Shown piece after piece: positions 1 to 64,000 of a DNA stretch of 64,000 nucleotides (position 1 is its first letter; each line of letters opens with the position of its first letter). The notes below the pieces were generated by a model. The model was not told where the DNA came from. It was given only the letters and a program-made list of their open reading frames with translations, and made no database searches. The position numbers and the translations under genes are program-made. The stretch lies in the NCBI RefSeq assembly GCF_037042905.1, contig NC_087251.1, forward strand, positions 28,708,001 to 28,772,000. Direction: 5' to 3'. Source of the stretch: Lytechinus pictus (lineage: Eukaryota).

Positions 1-3000
1 TCGAATCAGGGGCGCCCATTTGATGTTCAAACTTGGCGGCGTCGAATTGATGTTCGAACTAGGGGGACTCCAAATACGTTTTAAATAGGGGCGCTGAACA
101 AGAGAGTGCAGAATTGATGTTCGAACTCGGGGGCGCCGAATTGATGTTCGAACCAGGGGATGCCAAATTGAACTGATGTTCAAACTAGGGGGCGCCAAAT
201 AATGTTCGAAATAGGGGGACGCCAAATAATGTTCGGATTAGGAGGGTGCTGAATTGATTTTCAAACTAGGGGGCGCCAAATTTAGGTTTGTACTAGGGGG
301 GCACCACATTAATGTTCGTCCTAGGGGGCGCCAAATTAATGTTCGAATTAGGGGGGACCGAAGTCATGTTCGAACCAATGGGCGCCGATTAGATGTTCAA
401 ACATGGGGCGTCGAATTGGTGTTCGAACTAGGGGGATGCCAAATTGATATTCAAACTGAGGGCGCCAAATTAATGTTCGTCCTAGGGGGAGCCAAATTAA
501 TGTTCGAATTAGGGGGCACCGAAGTGATGTTCGAACCAGGGGGTGCCGAACTGATGTTCAAACTAGGGGGCGCCAAGTTGATGTTCAAACTAGGGGGCGC
601 CAAATAATGTTCGAAATAGGGGGACGCCGAATAATGTTCCAACCAGGGGGTGCCGAACTAATGTTCAAACTAGGGGGCGCCAAGTTGATGTTCAAACTAG
701 GGGGCGCCAAATAATGTTCGAAATAGGGGGACGCCGAATAATGTTCGGATTAGGAGGGCGTCGAATTGATGTTCGAAACAGCGGGCGCCCATTTGATGTT
801 CAAACTTGGCGGCGTCGAATTGATGTTCGAACTAGGGGGATGCCAAATTGATGTTCAAACTGAGGGCGCCAAATTAATGTTCGTTCTAGGGGGCGCCAAA
901 TTAATGTTAGAACTAGGGGGATGCCAAATTGATGTTCGAACAAGGGGTGGGGGGGGGAGCCTATTTGATGTTCAAACTTTGGGGCGTCGAATTGATGTTA
1001 GAACTAGGGGGTGGATGCCAAATTGATGTTCAAACTAGGGGGCGCCAAATTTTTGTTTGAACTAGGACAGTGCAGAAATAACGTTCGAACTTTTGGGGCG
1101 CCGTTATGATGTTCAATCTAGAGGGCGTTGAATTGACGTTCGAGGTAGGGGGCGCCAAAAAATAATGTTCGAAATAGGGGGGCGCCGAATACTGTTCGGA
1201 TTAGGAGGTCGACGAATTGATGTTCGAACAAGGGGCGCCCATTTGATGTTAAATTTGGGGGCATCAAATTAATGTTCGAACTAGGGGGATGCCAAATTGA
1301 TGTTCGAACAAGGGGTGGGGGGGGAGCCCATTTGATGTTCAAACTTTGGGGCGTCGAATTGATGTTAGAACTAGGGGGTGGATGCCAAATTGATGTTCAA
1401 ACTAGGGGGCGCCAAATTAATGTTCGTCCTAGGGGTGCCAAATTAATATTCGAATTAGGGGGCACCAAAGTGATGTTTGAACTAGGGGGCGCCGAATCGA
1501 TGTTCGAACCATGGGGGGGGGGGTGCAAAATACGTTTGAACTAGTGGCGCCGGATAATATTCGAACAAAGGGGCGCCGAATACTGTTCGGATTAGGAGGG
1601 CGTCGAATTGATGTTCGAACCAGGGGCGCCCATTTGATATTCAAATTTGGGGACATCAAATTGATGTTCGAACTAGGGGGATACCAAATACTTTTAAAAT
1701 AGGGGCGCTGAACAAGAGAGTGCAGAATTGATGTTCGAACTAGGGGGCGCCGAATTGATGTTCGAACCAGGGGGCGCCCATTTGATGTTCAAACTTGGGG
1801 GCTTCCAATTGATGTTCGAACTAGGGCAATGCCAAATTGATGTTCAAACTGAGGGCACCAAATTAATGTTAGTACTATGGGGCGCCAAGTTAATGTTCGA
1901 ATTAGGGCGCACCGAAGTGATGTTCGAACCAGGGGTGCCGAACTGATGTTCAAACTAGTGGGCGCCAAGTTGATGTTCGAACTAGGGGGCGCCAAATTAA
2001 TGATCGAATTAGGGAGCACCGAAGTAATGTTCGTCCTAGGGGCGCCAAATTAATGTTCGAATTAGGGGGCACCGAAGTGATGTTCGAACCAAGGGGCGCC
2101 CATTAGCTGTTCAAATTTTGGGGCATCGAATTGATGTTCGAAGTAGGGGCGATAAATTTTTGTTTGAACTAGGACAGTGCAGAAATAACGTTCGAACTTT
2201 TGGGGCGCCGTTATGATGTTCAATCTAGGGGGCGTTGAATTGACGTTCGAGGTAGGGGGCACCAAAAAATAATGTTCGAAATAGGGGGGCGCCGAATACT
2301 GTTCGGATTAGGAGGTCGACGAATTGATGTTCGAACAAGGGGCGCCCATTTGATGTTAAATTTGGGGGCATCAAATTAATGTTCGAACTAGGGGGATGCC
2401 AAATTGATGTTCGAACAAGGGGTGGGGGGGGGCGCCCATTTGATGTTCAAACTTTGGGGCGTCGAATTGATGTTAGAACTAGGGGGTGGATGCCAAATTG
2501 ATGTTCAAACTAGGGGGCGCCAAATTAATGTTCGTCCTAGGGGTGCCAAATTAATGTTCGAATTAGGGGGCACCAAAGTGATGTTTGAACTAGGGGGCGC
2601 CGAATCGATGTTCGAACCAGGGGGGGTGCAAAATACGTTTGAACTAGTGGCGCCGGATAATATTCGAACAAAGGGGCGCCGAATACTGTTCGGATTAGGA
2701 GGGCGTCGAATTGATGTTCGAACCAGGGGCGCCCATTTGATATTCAAATTTGGGGGCATCAAATTGATGTTCGAACTAGGGGGATACCAAATACGTTTTA
2801 AATAGGGGCGCTGAACAAGAGAGTGCAGAATTGATGTTCGAACTAGGGGGCGCCGAATTGATGTTCGAACCAGGGGGCGCCCATTTGATGTTCAAACTTG
2901 GGGGCTTCCAATTGATGTTCGAACTAGGGCAATGCCAAATTGATGTTCAAACTGAGGGCACCAAATTAATGTTAGTACTATGGGGTGCCAAAATGATGTT

Positions 3001-6000
3001 CAAATTAGGGGGGCGCCGTATTGATGTTCGAACCAGGGGGCGCCCAATTGATGTTCAAATTTAGGGGCGTCGAATTGATGTTCGAACTAAGGGGGATGCC
3101 AAATACTTTTGAACTAGGGGTGCCGAATAATGTTCGAACAAGGGGCGCCAAATTCGGTTCGGAGTAGGGGGGCTTCGAATTGATGTTCGAAGTAGGGGGT
3201 GCTAAATTTTTCTTTGAACTAGGGGGTTAGTGCCAAATTGATGTTCGAACTAAGGGGGCACCGAATTGAATCAGGGGGGTGCCGAATAATGTTCGAACTA
3301 GGGGGTAGGGGCGTCAAATTGATTTTCAAACTGAGGGGGGAGGGGCGTCGAATCGATGTTTGAACCAGGGGGCGCCGTATTGACAATCAAACTGCGGGGG
3401 GGGGGGTAAATTAATGTATATTTATTTATTTATTCTATTTATTTCAAATCTTTATCCAGAGTAGCCTTTTCAGCCTTATACAAACCAGGGCGCCGCCGAA
3501 ATTATGTTCAATCTAGGGCGCATCGAATTTATGTTCGAACCAGGGGGCGCCATTTTTTGTTTTAACTAGGAGAGTGGAGAATCAATGTTCGAACTTGTGG
3601 ATGGTGCCAAATTGAAGTTCGAACCAGGGGTGGGGCGCCCATTTGATGTTCAAACTTGGGGGCGTCGAATTGATGTTTGAACTAGGGGCGACAAATTAAT
3701 GTTCGTCCTAGGGGGGCACCAAATTGATGTTCAAACTAAGGGGGAGGGGCGCCGCAAAATATGCGAAGTAGAGGGTGCTGAATTGATGTTCAAACTAGGG
3801 GGCGCCAAATTTAGGTTTGTACTAGGGGGGCACCACATTAATGTTCGTCCTAGGGGGCGCCAAATTAATGTTCGAATTAGGGGGCACCGAAGTCATGTTC
3901 GAACCAAGGGGCGCCCATTAGATGTTCAAACATCGGGCGTCGAATTGGTGTTCGAACTAGGGGGATGCCAAATTGATATTCAAACTGAGGGCGCCAAATT
4001 AATGTTCGTTCTAGGGGGCGCCAAATTAATGTTCGAATTAAGGGGGCGCCGAATAATGTTCCAACCAGGGGGTGCCGAACTGATGTTCAAACTAGGGGGC
4101 GCCAAGTTGATGTTTAAACTAGGGGGCGCCAAATAATGTTCGAAATAGGGGGACGCCGAATAATGTTCGGATTAGGAGGGCATCGAATTGATGTTCGAAC
4201 CAGCGGGCGCCCATTTGATGTTCAAACTTGGCGGCGTCGAATTGATGTTCGAACTAGGGGGATGCCAAATTGATGTTCAAACTGAGGGCGCCAAATTAAT
4301 GTTCGTTCTAGGGGGCGCCAAATTAATGTTCGAATTAAGGAGGCGCCGAATAATGTTCGAACTCGGGGGGAGGTGTTGAATTGATGTTTGAAGAAGGGGA
4401 GCGCCGAATTGATGCTCAAACTAGGGGGCACCAAATTGATGTTCAAAGTAAGAGCGACAAATTAATGTTCGTCCTAGGAGGGGGCGCCGAATTGATGTTC
4501 GAACCAGGGGGCGCCCATTTGATGTTCAAACTTGGGCGCGTCCAATTGATGTTCGAACTAGGGGGATGCCAAATTGATGTTCAGATGTTCAAACTGAGGG
4601 CACCAAATTAATGTTAGTCCTAGGGGGCGCCAAATTAGTGTTCGAATTAGGGGGCACCGAAGTGATGTTCGAACCAGGGGTGCCGAACTGATGTTCAAAC
4701 TAGGGGGCACCAAGTTGATGTTCGAACTAGGGGGCGCCAAATTAATGATCGAATTAGGGAGCACCGAAGTAATGTTCGAACCAGGGGTGCCGAACTGATG
4801 TTCAAACTAGGGGGCACCAAGTTGATGTTCGAACTAGGGGGCGCCAAATTAATGATCGAATTAGGGAGCACCGAAGTAATGTTCGAACCAGGGGGGTGCC
4901 GAACTGATGTTCAAATTAGGGGGGCGCCGTATTGATGTTCGAACCAGGGGGCGCCCAATTGATGTTCAAATTTGGGGGCGTCGAATTGATGTTCGAACTA
5001 GGGGGGATGCCAAATACTTTTGAAGTAGGGGTGCCGAATAATGTTCGAATTAGGGGGCACCGAATTGATGTTCGAACCAGGGGATGCTAAATTGATGTTC
5101 AAACTGAGGGCGCCAAATTAATGTTCGTCCTAGGGGGCGCCAAATTAATGTTCGAATTAAGGGGGCGCCGAATAATGTTCGAACTCGGGGGGAGGTGTTG
5201 AATTGATGTTTGAAGTAGGGGAGCGCCGAATTAATGTTCATCCTAGGGGGGGGGGGGACCGAATTGATGTTCGAACCAGGAAGCGCTTATTTGATGTTCA
5301 AACTTGGGGGCGTTGAATTGATGTTCGAACGATGGGGGGATGCCAAATTGATGTTCAAACTTTGGGCGCCAAAGTGATGTTCGAATTAGGGAGCACCGAA
5401 GTAATGTTCGAACCAGGGGGTGCCGAACTGATGTTCAAATTAGGGGGGCGCCGTATTGATGTTCGAACCAGGGGGCGCCCAATTGATGTTCAAATTTGGG
5501 GGCGTCGAATTGATGTTCGAACTAGGGGGGATGCCAAATACTTTTGAAGTAGGGGTGCCGAATAATGTTCGAATTAGGGGGCACCGAATTGATGTTCGAA
5601 CCAGGGGATGCTAAATTGATGTTCAAACTGAGGGCGCCAAATTAATGTTCGTCCTAGGGGGCGCCAAATTAATGTTCGAATTAAGGGGGCGCCGAATAAT
5701 GTTCGAACTCGGGGGGAGGTGTTGAATTGATGTTTGAAGTAGGGGAGCGCCGAATTAATGTTCATCCTAGGGGGGGGGGGGACCGAATCAATGTTCGAAC
5801 CAGGAAGCGCTTATTTGATGTTCAAACTTGGGGGCGTTGAATTGATGTTCGAACGATGGGGGGATGCCAAATTGATGTTCAAACTTTGGGCGCCAAAGTG
5901 ATGTTCGTCCTAGGGCGTCGCCAAATTAACGTTCGAATTAGGGGGTGCCGAATTGATATTCGAACCAGGGGGCGCCGAATCAATGTTCAAACTAGGGGGT

Positions 6001-9000
6001 GCCAAATTAATGTTCGAATTAGGGGGGCTTCGAATTGATGTTCGAAGTAGGGGGTGGTAAATTTTTCTTTGAACTAGGGGGTTAGTGCCATATTGATGTT
6101 CGAACTAAGGGGGCACCGAATTGATGTTTGAATCAGGGGGGTGCCGAATAATGTTCGAACTAGGGGGTAGGGGCGTCAAATTGATGTTCAAACTGAGGGG
6201 GGAGGGGCGTCGAATCGATGTTTGAACCAGGGGGCGCCGTATTGACAATCAAACTGCGGGGGGGGGGGGTAAATTAATGTATATTCATTTATTTATTTTA
6301 TTTATTTCAAATCTTTATCCAGAGTAGCCTGTTCAGCCTTATACAAACCAGGGCGCCGCCGAAATTATGTTCAATCTAGGGCGCATCGAATTTATGTTCG
6401 AACCAGGGGGCGCCATTTTTTTGTTTTAACTAGGAGGCACCGAAGTGATGTTCGAACCAGGGGTGCCGAACTGATGTTCAAACTAGGGGGCGCCAAGTTG
6501 ATGTTCGAACTTGGGGGCGCCAAATTAATGATCGAATTAGGGAGCACCGAAGTAATGTTCGAAGTAATGTTCGAACCAGGGGGTGCCGAACTGATATTCG
6601 AACCAGGGGGCGCCGAATCGATGTTCAAACTAGGGGGTGCCAAATTAATGTTCGAATTAGGGGGCACCGAAGTGATGTTCGAACTAGGGGGCGCCGAATC
6701 GATGTTCAAACTAGGGGGTGCAAAATTAATGTTCGAATTAGGTGGCACCGAAGTGATGTTCGAATCAGTGGGCGCCGAACTGATTTTCAAACTAGGGGGC
6801 GCCAAAGTGGTGTTCGAACAAGGAGTGGGGGGGGGGGGTGGGGCGCCCATTTGATGTTCAAACTTCGGGGCGTCGAATTGATGTTAGAACTAGGGGGTGG
6901 ATGCCAAATTGATGTTCGTTCTAGGGGGTGCCAAATTAATGTTCGAATTAGGGGGCACCGAAGTGATGTTCGAACTAGGGGGTGCCGAACTCTTGTTCAA
7001 ACTAGGGGGCGCCAAGTTGATGTTCAAACTAGGGGGCGCCAAAATATAATGTTCGAAATAGGGGGGCACCGAATACTGTTCGGATTAGGAGGGCGTCGAA
7101 TTGATGTTCGAATCAGGGGCGCCCATTTGATGTTCAAACTTGGCGGCGTCGAATTGATGTTCGAACTAGGGGGATGCCAAATACGTTTTAAATAGGGGCG
7201 CTGAACAAGAGAGTGCAGAATTGATGTTCGAACTCGGGGGCGCCGAATTGATGTTCGAACCAGGGGATGCCAAATTGATGTTCAAACTGAGGGCGCCAAA
7301 TTAATGTCCGTCCTAGGGGGCGCCAAATTAATGTTTGAATTAGGGGGCACCGAAGTGATGTTCGAACCAGGGGGTGCCGAACTGATGTTCAAACTAGGGG
7401 GCGCCAAGTTGATGTTCAAACTAGGGGGCGCCAAATAATGTTCGAAATAGGGGGACGCCGAATAATGTTCGGATTAGGAGGGCGTCGAATTGATGTTCGA
7501 ACTAGGGGGCGCCCATTTGATGTTCAAACTTGGCGGCGTCGAATTGATGTTCGAACTAGGGGGATGCCAAATTGATGTTCAAACTGAGGGCGCCAAATTA
7601 ATGTTCGTTCTAGGGGGGGCCAAATTCATGTTCGAATTAAGGGGGCGCCGAATAATGTTCCAACCAGGGGGTGCCGAACTGATGTTCAAACTAGGGGGCG
7701 CCAAGTTGATGTTCAAACTAGGGGGCGCCAAATAATGTTCGAAATAGGGGGACGCCGAATAATGTTCGGATTAGGAGGGCGTCGAAATGATGTTCGAACC
7801 AGCGGGCGCCCATTTGATGTTCAAACTTGGCGGCGTCGAATTGATGTTCGAACTAGGGGAATGCCAAATTGATGTTCAAACTGAGGGTGCCAAATTAATG
7901 TTCGTTCTAGGGGGCGCCAAATTAATGTTCGAATTAAGGGGGCGCCGAATAATGTTCCAACCAGGGGGTGCCGAACTGATGTTCAAACTAGGGGGCGCCA
8001 AATAATGTTCGAAATAGGGGGACGCCGAATAATGTTCGGATTAGGAGGGTGCTGAATTGATTTTCAAACTAGGGGGCGCCAAATTTAGGTTTGTACTAGG
8101 GGGGCACCACATTAATGTTCGTCCTAGGGGGCGCCAAATTAATGTTCGAATTAGGGGGGACCGAAGTCATGTTCGAACCAATGGGCGCCGATTAGATGTT
8201 CAAACATGGGGCGTCGAATTGGTGTTCGAACTAGGGGGATGCCAAATTGATATTCAAACTGAGGGCGCCAAATTAATGTTCGTCCTAGGGGGAGCCAAAT
8301 TAATGTTCGAATTAGGGGGCACCGAAGTGATGTTCGAACCAGGGGGTGCCGAACTGATGTTCAAACTAGGGGGCGCCAAGTTGATGTTCAAACTAGGGGG
8401 CGCCAAATAATGTTCGAAATAGGGGGACGCCGAATAATGTTCCAACCAGGGGGTGCCGAACTAATGTTCAAACTAGGGGGCGCCAAGTTGATGTTTAAAC
8501 TAGGGGGCGCCAAATAATGTTCGAAATAGGGGGACGCCGAATAATGTTCGGATTAGGAGGGCGTCGAATTGATGTTCGAAACAGCGGGCGCCCATTTGAT
8601 GTTCAAACTTGGCGGCGTCGAATTGATGTTCGAACTAGGGGGATGCCAAATTGATGTTCAAACTGAGGGCGCCAAATTAATGTTCGTTCTAGGGGGCGCC
8701 AAATTAATGTTCGAATTAAGGGGGCGCCGAATAATGTTCAAACCAGGGGGTGCCGAACTGATGTTCAAACTAGGGGGCGCCAAATAATGTTCGAAATAGG
8801 GGGACGCCAAATAATGTTCGGATTAGGAGGGTGCTGAATTGATGTTCAAACTAGGGGGCGCCAAATTTAGGTTTGTACTAGGGGGGCACCACATTAATGT
8901 TCGTCCTAGGGGGTGCCAAATTAATGTTCGAATTAGGGGGCACCGAAGTCATGTTCGAACCAAGGGGCGCCCATTAGATGTTCAAACATGGGGCGTCGAA

Positions 9001-12000
9001 TTGGTGTTCGAACTAGGGGGATGCCAAATTGATATTCAAACTGAGGGCGCCAAATTAATGTTCGTCCTAGGGGGAGCCAAATTAATATTCGAATTAGGGG
9101 GCACCGACGTGATGTTCGAACCAGGGGGCGCCCAATTGATGTTCAAATTTGGGGGCGTCGAATTGATGTTCGAACTAGGGGGGATGCCAAATACTTTTGA
9201 AGTAGGGGTGCCGAATAATGTTCGAATTAGGGGGCACCGAATTGATGTTCGAACCAGGGGATGCTAAATTGATGTTCAAACTGAGGGCGCCAAATTAATG
9301 TTCGTCCTAGGGGGCGCCAAATTAATGTTCGAATAAAGGGGGCGCCGAATAATGTTCGAACTCGGGGGGAGGTGTTGAATTGATGTTTGAAGTAGGGGAG
9401 CGCCGAATTAATGTTCATCCTAGGGGGGGGGGGGACCGAATTGATGTTCGAACCAGGAAGCGCTTATTTGATGTTCAAACTTGGGGGCGTTGAATTGATG
9501 TTCGAACGATGGGGGGATGCCAAATTGATGTTCAAACTTTGGGCGCCAAAGTGATGTTCGTCCTAGGGCGTCGCCAAATTAACGTTCGAATTAGGGGGTG
9601 CCGAATTGATATTCGAACCAGGGGGCGCCCATTAGATGTTCAAACATGGGGCGTCGAATTGGTGTTCGAACTAGGGGGATGCCAAATTGATATTCAAACT
9701 GAGGGCGCCAAATTAATGTTCGTCCTAGGGGGAGCCAAATTAATATTCGAATTAGGGGGCACCGACGTGATGTTCGAACCAGGGGGTGCCGAACTGATGT
9801 TCAAAGTAGGGGGCGCCAAGTTGATGTTCAAACTAGGGGGCGCCAAATAATGTTCGAAATAGGGGGACGCCGAATAATGTTCGGATTAGGAGGGCGTCGA
9901 ATTGATGTTCGAACCAGCGGGCGCCCATTTGATGTTCAAACTTGGCGGCGTCGAATTGATGTTCGAACTAGGGGGATGCCAAATTGATGTTCACACTGAG
10001 GGCGCCAAATTAATGTTCGTTCTAGGGGGCGCCAAATTAATGTTCGAATTAAGGGGGCGCCGAATAATGTTCCAACCAGGGGGTGCCGAACTAATGTTCA
10101 AACTAGGGGGCGCCAAATAATGTTCGAAATAGGGGGACGCCGAATAATGTTCGGATTAGGAGGGCGTCGAATTGATGTTCGAACCAGGAAGCGCCCATTT
10201 GATGTTCAAACTTTGGGCGCCAAAGTGATGTTCGTCCTAGGGCGTCGCCAAATTAACGTTCGAATTAGGGGGTGCCGAATAATATTCGAACCAGGGGGCG
10301 CCGAATCGATGTTCAAACTAGGGGGTGCCAAATAATGTTCGAAATAGGGGGACGCCGAATAATGTTCGGATTAGGAGGGCGTCGAAATGATGTTCGAACC
10401 AGCGGGCGCCCATTTGATGTTCAAACTTGGCGGCGTCGAATTGATGTTCGAACTAGGGGAATGCCAAATTGATGTTCAAACTGAGGGTGCCAAATTAATG
10501 TTCGTTCTAGGGGGCGCCAAATTAATGTTCGAATTAAGGGGGCGCCGAATAATGTTCCAACCAGGGGGTGCCGAACTGATGTTCAAACTAGGGGGCGCCA
10601 AATAATGTTCGAAATAGGGGGACGCCGAATAATGTTCGGATTAGGAGGGTGCTGAATTGATTTTCAAACTAGGGGGCGCCAAATTTAGGTTTGTACTAGG
10701 GGGGCACCACATTAATGTTCGTCCTAGGGGGCGCCAAATTAATGTTCGAATTAGGGGGGACCGAAGTCATGTTCGAACCAATGGGCGCCGATTAGATGTT
10801 CAAACATGGGGCGTCGAATTGGTGTTCGAACTAGGGGGATGCCAAATTGATATTCAAACTGAGGGCGCCAAATTAATGTTCGTCCTAGGGGGAGCCAAAT
10901 TAATGTTCGAATTAGGGGGCACCGAAGTGATGTTCGAACCAGGGGGTGCCGAACTGATGTTCAAACTAGGGGGCGCCAAGTTGATGTTCAAACTAGGGGG
11001 CGCCAAATAATGTTCGAAATAGGGGGACGCCGAATAATGTTCCAACCAGGGGGTGCCGAACTAATGTTCAAACTAGGGGGCGCCAAGTTGATGTTCAAAC
11101 TAGGGGACGCCAAATAATGTTCGAAATAGGGGGACGCCGAATAATGTTCGGATTAGGAGGGCGTCGAATTGATGTTCGAAACAGCGGGCGCCCATTTGAT
11201 GTTCAAACTTGGCGGCGTCGAATTGATGTTCGAACTAGGGGGATGCCAAATTGATGTTCAAACTGAGGGCGCCAAATTAATGTTCGTTCTAGGGGGCGCC
11301 AAATTAATGTTCGAATTAAGGGGGCGCCGAATAATGTTCAAACCAGGGGGTGCCGAACTGATGTTCAAACTAGGGGGCGCCAAATAATGTTCGAAATAGG
11401 GGGACGCCAAATAATGTTCGGATTAGGAGGGTGCTGAATTGATGTTCAAACTAGGGGGCGCCAAATTTAGGTTTGTACTAGGGGGGCACCACATTAATGT
11501 TCGTCCTAGGGGGTGCCAAATTAATGTTCGAATTAGGGGGCACCGAAGTCATGTTCGAACCAAGGGGCGCCCATTAGATGTTCAAACATGGGGCGTCGAA
11601 TTGGTGTTCGAACTAGGGGGATGCCAAATTGATATTCAAACTGAGGGCGCCAAATTAATGTTCGTCCTAGGGGGAGCCAAATTAATATTCGAATTAGGGG
11701 GCACCGACGTGATGTTCGAACCAGGGGGTGCCGAACTGATGTTCAAAGTAGGGGGCGCCAAGTTGATGTTCAAACTAGGGGGCGCCAAATAATGTTCGAA
11801 ATAGGGGGACGCCGAATAATGTTCGGATTAGGAGGGCGTCGAATTGATGTTCGAACCAGCGGGCGCCCATTTGATGTTCAAACTTGGCGGCGTCGAATTG
11901 ATGTTCGAACTAGGGGGATGCCAAATTGATGTTCAAACTGAGGGCGCCAAATTAATGTTCGTTCTAGGGGGCGCCAAATTAATGTTCGAATTAAGGGGGC

Positions 12001-15000
12001 GCCGAATAATGTTCCAACCAGGGGGTGCCGAACTAATGTTCAAACTAGGGGGCGCCAAATAATGTTCGAAATAGGGGGACGCCGAATAATGTTCGGATTA
12101 GGAGGGCGTCGAATTGATGTTCGAACCAGGAAGCGCCCATTTGATGTTCAAACTTGGGGGCGTTGAATTGATGTTCGAACGATGGGGGATGCCAAATTGA
12201 TGTTCAAACTTTGGGCGCCAAAGTGATGTTCGTCCTAGGGCGTCGCCAAATTAACGTTCGAATTAGGGGGTGCCGAATAATATTCGAACCAGGGGGCGCC
12301 GAATCGATGTTCAAACTAGGGGGTGCCAAATTAATGTTCGAATTAGGGGGCACCGAAGTGATGTTCGAACTAGGGGGCGCCGAATCGATGTTCAAACTAG
12401 GGGGTGCAAAATTAATGTTCGAATTAGGTGGCACCGAAGTGATGTTCGAACCAGTGGGCGCCGAACTGATTTTCAAACTAGGGGGCGCCAAAGTGGTGTT
12501 CGAACAAGGAGTGGGGGGGGGGGGTGGGGCGCCCATTTGATGTTCAAACTTCGGGGCGTCGAATTGATGTTAGAACTAGGGGGTGGATGCCAAATTGATG
12601 TTCGTTCTAGGGGGTGCCAAATTAATGTTCGAATTAGGGGGCACCGAAGTGATGTTCGAACCAGGGGGTGCCGAACTAATGTTCAAGCTAGGGGGCGCCA
12701 AGTTGATGTTCAAACTAGGGGGCGCCAAAATATAATGTTCGAAATAGGGGGGCACCGAATACTGTTCGGATTAGGAGGGCGTCGAATTGATGTTCGAACC
12801 AGGGGCGCCCATTTGATGTTCAAACTTGGCGGCGTCGAATTGATGTTCGAACTAGGGGGATGCCAAATTGATGTTTAAACTGGGGGCGCCATATTAATGT
12901 TCGTCCTAGGGGGCGCCAAATTAATGCTTGAATTAGGGGGCACCGAAGTGATGTTCGAACCAGGGGGTGCCGAACTGATGTTCAAACTAGGGGGCGCCAA
13001 GTTGATGTTCAAACTAGGGGGCGCCAAATAATGTTCGGGTTAGGAGGGCGTCGAATTGATGTTCGAACTAGGGGGCGCCCATTTGATGTTCAAACTTGGC
13101 GGCGTCGAATTGATGTTCGTCCTAGGGGGCGCCAAATTAATGCTTGAATTAGGGGGCACCGAAGTGATGTTCGAACCAGGGGGTGCCGAACTGATGTTCA
13201 AACTAGGGGGCGCCAAGTTGATGTTCAAACTAGGGGGCGCCAAATAATGTTCGGGTTAGGAGGGCGTCGAATTGATGTTCGAACTAGGGGGCGCCCATTT
13301 GATGTTCAAACTTGGCGGCGTCGAATTGATGTTCGAACTAGGGGGATGCCAAATTGATGTTTAAACTGGGGGCGCCGAATTAATGTTCGTTCTAGGGGAC
13401 GCCAAATTAATGTTCGAATTAAGGGGGCGCCGAATAATGTTCGAACTCGGGGGGAGGTGTTGAATTGATGTTTGAAGTAGGGAAGCGCCGAATTAATGTT
13501 CGTTCTAGGGGGGAGGCACCGAATTGATGTTTGAAGTAGGGAAGCGCCCATTTGATGTTCAAACTTGGGGGCGTTGAATTGATGTTCGAACGAGGGGGAT
13601 GCCAAATTGATGTTCAAACTTTGGGCGCCAAAGTGATGTTCGTCCTAGGGCGTCGCCAAATTAACGTTCGAATTAGGGGGTGCCGAATTGATATTCGAAC
13701 CAGGGGGCGCCGAATCGATGTTCAAACTAGGGGGTGCCAAATTAATGTTCGAATTAGGGGGGCTTCGAATTGATGTTCGAAGTAGGGAAGCGCCGAATTA
13801 ATGTTCGTTCTAGGGGGAGGCACCGAATTGATGTTTGAAGTAGGGAAGCGCCCATTTGATGTTCAAACTTGGGGGCGTTGAATTGATGTTCAAACTAGGG
13901 GGTGCCAAATTAATGTTCGAATTAGGGGGCACCGAAGTGATGTTCGAACCAGGGGGTGCCGAACTGATGTTCAAACTAGGGGGCGCCAAGTTGATGTTCA
14001 AACTAGGGGGCGCCAAAATATAATGTTCGAAATAGGGGGGCACCGAATACTGTTCGGATTAGGAGGGCATCGAATTAATTTTCGAACCAGGGGCGCCCAT
14101 ATGATGTTCAAATTTGGGGCGTCGAATTAATGTTCGAACTAGGGGGATGCCAAATACGTTTTAAATAGGGGCGCTGAACAAGAGAGTGCAGAATTGATGT
14201 TCGAACTCGGGGGCGCCGAATTGATGTTCGAACCAGGGGATGCCAAATTGATGTTCAAACTGAGGGCGCCAAATTAATGTTCGTCCTAGTGGGCGCCAAA
14301 TTAATGTTCGAATTAGGGGGCACCGAAGTGATGTTCGAGCCAGGGGGTGCTGAACTGATGTTCAAACTAGGGGGCGCCAAATAATGTTCGAAATAGAGGG
14401 GGGGGGGCGCCGAATAGTGTTCGGATTAGGAGGGCGTCGAATTGATGTTCGAACTAGGGGGATGCCAAATTGATGTTCAAACTAGGGGGCGCCAAATTAA
14501 TGTTCGAATTAGGGGGCACCGAAGTGATGTTCGAACCAGGGGGTGCCGAACTGATGTTCAAATCAGGGGGCGCCTAGTTGATGTTCAAACTAGGGGGCGC
14601 CAAATAATGTTCGAAATAGAGGGGGGGGGCGCCGAATAATGTTCGGATTAGGAGGGCGTCGAATTGATGTTCAAACTTGGGGCGCCAAAGTGATGTTCGT
14701 CCTAGGGCGGCGCCAAATTAACGTTCGAATTAGGGGGTGCCGAATTGATATTCGAACCAGGGGGCGCCGAATCGATGTTCAAACTAGGGGGTGCCAAATT
14801 AACGTTCGAATTAGGGGGTGCCGAATTGATATTCGAACCAGGGGGCGCCGAATCGATGTTCAAACTAGGGGGTGCCAAATTAATGTTCGAATTAGGGGGC
14901 ACCGAAGTGATGTTCGAACCAGGGGTCGCCGAACTGATTTTTAAACTAGGGGGCGCCAAATTGATGTTCGAACAAGGGGGGGGGGCGCCCATTTGATGTT

Positions 15001-15990
15001 CAAACTTCGGGGCGTCGAATTGATGTTAGAACTAGGGGTGGATGCCAAATTGATGTTCAAACTAGGGGGCGCCAAATTAATGTTCGTCCTATGGGGCGCC
15101 AAATTAATGTTCGAATTAGGGGGCACCAAAGCGATATTCGCACCAGGGGGCGCCGAACTTATTTTTCAAACAAGGGGCGCCAAATTGATGTTGGAACCAG
15201 GGCCGCCAAATAATGGTCGAGTTACGGGGGCGCCGAGTAATGTTCGAACTGGGGGGTGTTGAATTGATTTTTGAAGTAGGGGAGTGCCGAATTTTTGTAC
15301 GTACTAGGAGGGCGCAGAATTTATGTTCGAATTAGGAGGCGTTGAATTGATGTTCAAACTGGTGGGATGCCAAATTTACGTTCAAATTAGGGGCGACAAA
15401 TTGATGTTCCTCCTAGGGGGGCACGAAATTGATGTTTGAACAGTGCGGTATAGAATGGATATTCGAAGTAGGGGAGCGCCGAATTTATGTTCGAACTGGT
15501 AGGGCGCATAACTAGGGGGTGGGTGCCAAATTGATGTTCAAACTAGGGGCGCCAAATTAATGTTCGTTCTAGGGGGGCGCCAAATATTTGTTCGAACTAG
15601 GAGGGCGCAGAATTGATGTTTTAACTAGGGGGTGGGGTCCAAATTGATGTTCAAACTAGGGGGCGCCAAATTTGATGTTCGAACTAGGGCGTACCGAATT
15701 GATGTTCGAACCAGGGGTGTGTCGAATTGATGTTCAAACTAAGGGGTGCCAAACTGATTTTCGAACTAGGGGGCGTCAAATCGATGCTCGAACTGGGAGG
15801 GCGCCGAATTGATGTTGAAACTAGGGGGCGCCGAATTGATGTTCCAATTAGGGGATGCTATTTTTATGATTGACCAGAGGCGACAAATTCAAGTTTCTGA
15901 GGGGAAAGGGCAAACTCATATTTCTCGTGGGGCGCCAAATGACCTTAAACTTAAAGGGGGACGCCACGCAAATTCATGTTCGACCTGGGG
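1..15990. repeat. 27-bp tandem minisatellite/satellite, consensus ~TTGATGTTCGAACTAGGGGGCGCCAAA, roughly 570 units, with kb-scale higher-order duplications
   Basis: Unit read directly throughout. The 9-codon period gives the LMFELGGAK-type ORFs. Identical ORF blocks recur at 254, 8057 and 10657. The array degenerates after ~15100 and runs off the left edge. Confidence 0.97.
3418..3480 (-). mobile_element. 63-bp foreign insert in the 27-bp array, probable 3' tail of a retroposon (second copy 6281-6343)
   Basis: It interrupts a unit between AAATTAATGT and CAAACCAGGG. The reverse complement ends ...CTCTGGATAAAGATTTGAAATAAATAGAATAAATAAATAAA, an (AAAT)n-like tail. Confidence 0.5.
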
Positions 15991-16099
15991 AGCAAAATTG
16001 CTCGTATTGCCTGGTTATATTGAGATACATGGTCGCACAAAAGATTAAATGCGGCGGAATTAAAATATCCCGTTTTATGATAATGTACAAAAAACAATG

Positions 16100-17810
16100 T
16101 GCTCGCGTTTCAATTCTGTTTAGCGAGATTTTCTGATTCAAAATAACAAAAAAGGGCTGAATATAAAACTCAGCTTCCGCTACGCGCTCGCAATATTTGA
16201 TTAGTGAGCTACGTATCCTCTCCATAGGTCTCACGTGCATAAGTCCTTAAAATGTTAGTTTTTTTTCAAGTCAGTATCCATAGGCGGATCCAGGCGTGCT
16301 TGCCTCATTTATTGAGTGAAGATACCCGTTATTTCCTTTGTTAGAAAAAGTGCATAGAATGTCCCAACTTGGGGTCAAAATAATAATAATTAAAAGAATG
16401 GCGAGCGCTTCGCGCTCGCACAAATTGTCAATTAGGTATCAATTTTGTCAAAAGTGCTCAGAAAGTCCGCTTTTCAGGTCTAAAAATTAAAAAATTAATC
16501 TTTTCACCCTTTATTTCAATCGTTTGATCAGATACCCATCGTCTTCAAGGTTACACACAAAAAAAAAATCAACTTTTCAAATCGGAAAATTGAAATTTTC
16601 AGCTCGCGCTTTACGCTTGCATCAGTTGTTTAGTTAGATACCTATTCTATTATTCAGCACATGACAAAAAAAGTGCTAAAAATCCATTTTAAAAGTAGAC
16701 AAATAAAAAAATTTCAGTTCATACTTTGCGCTCGCATCAATTGTTTAGTGAGATACCAATTCTGTTCATAGTTACAAAATGTGCTGAATTACCAGATTAA
16801 AGGTCGGAAATTCAAATATTTTCAGCTCGCGCTTTGCGCTCGCATCAGTTGTTTAGTTAGATACCTATTCTGTTCATGGTTCCAAAAAGTGCTGAAAAGA
16901 TGCAGTTTAAAAGTCGGAAAATCAAAAATTTTATCAATTTAGTTAGATACATATCCTCTTGATTATTACAAAAAGTATATTTCCAGTTTTCTAGTCGGAA
17001 AATCACTGGAAGCCGTCATTAACAGGTCCCGTTACAGATCAATGTATTGACATTTTTAGCTCACGCTTCGCGCTCTCATTAATCATTTAGTTACATACGC
17101 ATCTTGTTCATGAATATAAATAACTGCTCAGAATATAAATGTTAAATCACTATTCATAAAATATAGTATAGGTCGCGCTTCGCGCTCGCGTTATTTCTTT
17201 ATTCCCTATTTTGATATCTTGTGTGTAAGAACAAACCTGGGATGCAGTTAAAACTTCAATCTATGGAGAGGAATACCCCCTAAAAAATCAGCTTTTGGTG
17301 AACAATCGGAAAAAATGTGAATGAAATTATTTTCCTACCAACTACCCCTTCCCCCATTGGCGAAAGCTGGATCCGCCCCTAAGTATATGGATTTTTTTAA
17401 TTGCACATAAGCATCGCATTTGAATTTTATCGTTAGATATGTATTCTGTTCACGATAAAAAAACCCATTTAGCTCTTACTTTGAATTTTCACCATTTATT
17501 TAGTGAGATACGTATTCTCTTAACAATTGGTAAAAAGTACTCAAATGTTTTCCACTTCTGGTCAGTATAGTAAAATTTCAGCTTGCGCTTTGGGCTCGCA
17601 TTAATCATTCATTGAGACACAAATTGTTCTTTATCTAAAAACTTTCTTAAAAATGTCAAATTTTCAGATGGGAATATGAAAAATGTTCCAACTTGTATTA
17701 CTTGATTCGCGAGATACACAGCTATTTGTTTATTTCATGTTTAAAGATCCAGTTGTCAGGTTAGAATATCAAAAAATTTCAGCTCGTGCTTCACCACGCT
17801 CACGTCAATT
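16100..17810. repeat. Degenerate ~100-130-bp-period repeat built on TTTCAGCTCGCGCTTCGCGCTCGCAT
   Basis: The motif recurs near 16170, 16405, 16600, 16720, 16825, 17060, 17175, 17580 and 17780, usually followed by TTTAGTNAGATAC. Confidence 0.8.
16279..17381. mobile_element. Non-autonomous short-TIR element (GGCGGATCCAG termini) overlapping the GCTCGC repeat
   Basis: Left CATAGGCGGATCCAG (16279) and right CTGGATCCGCCCCTA (to 17381) are inverted. No clean TSD. Confidence 0.5.
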
Positions 17811-17985
17811 GTTTAGTAATATTTTTTATTATTACCGGATATACTGGAAAAATGCAGAAAGCTGCAGCCGAGTTTCCAGGTCTAGCTTTCGTCCAAGCTC
17901 AATCTTCTTCCACAAGTATGATATGTGTGACAGTGTCAGTCACAGTCAGTGTCCAGTGTACATGGTGCATTTGCAATAATTTTTG

Positions 17986-18215
17986 TCAAATCAAATCATT
18001 CCCAAGGGTGACTGTACCATTCTTTATTCCAGAACTTATCAAGCCTGGCTTTGAAGGAGTTTACAGATGGAGCAGACACAACTTCATTTGGTAGCGAGTT
18101 CCAGTCATGCACTATTCTGGCTCCGAAGGCATTTGCTCTTACACATGTACATCCAGTCTATTTCTTTTCTTGAAGTTTAAATGAGTGACCTCGTGTTGCC
18201 GCAACAGTAATAGAC
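17986..18215 (-). mobile_element. CR1-clade LINE 3' fragment (ORF2 C-terminus)
   Basis: The minus strand reads TRGHSFKL...RANAFGARIVHDWNSLPNEVVSAPSVNSFKARLDKFW, the typical CR1 ORF2 tail. A (TTTGA)n-like end lies near 17990. Confidence 0.85.
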
Positions 18216-19146
18216 GAGAAGAACGAATATACCCACCCTTTCCTAACAGTTTTATGCGAACGAGAAGCACGGGCTGAAAACTTTTGATATTCAAACCTGA
18301 CAACTGAAAGTGTCATTTTTTCGCATTAGTTTTTAAATTAGATATGCATCGACAAATAAGCTTTCAGAGTAAAATAAATGGAATATAAAAATAATCACTT
18401 TTAATGTATAAAAGTGAAATTTCAAATTACCTCACCATGGCACCCCGCACTGATACACAGAATGTTTTCGACCCGAGATAGCTTTGAAGCTGCTGAAAGG
18501 GATTACTCTTCAAGGTTCAAGGATATCACGTATGGAATTTTTTTCTTCATGAACACATTTTAAAAAAATGGTCTTCAATTGCCCTTTTTCATGTGACTCT
18601 ATGAAATAACCTACATTGTAATTCAACATGCATTTAAGGCACTTGTGTTTGCCTGGCGGGGAGGGAGGGGGCGCAATTTTTCGAAAAGTACTACACGCCA
18701 AAATCAGATCAAATTTGGGCTCCCGGCCTCCCTGGATCCGCGCATCCACATCCCCATTTAGCGACGACCCTTCCCAGATATCTCTTTTCTCATTTTATTT
18801 TACCTAAGTTTTCTCACTCTTTACCCCTTTCCCCTCTTTCTTTCATTTTTTGTTTGTTTGTCATGACTTGACAAATCATAGGGGGCGGTCACCCCTGTAC
18901 ACCCCATCGTGGCTCCGTCCCTGTATCTAACATCTAAATGAGCGGAAAATGGCAAAGGCAAATTAATGCATTAAACAAAAATTTAGAGATCCACAGTAAG
19001 CCTTGAACTCATGGTTCACTATATCCACATCTTTCATTTTTGTTGCCGTTTTCTCTCAATTTTTATAGCCCTTTTGTAAACGGCAAATTTTGTCCATTTT
19101 GCACAGCTTTGTTCACTGTGGAAGAAACTTTCGAGTTCATACTGGC

Positions 19147-19270
19147 TAGCCTAGCCAGGCGGCTTCTAGAGAGTAAAAATCATTTACTAACGTAAGTTTA
19201 CTTTCGTATATGAGAGTAACCTTACGTTAGTAAATGATTTTTACTCTCTAGAAGCCGCCTGGCTAGGCTA
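19147..19270. repeat. 124-bp spacerless palindrome (62-bp arms, 3 mismatches), probable collapsed MITE
   Basis: TAGCCTAGCCAGGCGGCTTCTAGAGAGTAAAAATCATTTACTAACGTAAG... is mirrored about TA|TA at 19208/19209. Confidence 0.92.
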
Positions 19271-20647
19271 ACCCCCGTTCCATATCTTTTTGATTAATAT
19301 CGGACAAAATAATCTTGACAATGTGGGACACTGCTGGCCTTGATGAATGTCAACTGAGGCTTGGATTAAAATTACAAGGCTTCATTTTACCTATTTGTAT
19401 CGTTCTGGATGCCTATGCGGTTAAGCACAGTTATAGACTGGATATGCTTCTATTTAAGATCTGGACATAAACAAACAAAACAGTCTAGAAGTAGAAACCT
19501 GCTTCAATTCTGTCGACCACTAACTCATTTTTTTTTTACTAGCTATACGCATGTATAATAGTCGCCTAGTTATCTTCCGGAGTTATCAATGATAAAAAGA
19601 GAAATTTAAATGGCTTTTCTTACCTCCACATAGTCCGCTTGTGGTTGCATCTTAAATGCTGAAAATGTACACTGCAGGCGTTAAACGTTTGATGAATAAA
19701 ATTACTAAAACATTGAAGAGTTTCTGACAACACCAATTTAATATCTCTAGGTGTTCTTTCCTTTTCAAAGTCAACAATCAATTAGCCCGGTCGGCAGTGC
19801 TGATTGAAAAACAGTCAAGTTGTTATAGATCCCCTATCCATCAAACATTCCTTGCATGCTGGATCATGTGGAACAAGATGCATTCTAGTTGTGCCCATTC
19901 GTGCATTGTCTCTATTATTCTGGGGGATTTTTTTCTTCAGATTTTCCCGCCTTTGTGCGCTCGTGTCTCTTCAGTACGCATTACGTAATCGCCAAGTTCA
20001 GCGCCACTGAAAGGTCCGATTTTATGGTTTTCAAGCTTTTTGTAGAATCAGCCGTTGAACATATTATTATCAATAAAGCCCTTTGCACCTTTTTTATCCC
20101 AAATCTCGAATCGAAGACCATTCACTCATTAAAATCGTTAATTATTGAATTATTATGTGTTCTGTAACATGATATTAATATGCAAATTATGTCAATGGAT
20201 TAATTAGGAATTAGTAAACAGGTGTCTCATGTCAATCGTCGTGTAATTTTTGCATACATGTTGATCTAAAATAAAAAGGAGTGAGCACGGTGACCGATCC
20301 AAATATTAATTTGGTATAGGCCTAATTCTGGAATTATTGTTCATTTACTGTTCAGATTAGTGAGAAATACACATCTAAGTAATGAATAACAGGCACAGAT
20401 CCGAATGAACGGGGGCACAGACTTTCCTCCCCTTCAGCTCTAAATCGCCATTGTTACTCCATCCAGTAGGCCTACCCTTTTTTTTGTAGGACGAGGACAG
20501 ACCCGCCCTTTTTTTTTAGGAGGGCGTAAAAAATCTTTAAACCTGATGATCCGCTTCTATTAAGTAAATGATTGTGTGCACAATTATAGATAGGTTTTGA
20601 CAATTTATTTAGAGGGGGTGCAAGAGCGCCCCGAACCCACTATATAC

Positions 20648-23600
20648 TAGTCGATTTGACAATCCCATAGGCTCAATACACCAACCTAGCAATGTTCTTT
20701 CCGATGAAGTTTTTTTCTTGATTTGTGTTCCTATGGGGTCCTAGAACAAATTCAGCTTGGTTGCCCAAAGTTGCCGTTTGGGCAATTTTGCTAATTTGCA
20801 TAAATCCAAAATGGCCGCCAGATGCCATCTTAAAAACTTAACTTTTGAATCCCTTGCCCTAAAATGATTAGTAATGACTCTTTTAGGGGTTTAGGAGTGT
20901 GTAGAATCCATTTCTATTATCATTTTCGCAATATAAGGTCATCTTCAGGTCAAATCCAAGATGGCCACCAGATGCCATCTTGAAAAATTGACTTTTAATC
21001 CCCTTGCCCCCGAATGACGAGAAATACCTCTGTTTAGGGGTTTCGGGGTATGTATAATCTCTTTGTGCTATCTATTTTGCAATATAATGACATCTTCAGG
21101 TCAAATCCAAGATGGCCGCCAGATGATACCACGATGATACCATTTTGAAAAATTAATTTCTGAACCCTTTGTCCAAGAATCATTTTTTTATGTCCAGCCA
21201 TATTTTTCTAGTGAAAGGACTTCAAAGTATTATTTTTTTAACTAAAAAGTGATTTCTCCGTATTTTTCAGAAAATTTGTTAACTTATTACCTTCCTTTAT
21301 AATTATCATTGGACTTTTCGTCCTGACAAAAGCCTTTGACTTGGTCAGCACGAGTGCACTTTTGAGCCACCTGTAGAAGATAGGCTCCACAAGCGCCAAG
21401 ACTGATCCATGGTCATATCATTCCATGTGAACAGTTTGCTACAATGCTGGAACATCTAGTAGCTTCCCTCAGTTCCTGTGAGCAGTGGCGTGAAGCAATT
21501 AGGCTGGGCCTGGCCCTGACACTCAGGATCTTCTTCTCCATGCTTCCCCAGTATTTGGCGAAAGCACAGAAGGCATCTACATATCCGTATACCAGAGCAG
21601 ATGGGAAACTCTTCAACATCGACCGGCTACGTGCCAAAACAATGGTCAGGATGGTTTTCATTCGTGAGATGTCGCCCCTGCCTTTCATAAAGAAGCTGGA
21701 GTAGGCCTACAAGACCTAGTCATAAAGCCGCCTGTTTTTTGCATGTACATGATGTAAGGAGTTTGGATGACCCATCAGACTGTAAGACAGAAATCCTGAT
21801 CGACTCAAGACACTGACTGTCCTCCAGATATCTCTATCAACAGCATGCACTAGTTTGGTTGTGGTGGACTCCTCACCTACCTTGCATTGACTATCTGTCT
21901 CTAGTTCCCCTTTACTGGACAAGGAGATAAGCATCAGGATAGGAAACTCTGTGACAGCCATGGCCAAGCCCCTGAACGGAAATAAGTCCTGGAAAACGTG
22001 CACCGATCAAGAAAAGCGACTAAACACCTTCCATGTCAGCTGCCTCGGACGTATCCTACACATTAAATGGCAGGACAGAGTGAAAAATATAAGGCCCTTC
22101 AGCGTACGTGCATGCTGGCATCCTCAGCTTATTCTCGCTCCTTTGGTGACTCATGTTCGCCGGATGAAACTTTGGCAAATCCTAGAAAGGATTCGCCAAT
22201 GTAAGGTGAGCTGTGTGATTGGTCCCCAGATAGATCACATCCGTTATAAACACACCTGCAAACGTGACATAAAACTTGCCGCCATAAACACTAACACTTG
22301 TGAAGATGTAGATGATAGTCGCCATTTATGGAGAGCTACTAAGTACAGGGGTCAAGACGTCAGAAAATAATCGGAATGCTACATTGGCAGGCCAAATACC
22401 AAGGAGGAAGGCTAGGGCAGCATCTCTATCTGAACCTGTCTCAGCGCCATCCTCCTTCATCTGTACAAAATGTGCTTTAGAGACTGCCACTCTAGAGCGG
22501 AGCTCTACAGCCACTCTCGAAAATGTAATACCTAGCGCCCTACACCATCGTCTTTTGAGACGAACTTATGCCTACCTATCATTGGACACTTTGATTTAGG
22601 AAAAATATGGAGAAAACACTTTCAAATTCAAATAAGACTTTAAAGCCTCTTCGGTACAAAAGCATGGATGGACATTAAAAGAAATAAAAATACAAAATTG
22701 ATCATAGCCGAAACCTACAGAGGATTCTCTTTTAGGTGAGCAGTAAATGTCGAACGTCTGACAACATCTCAGATCTGACTTCCCCTTGAACTAAAAATTG
22801 AGAATTAATAAAATAAATTAGTATTTTTACTGAAATCTCCTTACATATGCTCTTACACTATAAGACTCGGAAAGTAATTTTTCAAGATGGCGCTTGGCGG
22901 CCATCTTGGATTTGATCTGAAGACTATCCTTTATTGCAAAATAACATCAGAAATCAAATCAACATACCAAATGGTTCACGAATAAAGTTATTATTCATGA
23001 TTCTGGGGCAAATGGTTCAAAAGTTAATATTTCAAAATGGCGTCATCTGGTGGCCATCTTGGATTTGATCTAAAGAGGACCTTATATTGCAAAATAGATA
23101 GCAGAAAGAGATTTCACACACCCCTAAAGCCCTAAATAAAGGTATTACTCATCATTCTGGGGCGAGGGGTTCAAATTCAATTTTTCAAGATGGCGCTTGG
23201 CGGCCGTCTTGGATTTGATCTGAAGACTATCCTTTATTGCAAAATAACATCAGAAATTAAATCAACATACCAAATGGTTCACAAATAAAGTTATTATTCA
23301 TGATTCTGGGGCAAATGGTTCAAAAGTTAATATTTCAAAATGGCGTCAGCTGGCGGCCATCTTGGATTTGACCTGAAGATGACCTCATATTGCAAAAATT
23401 ATTATAGAAATGGATTCTACACACCCCTAAACCCATAAAAGGAGACATTCCTCATCATTTTAGGGCAAGGGATTCAAAAGTTAGGTTTTTAAGATGGCAT
23501 GTGGCGGCCATTTTGAATTTATGCAAATTAGCCAAATTGCCCAACCGGCAACTTTGGGCAACCAAGCTGAATTTGTTTTAGGACCCCATAGGAACACGAA

Positions 23601-23660
23601 TCAAGAAAAAAACTTCATCGGAAAGAACATTTCTAGGTTCGGAAAATGTCAAATCGACTA
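20648..23660. mobile_element. Non-autonomous long-TIR DNA transposon, TAGTC...GACTA termini, 3-bp TSD TAC (Academ-like)
   Basis: TAGTCGATTTGACA... and ...TGTCAAATCGACTA. The inverted arms (~500 bp) are made partly of ~150-bp subrepeats (CAAATCCAAGATGGCCGCC), 3 left and 5 inverted right. TAC flanks both ends. Confidence 0.85.
21315..22576 (+). mobile_element. 5'-truncated, degenerate RTE-clade LINE nested in the TIR element
   Basis: RT motifs LTKAFDLVS, IFFSML, TRADGKLFNIDRLRAKT and QEKRLNTFHVSCLGRILHIKWQDRVKN are spread across frameshifts. An 11-bp TSD TATCATTGGAC lies at 21304-21314 and 22577-22587. Confidence 0.9.
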
Positions 23661-24029
23661 TACGGGGACATGGGTCTATTGATTATAAATACATGTATAT
23701 GAATATAGATATCTCTTTTGCATCCTATGTTCTGTTAGAAATGTGTAGCCGTTATGTGGTTGAAATTAAACAGTAAATTATTTAAATCGAAGGATACTAG
23801 TATTACATGGACTAAATTAAAAACTTCCATTTGTCTTTTATCCTCTCTCTGTTTCTATCTCTCTCCCATATTGATGGGCGAATTGATTGGCGACAAAAAA
23901 TATAAAAGAGAAGAAGAGAGAAAAAGATAGGGCATGAGAAAAGCGAAGAAGAAAAAAAAGGAAAGCTGAATCATATAAGGGGAGGGGAAGAATTGGAAAT
24001 AAAAAAATCAGGTTACTATATGAAAATAA

Positions 24030-24640
24030 TATTTCCGCTCTCGCTTCACCGGCGCATGCATAATACATAACCTGCTCAAGAGGATTACATGGTGCTTAAG
24101 ATATTAAATTTTGAAGTCAATATAAACCAAAATAATTCTGAATGGGATTCGAGATGTCATTATTTTGTTTAGCAGGTCATGCATCATGTTCATATTTCTA
24201 AACAGGTGCTTAAAATGTCCCGTTTTCAGGTCGGAATATCAAAGGGTTTTCAGCTTGCGGGAGTTAGTTATCCTTTTCACGAGTCCCTGCGAACAGTTCG
24301 TATGTCCTTTTTCATGTTAGTATACCAAACATTTCTAATCGTGCTTGCATTATTGTTTGGTTAGATATGCATCTTGTTCATGATTACATATTAATCAAAA
24401 AATTTTAGAACTAAGAATGGTCCATTTTCAGTTTTCAATACATGGATAATATCCAAAAATTTCAGCTCGCGGTCCGCGCTCGCATTATTCATTTAGGTCT
24501 TATGGAAAACCTTATCTTGTTTGTACTAATAATAATAAAATGCACTTAAAATTCAGTCTTTAGGACTATTGCCAGCTTTGTAGCTCTTTGAGCGGCTGAT
24601 CAGGAAAATGTGTATGAAAATACGCCCCCCTTTTATTGGA
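24030..24640. repeat. Further degenerate copy of the GCTCGCGCTTCGCGCTCGC repeat family
   Basis: TTTCAGCTCGCGGTCCGCGCTCGCATT at ~24460 and related units at ~24250 and ~24340. Confidence 0.6.
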
Positions 24641-25614
24641 AAAACCTGCCCCCTCTCTTTCTCTTCTAGTCCTTAGCTATATCTGGACAGAATTTTCCCT
24701 TGTACACTGATTAGGGAAATAACTATAACAGTTTTATTTTACTAAAATATGAAAATAAACATTCTTGTGTTTGAGTCAATTTCATTTTCAACAAAAATAT
24801 AGTAACATGATGATACACTATTAAAAAGCAATTGCAAAAATTGGCAATATTTGGCCCAATAAAAAGACCCTGTCAAAATGAGCCAAAATTTTGGAATGCG
24901 CTACATAATAATTGGGTTTTGGTTCAATACATATTCTCCAACATATAAGCTCTTTTTTTACAACTCTTTTGAAATAAGGGACCGAAAAGAAATGGATTGC
25001 AAATTATGCCTAAATAGGAAAGTCAAAGTTCATATACTGATGAAAATGATAGCTAAACAGTAATTTAATTTCAAATAGACTTAAAACCTTTTTAATGCAT
25101 TAAATTTGTTTTTCAGGAACCCCTATAGAGGCTCCAGCAAAACTTGCATTTGTGCATTTATTTGTTTTTCATTTATAACATTTCAAATGAAAATTTTTCT
25201 TCCATTTCACAAATTTCTAAATTTTTCGTAAACTCATTACGCCACTGATATATGTGATAATTGCATATAAATTAAATAGCATGCAGCTAACTTTTCATTA
25301 ACCCACAACTCTGCATTAAAGGGGAAGGAATTAAGCACACAGTAGGTCCATGCTAAGAACATAATGCCTTTTACTTGATAAAAAAGACTTTCATCAGTGC
25401 ATCACACTTCCAAACCAAACATGACTCAAAAGACCCTTATATTACTTCATTTCTTGATAGATTTTATTAGTCAAAATATCATCAACATAAAAAATAGAAA
25501 TAACGGTGATTTCATTTAACATATATACACTTTATTTTGGCACTACCTGGCAGAATCCAAGATCCAAACTATCACAATACCAAACATTATATAGCAAGTA
25601 TAAAACAACAAAAT

Positions 25615-26346
25615 TGAAGAGCTCACTTGCAAAAGGAGTTAGGTCCATTTTTCATCAAATTTGATTTTTTTTTTGTCTCAAAATTTTTTTTTTGTGGTTA
25701 GGTCCATTCCAGTTTGTTTGCAAAAGGGATTAGGTCCAAACATAATTTTTTTGGAAAAGAATATTTTAAAAAATATGAAGACAGGTAGATTTCTTTTATA
25801 CCCAATTTGATGCTCTCATGGTAGGATATCATGAAAATTTAGTTTCACATAAGAATATTGCAATATGGGAGAATAAAAAAAAATGATTTTCTTGGAGTGG
25901 ACCTAACCCCTTTGCAAACAAACTCTTCTGAAGAGCTCATTTGTCAAAAGGGGTTAGGTCCATTGTTCATAAATTTTACTGTTTTCTGTCTCAAAACCAC
26001 TACATTTTTAGTAGCTCTGATGAAAACAGAAAATCTGAAATTCACATGAAAACGTGAATAAAAGTGGGAAAGAAAAATCACTTTTCTAATAAAAATAGAC
26101 TGGATTCATTTCGGTTTGCTTGCAAAAGGGGTTAGGACCACAATGATAATTTTCAAAATAATATATAGAAAAAAATTGAAGACAGGTAGATTTCTTTTAC
26201 ATCCAATTTTATGTTCACATGATAGGGTAGTACATCATGACAATTAAGTTTCTCATAAGAATATTGCAATAAGTGAGAATAAGAAACATGTTTTTTCTCG
26301 GAATGGTCCAAAGTGGACCTAACCCCTTTTGAAACCAAACTCTTCA
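25615..26346. mobile_element. Head-to-tail dimer of a short TIR element (GAAGAG...CTCTTC ends)
   Basis: Copies 25616-25928 and 25930-26345 each start GAAGAGCTCA(C/T)TTG..AAAAGG.GTTAGGTCCA and end TGGACCTAACCCCTTT...AAACTCTTC. They share internal sequence. Confidence 0.7.
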
Positions 26347-26564
26347 GATATAAAATCAGTCCTTTTGACACCTCAGGACAAGACACAGATTACAAAACAG
26401 CAATAAACTAATATTTCCAATGTTGCCTTACAGTACACATCTCTCAATATCAGATTTTCTCTTTCACCCAAAATTATTGAAACTGTAAATTTGACTCTTT
26501 TGCTTCCATTGCACACCCCCCCCCCCAAAAAAAAAAGTGATCCAGCTCATACACTACAAAAATA

Positions 26565-26798
26565 CAGTGATGCCAAAAAGTGAGCGAATCCCACCAGAAA
26601 ATGAAAATATTAGAAGTGTTCAAGTTCTACCAATCTTTTATATATTCAATTGTGAAATCAGGTGATAAAAAATAACATTCAATAAAGTTTATTTCTCTGG
26701 GCTATTAAGCGGACATAGTAGTGTTGCTGTCTACATCCAACACTCAGCATGAAGGAGTTCATTTTCTGGTGGGATTCACAAACTTTTTAGCACCACTG
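26565..26798. mobile_element. Tc1/mariner-type MITE
   Basis: TA|CAGTGATGCCAAAAAGTGAGCGAATCCCACCAGAAAATGAA ... TTCATTTTCTGGTGGGATTCACAAACTTTTTAGCACCACTG|TA: ~41-bp TIRs and a TA TSD. Confidence 0.9.
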
Positions 26799-27279
26799 TA
26801 TATAAATGTGAAAATTATCCTTACCCGTTATGGCAAAGAAATTAAAATTATCAATTTAGAGATTTGAGAAATATGTCATAACTGAGAATTTTCCCTTTTT
26901 TATATATAACACTTCTCAAGCATGGAATGGGCTGGTGATTTTGAAGTTTACATTGACCTTTGATATTTATTTGTAGCTTTCAGGAAAGCAATCACTAAGA
27001 TTAGAAATTCATAAGGCTCTTTCTTTAAAAGGAAAAATACAAACATTACTAAAAGAGGGAGCTAGATAGTAAAATTCATATTTTCACAAAGAATCCATGG
27101 AAGAACAAAAATGTAATGGTCATAACAGTATGGTCTTTATATATATATATATACAATCAATATCAAATCAATGATAGAAATGTATAGATTCAAGGTACAT
27201 ATTTACGCTTTAATTACAAAGAACCCACAAAACTGCTGCTGTGTCCCTCTTTTCTGATCAAAACACGACCTTCCCATCT

Positions 27280-27478
27280 CACTACGCCTCCACACTTGTC
27301 TTAAATTAGGCGCAAGTACTACTACGCTCTCAGTGCGCTGCGTTCGTGCTTTAACTAGGCTGTTTCCGCACTAGCTACGCTGTTTCTACGCTTCCCCAGA
27401 CATACTTACGCGCGTCTTCTGCTCTCGCTGCTATAAAAAGGCCGTAGCCGATACACTAGAAAGTTTGCTGCAAAAATG
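27280..27478 (+). promoter_or_regulatory. Putative Pol II promoter: CpG-rich patch with five TACGC motifs, TATAAAA at 27432, ATG at 27476
   Basis: Local CpG enrichment in AT-rich surroundings. CTATAAAAAGG is followed by AAAATGGCT, which opens a 48-codon ORF starting MAPKRKSK (stop 27620-27622). Confidence 0.45.
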
Positions 27479-27597
27479 GCTCCCAAAAGAAAATCAAAGA
27501 GATGGAGAGGGGAACAGTTGATGAGGAGGTGGATGTTGGTGAAACACCAATGTTTGATTTGGACAAAAAAATATAATTGTAGACTCCCAAGCATTCA

Positions 27598-28400
27598 AGG
27601 AGTGGCTAAGATTCCAGAGTAAAAAAGATGTGAGAAGCTTCTTGAGCCTTGCTTCATACTACAGGAGATTCATACATGGATTTGCAGAAATAGTGAAGTC
27701 ATTTTCATGACTTAACAGGAAAAGCAAAACAACTCTCTTTGATGGAACACGGAAAGCAAGCATTTCATGAATGAAGCAAATACAAAATGATGTCCCTATC
27801 CTAGGCATTTGTGTCGCAGGAGGCTAGGACGCAAGTGAAGTTGCAACGAGTACCATTTTCTCCAATGCTATAACAGAATGGAGAAGTTTAGCTGAAAATT
27901 CATTAAACAGCAGAGAAACTATTGTGGGACTAGAAGCAAAATACTTGCAGCAGGGTGCTCTTTGAAGAAATACAAACCATATCTTTATGGAAGAAAGATA
28001 CAGGTATGCACTGACTTTTAAGAATCCAGAGGGAGAGATGCCCAGATTGCTCAAACAGATGATTTTGTGATATCATCCAGGAAAGAATCATGGGAATGCC
28101 GATAGGTTGTCCTGACAGGCATTAAAGTAGTGAGCATGTGAAAAAGGAATGGACAATGCTCCAGAAACTAACATCAGCCCAACGTAGGGATCTGAGATGA
28201 GGACAGTTAGGAATATTACTGCTAAATCAACTTTCGAGCAGATGTACATGAGACTCAAATGGAAGAGGAAACAATTCAGTGGCCAATGACAGCAAAGGAG
28301 AAAAGGAAGGAGAGGCCTGCACGAACAGTCCTTTCCCTTTTACCAGCATCAAGCAAGACATATTGGTCAGGTTGGGACCAGATGGAAGTCGACAATGGTG
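27598..28400 (+). mobile_element. Degenerate Gypsy/Ty3 pol fragment (RT-RNase H connection, RNase H, linker)
   Basis: KKDVRSFLSLASYYRRFIHGFAEI; DASEVATSTIFS; LKKYKPYLYGRK; FKNPEGEMPR; HPGKNHGNADRLS; KTYWSGWDQMEVDNG. Many stops and frameshifts. Confidence 0.88.
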
Positions 28401-28934
28401 AAAGGTTTGAGCCAGATGATTTGAAATCTCTTGAAGTGTCAGATAATGCTGTTAGAGACACTGAAATGTAAACCCTATAGAGAAGAATGGGAGAATTTGG
28501 TTTGGAACAAACCAACAGATCCTATTGATGGAGAAGAGAACAGTGGAAATAAGGAAATTGTCTCTGTGGATGGGAGAAGAGACTTTATGTGACTTCCCTT
28601 TCACCTGTCTTCATAACATGTTCTTGTTAAAAACACTTGTACCCTCCATTCTCCTGCTGCCTTTGCTAAAGAAAATCCTAGCTCACAAAGATTCCCTCTA
28701 TACCGGAGAAAGAAACCCCAATACTTTAAGATCAATACCACTTGGCAATGTAGTGGTCCACTCTGTAGACCTTCTTTTTATTAAGTTTTCTTTTTGACTG
28801 CCAACTGACAATTTTTCCCCCTTATCAATATTTGGAGGAGTCGGAAGGATTCTTCAAACATAAATAAGTGTTCTTTTATATGTACAATTTCCTCCTGATT
28901 TTCACTAGTCTGTATTTTCCTTTTTTTTCATTCT

Positions 28935-29080
28935 CTGGGTTCATGCTTCTGCATACCTTCCTTCACTTCAATGATAACAAACAACACATACCACATGGAC
29001 AGGAAGGATACGATGTATTGTACAAAGTTAGACCAGCTGTGGACATTCCCTGCTCTATGTACCAACAAGCCTTACCAGGT
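28935..29080 (+). mobile_element. piggyBac (PGBD-like) transposase fragment; copies ~31607-31752 and ~34285-34430
   Basis: FMLLHTFLHFNDNKQHIPHGQEGYDVLYKVRPAVD matches the piggyBac RF..I..FLHF.DN....D.L.K.RP motif. Confidence 0.8.
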
Positions 29081-29082
29081 CA

Positions 29083-29420
29083 ACATCGGTCCTAAGCAAC
29101 GGCCTGAAAGGGTTTCTCCTCAGTTGAGAGTTTACTGTATGATTGGTGTCTATCTCAGAGAATACAGACATGAATGGCCACAAGTTGGGAAAGTCACCGC
29201 AATTGAGCAGGACAGCATCACAGTACACTGGTTTTCAGGGACAGCAACATCTACATGGACCCCATTGTACCACAGAGGTAGAAAAGGACAAGAACCATAT
29301 AGTCAGACCATTCCATCGTCAAATACCATCACACATCCATTTCATCTCACTGGAACTGACAAGCTTCCACAGGAAGTGCAGCGCCAACTTAGAGAAAAAC
29401 ATGAAGAACTCTACTCGTAG
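29083..29420 (+). pseudogene. Intact-looking C-terminal domain fragment (~110 aa) of an unidentified, probably transposon-encoded protein; open in copies 1 and 2 (ends 32092), frameshifted in copy 3
   Basis: IGVYLREYRHEWPQVGKVTAIEQDSITVHWFSGTATSTWTP...HPFHLTGTDKLPQEVQRQLREKHEELYS*. It has a beta-rich Tudor/SH3-like pattern and is followed by UTR-like DNA with AATAAA near 29745. Confidence 0.5.
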
Positions 29421-29894
29421 TACTTGAGTAGATGCCACATTATGTTTCTTGGGTCTGTACGTCTCTACATGTGTACATGTATATCTGTCCATCCCATTTC
29501 CATTCTTACGATAACTTTGGAACTGCTTTGCGGATCAGTTTGGGCTTTCTTTTTATGTATTAATTTGGGAGGGACAATGAACTGATTAGATATTGGGTTG
29601 AAGGTCATACATGTAGATCTAATTTTTACCAGAAAATCTTGTCCTCACAATATCTTATAGGGCTAAACCAACTTTGTGCAAGCCATGTGAAATACAATGA
29701 CAAATTGTGTTGCCTATAGCATGTAAATATGTTTTGATGGATAAATAAAGAAGCAGACATATATAGGCTTTGATATGAATTATGTCATTTTTAAGATATC
29801 TTTGACTGAATGTTCCCACTCATTATTCTGTCCTAGGGACACTTCATATAACTCTGCATTCTGTAAGGGAAAAAGCATCTGGCATACCCTGTTA

Positions 29895-30160
29895 CTTCAT
29901 ATTTTTCATACATTAAACACCCAGGACTTCTATTCTGCAAGGGTGAAGAATGCCTTGGATATGGCATCAAAGGCTGGGAGCATTTGTTAGTATACTCGGC
30001 AGACAACAAGAATAAGCTTCGCGTAGGAGATACCACATGACCGTCGATCGTCACATTCAAGTTGGGCATCTCTTCACGACCAACGACTCACCCAACTACT
30101 ACGACCATGACTTTCCGGTACCCGGCTTTTCTGCTGACTCGGTCTGGGTATCTGCAGATG
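29895..30160 (+). mobile_element. Zator-like DDE transposase fragment; copies ~32567-32832 and ~35238-35503
   Basis: Across frameshifts it reads LLVYSADNKNKLRVG...HLFTTNDSPNYYDHDFPVPGFLLTRSGYL, resembling the Zator S.DDK..V.IG...DHD.....L.PS.Y motifs. Confidence 0.55.
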
Positions 30161-33100
30161 GAGCACATGCAGTTGATGGCCTGCAACCTGCTTGGAAGAG
30201 GGGGGTTTTGGGTAGTTTAATGACTTTACTAATATTTCTGTTTTCCTTTCACTACTTCCAGATTGCAATCAACAGCCATAAGTCTAATTGTTGCACCTTT
30301 GAAATTCACTTGCCTGAATTAAATGCCTCAATTAAATTACTGCCTTTTTGTACCATGCAGGATTCAAGGAAAGATCTGAGCTGTTTCATCATTTGAACCA
30401 TGGAAACTCTTTGTTGATCCAGTGTTCATTCCATTGGAAAAACAAGAATTCATGTGCCAACATCCTGATAATGCTAGACTCGGAATTTGTCTCCAGGTGG
30501 AAAACCAACCAAGAGGTGCTATATCAAATCCCAACATTGTGGAACAACACCCAGATGACACCAGAAGAATGGACATGGAAACCCAAGGATAAGTATGAAA
30601 TGATGTCTCGTGATAAAACAAGGCATATTGTGTAAGAAAACATACAACATACCAAGAGAGATGTATATCTACCAGACTGTGATCCTAAAGTCATTACTGC
30701 ATAGAGTTTTGCATGATTTACAAAGACATCCTTCGATCTTCAGGACATTTTGGTGCACAGCGCACACTGCACAGAGCACATACATCATTCTACTAGCCAT
30801 ATATGCATAAAGATGTAGTGGTTTAATGCAATGTAAGGCATATGAATCGTTCCGCAGAACAAATCCACAGCACAGAGCAAATCTGATGAACAAGGGATAA
30901 ATCAACTTTCAAGCAGATGTACATGAGACTCAAATGGAAGAGGAAACAATTCAGTGGCCAATGACAGCAAAGGAGAAAAGGAAGGAGAGGCCTGCACATA
31001 CAGTCCTTTCCCTTTTACCGGCATCAAGCAAGACATATTGGTCAGGTTGGGACCAGATGGAAGTCGACAATGGTGAAAGGTTTAAGTCAGATGATTTGAA
31101 ATATCTTGAAGTGTCAGATAATGCTGTCAGAGACACTGAAATGTAAACCCTATAGAGAAGAATGGGAGAATTGGGTTTGGAACAAACCAACAGATCCTAT
31201 TGATGGAGAAGAGAACAGTTGAAATAAGGAAATTGTCTCTGCGGATGGGATAAAAAACTTTCTGTGACTTCCCTTTCACATATCTCCATAACATGTTCTT
31301 GTTAAAAACACTTGTACCCTCCATTCTCCTGCTGCCTTTGCTAAAAAAAATCCTAGCTCACAAAGATTCCCTCTATACCGAAGGAAGAAACCCCAATACT
31401 TTAAGATCAATACCACTTGGCAATGTAGTGGCCCACTCTGTAGACCTAGTTTTTATTAAGTTTTCTTTTTGACTGCCAACTGACAATTTTCCCCCCTTAT
31501 CAATATTTGGAGGAGTCGGAAGGATTCTTCAAACATAAATAAAAGTGTCCTTTTATATGTACAATGTTCTCCTGATTTTCACTAGTCTGTATTTTTTTTT
31601 CATTCTCTGGGTTCATGCTGCTGCATACCTTCCTTCACTTCAATGATAACAAACAACACATACCACATGGACAGGAAGGATATGATGTATTGTACAAAGT
31701 TAGACCAGCTGTGGACATTCCCTGCTCTATGTACCAACAAGCCTTACCAGGTCAACATCGGTCCTAAGCAACGGCCTGAAAGGGTTTCTCCTCAGTTGAG
31801 AGTTTACTGTATGATTGGTGTCTATCTCAGAGAATACAGACATGAATGGCCACAAGTTGGGAAAGTCACAGCAATTGAGCAGGAAAGCATCACAGTACAC
31901 TGGTTTTCTGGGACAGCAACATCTACATGGACCCCATTGTACCGCAGAGGTAGAAAAGGACAAGAACCATACACTCAGACCATTCCATCGTCAAGTACCA
32001 TCACACATCCATTTCATCTCACTGGAACTGACAAGCTTCCACAGGAAGTGCAGCGCCAACTTAGAGAAAAACATGAAGAACTCTACTCGTAGTACTTGAG
32101 TAGATGCCACATTATGTTTCTTGGGTCTGTACGTCTCTACATGTGTACATGTATATCTGTCCATCCCATTTCCATTCTTACGATAACTTTGGAACTGCTT
32201 TGCGGATCAGTTTGGGCTTTCTTTTTATGTATTAATTTGGGAGGGACAATGAACTGATTAGATATTGGGTTGAAGGTCATACATGTAGATCTAATTTTTA
32301 CCAGAAAATCTTGTCCTCACAATATCTTATAGGGCTAAACCAACTTTGTGCAAGCCATGTGAAATACAATGACAAATTGTGTTGCCTATAGCATGTAAAT
32401 ATGTTTTGATGGATAAATAAAGAAGCAGACATATATAGGCTTTGATATGAATTTTGTCATTTTTAAGATATCTTTGACTGAATGTTCCCACTCATTATTC
32501 TGTCCTAGGGACACTTCATATAACTCTGCATTCTGTAAGGGAAAAAGCATCTGGCATACCCTGTTACTTCATATTTTTCATACATTAAACACCCAGGTCT
32601 TCTATTCTGCAAGGGTGAAGAATGCCTTGGATATGGCATCAAAGGCTGGGAGCATTTGTTAGTATACTCGGCAGACAACAAGAATAAGCTTCGCGTAGGA
32701 GATACCACATGACCCTCGATCGTCACATTCAAGTTGGGCATCTCTTCACGACCAACTACTCACCCAACTACAACAACCATGACTTTCCGGTACCCGGCTT
32801 TTCTGCTGACTCGGTCTGGGTATCTGCAGATGGAGCACATGCAGTTGATGGCCTGCAACCTGCTTGGAAAAGGGGGGTTTTGGGTAGTTTAATGACTTTT
32901 CTAATATTTCTGTTTTCCTTTCACTACTTCCAGATTGCAATCAACAGCCATAAGTCTAATTGTTGCACCTTTGAAAGTCACTTGCCTGAATTAAATGCCT
33001 CAATTAAATTACTGCCTTTTTGTACCGTGCAGGATTCAAGGAAAGATCTGAGCTGTTTCATCATTTGAACCATGGAAACTCTTTGTTGATCCAGTGTTCA

Positions 33101-35789
33101 TGCCATTGGAAAAACAAGAATTCATGTGCCAACATCCTGATAATGCTCGACTCAGAATTTGTCTCCAGGTGGAAACCCAACCAAGAGGTGCTATATCAAA
33201 TCCCAACATTGTGGAACAACACCCAGATGACACCAGAAGAATGGACATGGAAACCCAAGGATAAGTATGAAATGATGTCTCGTGATAAAGCAAGGCATAT
33301 TGTGTAAGAAAACATACGACATACCAAGAGAGATGTATATCTACCAGACTGTGATCCTAAAGTCATTACTGCATAGAGTTTTGCATGATTTACAGAGACA
33401 TCCTTCGATCTTCAGGACATTTTGGTGCACAGCGCACACTGCACAGAGCACATACATCATTCTACTAGCCATATATGCATAAAGATGTAGTGGTTTAATG
33501 CAATGTAAGGCATATGAATCGTTCCGCAGAACAAATCCACAGCACAGAGCAAATCTGATGAACAAGGGATAAATCAACTTTCAAGCAGATGTACATGAGA
33601 CTCAAATGGAAGAGGAAACAATTCAGTGGCCAATGACAGCAAAGGAGAAAAGGAAGGAGAGGCCTGCACATACAGTCCTTTCCCTTTTACCAGCATCAAG
33701 CAAGACATATTGGTCAGGTTGGGACCAGATGGAAGTCGACAATGGTGAAAGGTTTGAGTCAGATGATTTGAAATCTCTTGAAGTGTCAGATAATGATGTC
33801 ATAGACACTGAAATGTAAACCCTATAGAGAAGAATGGGAGAATTGGGTTTGGAACAAACCAACAGATCCTATTGATGGAGAAGAGAACAGTTGAAATAAG
33901 GAAATTGTCTCTGCGGATGGGATAAAAAACTTTCTGTGACTTCCCTTTCACATATCTCCATAACATGTTCTTGTTAAAAACACTTGTACCCTCCATTCTC
34001 CTGCTGCCTTTGCTAAAGAAAATCCTAGCTCACAAAGATTCCCTCTATACTGAAGGAAGAAACCCCAATACTTTAAGATCAATACCACTTGGCAATGTAG
34101 TGGCCCACTCTGTAGACCTAGTTTTTATTAAGTTTTCTTTTTGATGCCAACTGACAATTTTTCCCCCTTATCAATATTTGGAGGAGTCGGAAGGATTCTT
34201 CAAACATAAATAAAAGTGTCCTTTTCTATGTACAATTTTCTCCTGATTTTCACTAGTCTGTATTTTCTTTCTTTTTTTCATTCTCTGGGTTCATGCTGCT
34301 GCATACCTTCCTTCACTTCAATGATAACAAACAGCACATACCACATGGACAGGAAGGATACGATGTATTGTACAAAGTTAGACCGGCTGTGGACATTACC
34401 TGCCCTATGTACCAACAAGCCTTACCAGGTCAACATTGGTCCTAAGCAACGGCCTGAAAGGGTTCCTCCTCAGTTGAGAGTTTACTGTATGATTGGTGTC
34501 TATCTCAGAGAATACAGACATAAAGGCCACAAGTTGAGAAAGTCACAGCAATTGAGCAGGACAGCATCACAGTACACTGGTTTTCAGGGAAAGCAACATC
34601 TACATGGACCCCATTGTACCGCAGAGGTAGAAAAGGGCAAGAACCATACAGTTAGACCATTCCATCGTCAAGTACCATCACGCATCCATTTCATCCCACT
34701 GGAACTGACAAGATTCCACAGAAAGTGCAACGCCAACTTAGAGAAAAACATGAAGAACTCTACTCGTAGTACTTGAGTAGATGCTAATATTTTCTTGGGT
34801 CTGTACGTCTCTACATGTGTAAATGTATATCTGTCCATCCTATTTCCATTCTTACGATAACTTTGGAACCGCTTTACAGATCAGTTTGGGCTTTCTTTTT
34901 ATGTATTAATTTGGGAGGGACAATGAACTGATTAGATATTAGGTTGAAGGTCATACATGTAGATCTCATTTTTACCAGAAAATCTTGTCCTCACAATATC
35001 TTATAGGGCTAAACCAACTTTGTGCAAGCCATGTGAAATACAATGACAAATTGTGTTGCCTATAGCATGTAAATATGTTTCGATGGATAAATAAAGAAGC
35101 AGAGATATATAGGCTTTGATATGAATTATGTCATTAAGATATCTTTGACTGAATGTTCCCACTCATTATTCTGTCCTAGGGACACTTCATATAACTCTGC
35201 ATTCTGTAAGGGAAAAAGCATCTGGCATACCCTGTTACTTCATATTTTTCATACATTAAACACCCAGGTCTTCTATTCTGCAAGGGTGAAGAATGCCTTG
35301 GATATGGCATCAAAGGCTGGGAGCATTTGTTAGTATACTCGGCAGACAACAAGAATAAGCTTCGCGTAGGAGATACCACATGACCGTCGATCGTCACATT
35401 CAAGTTGGGCATCTCTTCACGACCAACGACTCACCCAACTACTACGACCATGACTTTCCGGTACTCGGCTTTTCTGCTGACTCGGTCTGGGTATCTGCAG
35501 ATGGAGCACATGCAGTTGATGGCCTGCAACCTGCTTGGAAAAGGGGGGTTTTGGGTAGTTTAATGACTTTACTAATATTTCTGTTTTCCTTTCACTACTT
35601 CCAGATTGCAATCAACAGCCATAAGTCTAATTGTTGCACCTTTGAAATTCACTTGCCTGAATTAAATGCCTCAATTAAATTACTGCCTTTTTGTACCGTG
35701 CAGGATTCAAGGAAAGATCTGAGCTGTTTCATCATTTGAACCATGGAAACTCTTTGTTGATCCAGTGTTCATTCCATTGGAAAAACAAG

Positions 35790-36460
35790 AATTCATGTGC
35801 CAACATCCTGATAATGCTCGACTCGGAATTTGTCTCCAGGTGGAAAACCAACCAAGAGGTGCTATATCAAATCTCAACATTGTGGAACAACACCCAGATG
35901 ACACCAGAAGAATGGACATGGAAACCCAAGGATAAGTATGAAATGATATGAAATGATATAATTAAAATGATGTCTCGTGATAAAGCAAGGCATATCGTGT
36001 AAGAAAACATACAACATACCATGAGATGTATATCTACCAGACTGTGATCCTAAAGTCATTACTGCATAGAGTTTTGCATGATTTACAAAGACATCCTTCT
36101 TCAGGACATTTTGGTGCACAGCGTACACTGCAGAGCATTCTACTAGCCGTATATTCATAGAGATGTAGTGGATTGTTGCAATAAATGTAAGGCATGTGAA
36201 TCGTTCCGCAGTACAAATCTACAGCACAGAGCAAATCTAATGAACATCACTACTTCACAAACTCTTAGAGAAGACGTTTGCAGACATAGATAATGGATCA
36301 TTTTAGTAAATACCTGAATGTGTATGCAATGAAAGATCAGACGGCTCAATCAGGAGCTAGGCACATTTTTAGGATTACCTTCGGGTGCATGCATGGAGTG
36401 CCTGAAAGCTAACACACATATCAAGTGAGGCAGTTTGGAAAAAATAATCAAGCTAAATTG
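35790..36460 (+). mobile_element. Gypsy integrase fragment (linker, HHCC zinc finger, start of catalytic core); its 5' part also ends copies 1 and 2
   Basis: QTVILKSLLHRVLHDLQRHPSSGHFGAQRTLQ; FY*PYIHRDVVDCCNKCKACESF; MDHFSKYLNVYAMKDQTAQ; HGVPES*HTYQVRQF. Confidence 0.85.
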
Positions 36461-36529
36461 TGAGTGTACTGGACTTTGGTGGCAGAATGCCTTTTCACAT
36501 TTTTATTTTGTATGTGTGTTGTATATATA

Positions 36530-36600
36530 CAGTGGGTCCCACAAAAAAAACGAAACCAAAGTTTAGCGATGATTTATCATAACTAAATCACAAATACAAT
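36530..36600 (+). mobile_element. Orphan left end of a Tc1/mariner-type element
   Basis: TA|CAGTGGGTCCCACAAAAAAAACGAAACC, the same TIR family as 54882. No matching right end seen. Confidence 0.6.
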
Positions 36601-36821
36601 CCTTTCGAAGGATTGTGTTTCATTTGCCACCTTAACTGATAAATGAAATCAAATGAAGCTTCATAAGAGTATTCATATACCTTCATGTTGGCAAAATTTG
36701 ATGATGGTTCACTCATCAAGGGCCAAGATCTGAATTTGGTCCACAAAAATGCACCAACAATTACCTAATCATTTTATTACGAGATTTTAATCCCTTCTCT
36801 TTGTAATTGTACATCATTCAG

Positions 36822-37133
36822 GCAATCGCTCCAGGCGCAGCTTTCCCGACTTGCTTCAGGCCTAGACCCAGAGAAGATCACAATGATATGGGTGCTGCGT
36901 GCAGATCCACTTTCAGGGGGCAATAAGGGCGATCAAGCACCCTGATTTCAATCCTGCTGGCATGCTGGATATCATATTCCGCACCTCGGCAATTGATAGG
37001 ATTGAATTGAAAGGTGCTGTTGACCTTGGGGGACCAAGAAAGGATTTTTTTCGGCTCTTGCTCCGCCAGATGCATCACCATCCATGCTTTTATATGCACA
37101 ATGATGGGATGCATCTGGGTGTCAATCACAAAG
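36822..37133 (+). pseudogene. Isolated exon encoding the N-terminal part of a G2E3-like HECT E3 ligase domain, with a +1 frameshift in a G run
   Basis: Acceptor CATTCAG|, donor |GTAAAA. It reads QSLQAQLSRLASGLDPEKITMIWVLRADPLS/GAIRAIKHPDFNPAGMLDIIF...GAVDLGGPRKDFFRLLL, containing the HECT D.GG..REFF motif. Confidence 0.7.
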
Positions 37134-37361
37134 GTAAAATCCGTATAAAGAAAGATGTGAAATTAAAAGTGTAATTCTATGTGTGTAGAATTTATGGGGA
37201 GTTCAGAGGATGCTTTGCATTTTTGGCCTTGTCCCGCCTCATTCGCATTTGCCGCCGCAGAGATTTTCTGGCTGCGTTTCTAAAATTTGGCATGAAGGTG
37301 TGTTATGATAAAGGGAAGACACCTATCATTTCTGGTGTTGTTGTTGTGGTTGGACAGGTAC

Positions 37362-40300
37362 TAGTCCGGCAGCCCAGGAGATTTATTCAACCGAAAGCCG
37401 GACAAGCAAATGACCCCATAGCTGGATGGCATGGACCCTGAAGTTTACAAAAATGCATTGCTGCCGGGTTCTATCCGTGGTCTTCCCTCCGAAATGACGT
37501 AATACATGACGTCACTACAAAATGGCCCTATTTCACAATTTTTTAGACATTTTACACATAGCATGAAGTCAAGGGAAAATATATCAGTCAAATCATGCTT
37601 GTTTTGTATGAAACTTTCAAAATGTATTGTTCAAATAATGCACAAGAGATACGCAAAATTTCACGAACAGAAATTATTGTTTACATATGCAAATTACGTA
37701 ATGGAATTTGCATATCATTAGTTTGGGAGATTTCTTGCATCAAAAATTGTCGAAAATTGATTTAGAAATTTATTTTCTTTTTTAATGTACTTTATTTAAT
37801 ATATTTCCTCTCAAGTATAATATCATTCTCTTCATCTATATCTCTACTTTTAGAAAATATATGCCAGTAATTGGAAATGACATTATAGACTGTGATTTCA
37901 GCCCCTTTTCAATATGATGCGCACATAGAAATCGTGCGTTTTTTGCCTATTTTCACCATATAGCTGAGGTGTGCGAACGATATGCCTACTTTATTGATGT
38001 TTCCTGCATTTTGCATGATATTTAATCTTCCAAACAACATATTTTCATCTCCACTATATCTCTGCTGATAAATAAATGATTTCAGCAAATATTGATTGCC
38101 CACTGGGCAGTCTATAGGCTTCGTTTTCAGCCCAGTTTTCAACAATGAACCTATACCATGTATGACTGCATTATTGTTGTCGAGTCGGAAATGGGAGTTC
38201 CTTTGCACCATCATATTATATTTTTCACTCAACGTTTTTGTATTTGCCTGAAGTGTTTAGTTAATGAATCTTGATGTTCCCTTTGCAAAATCGTGTCCAA
38301 CGGGGTTCAATATTGATATCTTTGGCGACCCTCTTGGTTTTTTTTTAATGAAAAGTAATTATTTTCATATTTTTTGCACAGAGTGTGACAATGGGACAAT
38401 TTGAAATGAATACGCATTTCACTATGATTCGGATAGTAGAAATCGATTGAATTCGTTTTCTGGACAGCTAATATATTTTGAAATAAAATTCATCCCGAAA
38501 TTTTGCATGTGCATTGATATCTATCTGTTCAATCATTAACATCAACAACTATTGCACAATATCAGCATTCGACACGAAAGTGGACATAATATACCGATAA
38601 TACTGAAACGCTTCACGACAGTATGTATGTCTTAATTTGCTTAGTTAAAGGGCAAATACCATATATTACTCGATATTGCGATAAAATGACACCAAAAAGC
38701 AACCTCTGTGACAGTATAATTTTTGTCTATCAGCTACATTATAAAGAAATGAGGGCGCAGCAAATCCTACCCCCCCCCCCTGATGGGACCGCCGGAGTCC
38801 CCCATCCTTTTTTCGTATTTTGCCCATTTCTTGGAAAAGTCTACATTTTTGGAGCCCCATTGAAGGGAAAAGACGTTTCTGCTTTGCAGTAAAGTCACTT
38901 TTACTGTTGTTTAACCACTTAGGGATAAAAGAGTAGAGTTTTCTCTATCGGCTACATATAAAGAAGTGCTGGTACAGCAAAGCCTATCCCCTCTGGGGAC
39001 TGCCAAAGTTACCCACCCTTTTACGTATTTTACCCATTAATGGGAAAATATGCTAATCTGGAGCCCCGATTGAGGCAAAAAACGTTTCTGATATGGAATA
39101 AAGCCACTTTCATTCTTTTGAAACTCCATGGAGATAAAAGAGTAGAGTTTCCTCTATCTGCTACATATAAAAAAGTGCTAGCATATTGAAGCATACCCCC
39201 TGAAGGGAGCGTCGAAATCACCCATCCCTTTTTCATATTTCACCTATTTATGGGAAAATGTGCTATTTTCGAGCCCCCATTGAGGCAAAAAGTGCTGCTG
39301 CTATGTAGTAAGGTCACCTGTATTGTTTTTAAACTTTATGGAGACGAAAGAGTAGAGTTTCCTCTATCTGCTACATATAAAGAGGTGTTGGCATATTGGA
39401 GCATACCCCCTTAGGGGGTCGCCGAAATCCCCCACCCCTTTTCAATATTTTACCTATTTATGGGAAAAATGCTATTTTCGAGCCCCCATTGAGGCAAAAA
39501 TGTTTCTGCTATTTAGTAAAGCCAGTTTTATTCTTTTGAAACTACGTAGAATTAAATGAGTAAGCTTTCTTCTATCTGCTGCTAATAAGTGGTTGCACAG
39601 CAAAGCCTATCCCTTCTGGGGGTTCCTAAAGTCACCCACCCCTTTTCCATATTTTTTTCCAATATATGGGAAAATATGCCAATCTTGGAGCCTCTGAAGA
39701 AGGAAGAAGTCGATATGCTAGCACTCTTTTTACTCTTTTTTATGTAGCTGATAGAAAAAAACCTATTTTTTTTTATTTCCAAGTGGTTTCCAAAATCAAA
39801 ACTAGCATAACTATATAGCAGAAATGCCCTTTTGCCTGAATGGGGGCTCAAACACTGCAATTTTTCCAATAAAGAGGGAAAATAGACGTAAAAGTTGGAA
39901 GAGTTCGGCAGCCCCTGATGGGAAGGCTTCATTGTGCTACCACATCTTTATATGTAACTGATAAAGAAGGTCATACTTTGTCATCTTTATGTGCTTACAA
40001 AACAAAAACAAGGGCTTTACTGCAAGGCAGAAACACCTTTTGCCTCAATGGTTCTCCAAAATGACAAATTTTCCGAGAAATTGGCAAAATACAAAAAAGG
40101 ATTGGGTGACTTTGGCAGCCCCCTGAGGGGTAGGCTTTGCTATGCCCTAACTTCTTCATATGTAGCTGATAGAGAAAAACCTACTCTTTTGTCTCTAAGT
40201 GATTTAAAAGAAAAAAATACATACCCGAAACAAAATTTTGCCACATTGGGGGCTCCGAAAAGCACGATATCATAATAGTCAAGCTACGGATAAGGGTGTG

Positions 40301-41733
40301 GTATGTAACCTTCTACTGGCTCTTGTGGGACTATGCTTTAAGGTGCCCACAAGTAATTGCATGCAAAATGAAAATGCAGAGCAATGCCTCGATCCTCTAT
40401 CTTTTTCAAGAGATTTCATTATTATAAAAGTTGCTTTGTGTAGAAAATGCCTTTTACCCTCATACACATGATACAAGTAATACATACCTTTCTATCGATC
40501 GCTAAGCACGTTACATGACTTTTCTGCATGTTAGGCACATCAACAAATGTGATGCAAGATTAAACAGATAGATGTCAATGCACATGATTATTTTGGTTCA
40601 ATTTTATTTATAAATTCTTTTTTTTTTTTCAAAATATATTATTTCAGAAAACAATTTCAACCGATTTTTACTATCCAAATCATACTGAAATGCGTATTCA
40701 TTTAAGATTGTCCCATTGTCAGACTCTGACAAATAATTGATTTTCATTAAAAAAAAGTCCAAGAGGGCCGCAAAAGATATCAATTTTGAACCCCGTTGGA
40801 CACGATTTTGCAAAGAGAACATCAAGATTCATTAACTAGACACTTCAGGCAAATACAAAAACGTTGAGTAAAAAATATTTTGATGGTAGACAGGAACCCC
40901 CTATTTCGACTTGACTACAACGATGCAGTCATACATGGTATAGGTTCGTTGTTGAAAACTAGGCTGAAAACGTAGCCTATAGACTGCCCAGTGGGCAATC
41001 AATCTTTGCTGAAGTCATTTATTTATCAGCAGAGACATAATAAAAATGAAAATATGTTGATTGGAAGATTTAATATCATGCAAAATGCAGGAAACATCAA
41101 TAAAGTAGGCATATCGTTCGCACACCTCAGCTGTATGATAAAAATAGGCCCAAAACGCATGATTTCTATGTGCGCATCATATTGAAAAGGGGGCTGAAAT
41201 CACAGTCTATAATGTCATTTCCAATTACTGGCATATATTTTCTAAAAGTAGAGATATAGATAAAGAGAATGATATTATGCTTGAGAGGAAATATATTAAA
41301 TAAAGTACATTAAAAAAGAAAATAAATTTCTGAATCGATTTTCGACAATTTTTGATGCAAGAAATCTCCCAAACTAATGATATGCAAATTCCATTACGTA
41401 ATTTGCATATGTAAACAATAATTTCCATTCGTGGAATTTTGCATATCTCTTGTGCACTATTTGAACAATACATTTTGAAAGTTTCATACAAAACAAGCAT
41501 GATTTAGCTGAGATATTTCCCCTTGACGTCATGCTATGTGTAGAATGTCTAAAAAATGGTGAAATAGGGCCATTTTGTAGTGACGTCATATATTACGTCA
41601 TTTCGGAGGGAAGACCACGGATAGAACCCGGCAGCAATGCATTTTTGTAAACTTCAGGGTCCATGCCATCCAGCTATGGGGTCATTTGCTTGTCCGGCTT
41701 TCGGTTGAATAAATCTCCTGGGCTGCCGGACTA
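37362..41733. mobile_element. 4.37-kb non-autonomous foldback DNA transposon with ~1.18-kb TIRs, TAGTC...GACTA ends, TSD TAC (Academ-like)
   Basis: 37362-~38545 is the reverse complement of ~40550-41733, near-identical at the tips. TAC lies at 37359-61 and 41734-36. The interior has ~210-bp subrepeats, 5 forward then 3 inverted. Confidence 0.92.
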
Positions 41734-42498
41734 TACCCCAACTGTTCTCGTTACCAAATAGATTTCTTAGTACAGAGTAAGATGTTGATGGAAAATTCTC
41801 AAGTGAAATTCTGGGTCAAAACTATATTTTCACGTAAACTCTAAAACAAGGAATACGTTTTGATTTTAGTTTACAGGTAGTTTCTTTATATGTTTAACTG
41901 TTGTTCCTGAAATAGCAGTTGTATTAATATCATCCCAAGTAAAGATTTTTATTTATTTTTGGGGTTGTCCGTCTAAATCCCACTTTCTCGTCGAAGCTAT
42001 GCCATCGATTTACAACCAAATAAGAATGACATTCTTGACCTGACTGCTAGCAGAATTTTACTGTGTGTGAACTATATTGAATTGTTTCTTAAGCATCCAG
42101 TTTATATTTCTCATTTTCTATTGTTCCAGCTCTTGAAACAGGCCTGTACAAGACTTGGGGAGTCCTTCTGTCCCTGTCACTTGTCCATGGTGGACCCGGG
42201 CCACGTTGCTTTGCCCAAGAAACGTTCAACCGGATTGCCGACCCTCAATCTCAAGGAGAGATCAAGCTGTCCCATGTTAGCGATCCAGACATGAGGAAAA
42301 AATTGAAAAGGTCATTAAATTACTCTATTCCAAATCTTTCATTTTAGGACACATTTTTTTATTTATAAACTATTGGTTTCTAACAGGTGGCACAACCTCT
42401 AGTAATCAAGTGTCACATCATCTGGGGCCATAGGAAAAGCATTTTGTAGATATATCAAGTATTGTGTTTAGTATTTACTTCCGAATAAGCATTGAGCC

Positions 42499-42604
42499 CC
42501 AGTGGATTTGGGTTTGAATCCCAGCCATGGCTTATTTTTCTTCAGCAAGAAATTGATCCACAATGTGCTGCACTCCACCCAGGTGAGGTGAATGGGTACC
42601 AGGT
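42499..42604 (+). mobile_element. Partial tRNA-derived SINE (same family as 55318-55607)
   Basis: GGTTTGAATCCCAGCCATGGC...TGTGCTGCACTCCACCCAGGTGAGGTGAATGGGTACC matches the reverse complement of the 55.3-kb copy. Confidence 0.8.
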
Positions 42605-42949
42605 ACCATTTATTCCCTGCACCTATATGTAAGCTTAATCAATAAGGCTGATAAAGCTTTGTGAATGATTGTTGGTATCTTTAAAATACCAATGAATTTG
42701 TTGATGATAGCCACTACGTAGCCCAAGTTTTGTTATTCCAACCCCTAACCCTTAGTTGAGTCAGGATTTTGTAGTGACGACAAGCGGACCCGCAGATTGT
42801 CAACCAGAAAGTTGCAGTAAAGTGGTCTTCGAGAAGAAGTCCCGTTCATTCACTAGCATGTGGTCAAGAGACTAGATATGGTGGTCTTTGCCAAGTGTAC
42901 AGATAACCAGTGCGATCACAGCACCAGGAATCTTGTGTCGCAAATTTCC

Positions 42950-43055
42950 AATTGATGAAATCAACACTTACCAAACAGCCATATTCATGTACAAATTTTC
43001 AACTAATACTATACCAATTTCATTTTGCATTCTTTATGTCTACAACAAAGATATT
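42950..43055 (+). mobile_element. L2/CR1-group LINE ORF2 C-terminal remnant
   Basis: IDEINTYQTAIFMYKFSTNTIPISF resembles the L2-group tail motif I.DI..YQ...FMYK.....LP..F. Confidence 0.55.
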
Positions 43056-44362
43056 CGTACCCCCCCCCCCTCCACTTTTCAGAGAGGGGGATGGCCTGTA
43101 CGATCATCCCCCGACACATACTTTTCAAGATAGAAAATGGTTTTCATTCATCAAAATGGTTCATACTACTGATCTTTTCACAGGCGTAAGCTTATCATGC
43201 CACAAGCTTTTGCATTCAGGAACTTTACATCTTCTTCTATAAACATAATCGGTATTTTATGACAAATTAATTTTGTATGACCTAATGTTGACAAAACTGT
43301 GTAATGGAAGGAAATAAATGTCTTATGTCAGCTGCATCATGAGAATAATATATGTTTAAAATAAATTATATGATTTCGATTCTCGTTAGGATTTTCATCA
43401 TAAACCAATCAAAACATACTTTAAATGCACTGATAGGTCGGGGGGGGGGGGGTTGGAGGTCGCCGGGTCATATCATGGCATCATTTTGGAAGTGGGGGTA
43501 ATATAGGACTACCCATACCTTTAGTGTATATACAATTGGTTACTGATATTGCTGAAATCAATGCTGTTTCTAAAACATTAAGGACAGCAATATTTTCCAT
43601 ATCTTTACAATTGGCTTCATTTTTATAGGAGACTTAACGCATTAATTAACATAGCAACTCAACAATGTTTCAACCGTAAATTTGGAAAGAATTGTGAATG
43701 CTGCATAATTCTAAGCATAATTTAAATCGTTATTCAAAATCTTTCCTTTCTGCAATCTTTTCTTTTTCATTGTATCAGTGTGCTACTTCCATGTTTTCAT
43801 AAGTAAAGAACTCGATATTGTTGGCTGTTGCGAGAAAGCTGTAAGCATCCGCAAAATATACACTCGCTCAGGTAGAGGAAGTGGCATTTCTCAGAGACTG
43901 AAAGAATGGTTCGGATCCAGATCAAACTGGATCAAAGCCTAGTTGGTCTTAACCGCCATAAAGTATTCAAGATTTCTAATCACAGATGAGTATTGGAAGA
44001 AATAGCTTTAAGACAATCTCTGTATATGTATGTTGAAAAAATAAGGCTTTGTCTGTTTGTAGGAGGTACTCAGGAGTTTCAGTATAACCCATTTAGTAAA
44101 TCCCATCCAGTAAATCCAAGAAGCGCTTTATTATGAAAGAAACATCCCTGGAGAACAGTACAAGAGAGATCAATATTATTCTGATAAATGGCATGCTGAT
44201 ATTTTCCCTTCACGAGGGGGGGGGGGTCGACTCTTGAAAAGTTGCTCCTAATGCCCAAATGAACAAGTTTACAATGTCATTTTTAGTTATTTCATATGCA
44301 GAACGTAATACTTTATTTGTTACTTATTATTCCTTTTCATTATTTTCTCTCCCCCTTTTACT

Positions 44363-46048
44363 ACAAGTGAAATACTACAAGTAGTTTTGTGAGTTTTGAA
44401 AATATATGAATTAATTAGCATATTTAACGAGTTTCAAAATTCTGTGTAGAAGTTTTGAATCCCCCACCTAATGCTATCATAAAGCAAACAGAATTGAAAT
44501 CAGACTTGAAATGACGAAGAAAAAGCATTTTGAAATTCAGTCAACAAATAAAGAAGAGGCATTTTCTGTGATTTCGCATTGAATTAGCATCAATAATTCT
44601 CTACTCCAAATTTAAAAATTCTGTGTAGAATTTTGCTGAACCTCATGAAGCTCTACCAGATGGAAAAAAAAAAAATCAATATCGGTCAACAAATAAAGAA
44701 GAAGCCTTTTATGTGAATGTTTAAAAATATGCATAAATTAATTTCGCATAAATTAGCATAAAAATTGTTCTAGTCAGAATTTCAAAATTCTGTGTACAAG
44801 TTTGGTGAACCTCATAAAGCTCTACCAGATGGAAGCAAAAAATTCAAAATCTGTCAACAAATAAAGAAGAAGCATATTTTGTGAATTTTGAAAAATGCGC
44901 ATAAATTAGCATATATAATGAGTTTCAAAATTCTGTGTAGAAGTTTTGAATCCCCCACCTAATGCTATCATAAAGCAAACAGAATTGAAATCAGACTTGA
45001 AATGACGAAGAAAAAGCATTTTGAAATTCAGTCAACAAATAAAGAAGAGGCATTTTCTGTGATTTCGCATTAAATTAGCATCAATAATTCTCTACTCCAA
45101 ATTTAAAAATTCTGTGTAGAATTTTGCTGAACCTCATGAAGCTCTACCAGATGGAAGAAAAAAAAATCAATATCGGTCAACAAATAAAGAAGAAGCCTTT
45201 TATGTGAATGTTTAAAAATATGCATAAATTAATTTCGCATAAATTAGCATAAAAATTGTTCTAGTCAGAATTTCAAAATTCTGTGTACAAGTTTGGTGAA
45301 CCTCATAAAGCTCTACCAGATGGAAGCAAAAAATTCAAAATCTGTCAACAAATAAAGAAGAAGCATATTTTGTGAATTTTGAAAAATGCGCATAAATTAG
45401 CATATATAATGAGTTTCAAAATTCTGTGTAGAAGTTTTGAATCCCCCACCTAATGCTATCATAAAGCAAACAGAATTGAAATCAGACTTGAAATGACGAA
45501 GAAAAAGCATTTTGAAATTCAGTCAACAAATAAAGAAGAGGCATTTTCTGTGATTTCGCATTAAATTAGCATCAATAATTCTCTACTCCAAATTTAAAAA
45601 TTCTGTGTAGAATTTTGCTGAACCTCATGAAGCTCTACCAGATGGAAGAAAAAAAAATCAATATCGGTCAACAAATAAAGAAGAAGCCTTTTATGTGAAT
45701 GTTTAAAAATATGCATAAATTAATTTCGCATAAATTAGCATAAAAATTGTTCTAGTCAGAATTTCAAAATTCTGTGTACAAGTTTGGTGAACCTCATAAA
45801 GCTCTACCAGATGGAAGCAAAAAATTCAAAATCTGTCAACAAATAAAGAAGAAGCATATTTTGTGAATTTTGAAAAATGCGCATAAATTAGCATATATAA
45901 TGAGTTTCAAAATTCTGTGTAGAAGTTTTTAATCCCCCACCTAGTGCTATCATATAAAGCAAACAGAATTGAAATCGGACTTGAAATGGCAAAGAAGAAG
46001 CATTTTGAAATTGTGGACAGACGTCAGAAGACGGACGCCACGGCATAA
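44363..46048 (-). mobile_element. Helentron-associated (HINE/DINE-like) element whose core is a 491-bp tandem repeat (~3.2 near-identical copies)
   Basis: CCCCCACC at 44461, 44952, 45443 and 45934 gives an exact 491-bp period. A GACGGACG-type microsatellite sits at the right end. The left end has the hairpin ACTAC-AA-GTAGT next to ACAAGTG, a terminus shared with the family at 46132/47438/51151. Confidence 0.7.
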
Positions 46049-46131
46049 GTGTGGGGGGGGGGGGGTCATCACATCAATTTGAGAATGATTTGTTCTGAAG
46101 GTTTCATTTTCATAATTACAAAATAAATAAA

Positions 46132-46513
46132 TAAGTGGAACGCCTCTGGGAGTCTCGCCTGCATTATGCGATTCAATATAGCAGCAGTGCTGACTTAGTA
46201 AACAACTATTGAATAATCATACACAAAAAACACCATTCATATAATAAAATACACTGTACTATGATCATTGACCCTAAATGACCTTTCACCTTGGTCATGT
46301 GACATGAATCTCAGGTAGGATGTTCAGTAATATTTGATTACCCTTATGTCCGAGTTTTATTAACTAGGTCCATTTTTTTTTACTTTCTAAGTTATGATGA
46401 CATTTCAAAAACTTAACCTTTGATTAAGATTTGATGATGACGATGTCACTGCCGTTGTCGCCATTGGAAAAGTGGCGCCTATAGTCTTGCTCTGCTATGC
46501 AGGCGAGACAAAA
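46132..46513 (-). mobile_element. Short HINE/DINE-like element
   Basis: Ends AAGTGGAACGCCTCTGG-GTCTCGCCTGCAT and ATGCAGGCGAGAC-AAAA (subterminal inverted repeats), with a degenerate GCC microsatellite. It lies in an A-run with no TSD. Confidence 0.8.
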
Positions 46514-48363
46514 TATGCCCTTTATGGTATGTCTAGCCTTCTGAAAATTTTAGACTTGTTTCGCCACTGACACCCCCCAACTAAAGAAAAAAAAATCCTC
46601 AAGAGAACAACTTTTGTGTCGGTCATCCACCCTCACCAATCATGATTACCGATCGACACCCATGGGTTGGGGGTAGTGTGAGGGAGCTGCATGTGATGGC
46701 CTAGTCCTGGTTCCGCCGCACTGCACAAGAGATACTTATTGAGATGAGTCATAAACAAAAATGATGGTAATTTTCAGAGGGTATAGGAATCAGATTTCAT
46801 TGTTTTTTTAAATCATTTTTTCGGTGACATAGCAAGAAAGAAGTGGACAAATATGAGGGATAGCTTCCTAAAATACCGAAAGAAAATGAAGGAGAGGAAA
46901 AGTGGTGACAGATCTCACTCAAGTAGCAAGAAAAAAGTGGACAAATATGAGGGATAGCTTCCTAATATATAGAAAGAAATTGAAGGAGATTAAAAGTGGT
47001 GACAGATCTCACTCAAGTAGCAAGAAAAAAGTGGACAAATATGAGGGATAGCTTCCTAATATATAGAAAGAAATTGAAGGAGATTAAAAGTGGTGACAGA
47101 ACTCACTCAAGTAGCGAGAAAAAAGTGGACAAATATGAGGGATAGCTTCCTAAAATACCGAAAGAAAATGAAGGAGAGGAAAAGTAGTGACGGATCTCAC
47201 TCAAATAGCGAGAAAGAAGTGGACAAATATGAGGGATAGCTTCCTAAAATATCGAAAGAAAATGAAGGAGAGGAAAAGTAGTGACAGATCTCACTCAAGT
47301 AGCGAGAAAGAAGTGGACAAATATGAGGGATAGCTTCCTAAATAACCGAAAGAAAATGAAGGAGAGGAAAAGTAGTGATGGATCTCACTCAAGTAGCGAG
47401 AAAGAAGTGGACAAATATGAGGGATAGCTTCCTAAAACAAGTGGAATGCCTCTGGCGGTCTCACCTGCGCTGCATCACGCGATTCAATATAGCAGCAGTG
47501 CCGACTTTGAAAACTACTACAAAATAATTATTCACAAAAGACTCTATTCATATAATGATACAATACTACATTCCATGATATTTGACCTTGATCATGTGAC
47601 CTAAAACTTGTCAGTAATACTTGATTACCCCTATATCTACATTTTATACACTATAGATGTATCTATAGACTTTGAAAGTTAAGACAGCAATCTAATAATT
47701 ACCTCTAAAATGGCCAAAGTTCAATGACCTCAAATGACCTTTGACTTTCGCCATGTGACCTGAAACTAGCATGAGATGTTCAGTGATACTTTATTACTCT
47801 TACATGTATGTCGAAGTTGTATGAACTAGACCAGAGCTGCCAAGTTGTATTTTGCATTTTCAGTATTCTTATCCCCCCAAATCAGTATTTTGACCAAAAA
47901 AAAAATCCATATTTTTACCGTGTGAGATAATTATGCATGCATAATGGCAAAGTTCAATCACTTCTTACATTTGCGCCCCACACGTAAACAAGGATTCTGG
48001 AAAAAATAGTGAAATTGCAGAAATGTAAGAAAATAGGCAATTCATTCCACATATATATCTTGGGTCTATTCCCAATCAATAAGAATACACTGTCCAAGTG
48101 GGATCATTTTTCAGCTAAAATATCATAATTTAACTATTCCAGACCAATATGAACAAGTATGATGATAATTGGTATATCTATATATATAGACAATTACATG
48201 TAATTTTGGTTTTATTCATTTTGTAATGAAAATAAGTGATTACTGAAAGTACGATCATTTACCAGTAACTTTTCGTCATAATACTTCTGATTTTTTTTTT
48301 AGAAAGTTGATCAAATTAAAAAATTATATACAATTTAGCCATTTTTTTCATGTATATTAACAG

Positions 48364-48462
48364 ATCATGACAGATCTTGAAAAAGCAGAGGTGTTACGAA
48401 GAGTGCAGAGGGTCTGTGCCCATAACAGAACAAGACCACAACCTCAAACCTATCAACAGTTG
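48364..48462 (+). CDS. Putative internal coding exon (99 bp, phase 0) of an unidentified gene
   Basis: TTTTTTTCATGTATATTAACAG| ... |GTAAGT. Open frame IMTDLEKAEVLRRVQRVCAHNRTRPQPQTYQQL. Confidence 0.55.
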
Positions 48463-49167
48463 GTAAGTACAGACTTAAAACCAAGTAAGACATTCCTTGC
48501 ACTTATGTTTATATCCCCAAATCCTCAAACCAAATCATGCGAAATTTCAAATAAATTTTTTTTTTTTTTTTTAATCTGACAAGACAAATTAAACTATTTT
48601 CTCGAATAGAAAAAAGTGTAATAAGGCCAGCTTCTCTCCCAATAAAGTAGACACAGCACATTAAACCATGGGCAGATGAGCATTTGATATGTTGTCAGAA
48701 CGTAGGTTCAAAATTCAAATACAAGAGACTTCTATTTTCCCAAAGAATATAAAACTTCAAATTTTTCAGAAGAGTAAAAACTACATTTACACAATGACAA
48801 ACACATTGAAACAAATTTCAATTTCAAAAAATGTATTTCAGTCAGTAGGCAGGTCCTCAAAAAAAGGCTTCTTTCTTCCAAGTGATATTCCTATATCTAA
48901 TGAGCATGGTGTAGATTTTCATTGTTCTAAATATTTATCATATTTCATGTTTATAGTATACTGTACATGCAATTGTGGAGAAGAATCATTCTTTCATGTC
49001 ATGGGTTTGAATTTATTTGAAACCTTTGTAATGCAGGTATAACTTGTGATTATAAAAAAGGCTACAAAATATTCTTTGATCTGAAGAGAGTAACTGTACA
49101 CTTTATTCTTGTTTGAGACCAAATGATGTTTATATCATGATGAAGGTCAGTGCCATATGATATAGGA

Positions 49168-50133
49168 CAGGATTTCTCAAACGTTTTCCTTGAAGGGCCA
49201 GATGGGACTCTAATGAAACCTGAAATGGCCAGAGTGAATGAGACAAAAAATAACTATTGTGCATTTGCCTTTACAAACACAGAGTGCAAAGCTAATTAAT
49301 ATTGCATAATTAACCATAAAAAATTTGAGGGGGCACAAGCCACAAAATTCCATAGCGCATGTTGCAAAATTTATCTAAAATCCAGAGCAAGCGGACAAAG
49401 AATTTTACTTTTTTTTATGAATTGTTTTTTTAGTTAGAAAAAACACATCCTTTTTTATTTGCGATCCATTTCTTCTCTTTTCTCCTTGTTTTACTGTATG
49501 TTTCACTGTATGCCAGTGACTCTAATAAAGTTTCTCCTAAGTGACAATTCTGTCAGCAACAAGTTGCTTTAATACCCTGTCACAAAATGATTGCCAGCCA
49601 AAGGCACTTGTGCAAATGTGCATGGTGCCGTGCATTTCTTTAAAAATGTACATGTACATTGTGGAAAATGCACATCCACACCTGTATGCAGACATGGCCA
49701 TATGAAGATTTTTTTTCGGGAGGGGGAGAAGGGATAAGACGCATAACATTTTAAAGTAAGAAAGCGAAGCAACCGAGCTTGTCATTGGGGAGCTTTTGTA
49801 TGAAACGAAGGATTTCGTTCAAACTCTGGGTGAATTTTGAGATTTTTATTAGAAATTTTATTTTTCACGATTTCTGGGAGGCAACATCCCCGCTGCGTAC
49901 GGCCAATGTATACGGATCTGAATCGAGCAAGGCCATCGATCGTTCATAACAACAAATAAACAAAAACCACTGTCATTATTTTATAACGGTTGCATAGACA
50001 AGTCATACAATGTGATCACATTGAGGCATTTTTGACATAAACATGATAAAAGTGATTAACTATCATTTTTCAAAACGGCAGAATCTGTGGGCTGGATTGA
50101 GAAGCTCAGTAGGCCGTAGTTTGATGACCCCTG
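49168..50133. mobile_element. hAT-type non-autonomous element within the putative intron
   Basis: CAGGATTTCTCAAAC...GAAGGGCCAGAT and GGCCGTAGTTTGATGACCCCTG termini. The 8-bp TSD ATATAGGA/AAATAGGA matches at 7 of 8 positions. Confidence 0.8.
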
Positions 50134-50264
50134 AAATAGGATTTAAAAGAATTTGTGGTTTAATGAGGTCAAGATCACATTTTCATTGACCACATACAAT
50201 AAACAATACTGAATGACTCTCAAGACTATGCACTAATATTTTATTATTGTTTTTTATATTACAG

Positions 50265-50369
50265 ATGACAACTGTCTACGAAAGTATGTCGTTCCAAAAA
50301 AGAGTATCCAAGAAACAGTTTATGGATAGATGCAGACATCAGTTATATAAAAAGAAGTACTTTGAGTAA
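50265..50369 (+). CDS. Putative terminal coding exon, in phase with 48364-48462
   Basis: TTGTTTTTTATATTACAG| acceptor. It reads MTTVYESMSFQKRVSKKQFMDRCRHQLYKKKYFE*. Confidence 0.5.
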   Translation: MTTVYESMSFQKRVSKKQFMDRCRHQLYKKKYFE

Positions 50370-51150
50370 TGTATTTTTTTTCTTCCACTATAGAGTTCCT
50401 ACTTATTTCCCCATTTCCTCTGATTCTCAATTTCTCACCATATTTGAATTGCTCATGAAAATTCCTATAACAAATACACAAGTCTAAGGGTTATACTAAT
50501 ATCATGAAAACAAAATGATTTTGACTTATGAGCATGGTTATCTAGTACATATATCGACGCAATTCCAGCACCTCCCACGAGACCCACCTTTCTAAAACAT
50601 GGCAGGTAGAATGAAAAATGAGTTGTTGTCGTCATTATTACTTCTTTGATCAACACTATTTTAAAGTACTTATAATTTGAACATCAAAATAATGAAAAAA
50701 CAAAGTGTAGTTTTCTACTTGAGGTAGAAGGTCAATCATAAAAATATGTAGAATGGAAAAAAATAAATATACATGAGAATATGACAACATTCTGCTAAGA
50801 GTGCAAAATGCCTTGCATATCGATAATGCATTCAAGTAAATGCAGACAGGTGCATGTTTTATATGAAAATGAATATTACAGTTTCAGCTTAGTTCACAAG
50901 TAAGTAGAATAAGATAATGGAAATGAATGGAGAAGAATTTAAGACCTCTGATATTCTCACAATTAGAATGTTATGAATTTGACACTTCATTATATTGCAT
51001 CAATACATACTGGCATTTATGAAGGCAGGAGAACGAAAAAGGATAAATTTTGATGTTATCTATGTACATGTAACATACATGTAGAAGAGTTATTGTTGCT
51101 GTTGCTCAAAATGATATTATCATTGTTGTCAGTATTACTTCTTTGATCAA

Positions 51151-52329
51151 CAAGTGGAACGCCTCTGGCAGTCTCGCCTGCATTACGCAATTTAATATAG
51201 CAGCAGTGCTAACTTTGAAAACTACTATAAAATAATCATTCACAAAAACATCATTCATATAATGACATAATACCACGTTCATTGACCATAAATGACATTT
51301 GAACGGAGACTTAAGACTGTCAACTACACCCATGTCCACATTTCATTCACTCTATCCATAAACTTTCAAAGTTATGATGGCACTTCAACAATTACCCCAA
51401 CATGGCCTAAGTTTATTGACCTTAACTGACCTTTGACTTGGTTTTGTGACCTGAAACTCACAGGGGATGTTCAGTGATGCTTGATTACTCTTATATCCCA
51501 AGTTTTATGAACTAGATCCATAAACTTTCACAGTTAGGATGGTAATTCAACAAATACCCCCAACACGGCCAAAGTTCATTGACCTTTAATGACCTTTGAC
51601 CATGGTCATGTGACCTGAAACTCGTACAGGATGTTCAGTGATACTTGATTACTCTTATGTCCAAGTTTTATGAACTAGATTCATAAACTTTCAGAGCTAG
51701 GATGGTAATTTAACATATACCCCCAACACGGCCAAAGTTCATTGACCTTAAATGACCATTGACCATGGTCATGTGACCTGAAACTCGCACAGGATATTCA
51801 GTGGTACTTGATTAACCTAATGTCCAAGTTTCATGAACTAAATCCATAAATTTTCAAAGTTATGATGATAATTCAACAAATACCCCCAACTTGGCCAAAG
51901 TTCATTGACCCTAAATGACCTTTGACCTTGGTCATGTGACCTGAAACTCAGGCAGGATGTTCACTAATACTTGATTAACCTTATGCCCAAGTTTCATGAA
52001 CTAGGTCCATATACTTTCTAAGTTATGATGTCATTTAAAAAACTTAACCTTCGGTTAAGATTTTGAAAATAATTTTCCCAACATGGTCTAAGTTCATTGA
52101 CCCTAAATGACCTTTGACCTTGGTCATGTGACCTGAAACTCAGGCAGGATGTTCAGTAATACTTGATTAACCTTATGTCTAAGTTTCATGAACTAGGTCC
52201 ATATACTTTTTAAGTTATGATGTCATTTCAAAAACTTAACCTTAGGTTAAGATTTGATGTTGACGCCGCCGCCGCCGCCACCGTCGGAAAAGCGGCGCCT
52301 ATAGTCTCGCTCTGCTATGCAGGCGAGAC
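51151..52329 (-). mobile_element. Full-length HINE/DINE-like element with ~163-bp internal tandem core repeats
   Basis: Subterminal IRs GTCTCGCCTGCAT/ATGCAGGCGAGAC, terminal IR GTCTCGC..GCGAGAC and (GCC)n at ~52265. Core GTTCATTGACC.TAAATGACCTTTGACC occurs at ~51411, 51574, 51737, 51900 and 52092. Confidence 0.85.
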
Positions 52330-53419
52330 AAAAACGAAAGAAAATGAAGGAGAGGAAAAGTGGTGACGAATCTAACTCAAGTAGCAAGAAAAAAGTGGAC
52401 AAATATGAGGGATAGCTTCCTAAATAACCGAAAGAAAATGAAGGAGAGGAAAAGTAGTGACGGATCTCACTCAAGTAGCAAGAAAGAAGTGGACAAATAT
52501 GAGGGATAGCTTCCTAAAAAAACAAAAGAAAATGAAGGAGAGGTAAAGTGGTGACGGATCTCACTCAAGTAGCAAGAAAAAAGTGGACAAATATGAGGGA
52601 TAGCTTCCTAAAATATCGAAAGAAAATGAAGGAGAGGAAAAGTAGTGACAGATCTCACTCAAGTAGCGAGAAAGAAGTGGACAAATATGAGGGATAGCTT
52701 CGTAAAATATCGAAAGAAAATGAAGGAGAGGAAAAGTAGTGACGGATCTCACTCAAGTAGCAAGAAAGAAGTGGACAAATATGAGGGATAGCTTCCTAAA
52801 ATATCGAAAGAAAATGAAGGAGAGGAAAAGTGGTGACAGATCTCACTCAAGTAGCAAGAAAGAAGTGGACAAATATGAGGGATAGCTTCCTAAAATATCC
52901 AAAAAAATGACGGAGAGGAAAAGTAGTGACGGATCTCACTCAAGTAGCTAGAAAGAAGTGGACAAATATGAGGGATAGCTTCCTAAAATATCGAAAGAAA
53001 ATGAAGGAGAGGAAAAGTAGTGACGGATCTCACTCAAGTAGCAAGAAAGAAGTGGACAAATATGAGGGATAGCTTCCTAAAATATCAAAAAAAATGACGG
53101 AGAGGAAAAGTAGTGACGGATCTCACTCAAGTAGCTAGAAAGAAGTGGACAAATATGAGGGATATCTTCCTAAAATATCGAAAGAAAATGAAGGAGTCAA
53201 AAAGTGGTGACGGAGCTCACTCAAGTAGCAAGAAAGAAGTGGACAAATATGAGGGATAGCTTCCTAAAATATCGAAAGAAAATGAAGGAGAGGAAAAGTA
53301 GTGACGGATCTCACTCAAGTAGCGAGGAAGAAGTGGACAAATATGAGGGATAGTTTCCTAAAATATCGAAAGAAAATGGAGAGGAAAAGTAGTGACGGAT
53401 CTCACTTAAGTAGCGAGAA

Positions 53420-53570
53420 AGAAGTGGACAAATATGAGGGATAGCTTCCTAAAAAAACGAAAGAAAATGAAGGAGTCAAAAAGTGGTGACGGAGCTCAAT
53501 CAAGTACAGCACGTAATTACAAGAACAGTGAGACAATGGAATTCTTAGTTCCCCACATACATAATCGAAA
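53420..53570 (+). pseudogene. 3' part of a MADF (Myb/SANT-like) domain exon, source of the 94-bp repeat
   Basis: KWTNMRDSFLKKRKKMKESKSGDGAQSSTARNYKNSETMEFLVPHIHNR then |GTGAGT donor. This matches the MADF W.N.RD.F...SG.G...M.FL pattern. Confidence 0.8.
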
Positions 53571-54089
53571 GTGAGTTATTCATTATTTTGTTATCTTATC
53601 ACAGGGAAGAGAGAATATGATTTATACACAAAAACCATTGAAATCACTTCTTGCAAAGCCCTAAAAAGGCTTCTGTTTTGCCAAGCTACTGCACCAGATG
53701 GAAACATCGGATGGTCTTTGCCTGCCGGATGGTATCTGAGCACAGCATTTTTTGCCATGCCATAGGCCGTGGAAACGGGAAAATGGCATGCTGTACCGTA
53801 TCTCGTGAAGGAATGTTTTGCCGAATCGCCGTGCTATTTCTTTTCATTTATTTTTTTAAAGGAGTAATTTATCTCTCAAAAGGAAAAGCAATGAAAAAGT
53901 CATCTTGATTCAAAGAGACAACATTTTTTTTAACATGATACAGTCATGCCTAATACTATGAGAGATGGTAGGTCTGTAAACACTTCTATGAGCACTTTGT
54001 CAAAAAAAATAGAGAACAATCTCTGATTATGTTTCGACCAACGAGCAAATACAAAGATAGCAAATCTGACAGGGGAAAAGGCAATGAAT

Positions 54090-54330
54090 TTAGCATTGTG
54101 GACTGCTCATGTTATCCTTATCTCAATGACTGGATAAAATTCTTACCCAGACAATGTAAGAGTTAATCATCGGGTCTAGACTCCAACTGGAGACCGCATA
54201 TGAAAAGTTTCTTCCATACTTCAGCTGGGTCCAAATCAAATTCAATAGAAGTTTGAACATCCTACTATTATGTCTAATGTAATCACCGAAATCCTGATTC
54301 TGACATCATTCAAGGGCAAGCTAAGATGCC
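54090..54330 (+). mobile_element. Possible highly decayed LTR-retrotransposon aspartic protease remnant
   Basis: Joining frames gives AL.D..AHVILIS, TPTGDRI and FEHPTIMSNVITEILI, the order expected for LVDTGA..SLIS...TG...F.H.F.V....ILG. Several indels are needed. Confidence 0.35.
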
Positions 54331-54881
54331 GATATCAACCCCAATCCAGACATCAGTACCAACACCCTTCGTATAACCGACCTACTGGTACCCCAAAGTC
54401 TGAAAGCACACATAGGCCATCTGTCTCAAGATGTCTTCAAGCTCAGAAAAGAATTTTAAAAATCTTCAAATCGGATCAAGCTACAAGATGTGGAAATGGT
54501 TCCAACATGGAAGGAAAAAGCTACCAGAGTATGGAAACAGCTGCATTACCCTAAATTTCTATTCAGGATCTGCCAAAAATTTGATTAGTATGAATTTGGG
54601 TAATCAATTACTGCCGACTTGCAAAAAGCCATTTAGATCATATGAATGGTCAATGTTTACTCCTAGGTCTAACACAGACTCTATCTGTCCTCAAAAAAGT
54701 TTTCATCTGAGCCGGGTGTCCCAGTAACCAGCCTTTGAACCAGTAAGTACAAGTCACAAGAAATGTGTTAGGAAGGCATGCATATAGAAGTTGAAGGAAG
54801 AGTATGTATTTGGGAACTTTTGTTATCTATTCCTTATGATTGATCACACCTATTATTTGTAAATTTATAATTTTTACTATA

Positions 54882-55720
54882 CAGTGCGTCCCAGAAAAAA
54901 GGAAACCGTGATTCCCATGTCTTTTTTATTCAAAGGCAAATGAATTATGATATCTAATTTACATAATCATATAATTCAGTTATTCCTCTTTATTTCGATA
55001 CCTAATATGTGACAAACATTTCATGCGTTAATGAGCAAAACGAGCTTGAAATTTCAATGTCAAAACCAGGTTGTGCAGAAAAATTGGACGAGATTGGTTC
55101 ATGATATGACGAACGTGAACGTGCTTATTCGATAATTGGCTCATAAGCATTTCTTTTTTAAATTTTGTTAAGATTTTCTCACTGATCCCTGAAATGAGAA
55201 AGGATTCAGATTCACATGTGAGTTTTTGCGCAAATCGTTACTGATATGCCTCAATATTTATTGTTTGTCATCTGCCATGCGTGAATGATTTGATAAGCTG
55301 TTGGTCTCAAATTAGAGATAATAATAATAATAATAATAGGCATTTATATGGCGCCATCTATCTAGAAATATTCTATTCCGAGGCGCGTTGTTATTATTAT
55401 GATTACCCCGGCTTTAGCTTGAGCTGCCTTTCAGCGCTAATGCATTCAAGGAATTAATCCTGCCGGGTACCCATTCACCTCACCTGGGTCTAGTGCAGCA
55501 CAATGTGGATAAATTACTTGCTGAAGGAAATTACGCCATGGCTGGGATTCAAACCACGACCCTCTGTTTCTAAGTCAGAAGACTTATCCACTGGGCCACA
55601 ACACTCCACTGAGATGAGATTCCACTCTTGCCATGAGTATCAAATTTATAGTAAAAACATATTCAATAATTGTGAAATCTATCTCTGAAAATGGGTTTCC
55701 TTTTTTTGTGGGATGCACTC
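54882..55720. mobile_element. Tc1/mariner-type MITE carrying a SINE insertion
   Basis: TA|CAGTGCGTCCCAGAAAAAAGGAAACC ... GGTTTCCTTTTTTTGTGGGATGCACTC|TA. Confidence 0.82.
55318..55607 (-). mobile_element. Full-length tRNA-derived SINE with (TTA)n tail
   Basis: Minus strand GGAGTGTTGTGGCCCAGTGG (A box) ... GGTTTGAATCC (B box) ... CCCAGGTGAGGTGAATGGGTACC ... (ATT)n tail. Confidence 0.9.
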
Positions 55721-57866
55721 TATGTATTTATCAGTTGATACATCTCTGTGAAGATTGTATCATATTTTGATTCCTTAATGAAACACATAATTTTTTTTTT
55801 TTTAAATTACAAGTCACACGCCTAATGGGAAGCAGATTCAAGGCAGTTAGATTAACAACAGTCATTGACGACATATGCTCCATCAAATGATGAATACTAT
55901 CACACTGAGATGACATAACTAATTGAACAGAGGACCACTTATCCTGTAATAAGTATAGTTTTGAATATGTAATCTACTATTCGCTTGGGCAGCTCAGGAA
56001 GTGGCATTTGGATCTTGACTTTTGTGAATGATTTTGTGCCACGACAGAACAGGAGACACCCGCGATTTTAATCAGCAATATTATTTTGATGAACGAATTA
56101 TTGATTTAACAGAGGACTATGATATTTTTCTTGATTGAACAGACATCCAAAATGATATCGCATGATGATAACCTAGTTGATTATTTGACAGAAGATACCC
56201 TGCAAACAGTTAGCATTTTTAGAGACCTCACCATATGAATGGGCTTGAGTTAACTATAAGTTATTTTGTTTGGCATGATTTATCTACTTTGTGGACACTA
56301 GAAATTGGACCATTTCTTCAGACGTGAATATCATTTTGCTGCTTATGATACATTGGTAAATTATCTCTATTATAATAACATTCAATTAGTAACCAAAGGC
56401 TGAATTACATAAAATTGTAAAGAGTAAAATTTCAATATGAATATGGACAAAAAAGATAATAGAAAAATATACATCAAGATACCGTATAATTGGGAAAATG
56501 GACACCAAAAAATCCCCTTGACAAGGAAGTTTGAAACATTGGTGCTTCAGAGACTCAGTTAATTTGGTAAAATGTGTTTACTGTTGGAATTCTTTGTATC
56601 TTGTCTACTTGCCCCCTTCCCAGGTAGGCGCTTCGAGATTTTCCTACCATACATGTAACCCAGCTGCATGGATGATATTTCCTGAGTGAAGTCTCCCGTC
56701 CTTTGCTTCTTTGAAGATATTCCATGTTTATTCTGCACTCCAGTAAAAAGAGTTCAGTCTCTGATTGTTCCGAGACACATGTTGAGATGTGATGTTGTCA
56801 AGCTGCAACCTGCAATCACAAAAATAAATAAACATATGAAATAATGCTGCTAAAAAATGACACTAAATCTGAACAATAATATCTTGTTAATTTATCATTT
56901 GGACCACTGAAAATAAGACACAAATGACTTTTTCAGGCAGGAGTTCTACATACAGGTTTCGATAGTAATTTATTTTCTATAGAAGCAACCTGGGCAAATA
57001 GCCATTAAACATGAATAAGTTTGGTTATCATCAAAGCACAAAGGCCATAGTTACATAATTTTTATGTGATTACTAGACTGCACTTATTCAATGAACAAGG
57101 TTATGATATAACCTTGTTCTCTGTTAGTACTCCATGTGTGGCAAAATAAGGTTGGCAAAGTTTGGCTATTTTCTCTTTTTCTTTGGAACAAATGCTTGAT
57201 TGTTTGACACTGTCAGATTCCATTACAGCTAATCATCATATAACTTGGCTCTTAACTAAGTTTGATTCTTTTAATTATTTTTTCTAAATTAAAAAAAAGG
57301 TTTAAATTAATGCCACATTACTTTCCACCAATAAAGGGCGTACACAAAAATATGCCCAAAATTCAAGTTGGTGAATAAAAAAATTATTCCCAAGTTACTA
57401 ATGAAAAATATAAATTGCAACTGTCATGACTGTATGGAAATTAGTATTTTGGGTCACAAAAGTTTTATTTTAATGATTTTTAAAGTGTGTGTTGTGTACT
57501 GCATTGGCATACCATAGTCCTACCTGTAGATTCCCCACAGGCAGGATGGTTGCAGTGAGCAAGTGCTAGACTGTAGGTTTTATGAAATGGACCCTGTACT
57601 TACATTTGTATCGTGCATATACATTTTTTTAAAAAATAAGTGTAACCTTGTAATCTTCAGCATAACACCTGTTTTTTTTTCTTTTGATTCAAACCAACCT
57701 TTTTAGGGGTGCTGGATTTCCCTTTTAAATTTTTTGCTTGTTTAATTTGTCAAGTTTATTCAAATCTTTGGGTGGAATGCTCATTGTATCCAGTTGGATA
57801 TTTGAGCTGGATGTCCCTGTACAAACCCTTTGTGAATTTCACAATTAAGTAGTTAAAGCGACCTTT

Positions 57867-60800
57867 AACCCCCCCAAATCAGCCGTCTTCGCTCCCTGGG
57901 ATGTTTTAGCATCCTAACCGATTATTACAGCGAGAATCAAGAGGATCCAGAGAGTTTGAATTTTCGACCCCCTCGCCCCACCCGCGACATGGAAAATTGG
58001 GCAAAATTGTGCAAAATTGAGCAAAATAATATTTGTTCAATATTTCCCCCGAAACCCCCCCAAATCAGCCGTCTTCTCTCCTTGGGATGTTTTAGCATCC
58101 TAACCGATTATTACAGCGAGAATCAAGAGGATCCAGGGAGTTTGAATTTTCGACCCCCTCGCCCAACCCGCAACATGGAAAATTGGCCAAAATTGAGATA
58201 AAAATAATATTTGTTCAACATTTCCCCCGAAACCCCCCCAAATCAGCCGTCTTCGCTCCCTGGGATGTTTAAGCATCCTAACCGATTATTACAGCGAGAT
58301 TCAAGAGGATCCAGGGAGTTTGAATTTTCGACCCCCTCGCCCCACCCGCGACATTAAAAATTGGGCAAAATGGGCCAAAATTGAGGAAAATAATATTTGT
58401 TCAATATTTCCCCCGAAACCCCCCCAAATCAGCCGTCTTCGCTCCCTGGGATGTTTAAGCATCCTAACCGATTATTACAGCGAGATTCAAGAGGATCCAG
58501 GTTGTTTGAATTTTCGACCCCCTCGCCCCACCCGCGACATGGAAAATTGGGCAAAATTGGCCAAAATTGAGCAAAATAATATTTGTTCAATATTTCCCCC
58601 GAAACCCCCCCAATCAGCCGTCTTTGCTCCCTGGGATGTTTTAGCATCCTAACCGATTATTACAGCAAGAATCAAGAGGATCCAGGGAGTTTGAATTTTC
58701 GACCCCATTGCCCCACCCTCGACATGGAAAATTGGGCAAAATTGGCCAAAATTGAGCAAAATAATATTTGTTTAATATTTCCCCCGAAACCCCCCCAAAT
58801 CAGCCGTCTTCGCTCCCTGGGATGTTTTAGCATCCTAACCGATTATTACAGTGAGAATCAAGAGAATCAAGAGGATCCAGGGAGTAAGAATTTTCGACCC
58901 CCTCGCCCCACCCGCGACATGGAAAATTGGGCAAAATTTGCCAAAATTGAGCAAAATAATATTTGTTCAATATTTCCCCCTAAACCCCCCCAAATCAGCC
59001 GTCCTCGCTTCCTGGGATGTTTTAGCATCCTAACCGATTATTACAGCGAGAATCAAGAGGATCCAGGGAGTTTGAATTTTCGACCCGCTCGCCCCACCCG
59101 CGACATGAAAAATTTGGCAAAATTGGCCAAAATTGAGGAAAATAATATTTGTTCAATATTTCCCCCGAAACTCCCCCAAATCAGCCGTCTTCGCTCCCTG
59201 GGATGTTTAAGCATCCTAACCGATTATTACAGCGAGATTCAAGAGGATCCAGGGAGTTTGAATTTTCGACCCCCTCGCCCCACCCGCGACATGGAAAATT
59301 GGGCAAAATGGGCCAAAATTAAGGAAAATAATATTTGTTCAATATTTCCCCCGAAACCCCCCCAAATCAGCCGTCTTCGCTCCCTGGGATGTTTAAGCAT
59401 CCTAACCGATTATTACAGCGAGATTCAAGAGGATCCAGGGAGTTTGAATTTTCGACCCCCTCGCCCCACACGCGACATGGAAAATTGGGCAAAATTTGCC
59501 AAAATTGAGCAAAATAATATTTGTTCAATATTACCCCCTAAACCCCCCCAAATCAGCCGTCCTCGCTTCCTGGGATGTTTTAGTATCCTAACCGATTATT
59601 ACAGCGAGAATCAAGAGGATCCAGGGAGTTTGAATTTTCGACCCCCTCGCCCCACCCGCGACATGAAAAATTGGGCAAAATTGGCCAAAATTGAGCAAAA
59701 TAATATTTGTTCAATATTTCCCCCGAAACCCCCCCAATCAGCCGTCTTTGCTCCCTGGGATGTTTTAGCATCCTAACCGATTATTACAGCGAGTTTCAAG
59801 AGGATCCGGGGAGTTTGAATTTTCGACCCCCTCGCCCCACCCGCGACATGGAAAATTGGGCAAAATTTGCCAAAATTGAGCAAAATAATATTTGTTCAAT
59901 ATTTCCCCCGAAACCCCCCAAAATCAGCCGTCTTTGCTCCCTGGGATGTTTTAGCATCCTAACCGATTATTACAGCGAGAATCAAGAGGATCCAGGAAGT
60001 CTGAATTTTCGACCCCCTCGCCAAACCCTCGACTTGGAAAATTGGGCAAAATTGTGCAAAATTGAGCAAAATAATATTTGTTCAATATTTCCCCCGAAAC
60101 CCCCCCAAATCAGCCGTCCTCGCTTCCTGGGATGTTTTAGCATCCTAACCGATTATTACAGCGAGAATCAAGAGGATCCAGGGAGTTTGAATTTTCGACC
60201 CGCTCGCCCCACCCGCGACATGAAAAATTTGGCAAAATTGGCCAAAATTGAGCAAAATAATATTTGTTCAACATTTCCCCGAAACCCCCCCAAATCAGCC
60301 GTCTTCGCTCCCTGGGATGTTTTAGCATCCTAACCGATTATTACAGCGAGAATCAAGAGGATCCAGAGAGTTTGAATTTTCGACCCCCTCGCCCCACCCG
60401 CGACATGGAAAATTGGGCAAAATTGTGCAAAATTGAGCAAAATAATATTTGTTCAATATTTCCCCCGAAACCCCCCCAAATCAGCCGTCCTCGCTTCCTG
60501 GGATGTTTTAGCATCCTAACCGATTATTACAGCGAGAATCAAGAGGATCCAGGGAGTTTGAATTTTCGACCCGCTCGCCCCACCCGCGACATGGAAAATT
60601 GGCCAAAATTGGCCAAAATTGAGCAAAATAATATTTGTTCAATATTTCCCCCGAAACCCCCCCAATCAGCCGTCTTTGCTCCCTGGGATGTTTTAGCATC
60701 CTAACCGATTATTACAGCGGGAATCAACAGGATCCAGGGAGTTTGAACTTTCGACCCCATTGCCCCACCCTCGACATGGAAAATTGGGCAAAATTGGCCA

Positions 60801-63800
60801 AAATTGAGCAAAATAATATTTGTTTAATATTTCCCCCGAAACCCCCCCAAATCAGCCGTCTTCGCAACCTGGGATGTTTTAGCATCCTAACCGATTATTA
60901 CAGTGAGAATCAAGAGAATCAAGAGGATCCAGGGAGTAAGAATTTTCGACCCCCTCGCCCCACCTGCGACATGGAAAATTGGGCAAAATTTGCCAAAATT
61001 GAGCAAAATAATATTTGTTCAATATTACCCCCTAAACCCCCCCCCAAATCAGCCGTCCTCGCTTCCTGGGATGTTTTAGTATCCTAACCGATTATTACAG
61101 CGAGAATCAAGAGGATCCAGGGAGTTTGAATTTTCGACCCCCTCGCCCCACCCGCGACATGAAAAATTGGGCAAAATTGGCCAAAATTGAGCAAAATAAT
61201 ATTTGTTCAATATTTCCCCCGAAACCCCCCCAATCAGCCGTCTTTGCTCCCTGGGATGTTTTAGCATCCTAACCGATTATTACAGCGAGAATCAAGAGGA
61301 TCCAGGGAGTTTGAATTTTCGACCCCATTGCCCCACCCGCGACATGGAAAATTGGGCAAAATTGGCCAAAATTGAGCAAAATAATATTTGTTCAACATTT
61401 CCCCCGAAACCCCCCCAAATCAGCCGTCTTCGCTCCCTGGGATGTTTTAGCATCCTAACCGATTATTACAGCGAGAATCAAGAGGATCCAGAGAGTTTGA
61501 ATTTTCGACCCCCTCGCCCCACCCGTGACATGGAAAATTGGGCAAAATTGTGCAAAATTGAGCAAAATAATATTTGTTCAATATTTCCCCCGAAACCCCC
61601 CCAAATCAGCCGTCCTCGCTTCCTGGGATGTTTTAGCATCCTAACCGATTATTACAGCGAGAATCAAGAGGATCCAGGGAGTTTGAATTTTCGACCCGCT
61701 CGCCCCACCCGCGACATGAAAAATTGGGCAAAATTGGCCAAAATTGAGCAAAATAATATTTGTTCAACATTTCCCCCGAAACCCCCCCAAATCAGCCGTC
61801 TTCGCTCCCTGGGATGTTTTAGCATCCTAACCGATTATTACAGCGAGAATCAAGAGGATCCAGAGAGTTTGAATTTTCGACCCCCTCGCCCCACCCGCGA
61901 CATGGAAAATTGGGCAAAATTGGCCAAAATTGAGCAAAATAATATTTGTTCAATATTTCCCCCTAAACCCCCCCAAATCAGCCGTCCTTGCTTCCTGGGA
62001 TGTTTTAGCATCCTAACCGATTATTACAGCGAGAATCAAGAGGATCCAGGGAGTTTGAATTTTCGACCCCCTCGCCCCACCCGCGACATGAAAAATTGGG
62101 CAAAATTGGCCAAAATTGAGCAAAATAATATTTGTTCAATATTTCCCCCGAAACCCCCCCAATCAGCCGTCTTTGCTCCCTGGGTTGTTTTAGCATCCTA
62201 ACCGATTATTACAGCGAGAATCAAGAGGATCCAGGGAGTTTGAATTTTCGACCCCATTGCCCCACCCGCGACATGGAAAATTGGGCAAAATTGGCCAAAA
62301 TTGAGCAAAATAATATTTGTTCAACATTTCCCCCGAAACCCCCCCAAATCAGCCGTCTTCGCTCCCTGGGATGTTTTAGCATACTAACCGATTATTACAG
62401 TGAAAATCAAGAGAATCAAGAGGATCCAGGGAGTAAGAATTTTCGACCCCCTCGCCCCACCCGCGACATGGAAAATTGGGCAAAATTTGCCAAAATTGAG
62501 CAAAATAATATTTGTTCAATATTTCCCCCTAAACCCCCCCAAATCAGCCGTCCTTGCTTCCTGGGATGTTTTAGCATCCTAACCGATTATTACAGCGAGA
62601 ATCAAGAGGATCCAGGGAGTTTGAATTTTCGACCCCCTCGCCCCACCCGCGACATGAAAAATTGGGCAAAATTGGCCAAAATTGAGCAAAATAATATTTG
62701 TTCAATATTTCCCCCGAAACCCCCCCAATCAGCCGTCTTTGCTCCCTGGGTTGTTTTAGCATCCTAACCGATTATTACAGCGAGAATCAAGAGGATCCAG
62801 GGAGTTTGAATTTTCGACCCCATTGCCCCACCCGCGACATGGAAAATTGGGCAAAATTGGCCAAAATTGAGCAAAATAATATTTGTTCAACATTTCCCCC
62901 GAAACCCCCCCAAATCAGCCGTCTTCGCTCCCTGGGATGTTTTAGCATCCTAACCGATTATTACAGCGAGAATCAAGAGGATCCAGAGAGTTTGAATTTT
63001 CGACCCCCTCGCCCCACCCGCGACATGGAAAATTGGGCAAAATTGGCCAAAATTGAGCAAAATAATATTTGTTCAATATTTCCCCCGAAACCCCCCCAAA
63101 TCAGCCGTCCTCGCTTCCTAGGATGTTTTAGCATCCTAACCGATTATTACAGTGAAAATCAAGAGAATCAAGAGGATCCAGGGAGTAAGAATTTTCGACC
63201 CCCTCGCCCCACCCGCGACATGGAAAATTGGGCAAAATTTGCCAAAATTGAGCAAAATAATATTTGTTCAATATTTCCCCCTAAACCCCCCCAAATCAGC
63301 CGTCCTCGCTTCCTGGGATGTTTTAGCATCCTAACCGATTATTACAGCGAGAATCAAGAGGATCCAGGGAGTTTGAATTTTCGACCCCCTCGCCCCACCC
63401 GCGACATGAAAATTTGGGCAAAATTGGCCAAAATTGAGCAAAATAATATTTGTTCAATATTTCCCCCGAAACCCCCCCAATCAGCCGTCTTTGGTCCCTG
63501 GGATGTTTTAGCATCCTAACCGATTATTACAGCGAGAATCAAGAGGATCCAGGGAGTTTGAATTTTCGACCCCATTGCCCCACCCGCGACATGGAAAATT
63601 GGCCAAAATTGAGCAAAATAATATTTGTTCAACATTTCCCCCGAAACCCCCCCAAATCAGCCGTCTTCGCTCCCTGGGATGTTTTCGCATCCTAATCGAT
63701 TATTACAGTGAGAATCAAGAGGATCCAGGGAATTTGAATTTTCGACCCCCTCGCCCCACCCGCGACATGGAAAATTGGGCAAAATTGGCCAAAATTGAGC

Positions 63801-64000
63801 AAAATATTATTTGTTCAATATTTTCCCCGAAACCCCCCCAAATCAGCCGTCTTCGCTCCCTGGAATGTTTTAGCATCCTAACCGATTATTACAGCGAGAA
63901 TCATGAGGATCCAGGGAGTTTGAATTTTCGACCCCCTCGCCCCACCCGCGACATGAAAAATTTGGCAAAATTGAGCAAAATAATATTTGTTCAATATTTC
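57867..64000. repeat. 186-bp satellite DNA, ~33 monomers in window, running off the right edge
   Basis: The ORF track shows a 62-codon period. There is one GGATCC per monomer and the copies are highly homogeneous. Confidence 0.98.

Follow-up and report, generated by a model that had tools for sequence, protein, structure and literature searches.

A tandemly amplified, one-orientation patchwork of transposon gene pieces in the genome of Lytechinus pictus as a candidate unistrand piRNA precursor

The window, that is, the whole 64,000-nt stretch of Lytechinus pictus DNA that was analyzed (contig NC_087251.1, positions 28,708,001–28,772,000), contains between positions 27588 and 36462 internal pieces of six transposon kinds joined end to end on the + strand: two Gypsy families, a piggyBac transposase, the last exon of a DUF7869 transposase, a Zator-like transposase, and a LINE-ORF1-like end (Table 1). 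The pieces are 130–1150 nt in size, and tblastn matches to transposon proteins covered 63% of the 3634 non-redundant bases, a figure obtained with queries chosen from these pieces and giving no fair comparison with the rest of the window. The three tandem copies (28223–30897, 30898–33569, and 33570–36246) differ from one another by 2.0–3.0% in substitutions, and their one new junction, with 6–7 inserted bases, occurs twice and was also present in one contig of run X1. A preliminary description of the sequence had given the order of the pieces, their + orientation, and tandem amplification, all of which were borne out with corrections, the amplification being threefold with a unit of 2.67 kb. 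The sole relative of the gene start that precedes the array, on C2, itself sits within another same-strand patchwork. When the open ORFs of the region were searched against Pfam, none of the eight matched.

Table 1. Features at the patchwork locus, in positions of the window
Feature	Position	Strand	Basis
TATA box (27432) and gene start	27425..27560	+	77-81% DNA identity to C2:5486111-5486227
Gypsy-1 RT end/RNase H/linker	27588..28462	+	tblastn to L017 pol aa 574-879
Tandem array, three copies of 2.67 kb	28223-36246	+	
Gypsy-1 integrase C-terminal tail	28470..28740	+	tblastn aa 1202-1342 (copy 2), aa 1235-1273 (copy 3)
Pyrimidine-rich non-coding stretch	28741..28939	+	acceptor at matching position in both piggyBac relatives
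piggyBac transposase exon piece	28940..29083	+	43% aa to L049, E 1e-12
DUF7869 gene last exon (coding 29079-29420) and ~500 nt of 3' sequence	29072..29923	+	85% DNA to C9
Zator-like exon piece and first ~150 nt of next intron	29926..30355	+	72% DNA to C10
LINE-1-ORF1-like C-terminal end	30359..30603	+	47% aa over 30 to L051 ORF
Gypsy-2 linker end and integrase zinc finger	30604..30891	+	77% DNA to L044; Pfam Integrase_H2C2 E 3e-6
Gypsy-2 in copy 3, extending into first part of integrase core	35971..36462	+	tblastn
HECT-like exon 1 with flanking intron sequence	36822..37133	+	81-85% DNA to four copies in L053 on C8
HECT-like exon 2	42131..42310	+	74% over 23 aa, E 2e-10
Second Zator-like piece (aa 424-469)	42800..42931	+	E 2e-6 to 9e-6
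Single-orientation RNA coverage	27224..30765	- (by library convention)	runs X9, X10

The first part of Gypsy-1 matched the intact C18 element L017 (tblastn E values of 1e-18 and 2e-23) and Pfam RT_RNaseH (E = 9e-6) through many frame breaks. Relative to L017, Gypsy-1 lacks approximately 1.04 kb, with a jump from L017 position 5836 to 6879, and judged by its colinearity with L017, it is one element with an internal deletion. The integrase tail of this element had been overlooked in the preliminary description. Gypsy-2 ends after the integrase zinc finger in copies 1 and 2 and reaches further in copy 3, where positions 35971–36436 matched aa 768–940 of the C15 element L044 (tblastn E = 5e-44) and the piece as a whole had 11 matches at 10 other places in the genome. 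The pol sequences of L017 and L044 are only 34% identical, in agreement with the earlier proposal that the two dissimilar Gypsy linkers represent two families.

The piggyBac piece, proposed earlier at about 150 bp, was confirmed by its match to L049, the ORF of which matched DDE_Tnp_1_7 (E = 2e-56). The pyrimidine-rich stretch before it probably derives from a piggyBac intron, of which it would be the 3' part, its acceptor having decayed; no DNA relative of this stretch was found in a genome search. The domain previously called an orphan C-terminal domain (29079–29417) proved to be encoded by the final exon of a gene for a DUF7869 protein of 935 aa. The DUF7869 piece shared 89% amino acid identity with P0001 (PF25273), a member of a dispersed multi-exon family, and matched 17 further places in the genome. 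It begins at the splice acceptor of its relative, an exon start clearly common to four of the five relatives, and the pieces differ in age, in that the Gypsy sequences have many frame breaks whereas the frame of this exon is open in copies 1 and 2. The DUF7869 piece may come from a Sola-type DNA transposon; no paper in the literature searched names DUF7869. The domain is predicted to fold into a small beta-barrel plus a helix (pLDDT 75), a structure with no PDB match at E 0.001, the best being BAH domains (E = 0.03, TM ≤0.45). We rejected the idea that the piece is a whole last exon whose end marks a poly(A) site, since the AATAAA at 29744 lies 180 nt before that end.

The coding part of the Zator-like piece (29928–30175) matched P0003 (E = 3e-8) and also P0002, which had Atlas structure matches to PF07592 clusters (TM 0.53–0.60) and an NCBIfam ISAzo13 match at E = 0.016. 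Because the Zator superfamily is described as having a transposase related to prokaryotic ISAzo13 (PMC10045372), the modeled structure of P0002, together with the P0003 match, supports the earlier assignment of this piece (~270 bp) as Zator-like. The intron of its relative is approximately 485 nt long, of which the window keeps the first ~150 nt, and the second Zator-like piece, far to the right, may be the other end of the same element. The LINE-ORF1-like piece, overlooked in the preliminary description, gave tblastn E values of 3e-6 to 6e-6 and, in a separate genome search, nine weak matches, and its family label comes from Atlas look-alikes ("LINE-1 type transposase domain," 0.93), a lead only.

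To the right of the array, HECT-like exon 1 has relatives in P0004 and P0005. Because exon 2 directly follows exon 1 in P0004, the HECT-like part is a gene remnant with introns. The name itself derives from the UniRef title "HECT domain-containing" of the weak relative P0005 (E = 1.5e-6) and from putative HECT motifs in 36822–37133 and 42131–42310. Neither Pfam nor PDB gave a HECT match for the exon named HECT in the preliminary description. Just beyond the stretch previously described as free of termini lies the end of a small abundant repeat (36520–36600; positions 36501–36559 have 19 matches elsewhere in the genome), which we take to be Tc1-like from its TA-CAGTG motif. Further to the right, an exon-like stretch is present on the minus strand at 56608–56808. 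It had no relative, and a reading of 36600–57000 as one IS3EU element with a convergent transposase was not confirmed, nor was a CR1-like reading of 53909–54727 (a single match with E = 0.008 and none in Pfam). Two possible minus-strand micro-exons were noted at 18434–18495 and 19624–19658. Two simple exon scans, which also missed known exons, gave no convincing minus-strand gene.

The preliminary description had seen no terminal inverted repeats, LTRs, or target-site duplications at the junctions. Among 36 junction pairs, exact inverted repeats reached at most 8 nt and direct repeats at most 10 nt, compared with a background of up to 9 and 9 nt in 268 random pairs and with 16–40 nt in three TIR elements of ordinary type elsewhere in the window; in this test, which is insensitive to 2–3-nt target-site duplications, no termini were found at the junctions, as described. 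Furthermore, no outer element end was found between 24580 and 27600 among the best 40 of 3394 candidates, which are dominated by an abundant repeat (25615–26350). These searches bear on the proposal that a mobile element carried the patchwork (as a Helitron, as a Pack-type DNA transposon, or through LTR template switching) or that the TATA box gives rise to a chimeric transcript in sense orientation, a proposal that we consider very improbable. Helitrons are described as collecting gene fragments stepwise, at the DNA level and several in a row (PMC3288121), and the patchwork opens with a TATA box and an ATG, just as the 5' part of a transposon gene stands first in the one on C8. However, by the same account, Helitron capture requires TC and hairpin-CTRR ends as well as dispersal, and neither was found: no hairpin followed by CTRR, with perfect GC-rich stems being sought, was present on either strand of 26901–37400, there were no terminal repeats, and among the best-scoring candidates in the genome, the mosaic junctions occurred only in the three tandem copies. 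The earlier suggestion of serial capture by a rolling-circle element was therefore not upheld. The introns kept in the Zator-like piece and between the HECT-like exons also argue against retro-copying of spliced mRNAs by LTR or LINE template switching.

A different route, which we consider doubtful, is that no whole elements ever stood here and that homology-guided repair or template switching, with DNA or unspliced RNA as the template, copied in short internal parts of transposon genes one by one, giving a guide library for small RNAs. The DUF7869 piece, the youngest, has lost both ends, although its frame is still open. Its start coincides with the splice acceptor of its relative and is overlapped for ~12 nt by the piggyBac protein match, and at its far end eight of nine bases are identical to those at which the Zator relative begins. 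The HECT-like exon occurs four times in L053 on C8, each time with 100–200 nt of flanking intron and with different neighbors, and no terminus remnant was present at any junction in the window. However, deletions equally predict short matches at junctions, and the relatives compared need not be the true donors. Meanwhile, Gypsy-1 and the pair of HECT-like exons are colinear remnants of longer elements, as the two Zator-like pieces may also be, and a new junction formed by plain deletion was present in RNA reads (see below). Because Gypsy-1 is one element, intron ends are kept, HECT-like exon 2 is present, and this new junction exists, the "stitched library rather than nested insertion" of the preliminary description is not needed. 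Heavy deletion of an old nest, also proposed there, explains the anatomy and is compatible with a piRNA function.

The orientation of the pieces was uniform. All 41 tblastn matches in 15901–57860 were on the + strand, with a query set built from relatives of these pieces and hence not blind. Seven independent protein-supported pieces all faced +, for which the chance is 1 in 64 before allowing for selection of the window. A Pfam search of the six minus frames (27300–30899 and 35950–37299) gave one unrelated match (E = 0.018). The locus is a 42-kb island between satellites of ~34 kb and at least 85 kb, leaving little room for a host gene, and similar patchworks occur on C8 (within 6262000–6287500) and C2 (within 5481000–5488000).

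RNA reads were mapped to 26300–30890 only, where reads from copies 2 and 3 also fall, using samples of ~6% of X9 and X10, two total-RNA, rRNA-depleted runs of one study. Over 27224–30890, the runs gave ~31 and ~50 read-equivalents, covering 17 and 21 of 24 bins, respectively, and in the opposite orientation the depth was 0 in all 24 bins of both runs; repeats at 26300–26915 showed both read orientations. All 37 read variants among those listed were bases of copies 2 or 3, indicating that the reads come from this array. Transcription here runs from a single strand, at a low level (~0.4–0.7 fragments per kb per million). The first mate lay on the + strand, the pattern that most stranded libraries give for minus-strand RNA; by this convention, which is uncalibrated here, the transcript is very likely antisense to all of the pieces, and it would be a sense RNA if the library follows the rarer one. 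The reads extend upstream of the TATA box, where no start site was seen, which argues against a sense transcript from that point. No transcript start, end, or splice joint was seen in 26300–30890. A 485-nt deletion junction was present in the reads of two runs; an intron was rejected as its source, since the skip fits no intron on either strand in any equivalent placement. The minus-strand transcription that had been named as necessary for antisense piRNAs is thus probably present, which strengthens the earlier proposal of a piRNA source, a role that remains putative.

The best explanation of these observations, to which we give about an even chance, is a deletion-compacted, strand-biased nest that acts like a unistrand piRNA precursor with broad targets. 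The host unit would be non-coding and transcribed from the minus strand, with the pieces all facing +. Elements of many superfamilies would have inserted over time, and those antisense to the transcript would have been retained. Repeated deletions, some at short matching sequences, would then have taken the termini, most introns, and the spacers, leaving exon-centered scraps; this step is evident in Gypsy-1 and the 485-nt deletion and is inferred for the other junctions. The tripling of the 2.67-kb unit reflects one duplication event and unequal exchange. Processing of the RNA may yield piRNAs with which Piwi is directed at DNA transposons, LTR elements, and non-LTR elements alike; Lytechinus is described as having somatic piRNAs (PMC12479628). 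The locus would now be mostly a record of past invasions. The numbers of 28-mers matching at ≥24 of 28 positions were 0/1126 for Gypsy-1, 28/465 for Gypsy-2, 0/119 for piggyBac, 0/218 for the ORF1-like piece, 41/409 for the Zator-like piece (against a decayed copy), and 525/825 for DUF7869 (against a truncated copy). Most pieces therefore appear too diverged to target the intact relatives found, and closer relatives may have been missed.

This poor pairing is also expected if the same compacted nest has no silencing role and is part of an intron or of a non-coding transcript of the minus strand. In that case, the reads would be nascent RNA, and insertions in sense orientation would have been lost because transcription stops at their poly(A) and splice signals. 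We consider this reading possible but unlikely. It fits with rRNA-depleted libraries, which capture nascent RNA, and with the low level and lack of visible splice joints, and the Zator relative on C10 is antisense beside a 449-aa host-like ORF. The possible micro-exons would also suit it, and an antisense bias of intronic remnants against the local transcript is established in human genes (PMC3517506). However, that bias is reported there as about two to one at most, not all-or-none, with no enrichment of coding scraps such as the exon-dense ones here, and it requires a host gene. No such gene was found at the locus; it would have to start within 37.2–57.8 kb or cross the satellite of at least 85 kb. 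In addition, sister patchworks of the same texture recur.

In having both one-orientation fragments and one-strand transcription, the locus resembles a unistrand piRNA cluster. Drosophila flamenco and flam-like clusters are likewise described as non-coding loci with one-orientation transposon fragments and a one-strand transcript (PMC10643416), here probably antisense. In that account, the flamenco bias is attributed to Gypsy elements only, and both piRNAs and a function are demonstrated, whereas the bias here is common to piggyBac, DUF7869, Zator-like, LINE-ORF1-like, and accessory genes, and the piRNA role is putative. By its sequence content, the locus is therefore not flam-like in the strict Drosophila sense of a Gypsy-specific bias. 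EVE cluster 38 of Aedes aegypti is likewise described as unrelated fragments in one coding direction with continuous antisense RNA; it spans 143 kb and holds viral fragments with LTR elements, is highly expressed, and yields phased piRNAs (PMC7161354), whereas the present locus has only transposon genes, extends over a few kb to ~30 kb, and is expressed at a low level.

A bolder possibility, which we regard as a long shot, is that dedicated sea urchin loci take in short exon-centered stretches of whichever transposon genes are active, in a fixed orientation, as an acquired, spacer-like guide library for Piwi. Such stretches would be shuffled, duplicated, and transcribed antisense, and the loci would be built by capture and not only by trapping of whole elements; the patchworks on C7, C8, and C2 and the chimeric predicted protein P0004 would then form one class.

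The origin and content of piRNA source loci have been studied mostly in flies, mosquitoes, and mammals. If our preferred reading of a compacted nest acting as a piRNA precursor is false, what remains is a decayed nest whose strand bias is unusual. If it is true, the locus would provide named coordinates for one-strand, all-superfamily clusters in a breedable and editable deuterostome invertebrate, and the segregating deletion, together with pieces of different ages, would allow trapping followed by compaction to be tested against direct capture.

The pieces of the patchwork were identified through relatives from the same genome and protein searches (table), and every piece mapped inside its relative's gene. 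The preliminary description of same-strand pieces from unrelated superfamilies was confirmed as a whole, with corrections to pieces and limits: within 15901-57860, 41/41 tblastn matches were on the + strand, and the matches covered 2295 of the 3634 non-redundant patchwork bases, with queries that were relatives of the pieces and so not blind. Little patchwork sequence is left unexplained, and a Pfam search of six minus frames (27300-30899, 35950-37299) gave no credible match. The tandem amplification also held, as three copies of a 2.67-kb unit (28223-36246) that differ from one another by 2.0-3.0% in self-comparison. Contigs from read runs X1 and X3, whose library kind is unrecorded, cross the tandem junction as well as four further ones (three of these four are in X1 record 1 or 7 and X3 records 11 and 15), so an assembly error does not account for the structure. 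Numerous stops and frame shifts interrupt the Gypsy pieces; copies 1 and 2 keep an open frame in the DUF7869 exon. The DUF7869 family has 17 further matches in the genome, and its proteins (window 29079-29417; L026, L028, L034-L036) have a C-terminal small beta-barrel domain in its own last exon, with a weak, nonsignificant fold likeness (E 0.03) to chromatin-reading BAH domains. In the intact Gypsy L017, a third ORF in sense orientation, encoding C2H2 zinc fingers, lies between pol and the 3' LTR (L017:7081-8064).

Features of the patchwork and the surrounding island (window positions unless a contig is named)
Feature	Position	Strand	Remark
27-bp satellite	up to 15854		left side
Abundant LINE piece, presumably RTE-like by motifs	21384-22367	+	at least 150 matches scored
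TATA/ATG piece	27425-27560	+	relative on C2
Gypsy-1 RT end, RNase H, linker	27588-28462	+	relative L017, intact Gypsy on C18
Gypsy-1 integrase tail	28470-28740	+	7 nt after Gypsy-1 linker piece
Pyrimidine-rich stretch resembling intron end	between Gypsy-1 integrase tail and piggyBac piece
piggyBac exon piece	28940-29083	+
DUF7869 gene, last exon and 3' flank	29072-29923	+	dispersed family
Zator-like exon piece with first ~150 nt of its intron	29926-30355	+
LINE-ORF1-like C-terminus	30359-30603	+
Gypsy-2	30604-30891	+	last copy continues to 36462
HECT-like exons	36822-37133 and 42131-42310	+	consecutive in predicted protein P0004
Second Zator-like piece	42800-42931	+
MADF-type coding repeat, 94-bp tandem	46830-47437 and 52335-53506	+	Pfam E 0.002
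186-bp satellite	from 57867		right side
HECT-like, RecQ-type helicase, EnSpm-like, and other transposon gene scraps	C8:6262000-6287500	minus	also, presumably, hAT-, Sola-, and L2-like pieces

In the window, C7:28708001-28772000, a 42-kb island between the two satellites holds the patchwork; the closest named proteins come from Lytechinus sea urchins. By probes, the left satellite is approximately 34 kb long, and the right one is still present in 5/5 right-hand probes, to 78 kb past the window; the locus may border centromeric-type heterochromatin. Repeats of the 186-bp satellite (57867 to at least 78 kb past the window) are 95-98% homogeneous, and their + strand contains long open frames. The HECT exon described as following the patchwork is present as a HECT-like exon, and a second one lies beyond the limits described. 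P0004 contains two copies of the HECT-like exon and a second HECT-like piece, as well as segments that we take, by motifs, to resemble ISL2EU transposase and a BEN domain; this gene model may have been pieced together from a comparable patchwork at another site. The two MADF-type arrays are set apart by exon-like stretches (48364-48462 and ~50265-50350) and other insertions. The island's sole candidate coding piece on the minus strand is a single-copy exon-like stretch with two stops (56608-56808), for which a search found no relatives. A near-perfect palindrome with 65-bp arms and zero spacer lies at 19144-19273. Two possible minus-strand micro-exons with good splice signals (18434-18495, 19624-19658) and a nearby CpG-rich stretch (~19800-20130) could be parts of a minus-strand gene.

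The junctions lack termini, as had been described: no terminal repeats above background were found at them, and among the best candidates scored in the 812-Mb genome, none recurred outside the tandem array. No Helitron-type end was found on either strand of 26901-37400, which, with no junction recurring among the candidates scored, speaks against the suggested rolling-circle capture. Because intron ends are kept, the pieces are DNA-level and do not come from spliced mRNA. Judged by these junction, end, and intron tests, the patchwork is neither a Helitron nor a Pack element nor a retro-copy. For heavy deletion of an old nest, also suggested earlier, deletion itself is shown at two places: Gypsy-1 lacks approximately 1.04 kb that L017 has between linker and integrase tail, and reads (three from X9, one from X10) skip 485 nt from 29707 to 30193. 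The assembly lacks this skip. Its two ends share a 2-nt match, it is no intron in either reading direction, and it would create a new termini-free junction from DUF7869 flank to Zator exon. In copy 3, short local duplications of the TATGAAATGA type (35935-35970) lie exactly at the ORF1-like/Gypsy-2 junction and resemble repair scars with templated insertions. The favored origin is that whole transposons would have been trapped in one orientation and then shortened by deletion. Alternatively, short internal stretches may have been captured directly, a reading best illustrated by the youngest piece and by the C8 locus. The DUF7869 piece has short matches at each of its ends, as seen in comparison with relatives, not true donors. 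Its exon carries 16 silent and 10 replacement differences from the C9 copy over 113 codons, so the two came from different active lineages and C9 was not the donor.

Seven independent protein-supported pieces would fall on one strand by chance in 1 of 64 cases, with no correction for how the window was chosen; the case for more than chance is strengthened because similar patchworks recur on C8 and C2. The C8 patchwork (L053, L054, L055), approximately 25 kb with irregular duplications, is denser than the window's and is the best place for testing direct capture. Its tblastn matches were on the minus strand in 25/25 cases, mostly from four HECT-like copies, and Pfam matched Helicase_C (E 1e-5) and Transposase_21 (E 0.015) on that strand, with no match in three + frames. 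On C2 (5481000-5488000, L015), the minus strand carries four consecutive remnants of transposon genes, including P2RX7_C (E 8e-6; the other labels are our presumption) and the sole relative found of the TATA/ATG piece. In contrast, strands are mixed in 20 kb on C9, where remnants of DUF7869 (minus) and Gypsy (+) face opposite ways.

Reads from four of the 11 runs were mapped to 26300-30890. In X9 and X10, rRNA-depleted paired runs of one study (~6% of each run read), all depth over 27224-30890 had the first mate on +, with zero in the opposite orientation (~31 and ~50 read-equivalents; 17/24 and 21/24 bins covered), unlike the repeats at 26300-26915, which had both orientations. All 37 of the listed read variants within the array were copy 2 or 3 bases; therefore, the reads do not come from dispersed transposons. 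With most stranded kits, a first mate on + means minus-strand RNA, and by this usual, here uncalibrated, convention, the patchwork RNA is probably minus-strand and antisense to every piece. Its level was low (~0.4-0.7 fragments per kb per million; our own arithmetic). Coverage extended past the TATA box on its upstream side, and neither a start or end of the transcript nor a splice joint was seen in 26300-30890 in either run. The reads may instead represent nascent RNA from a minus-strand gene or non-coding transcript that went unseen, in which case the orientation would be the ordinary antisense bias of transposons described in PMC3517506.

Origin and function are separate questions. The earlier interpretation, a stitched snippet library with a piRNA source among its candidate explanations, was partly supported: the one-strand, probably minus, RNA speaks for a piRNA source, and the library is not needed, the Gypsy-1 pieces being one element with a deletion. 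Among the relatives found, good guide pairing is predicted for the DUF7869 piece only, with a truncated relative, which counts against a piRNA role. That urchin loci capture exon-centered transposon stretches in fixed orientation as a putative antisense Piwi guide library seems improbable. Strictly flam-like clusters, according to parts of PMC10643416, have a bias confined to Gypsy; the patchwork's bias extends beyond Gypsy, so it is not one. One-strand, probably antisense RNA across exon-dense scraps of many superfamilies matches the layout of unistrand piRNA precursors as outlined in sections of PMC10643416 and PMC7161354, and by analogy, the patchwork would be a putative precursor of this kind. 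We give about even weight to a deletion-compacted one-strand nest of trapped whole elements that acts in this way. Somatic piRNAs are present in Lytechinus, according to part of PMC12479628, and if piRNAs are made from the patchwork, it would work like flamenco.
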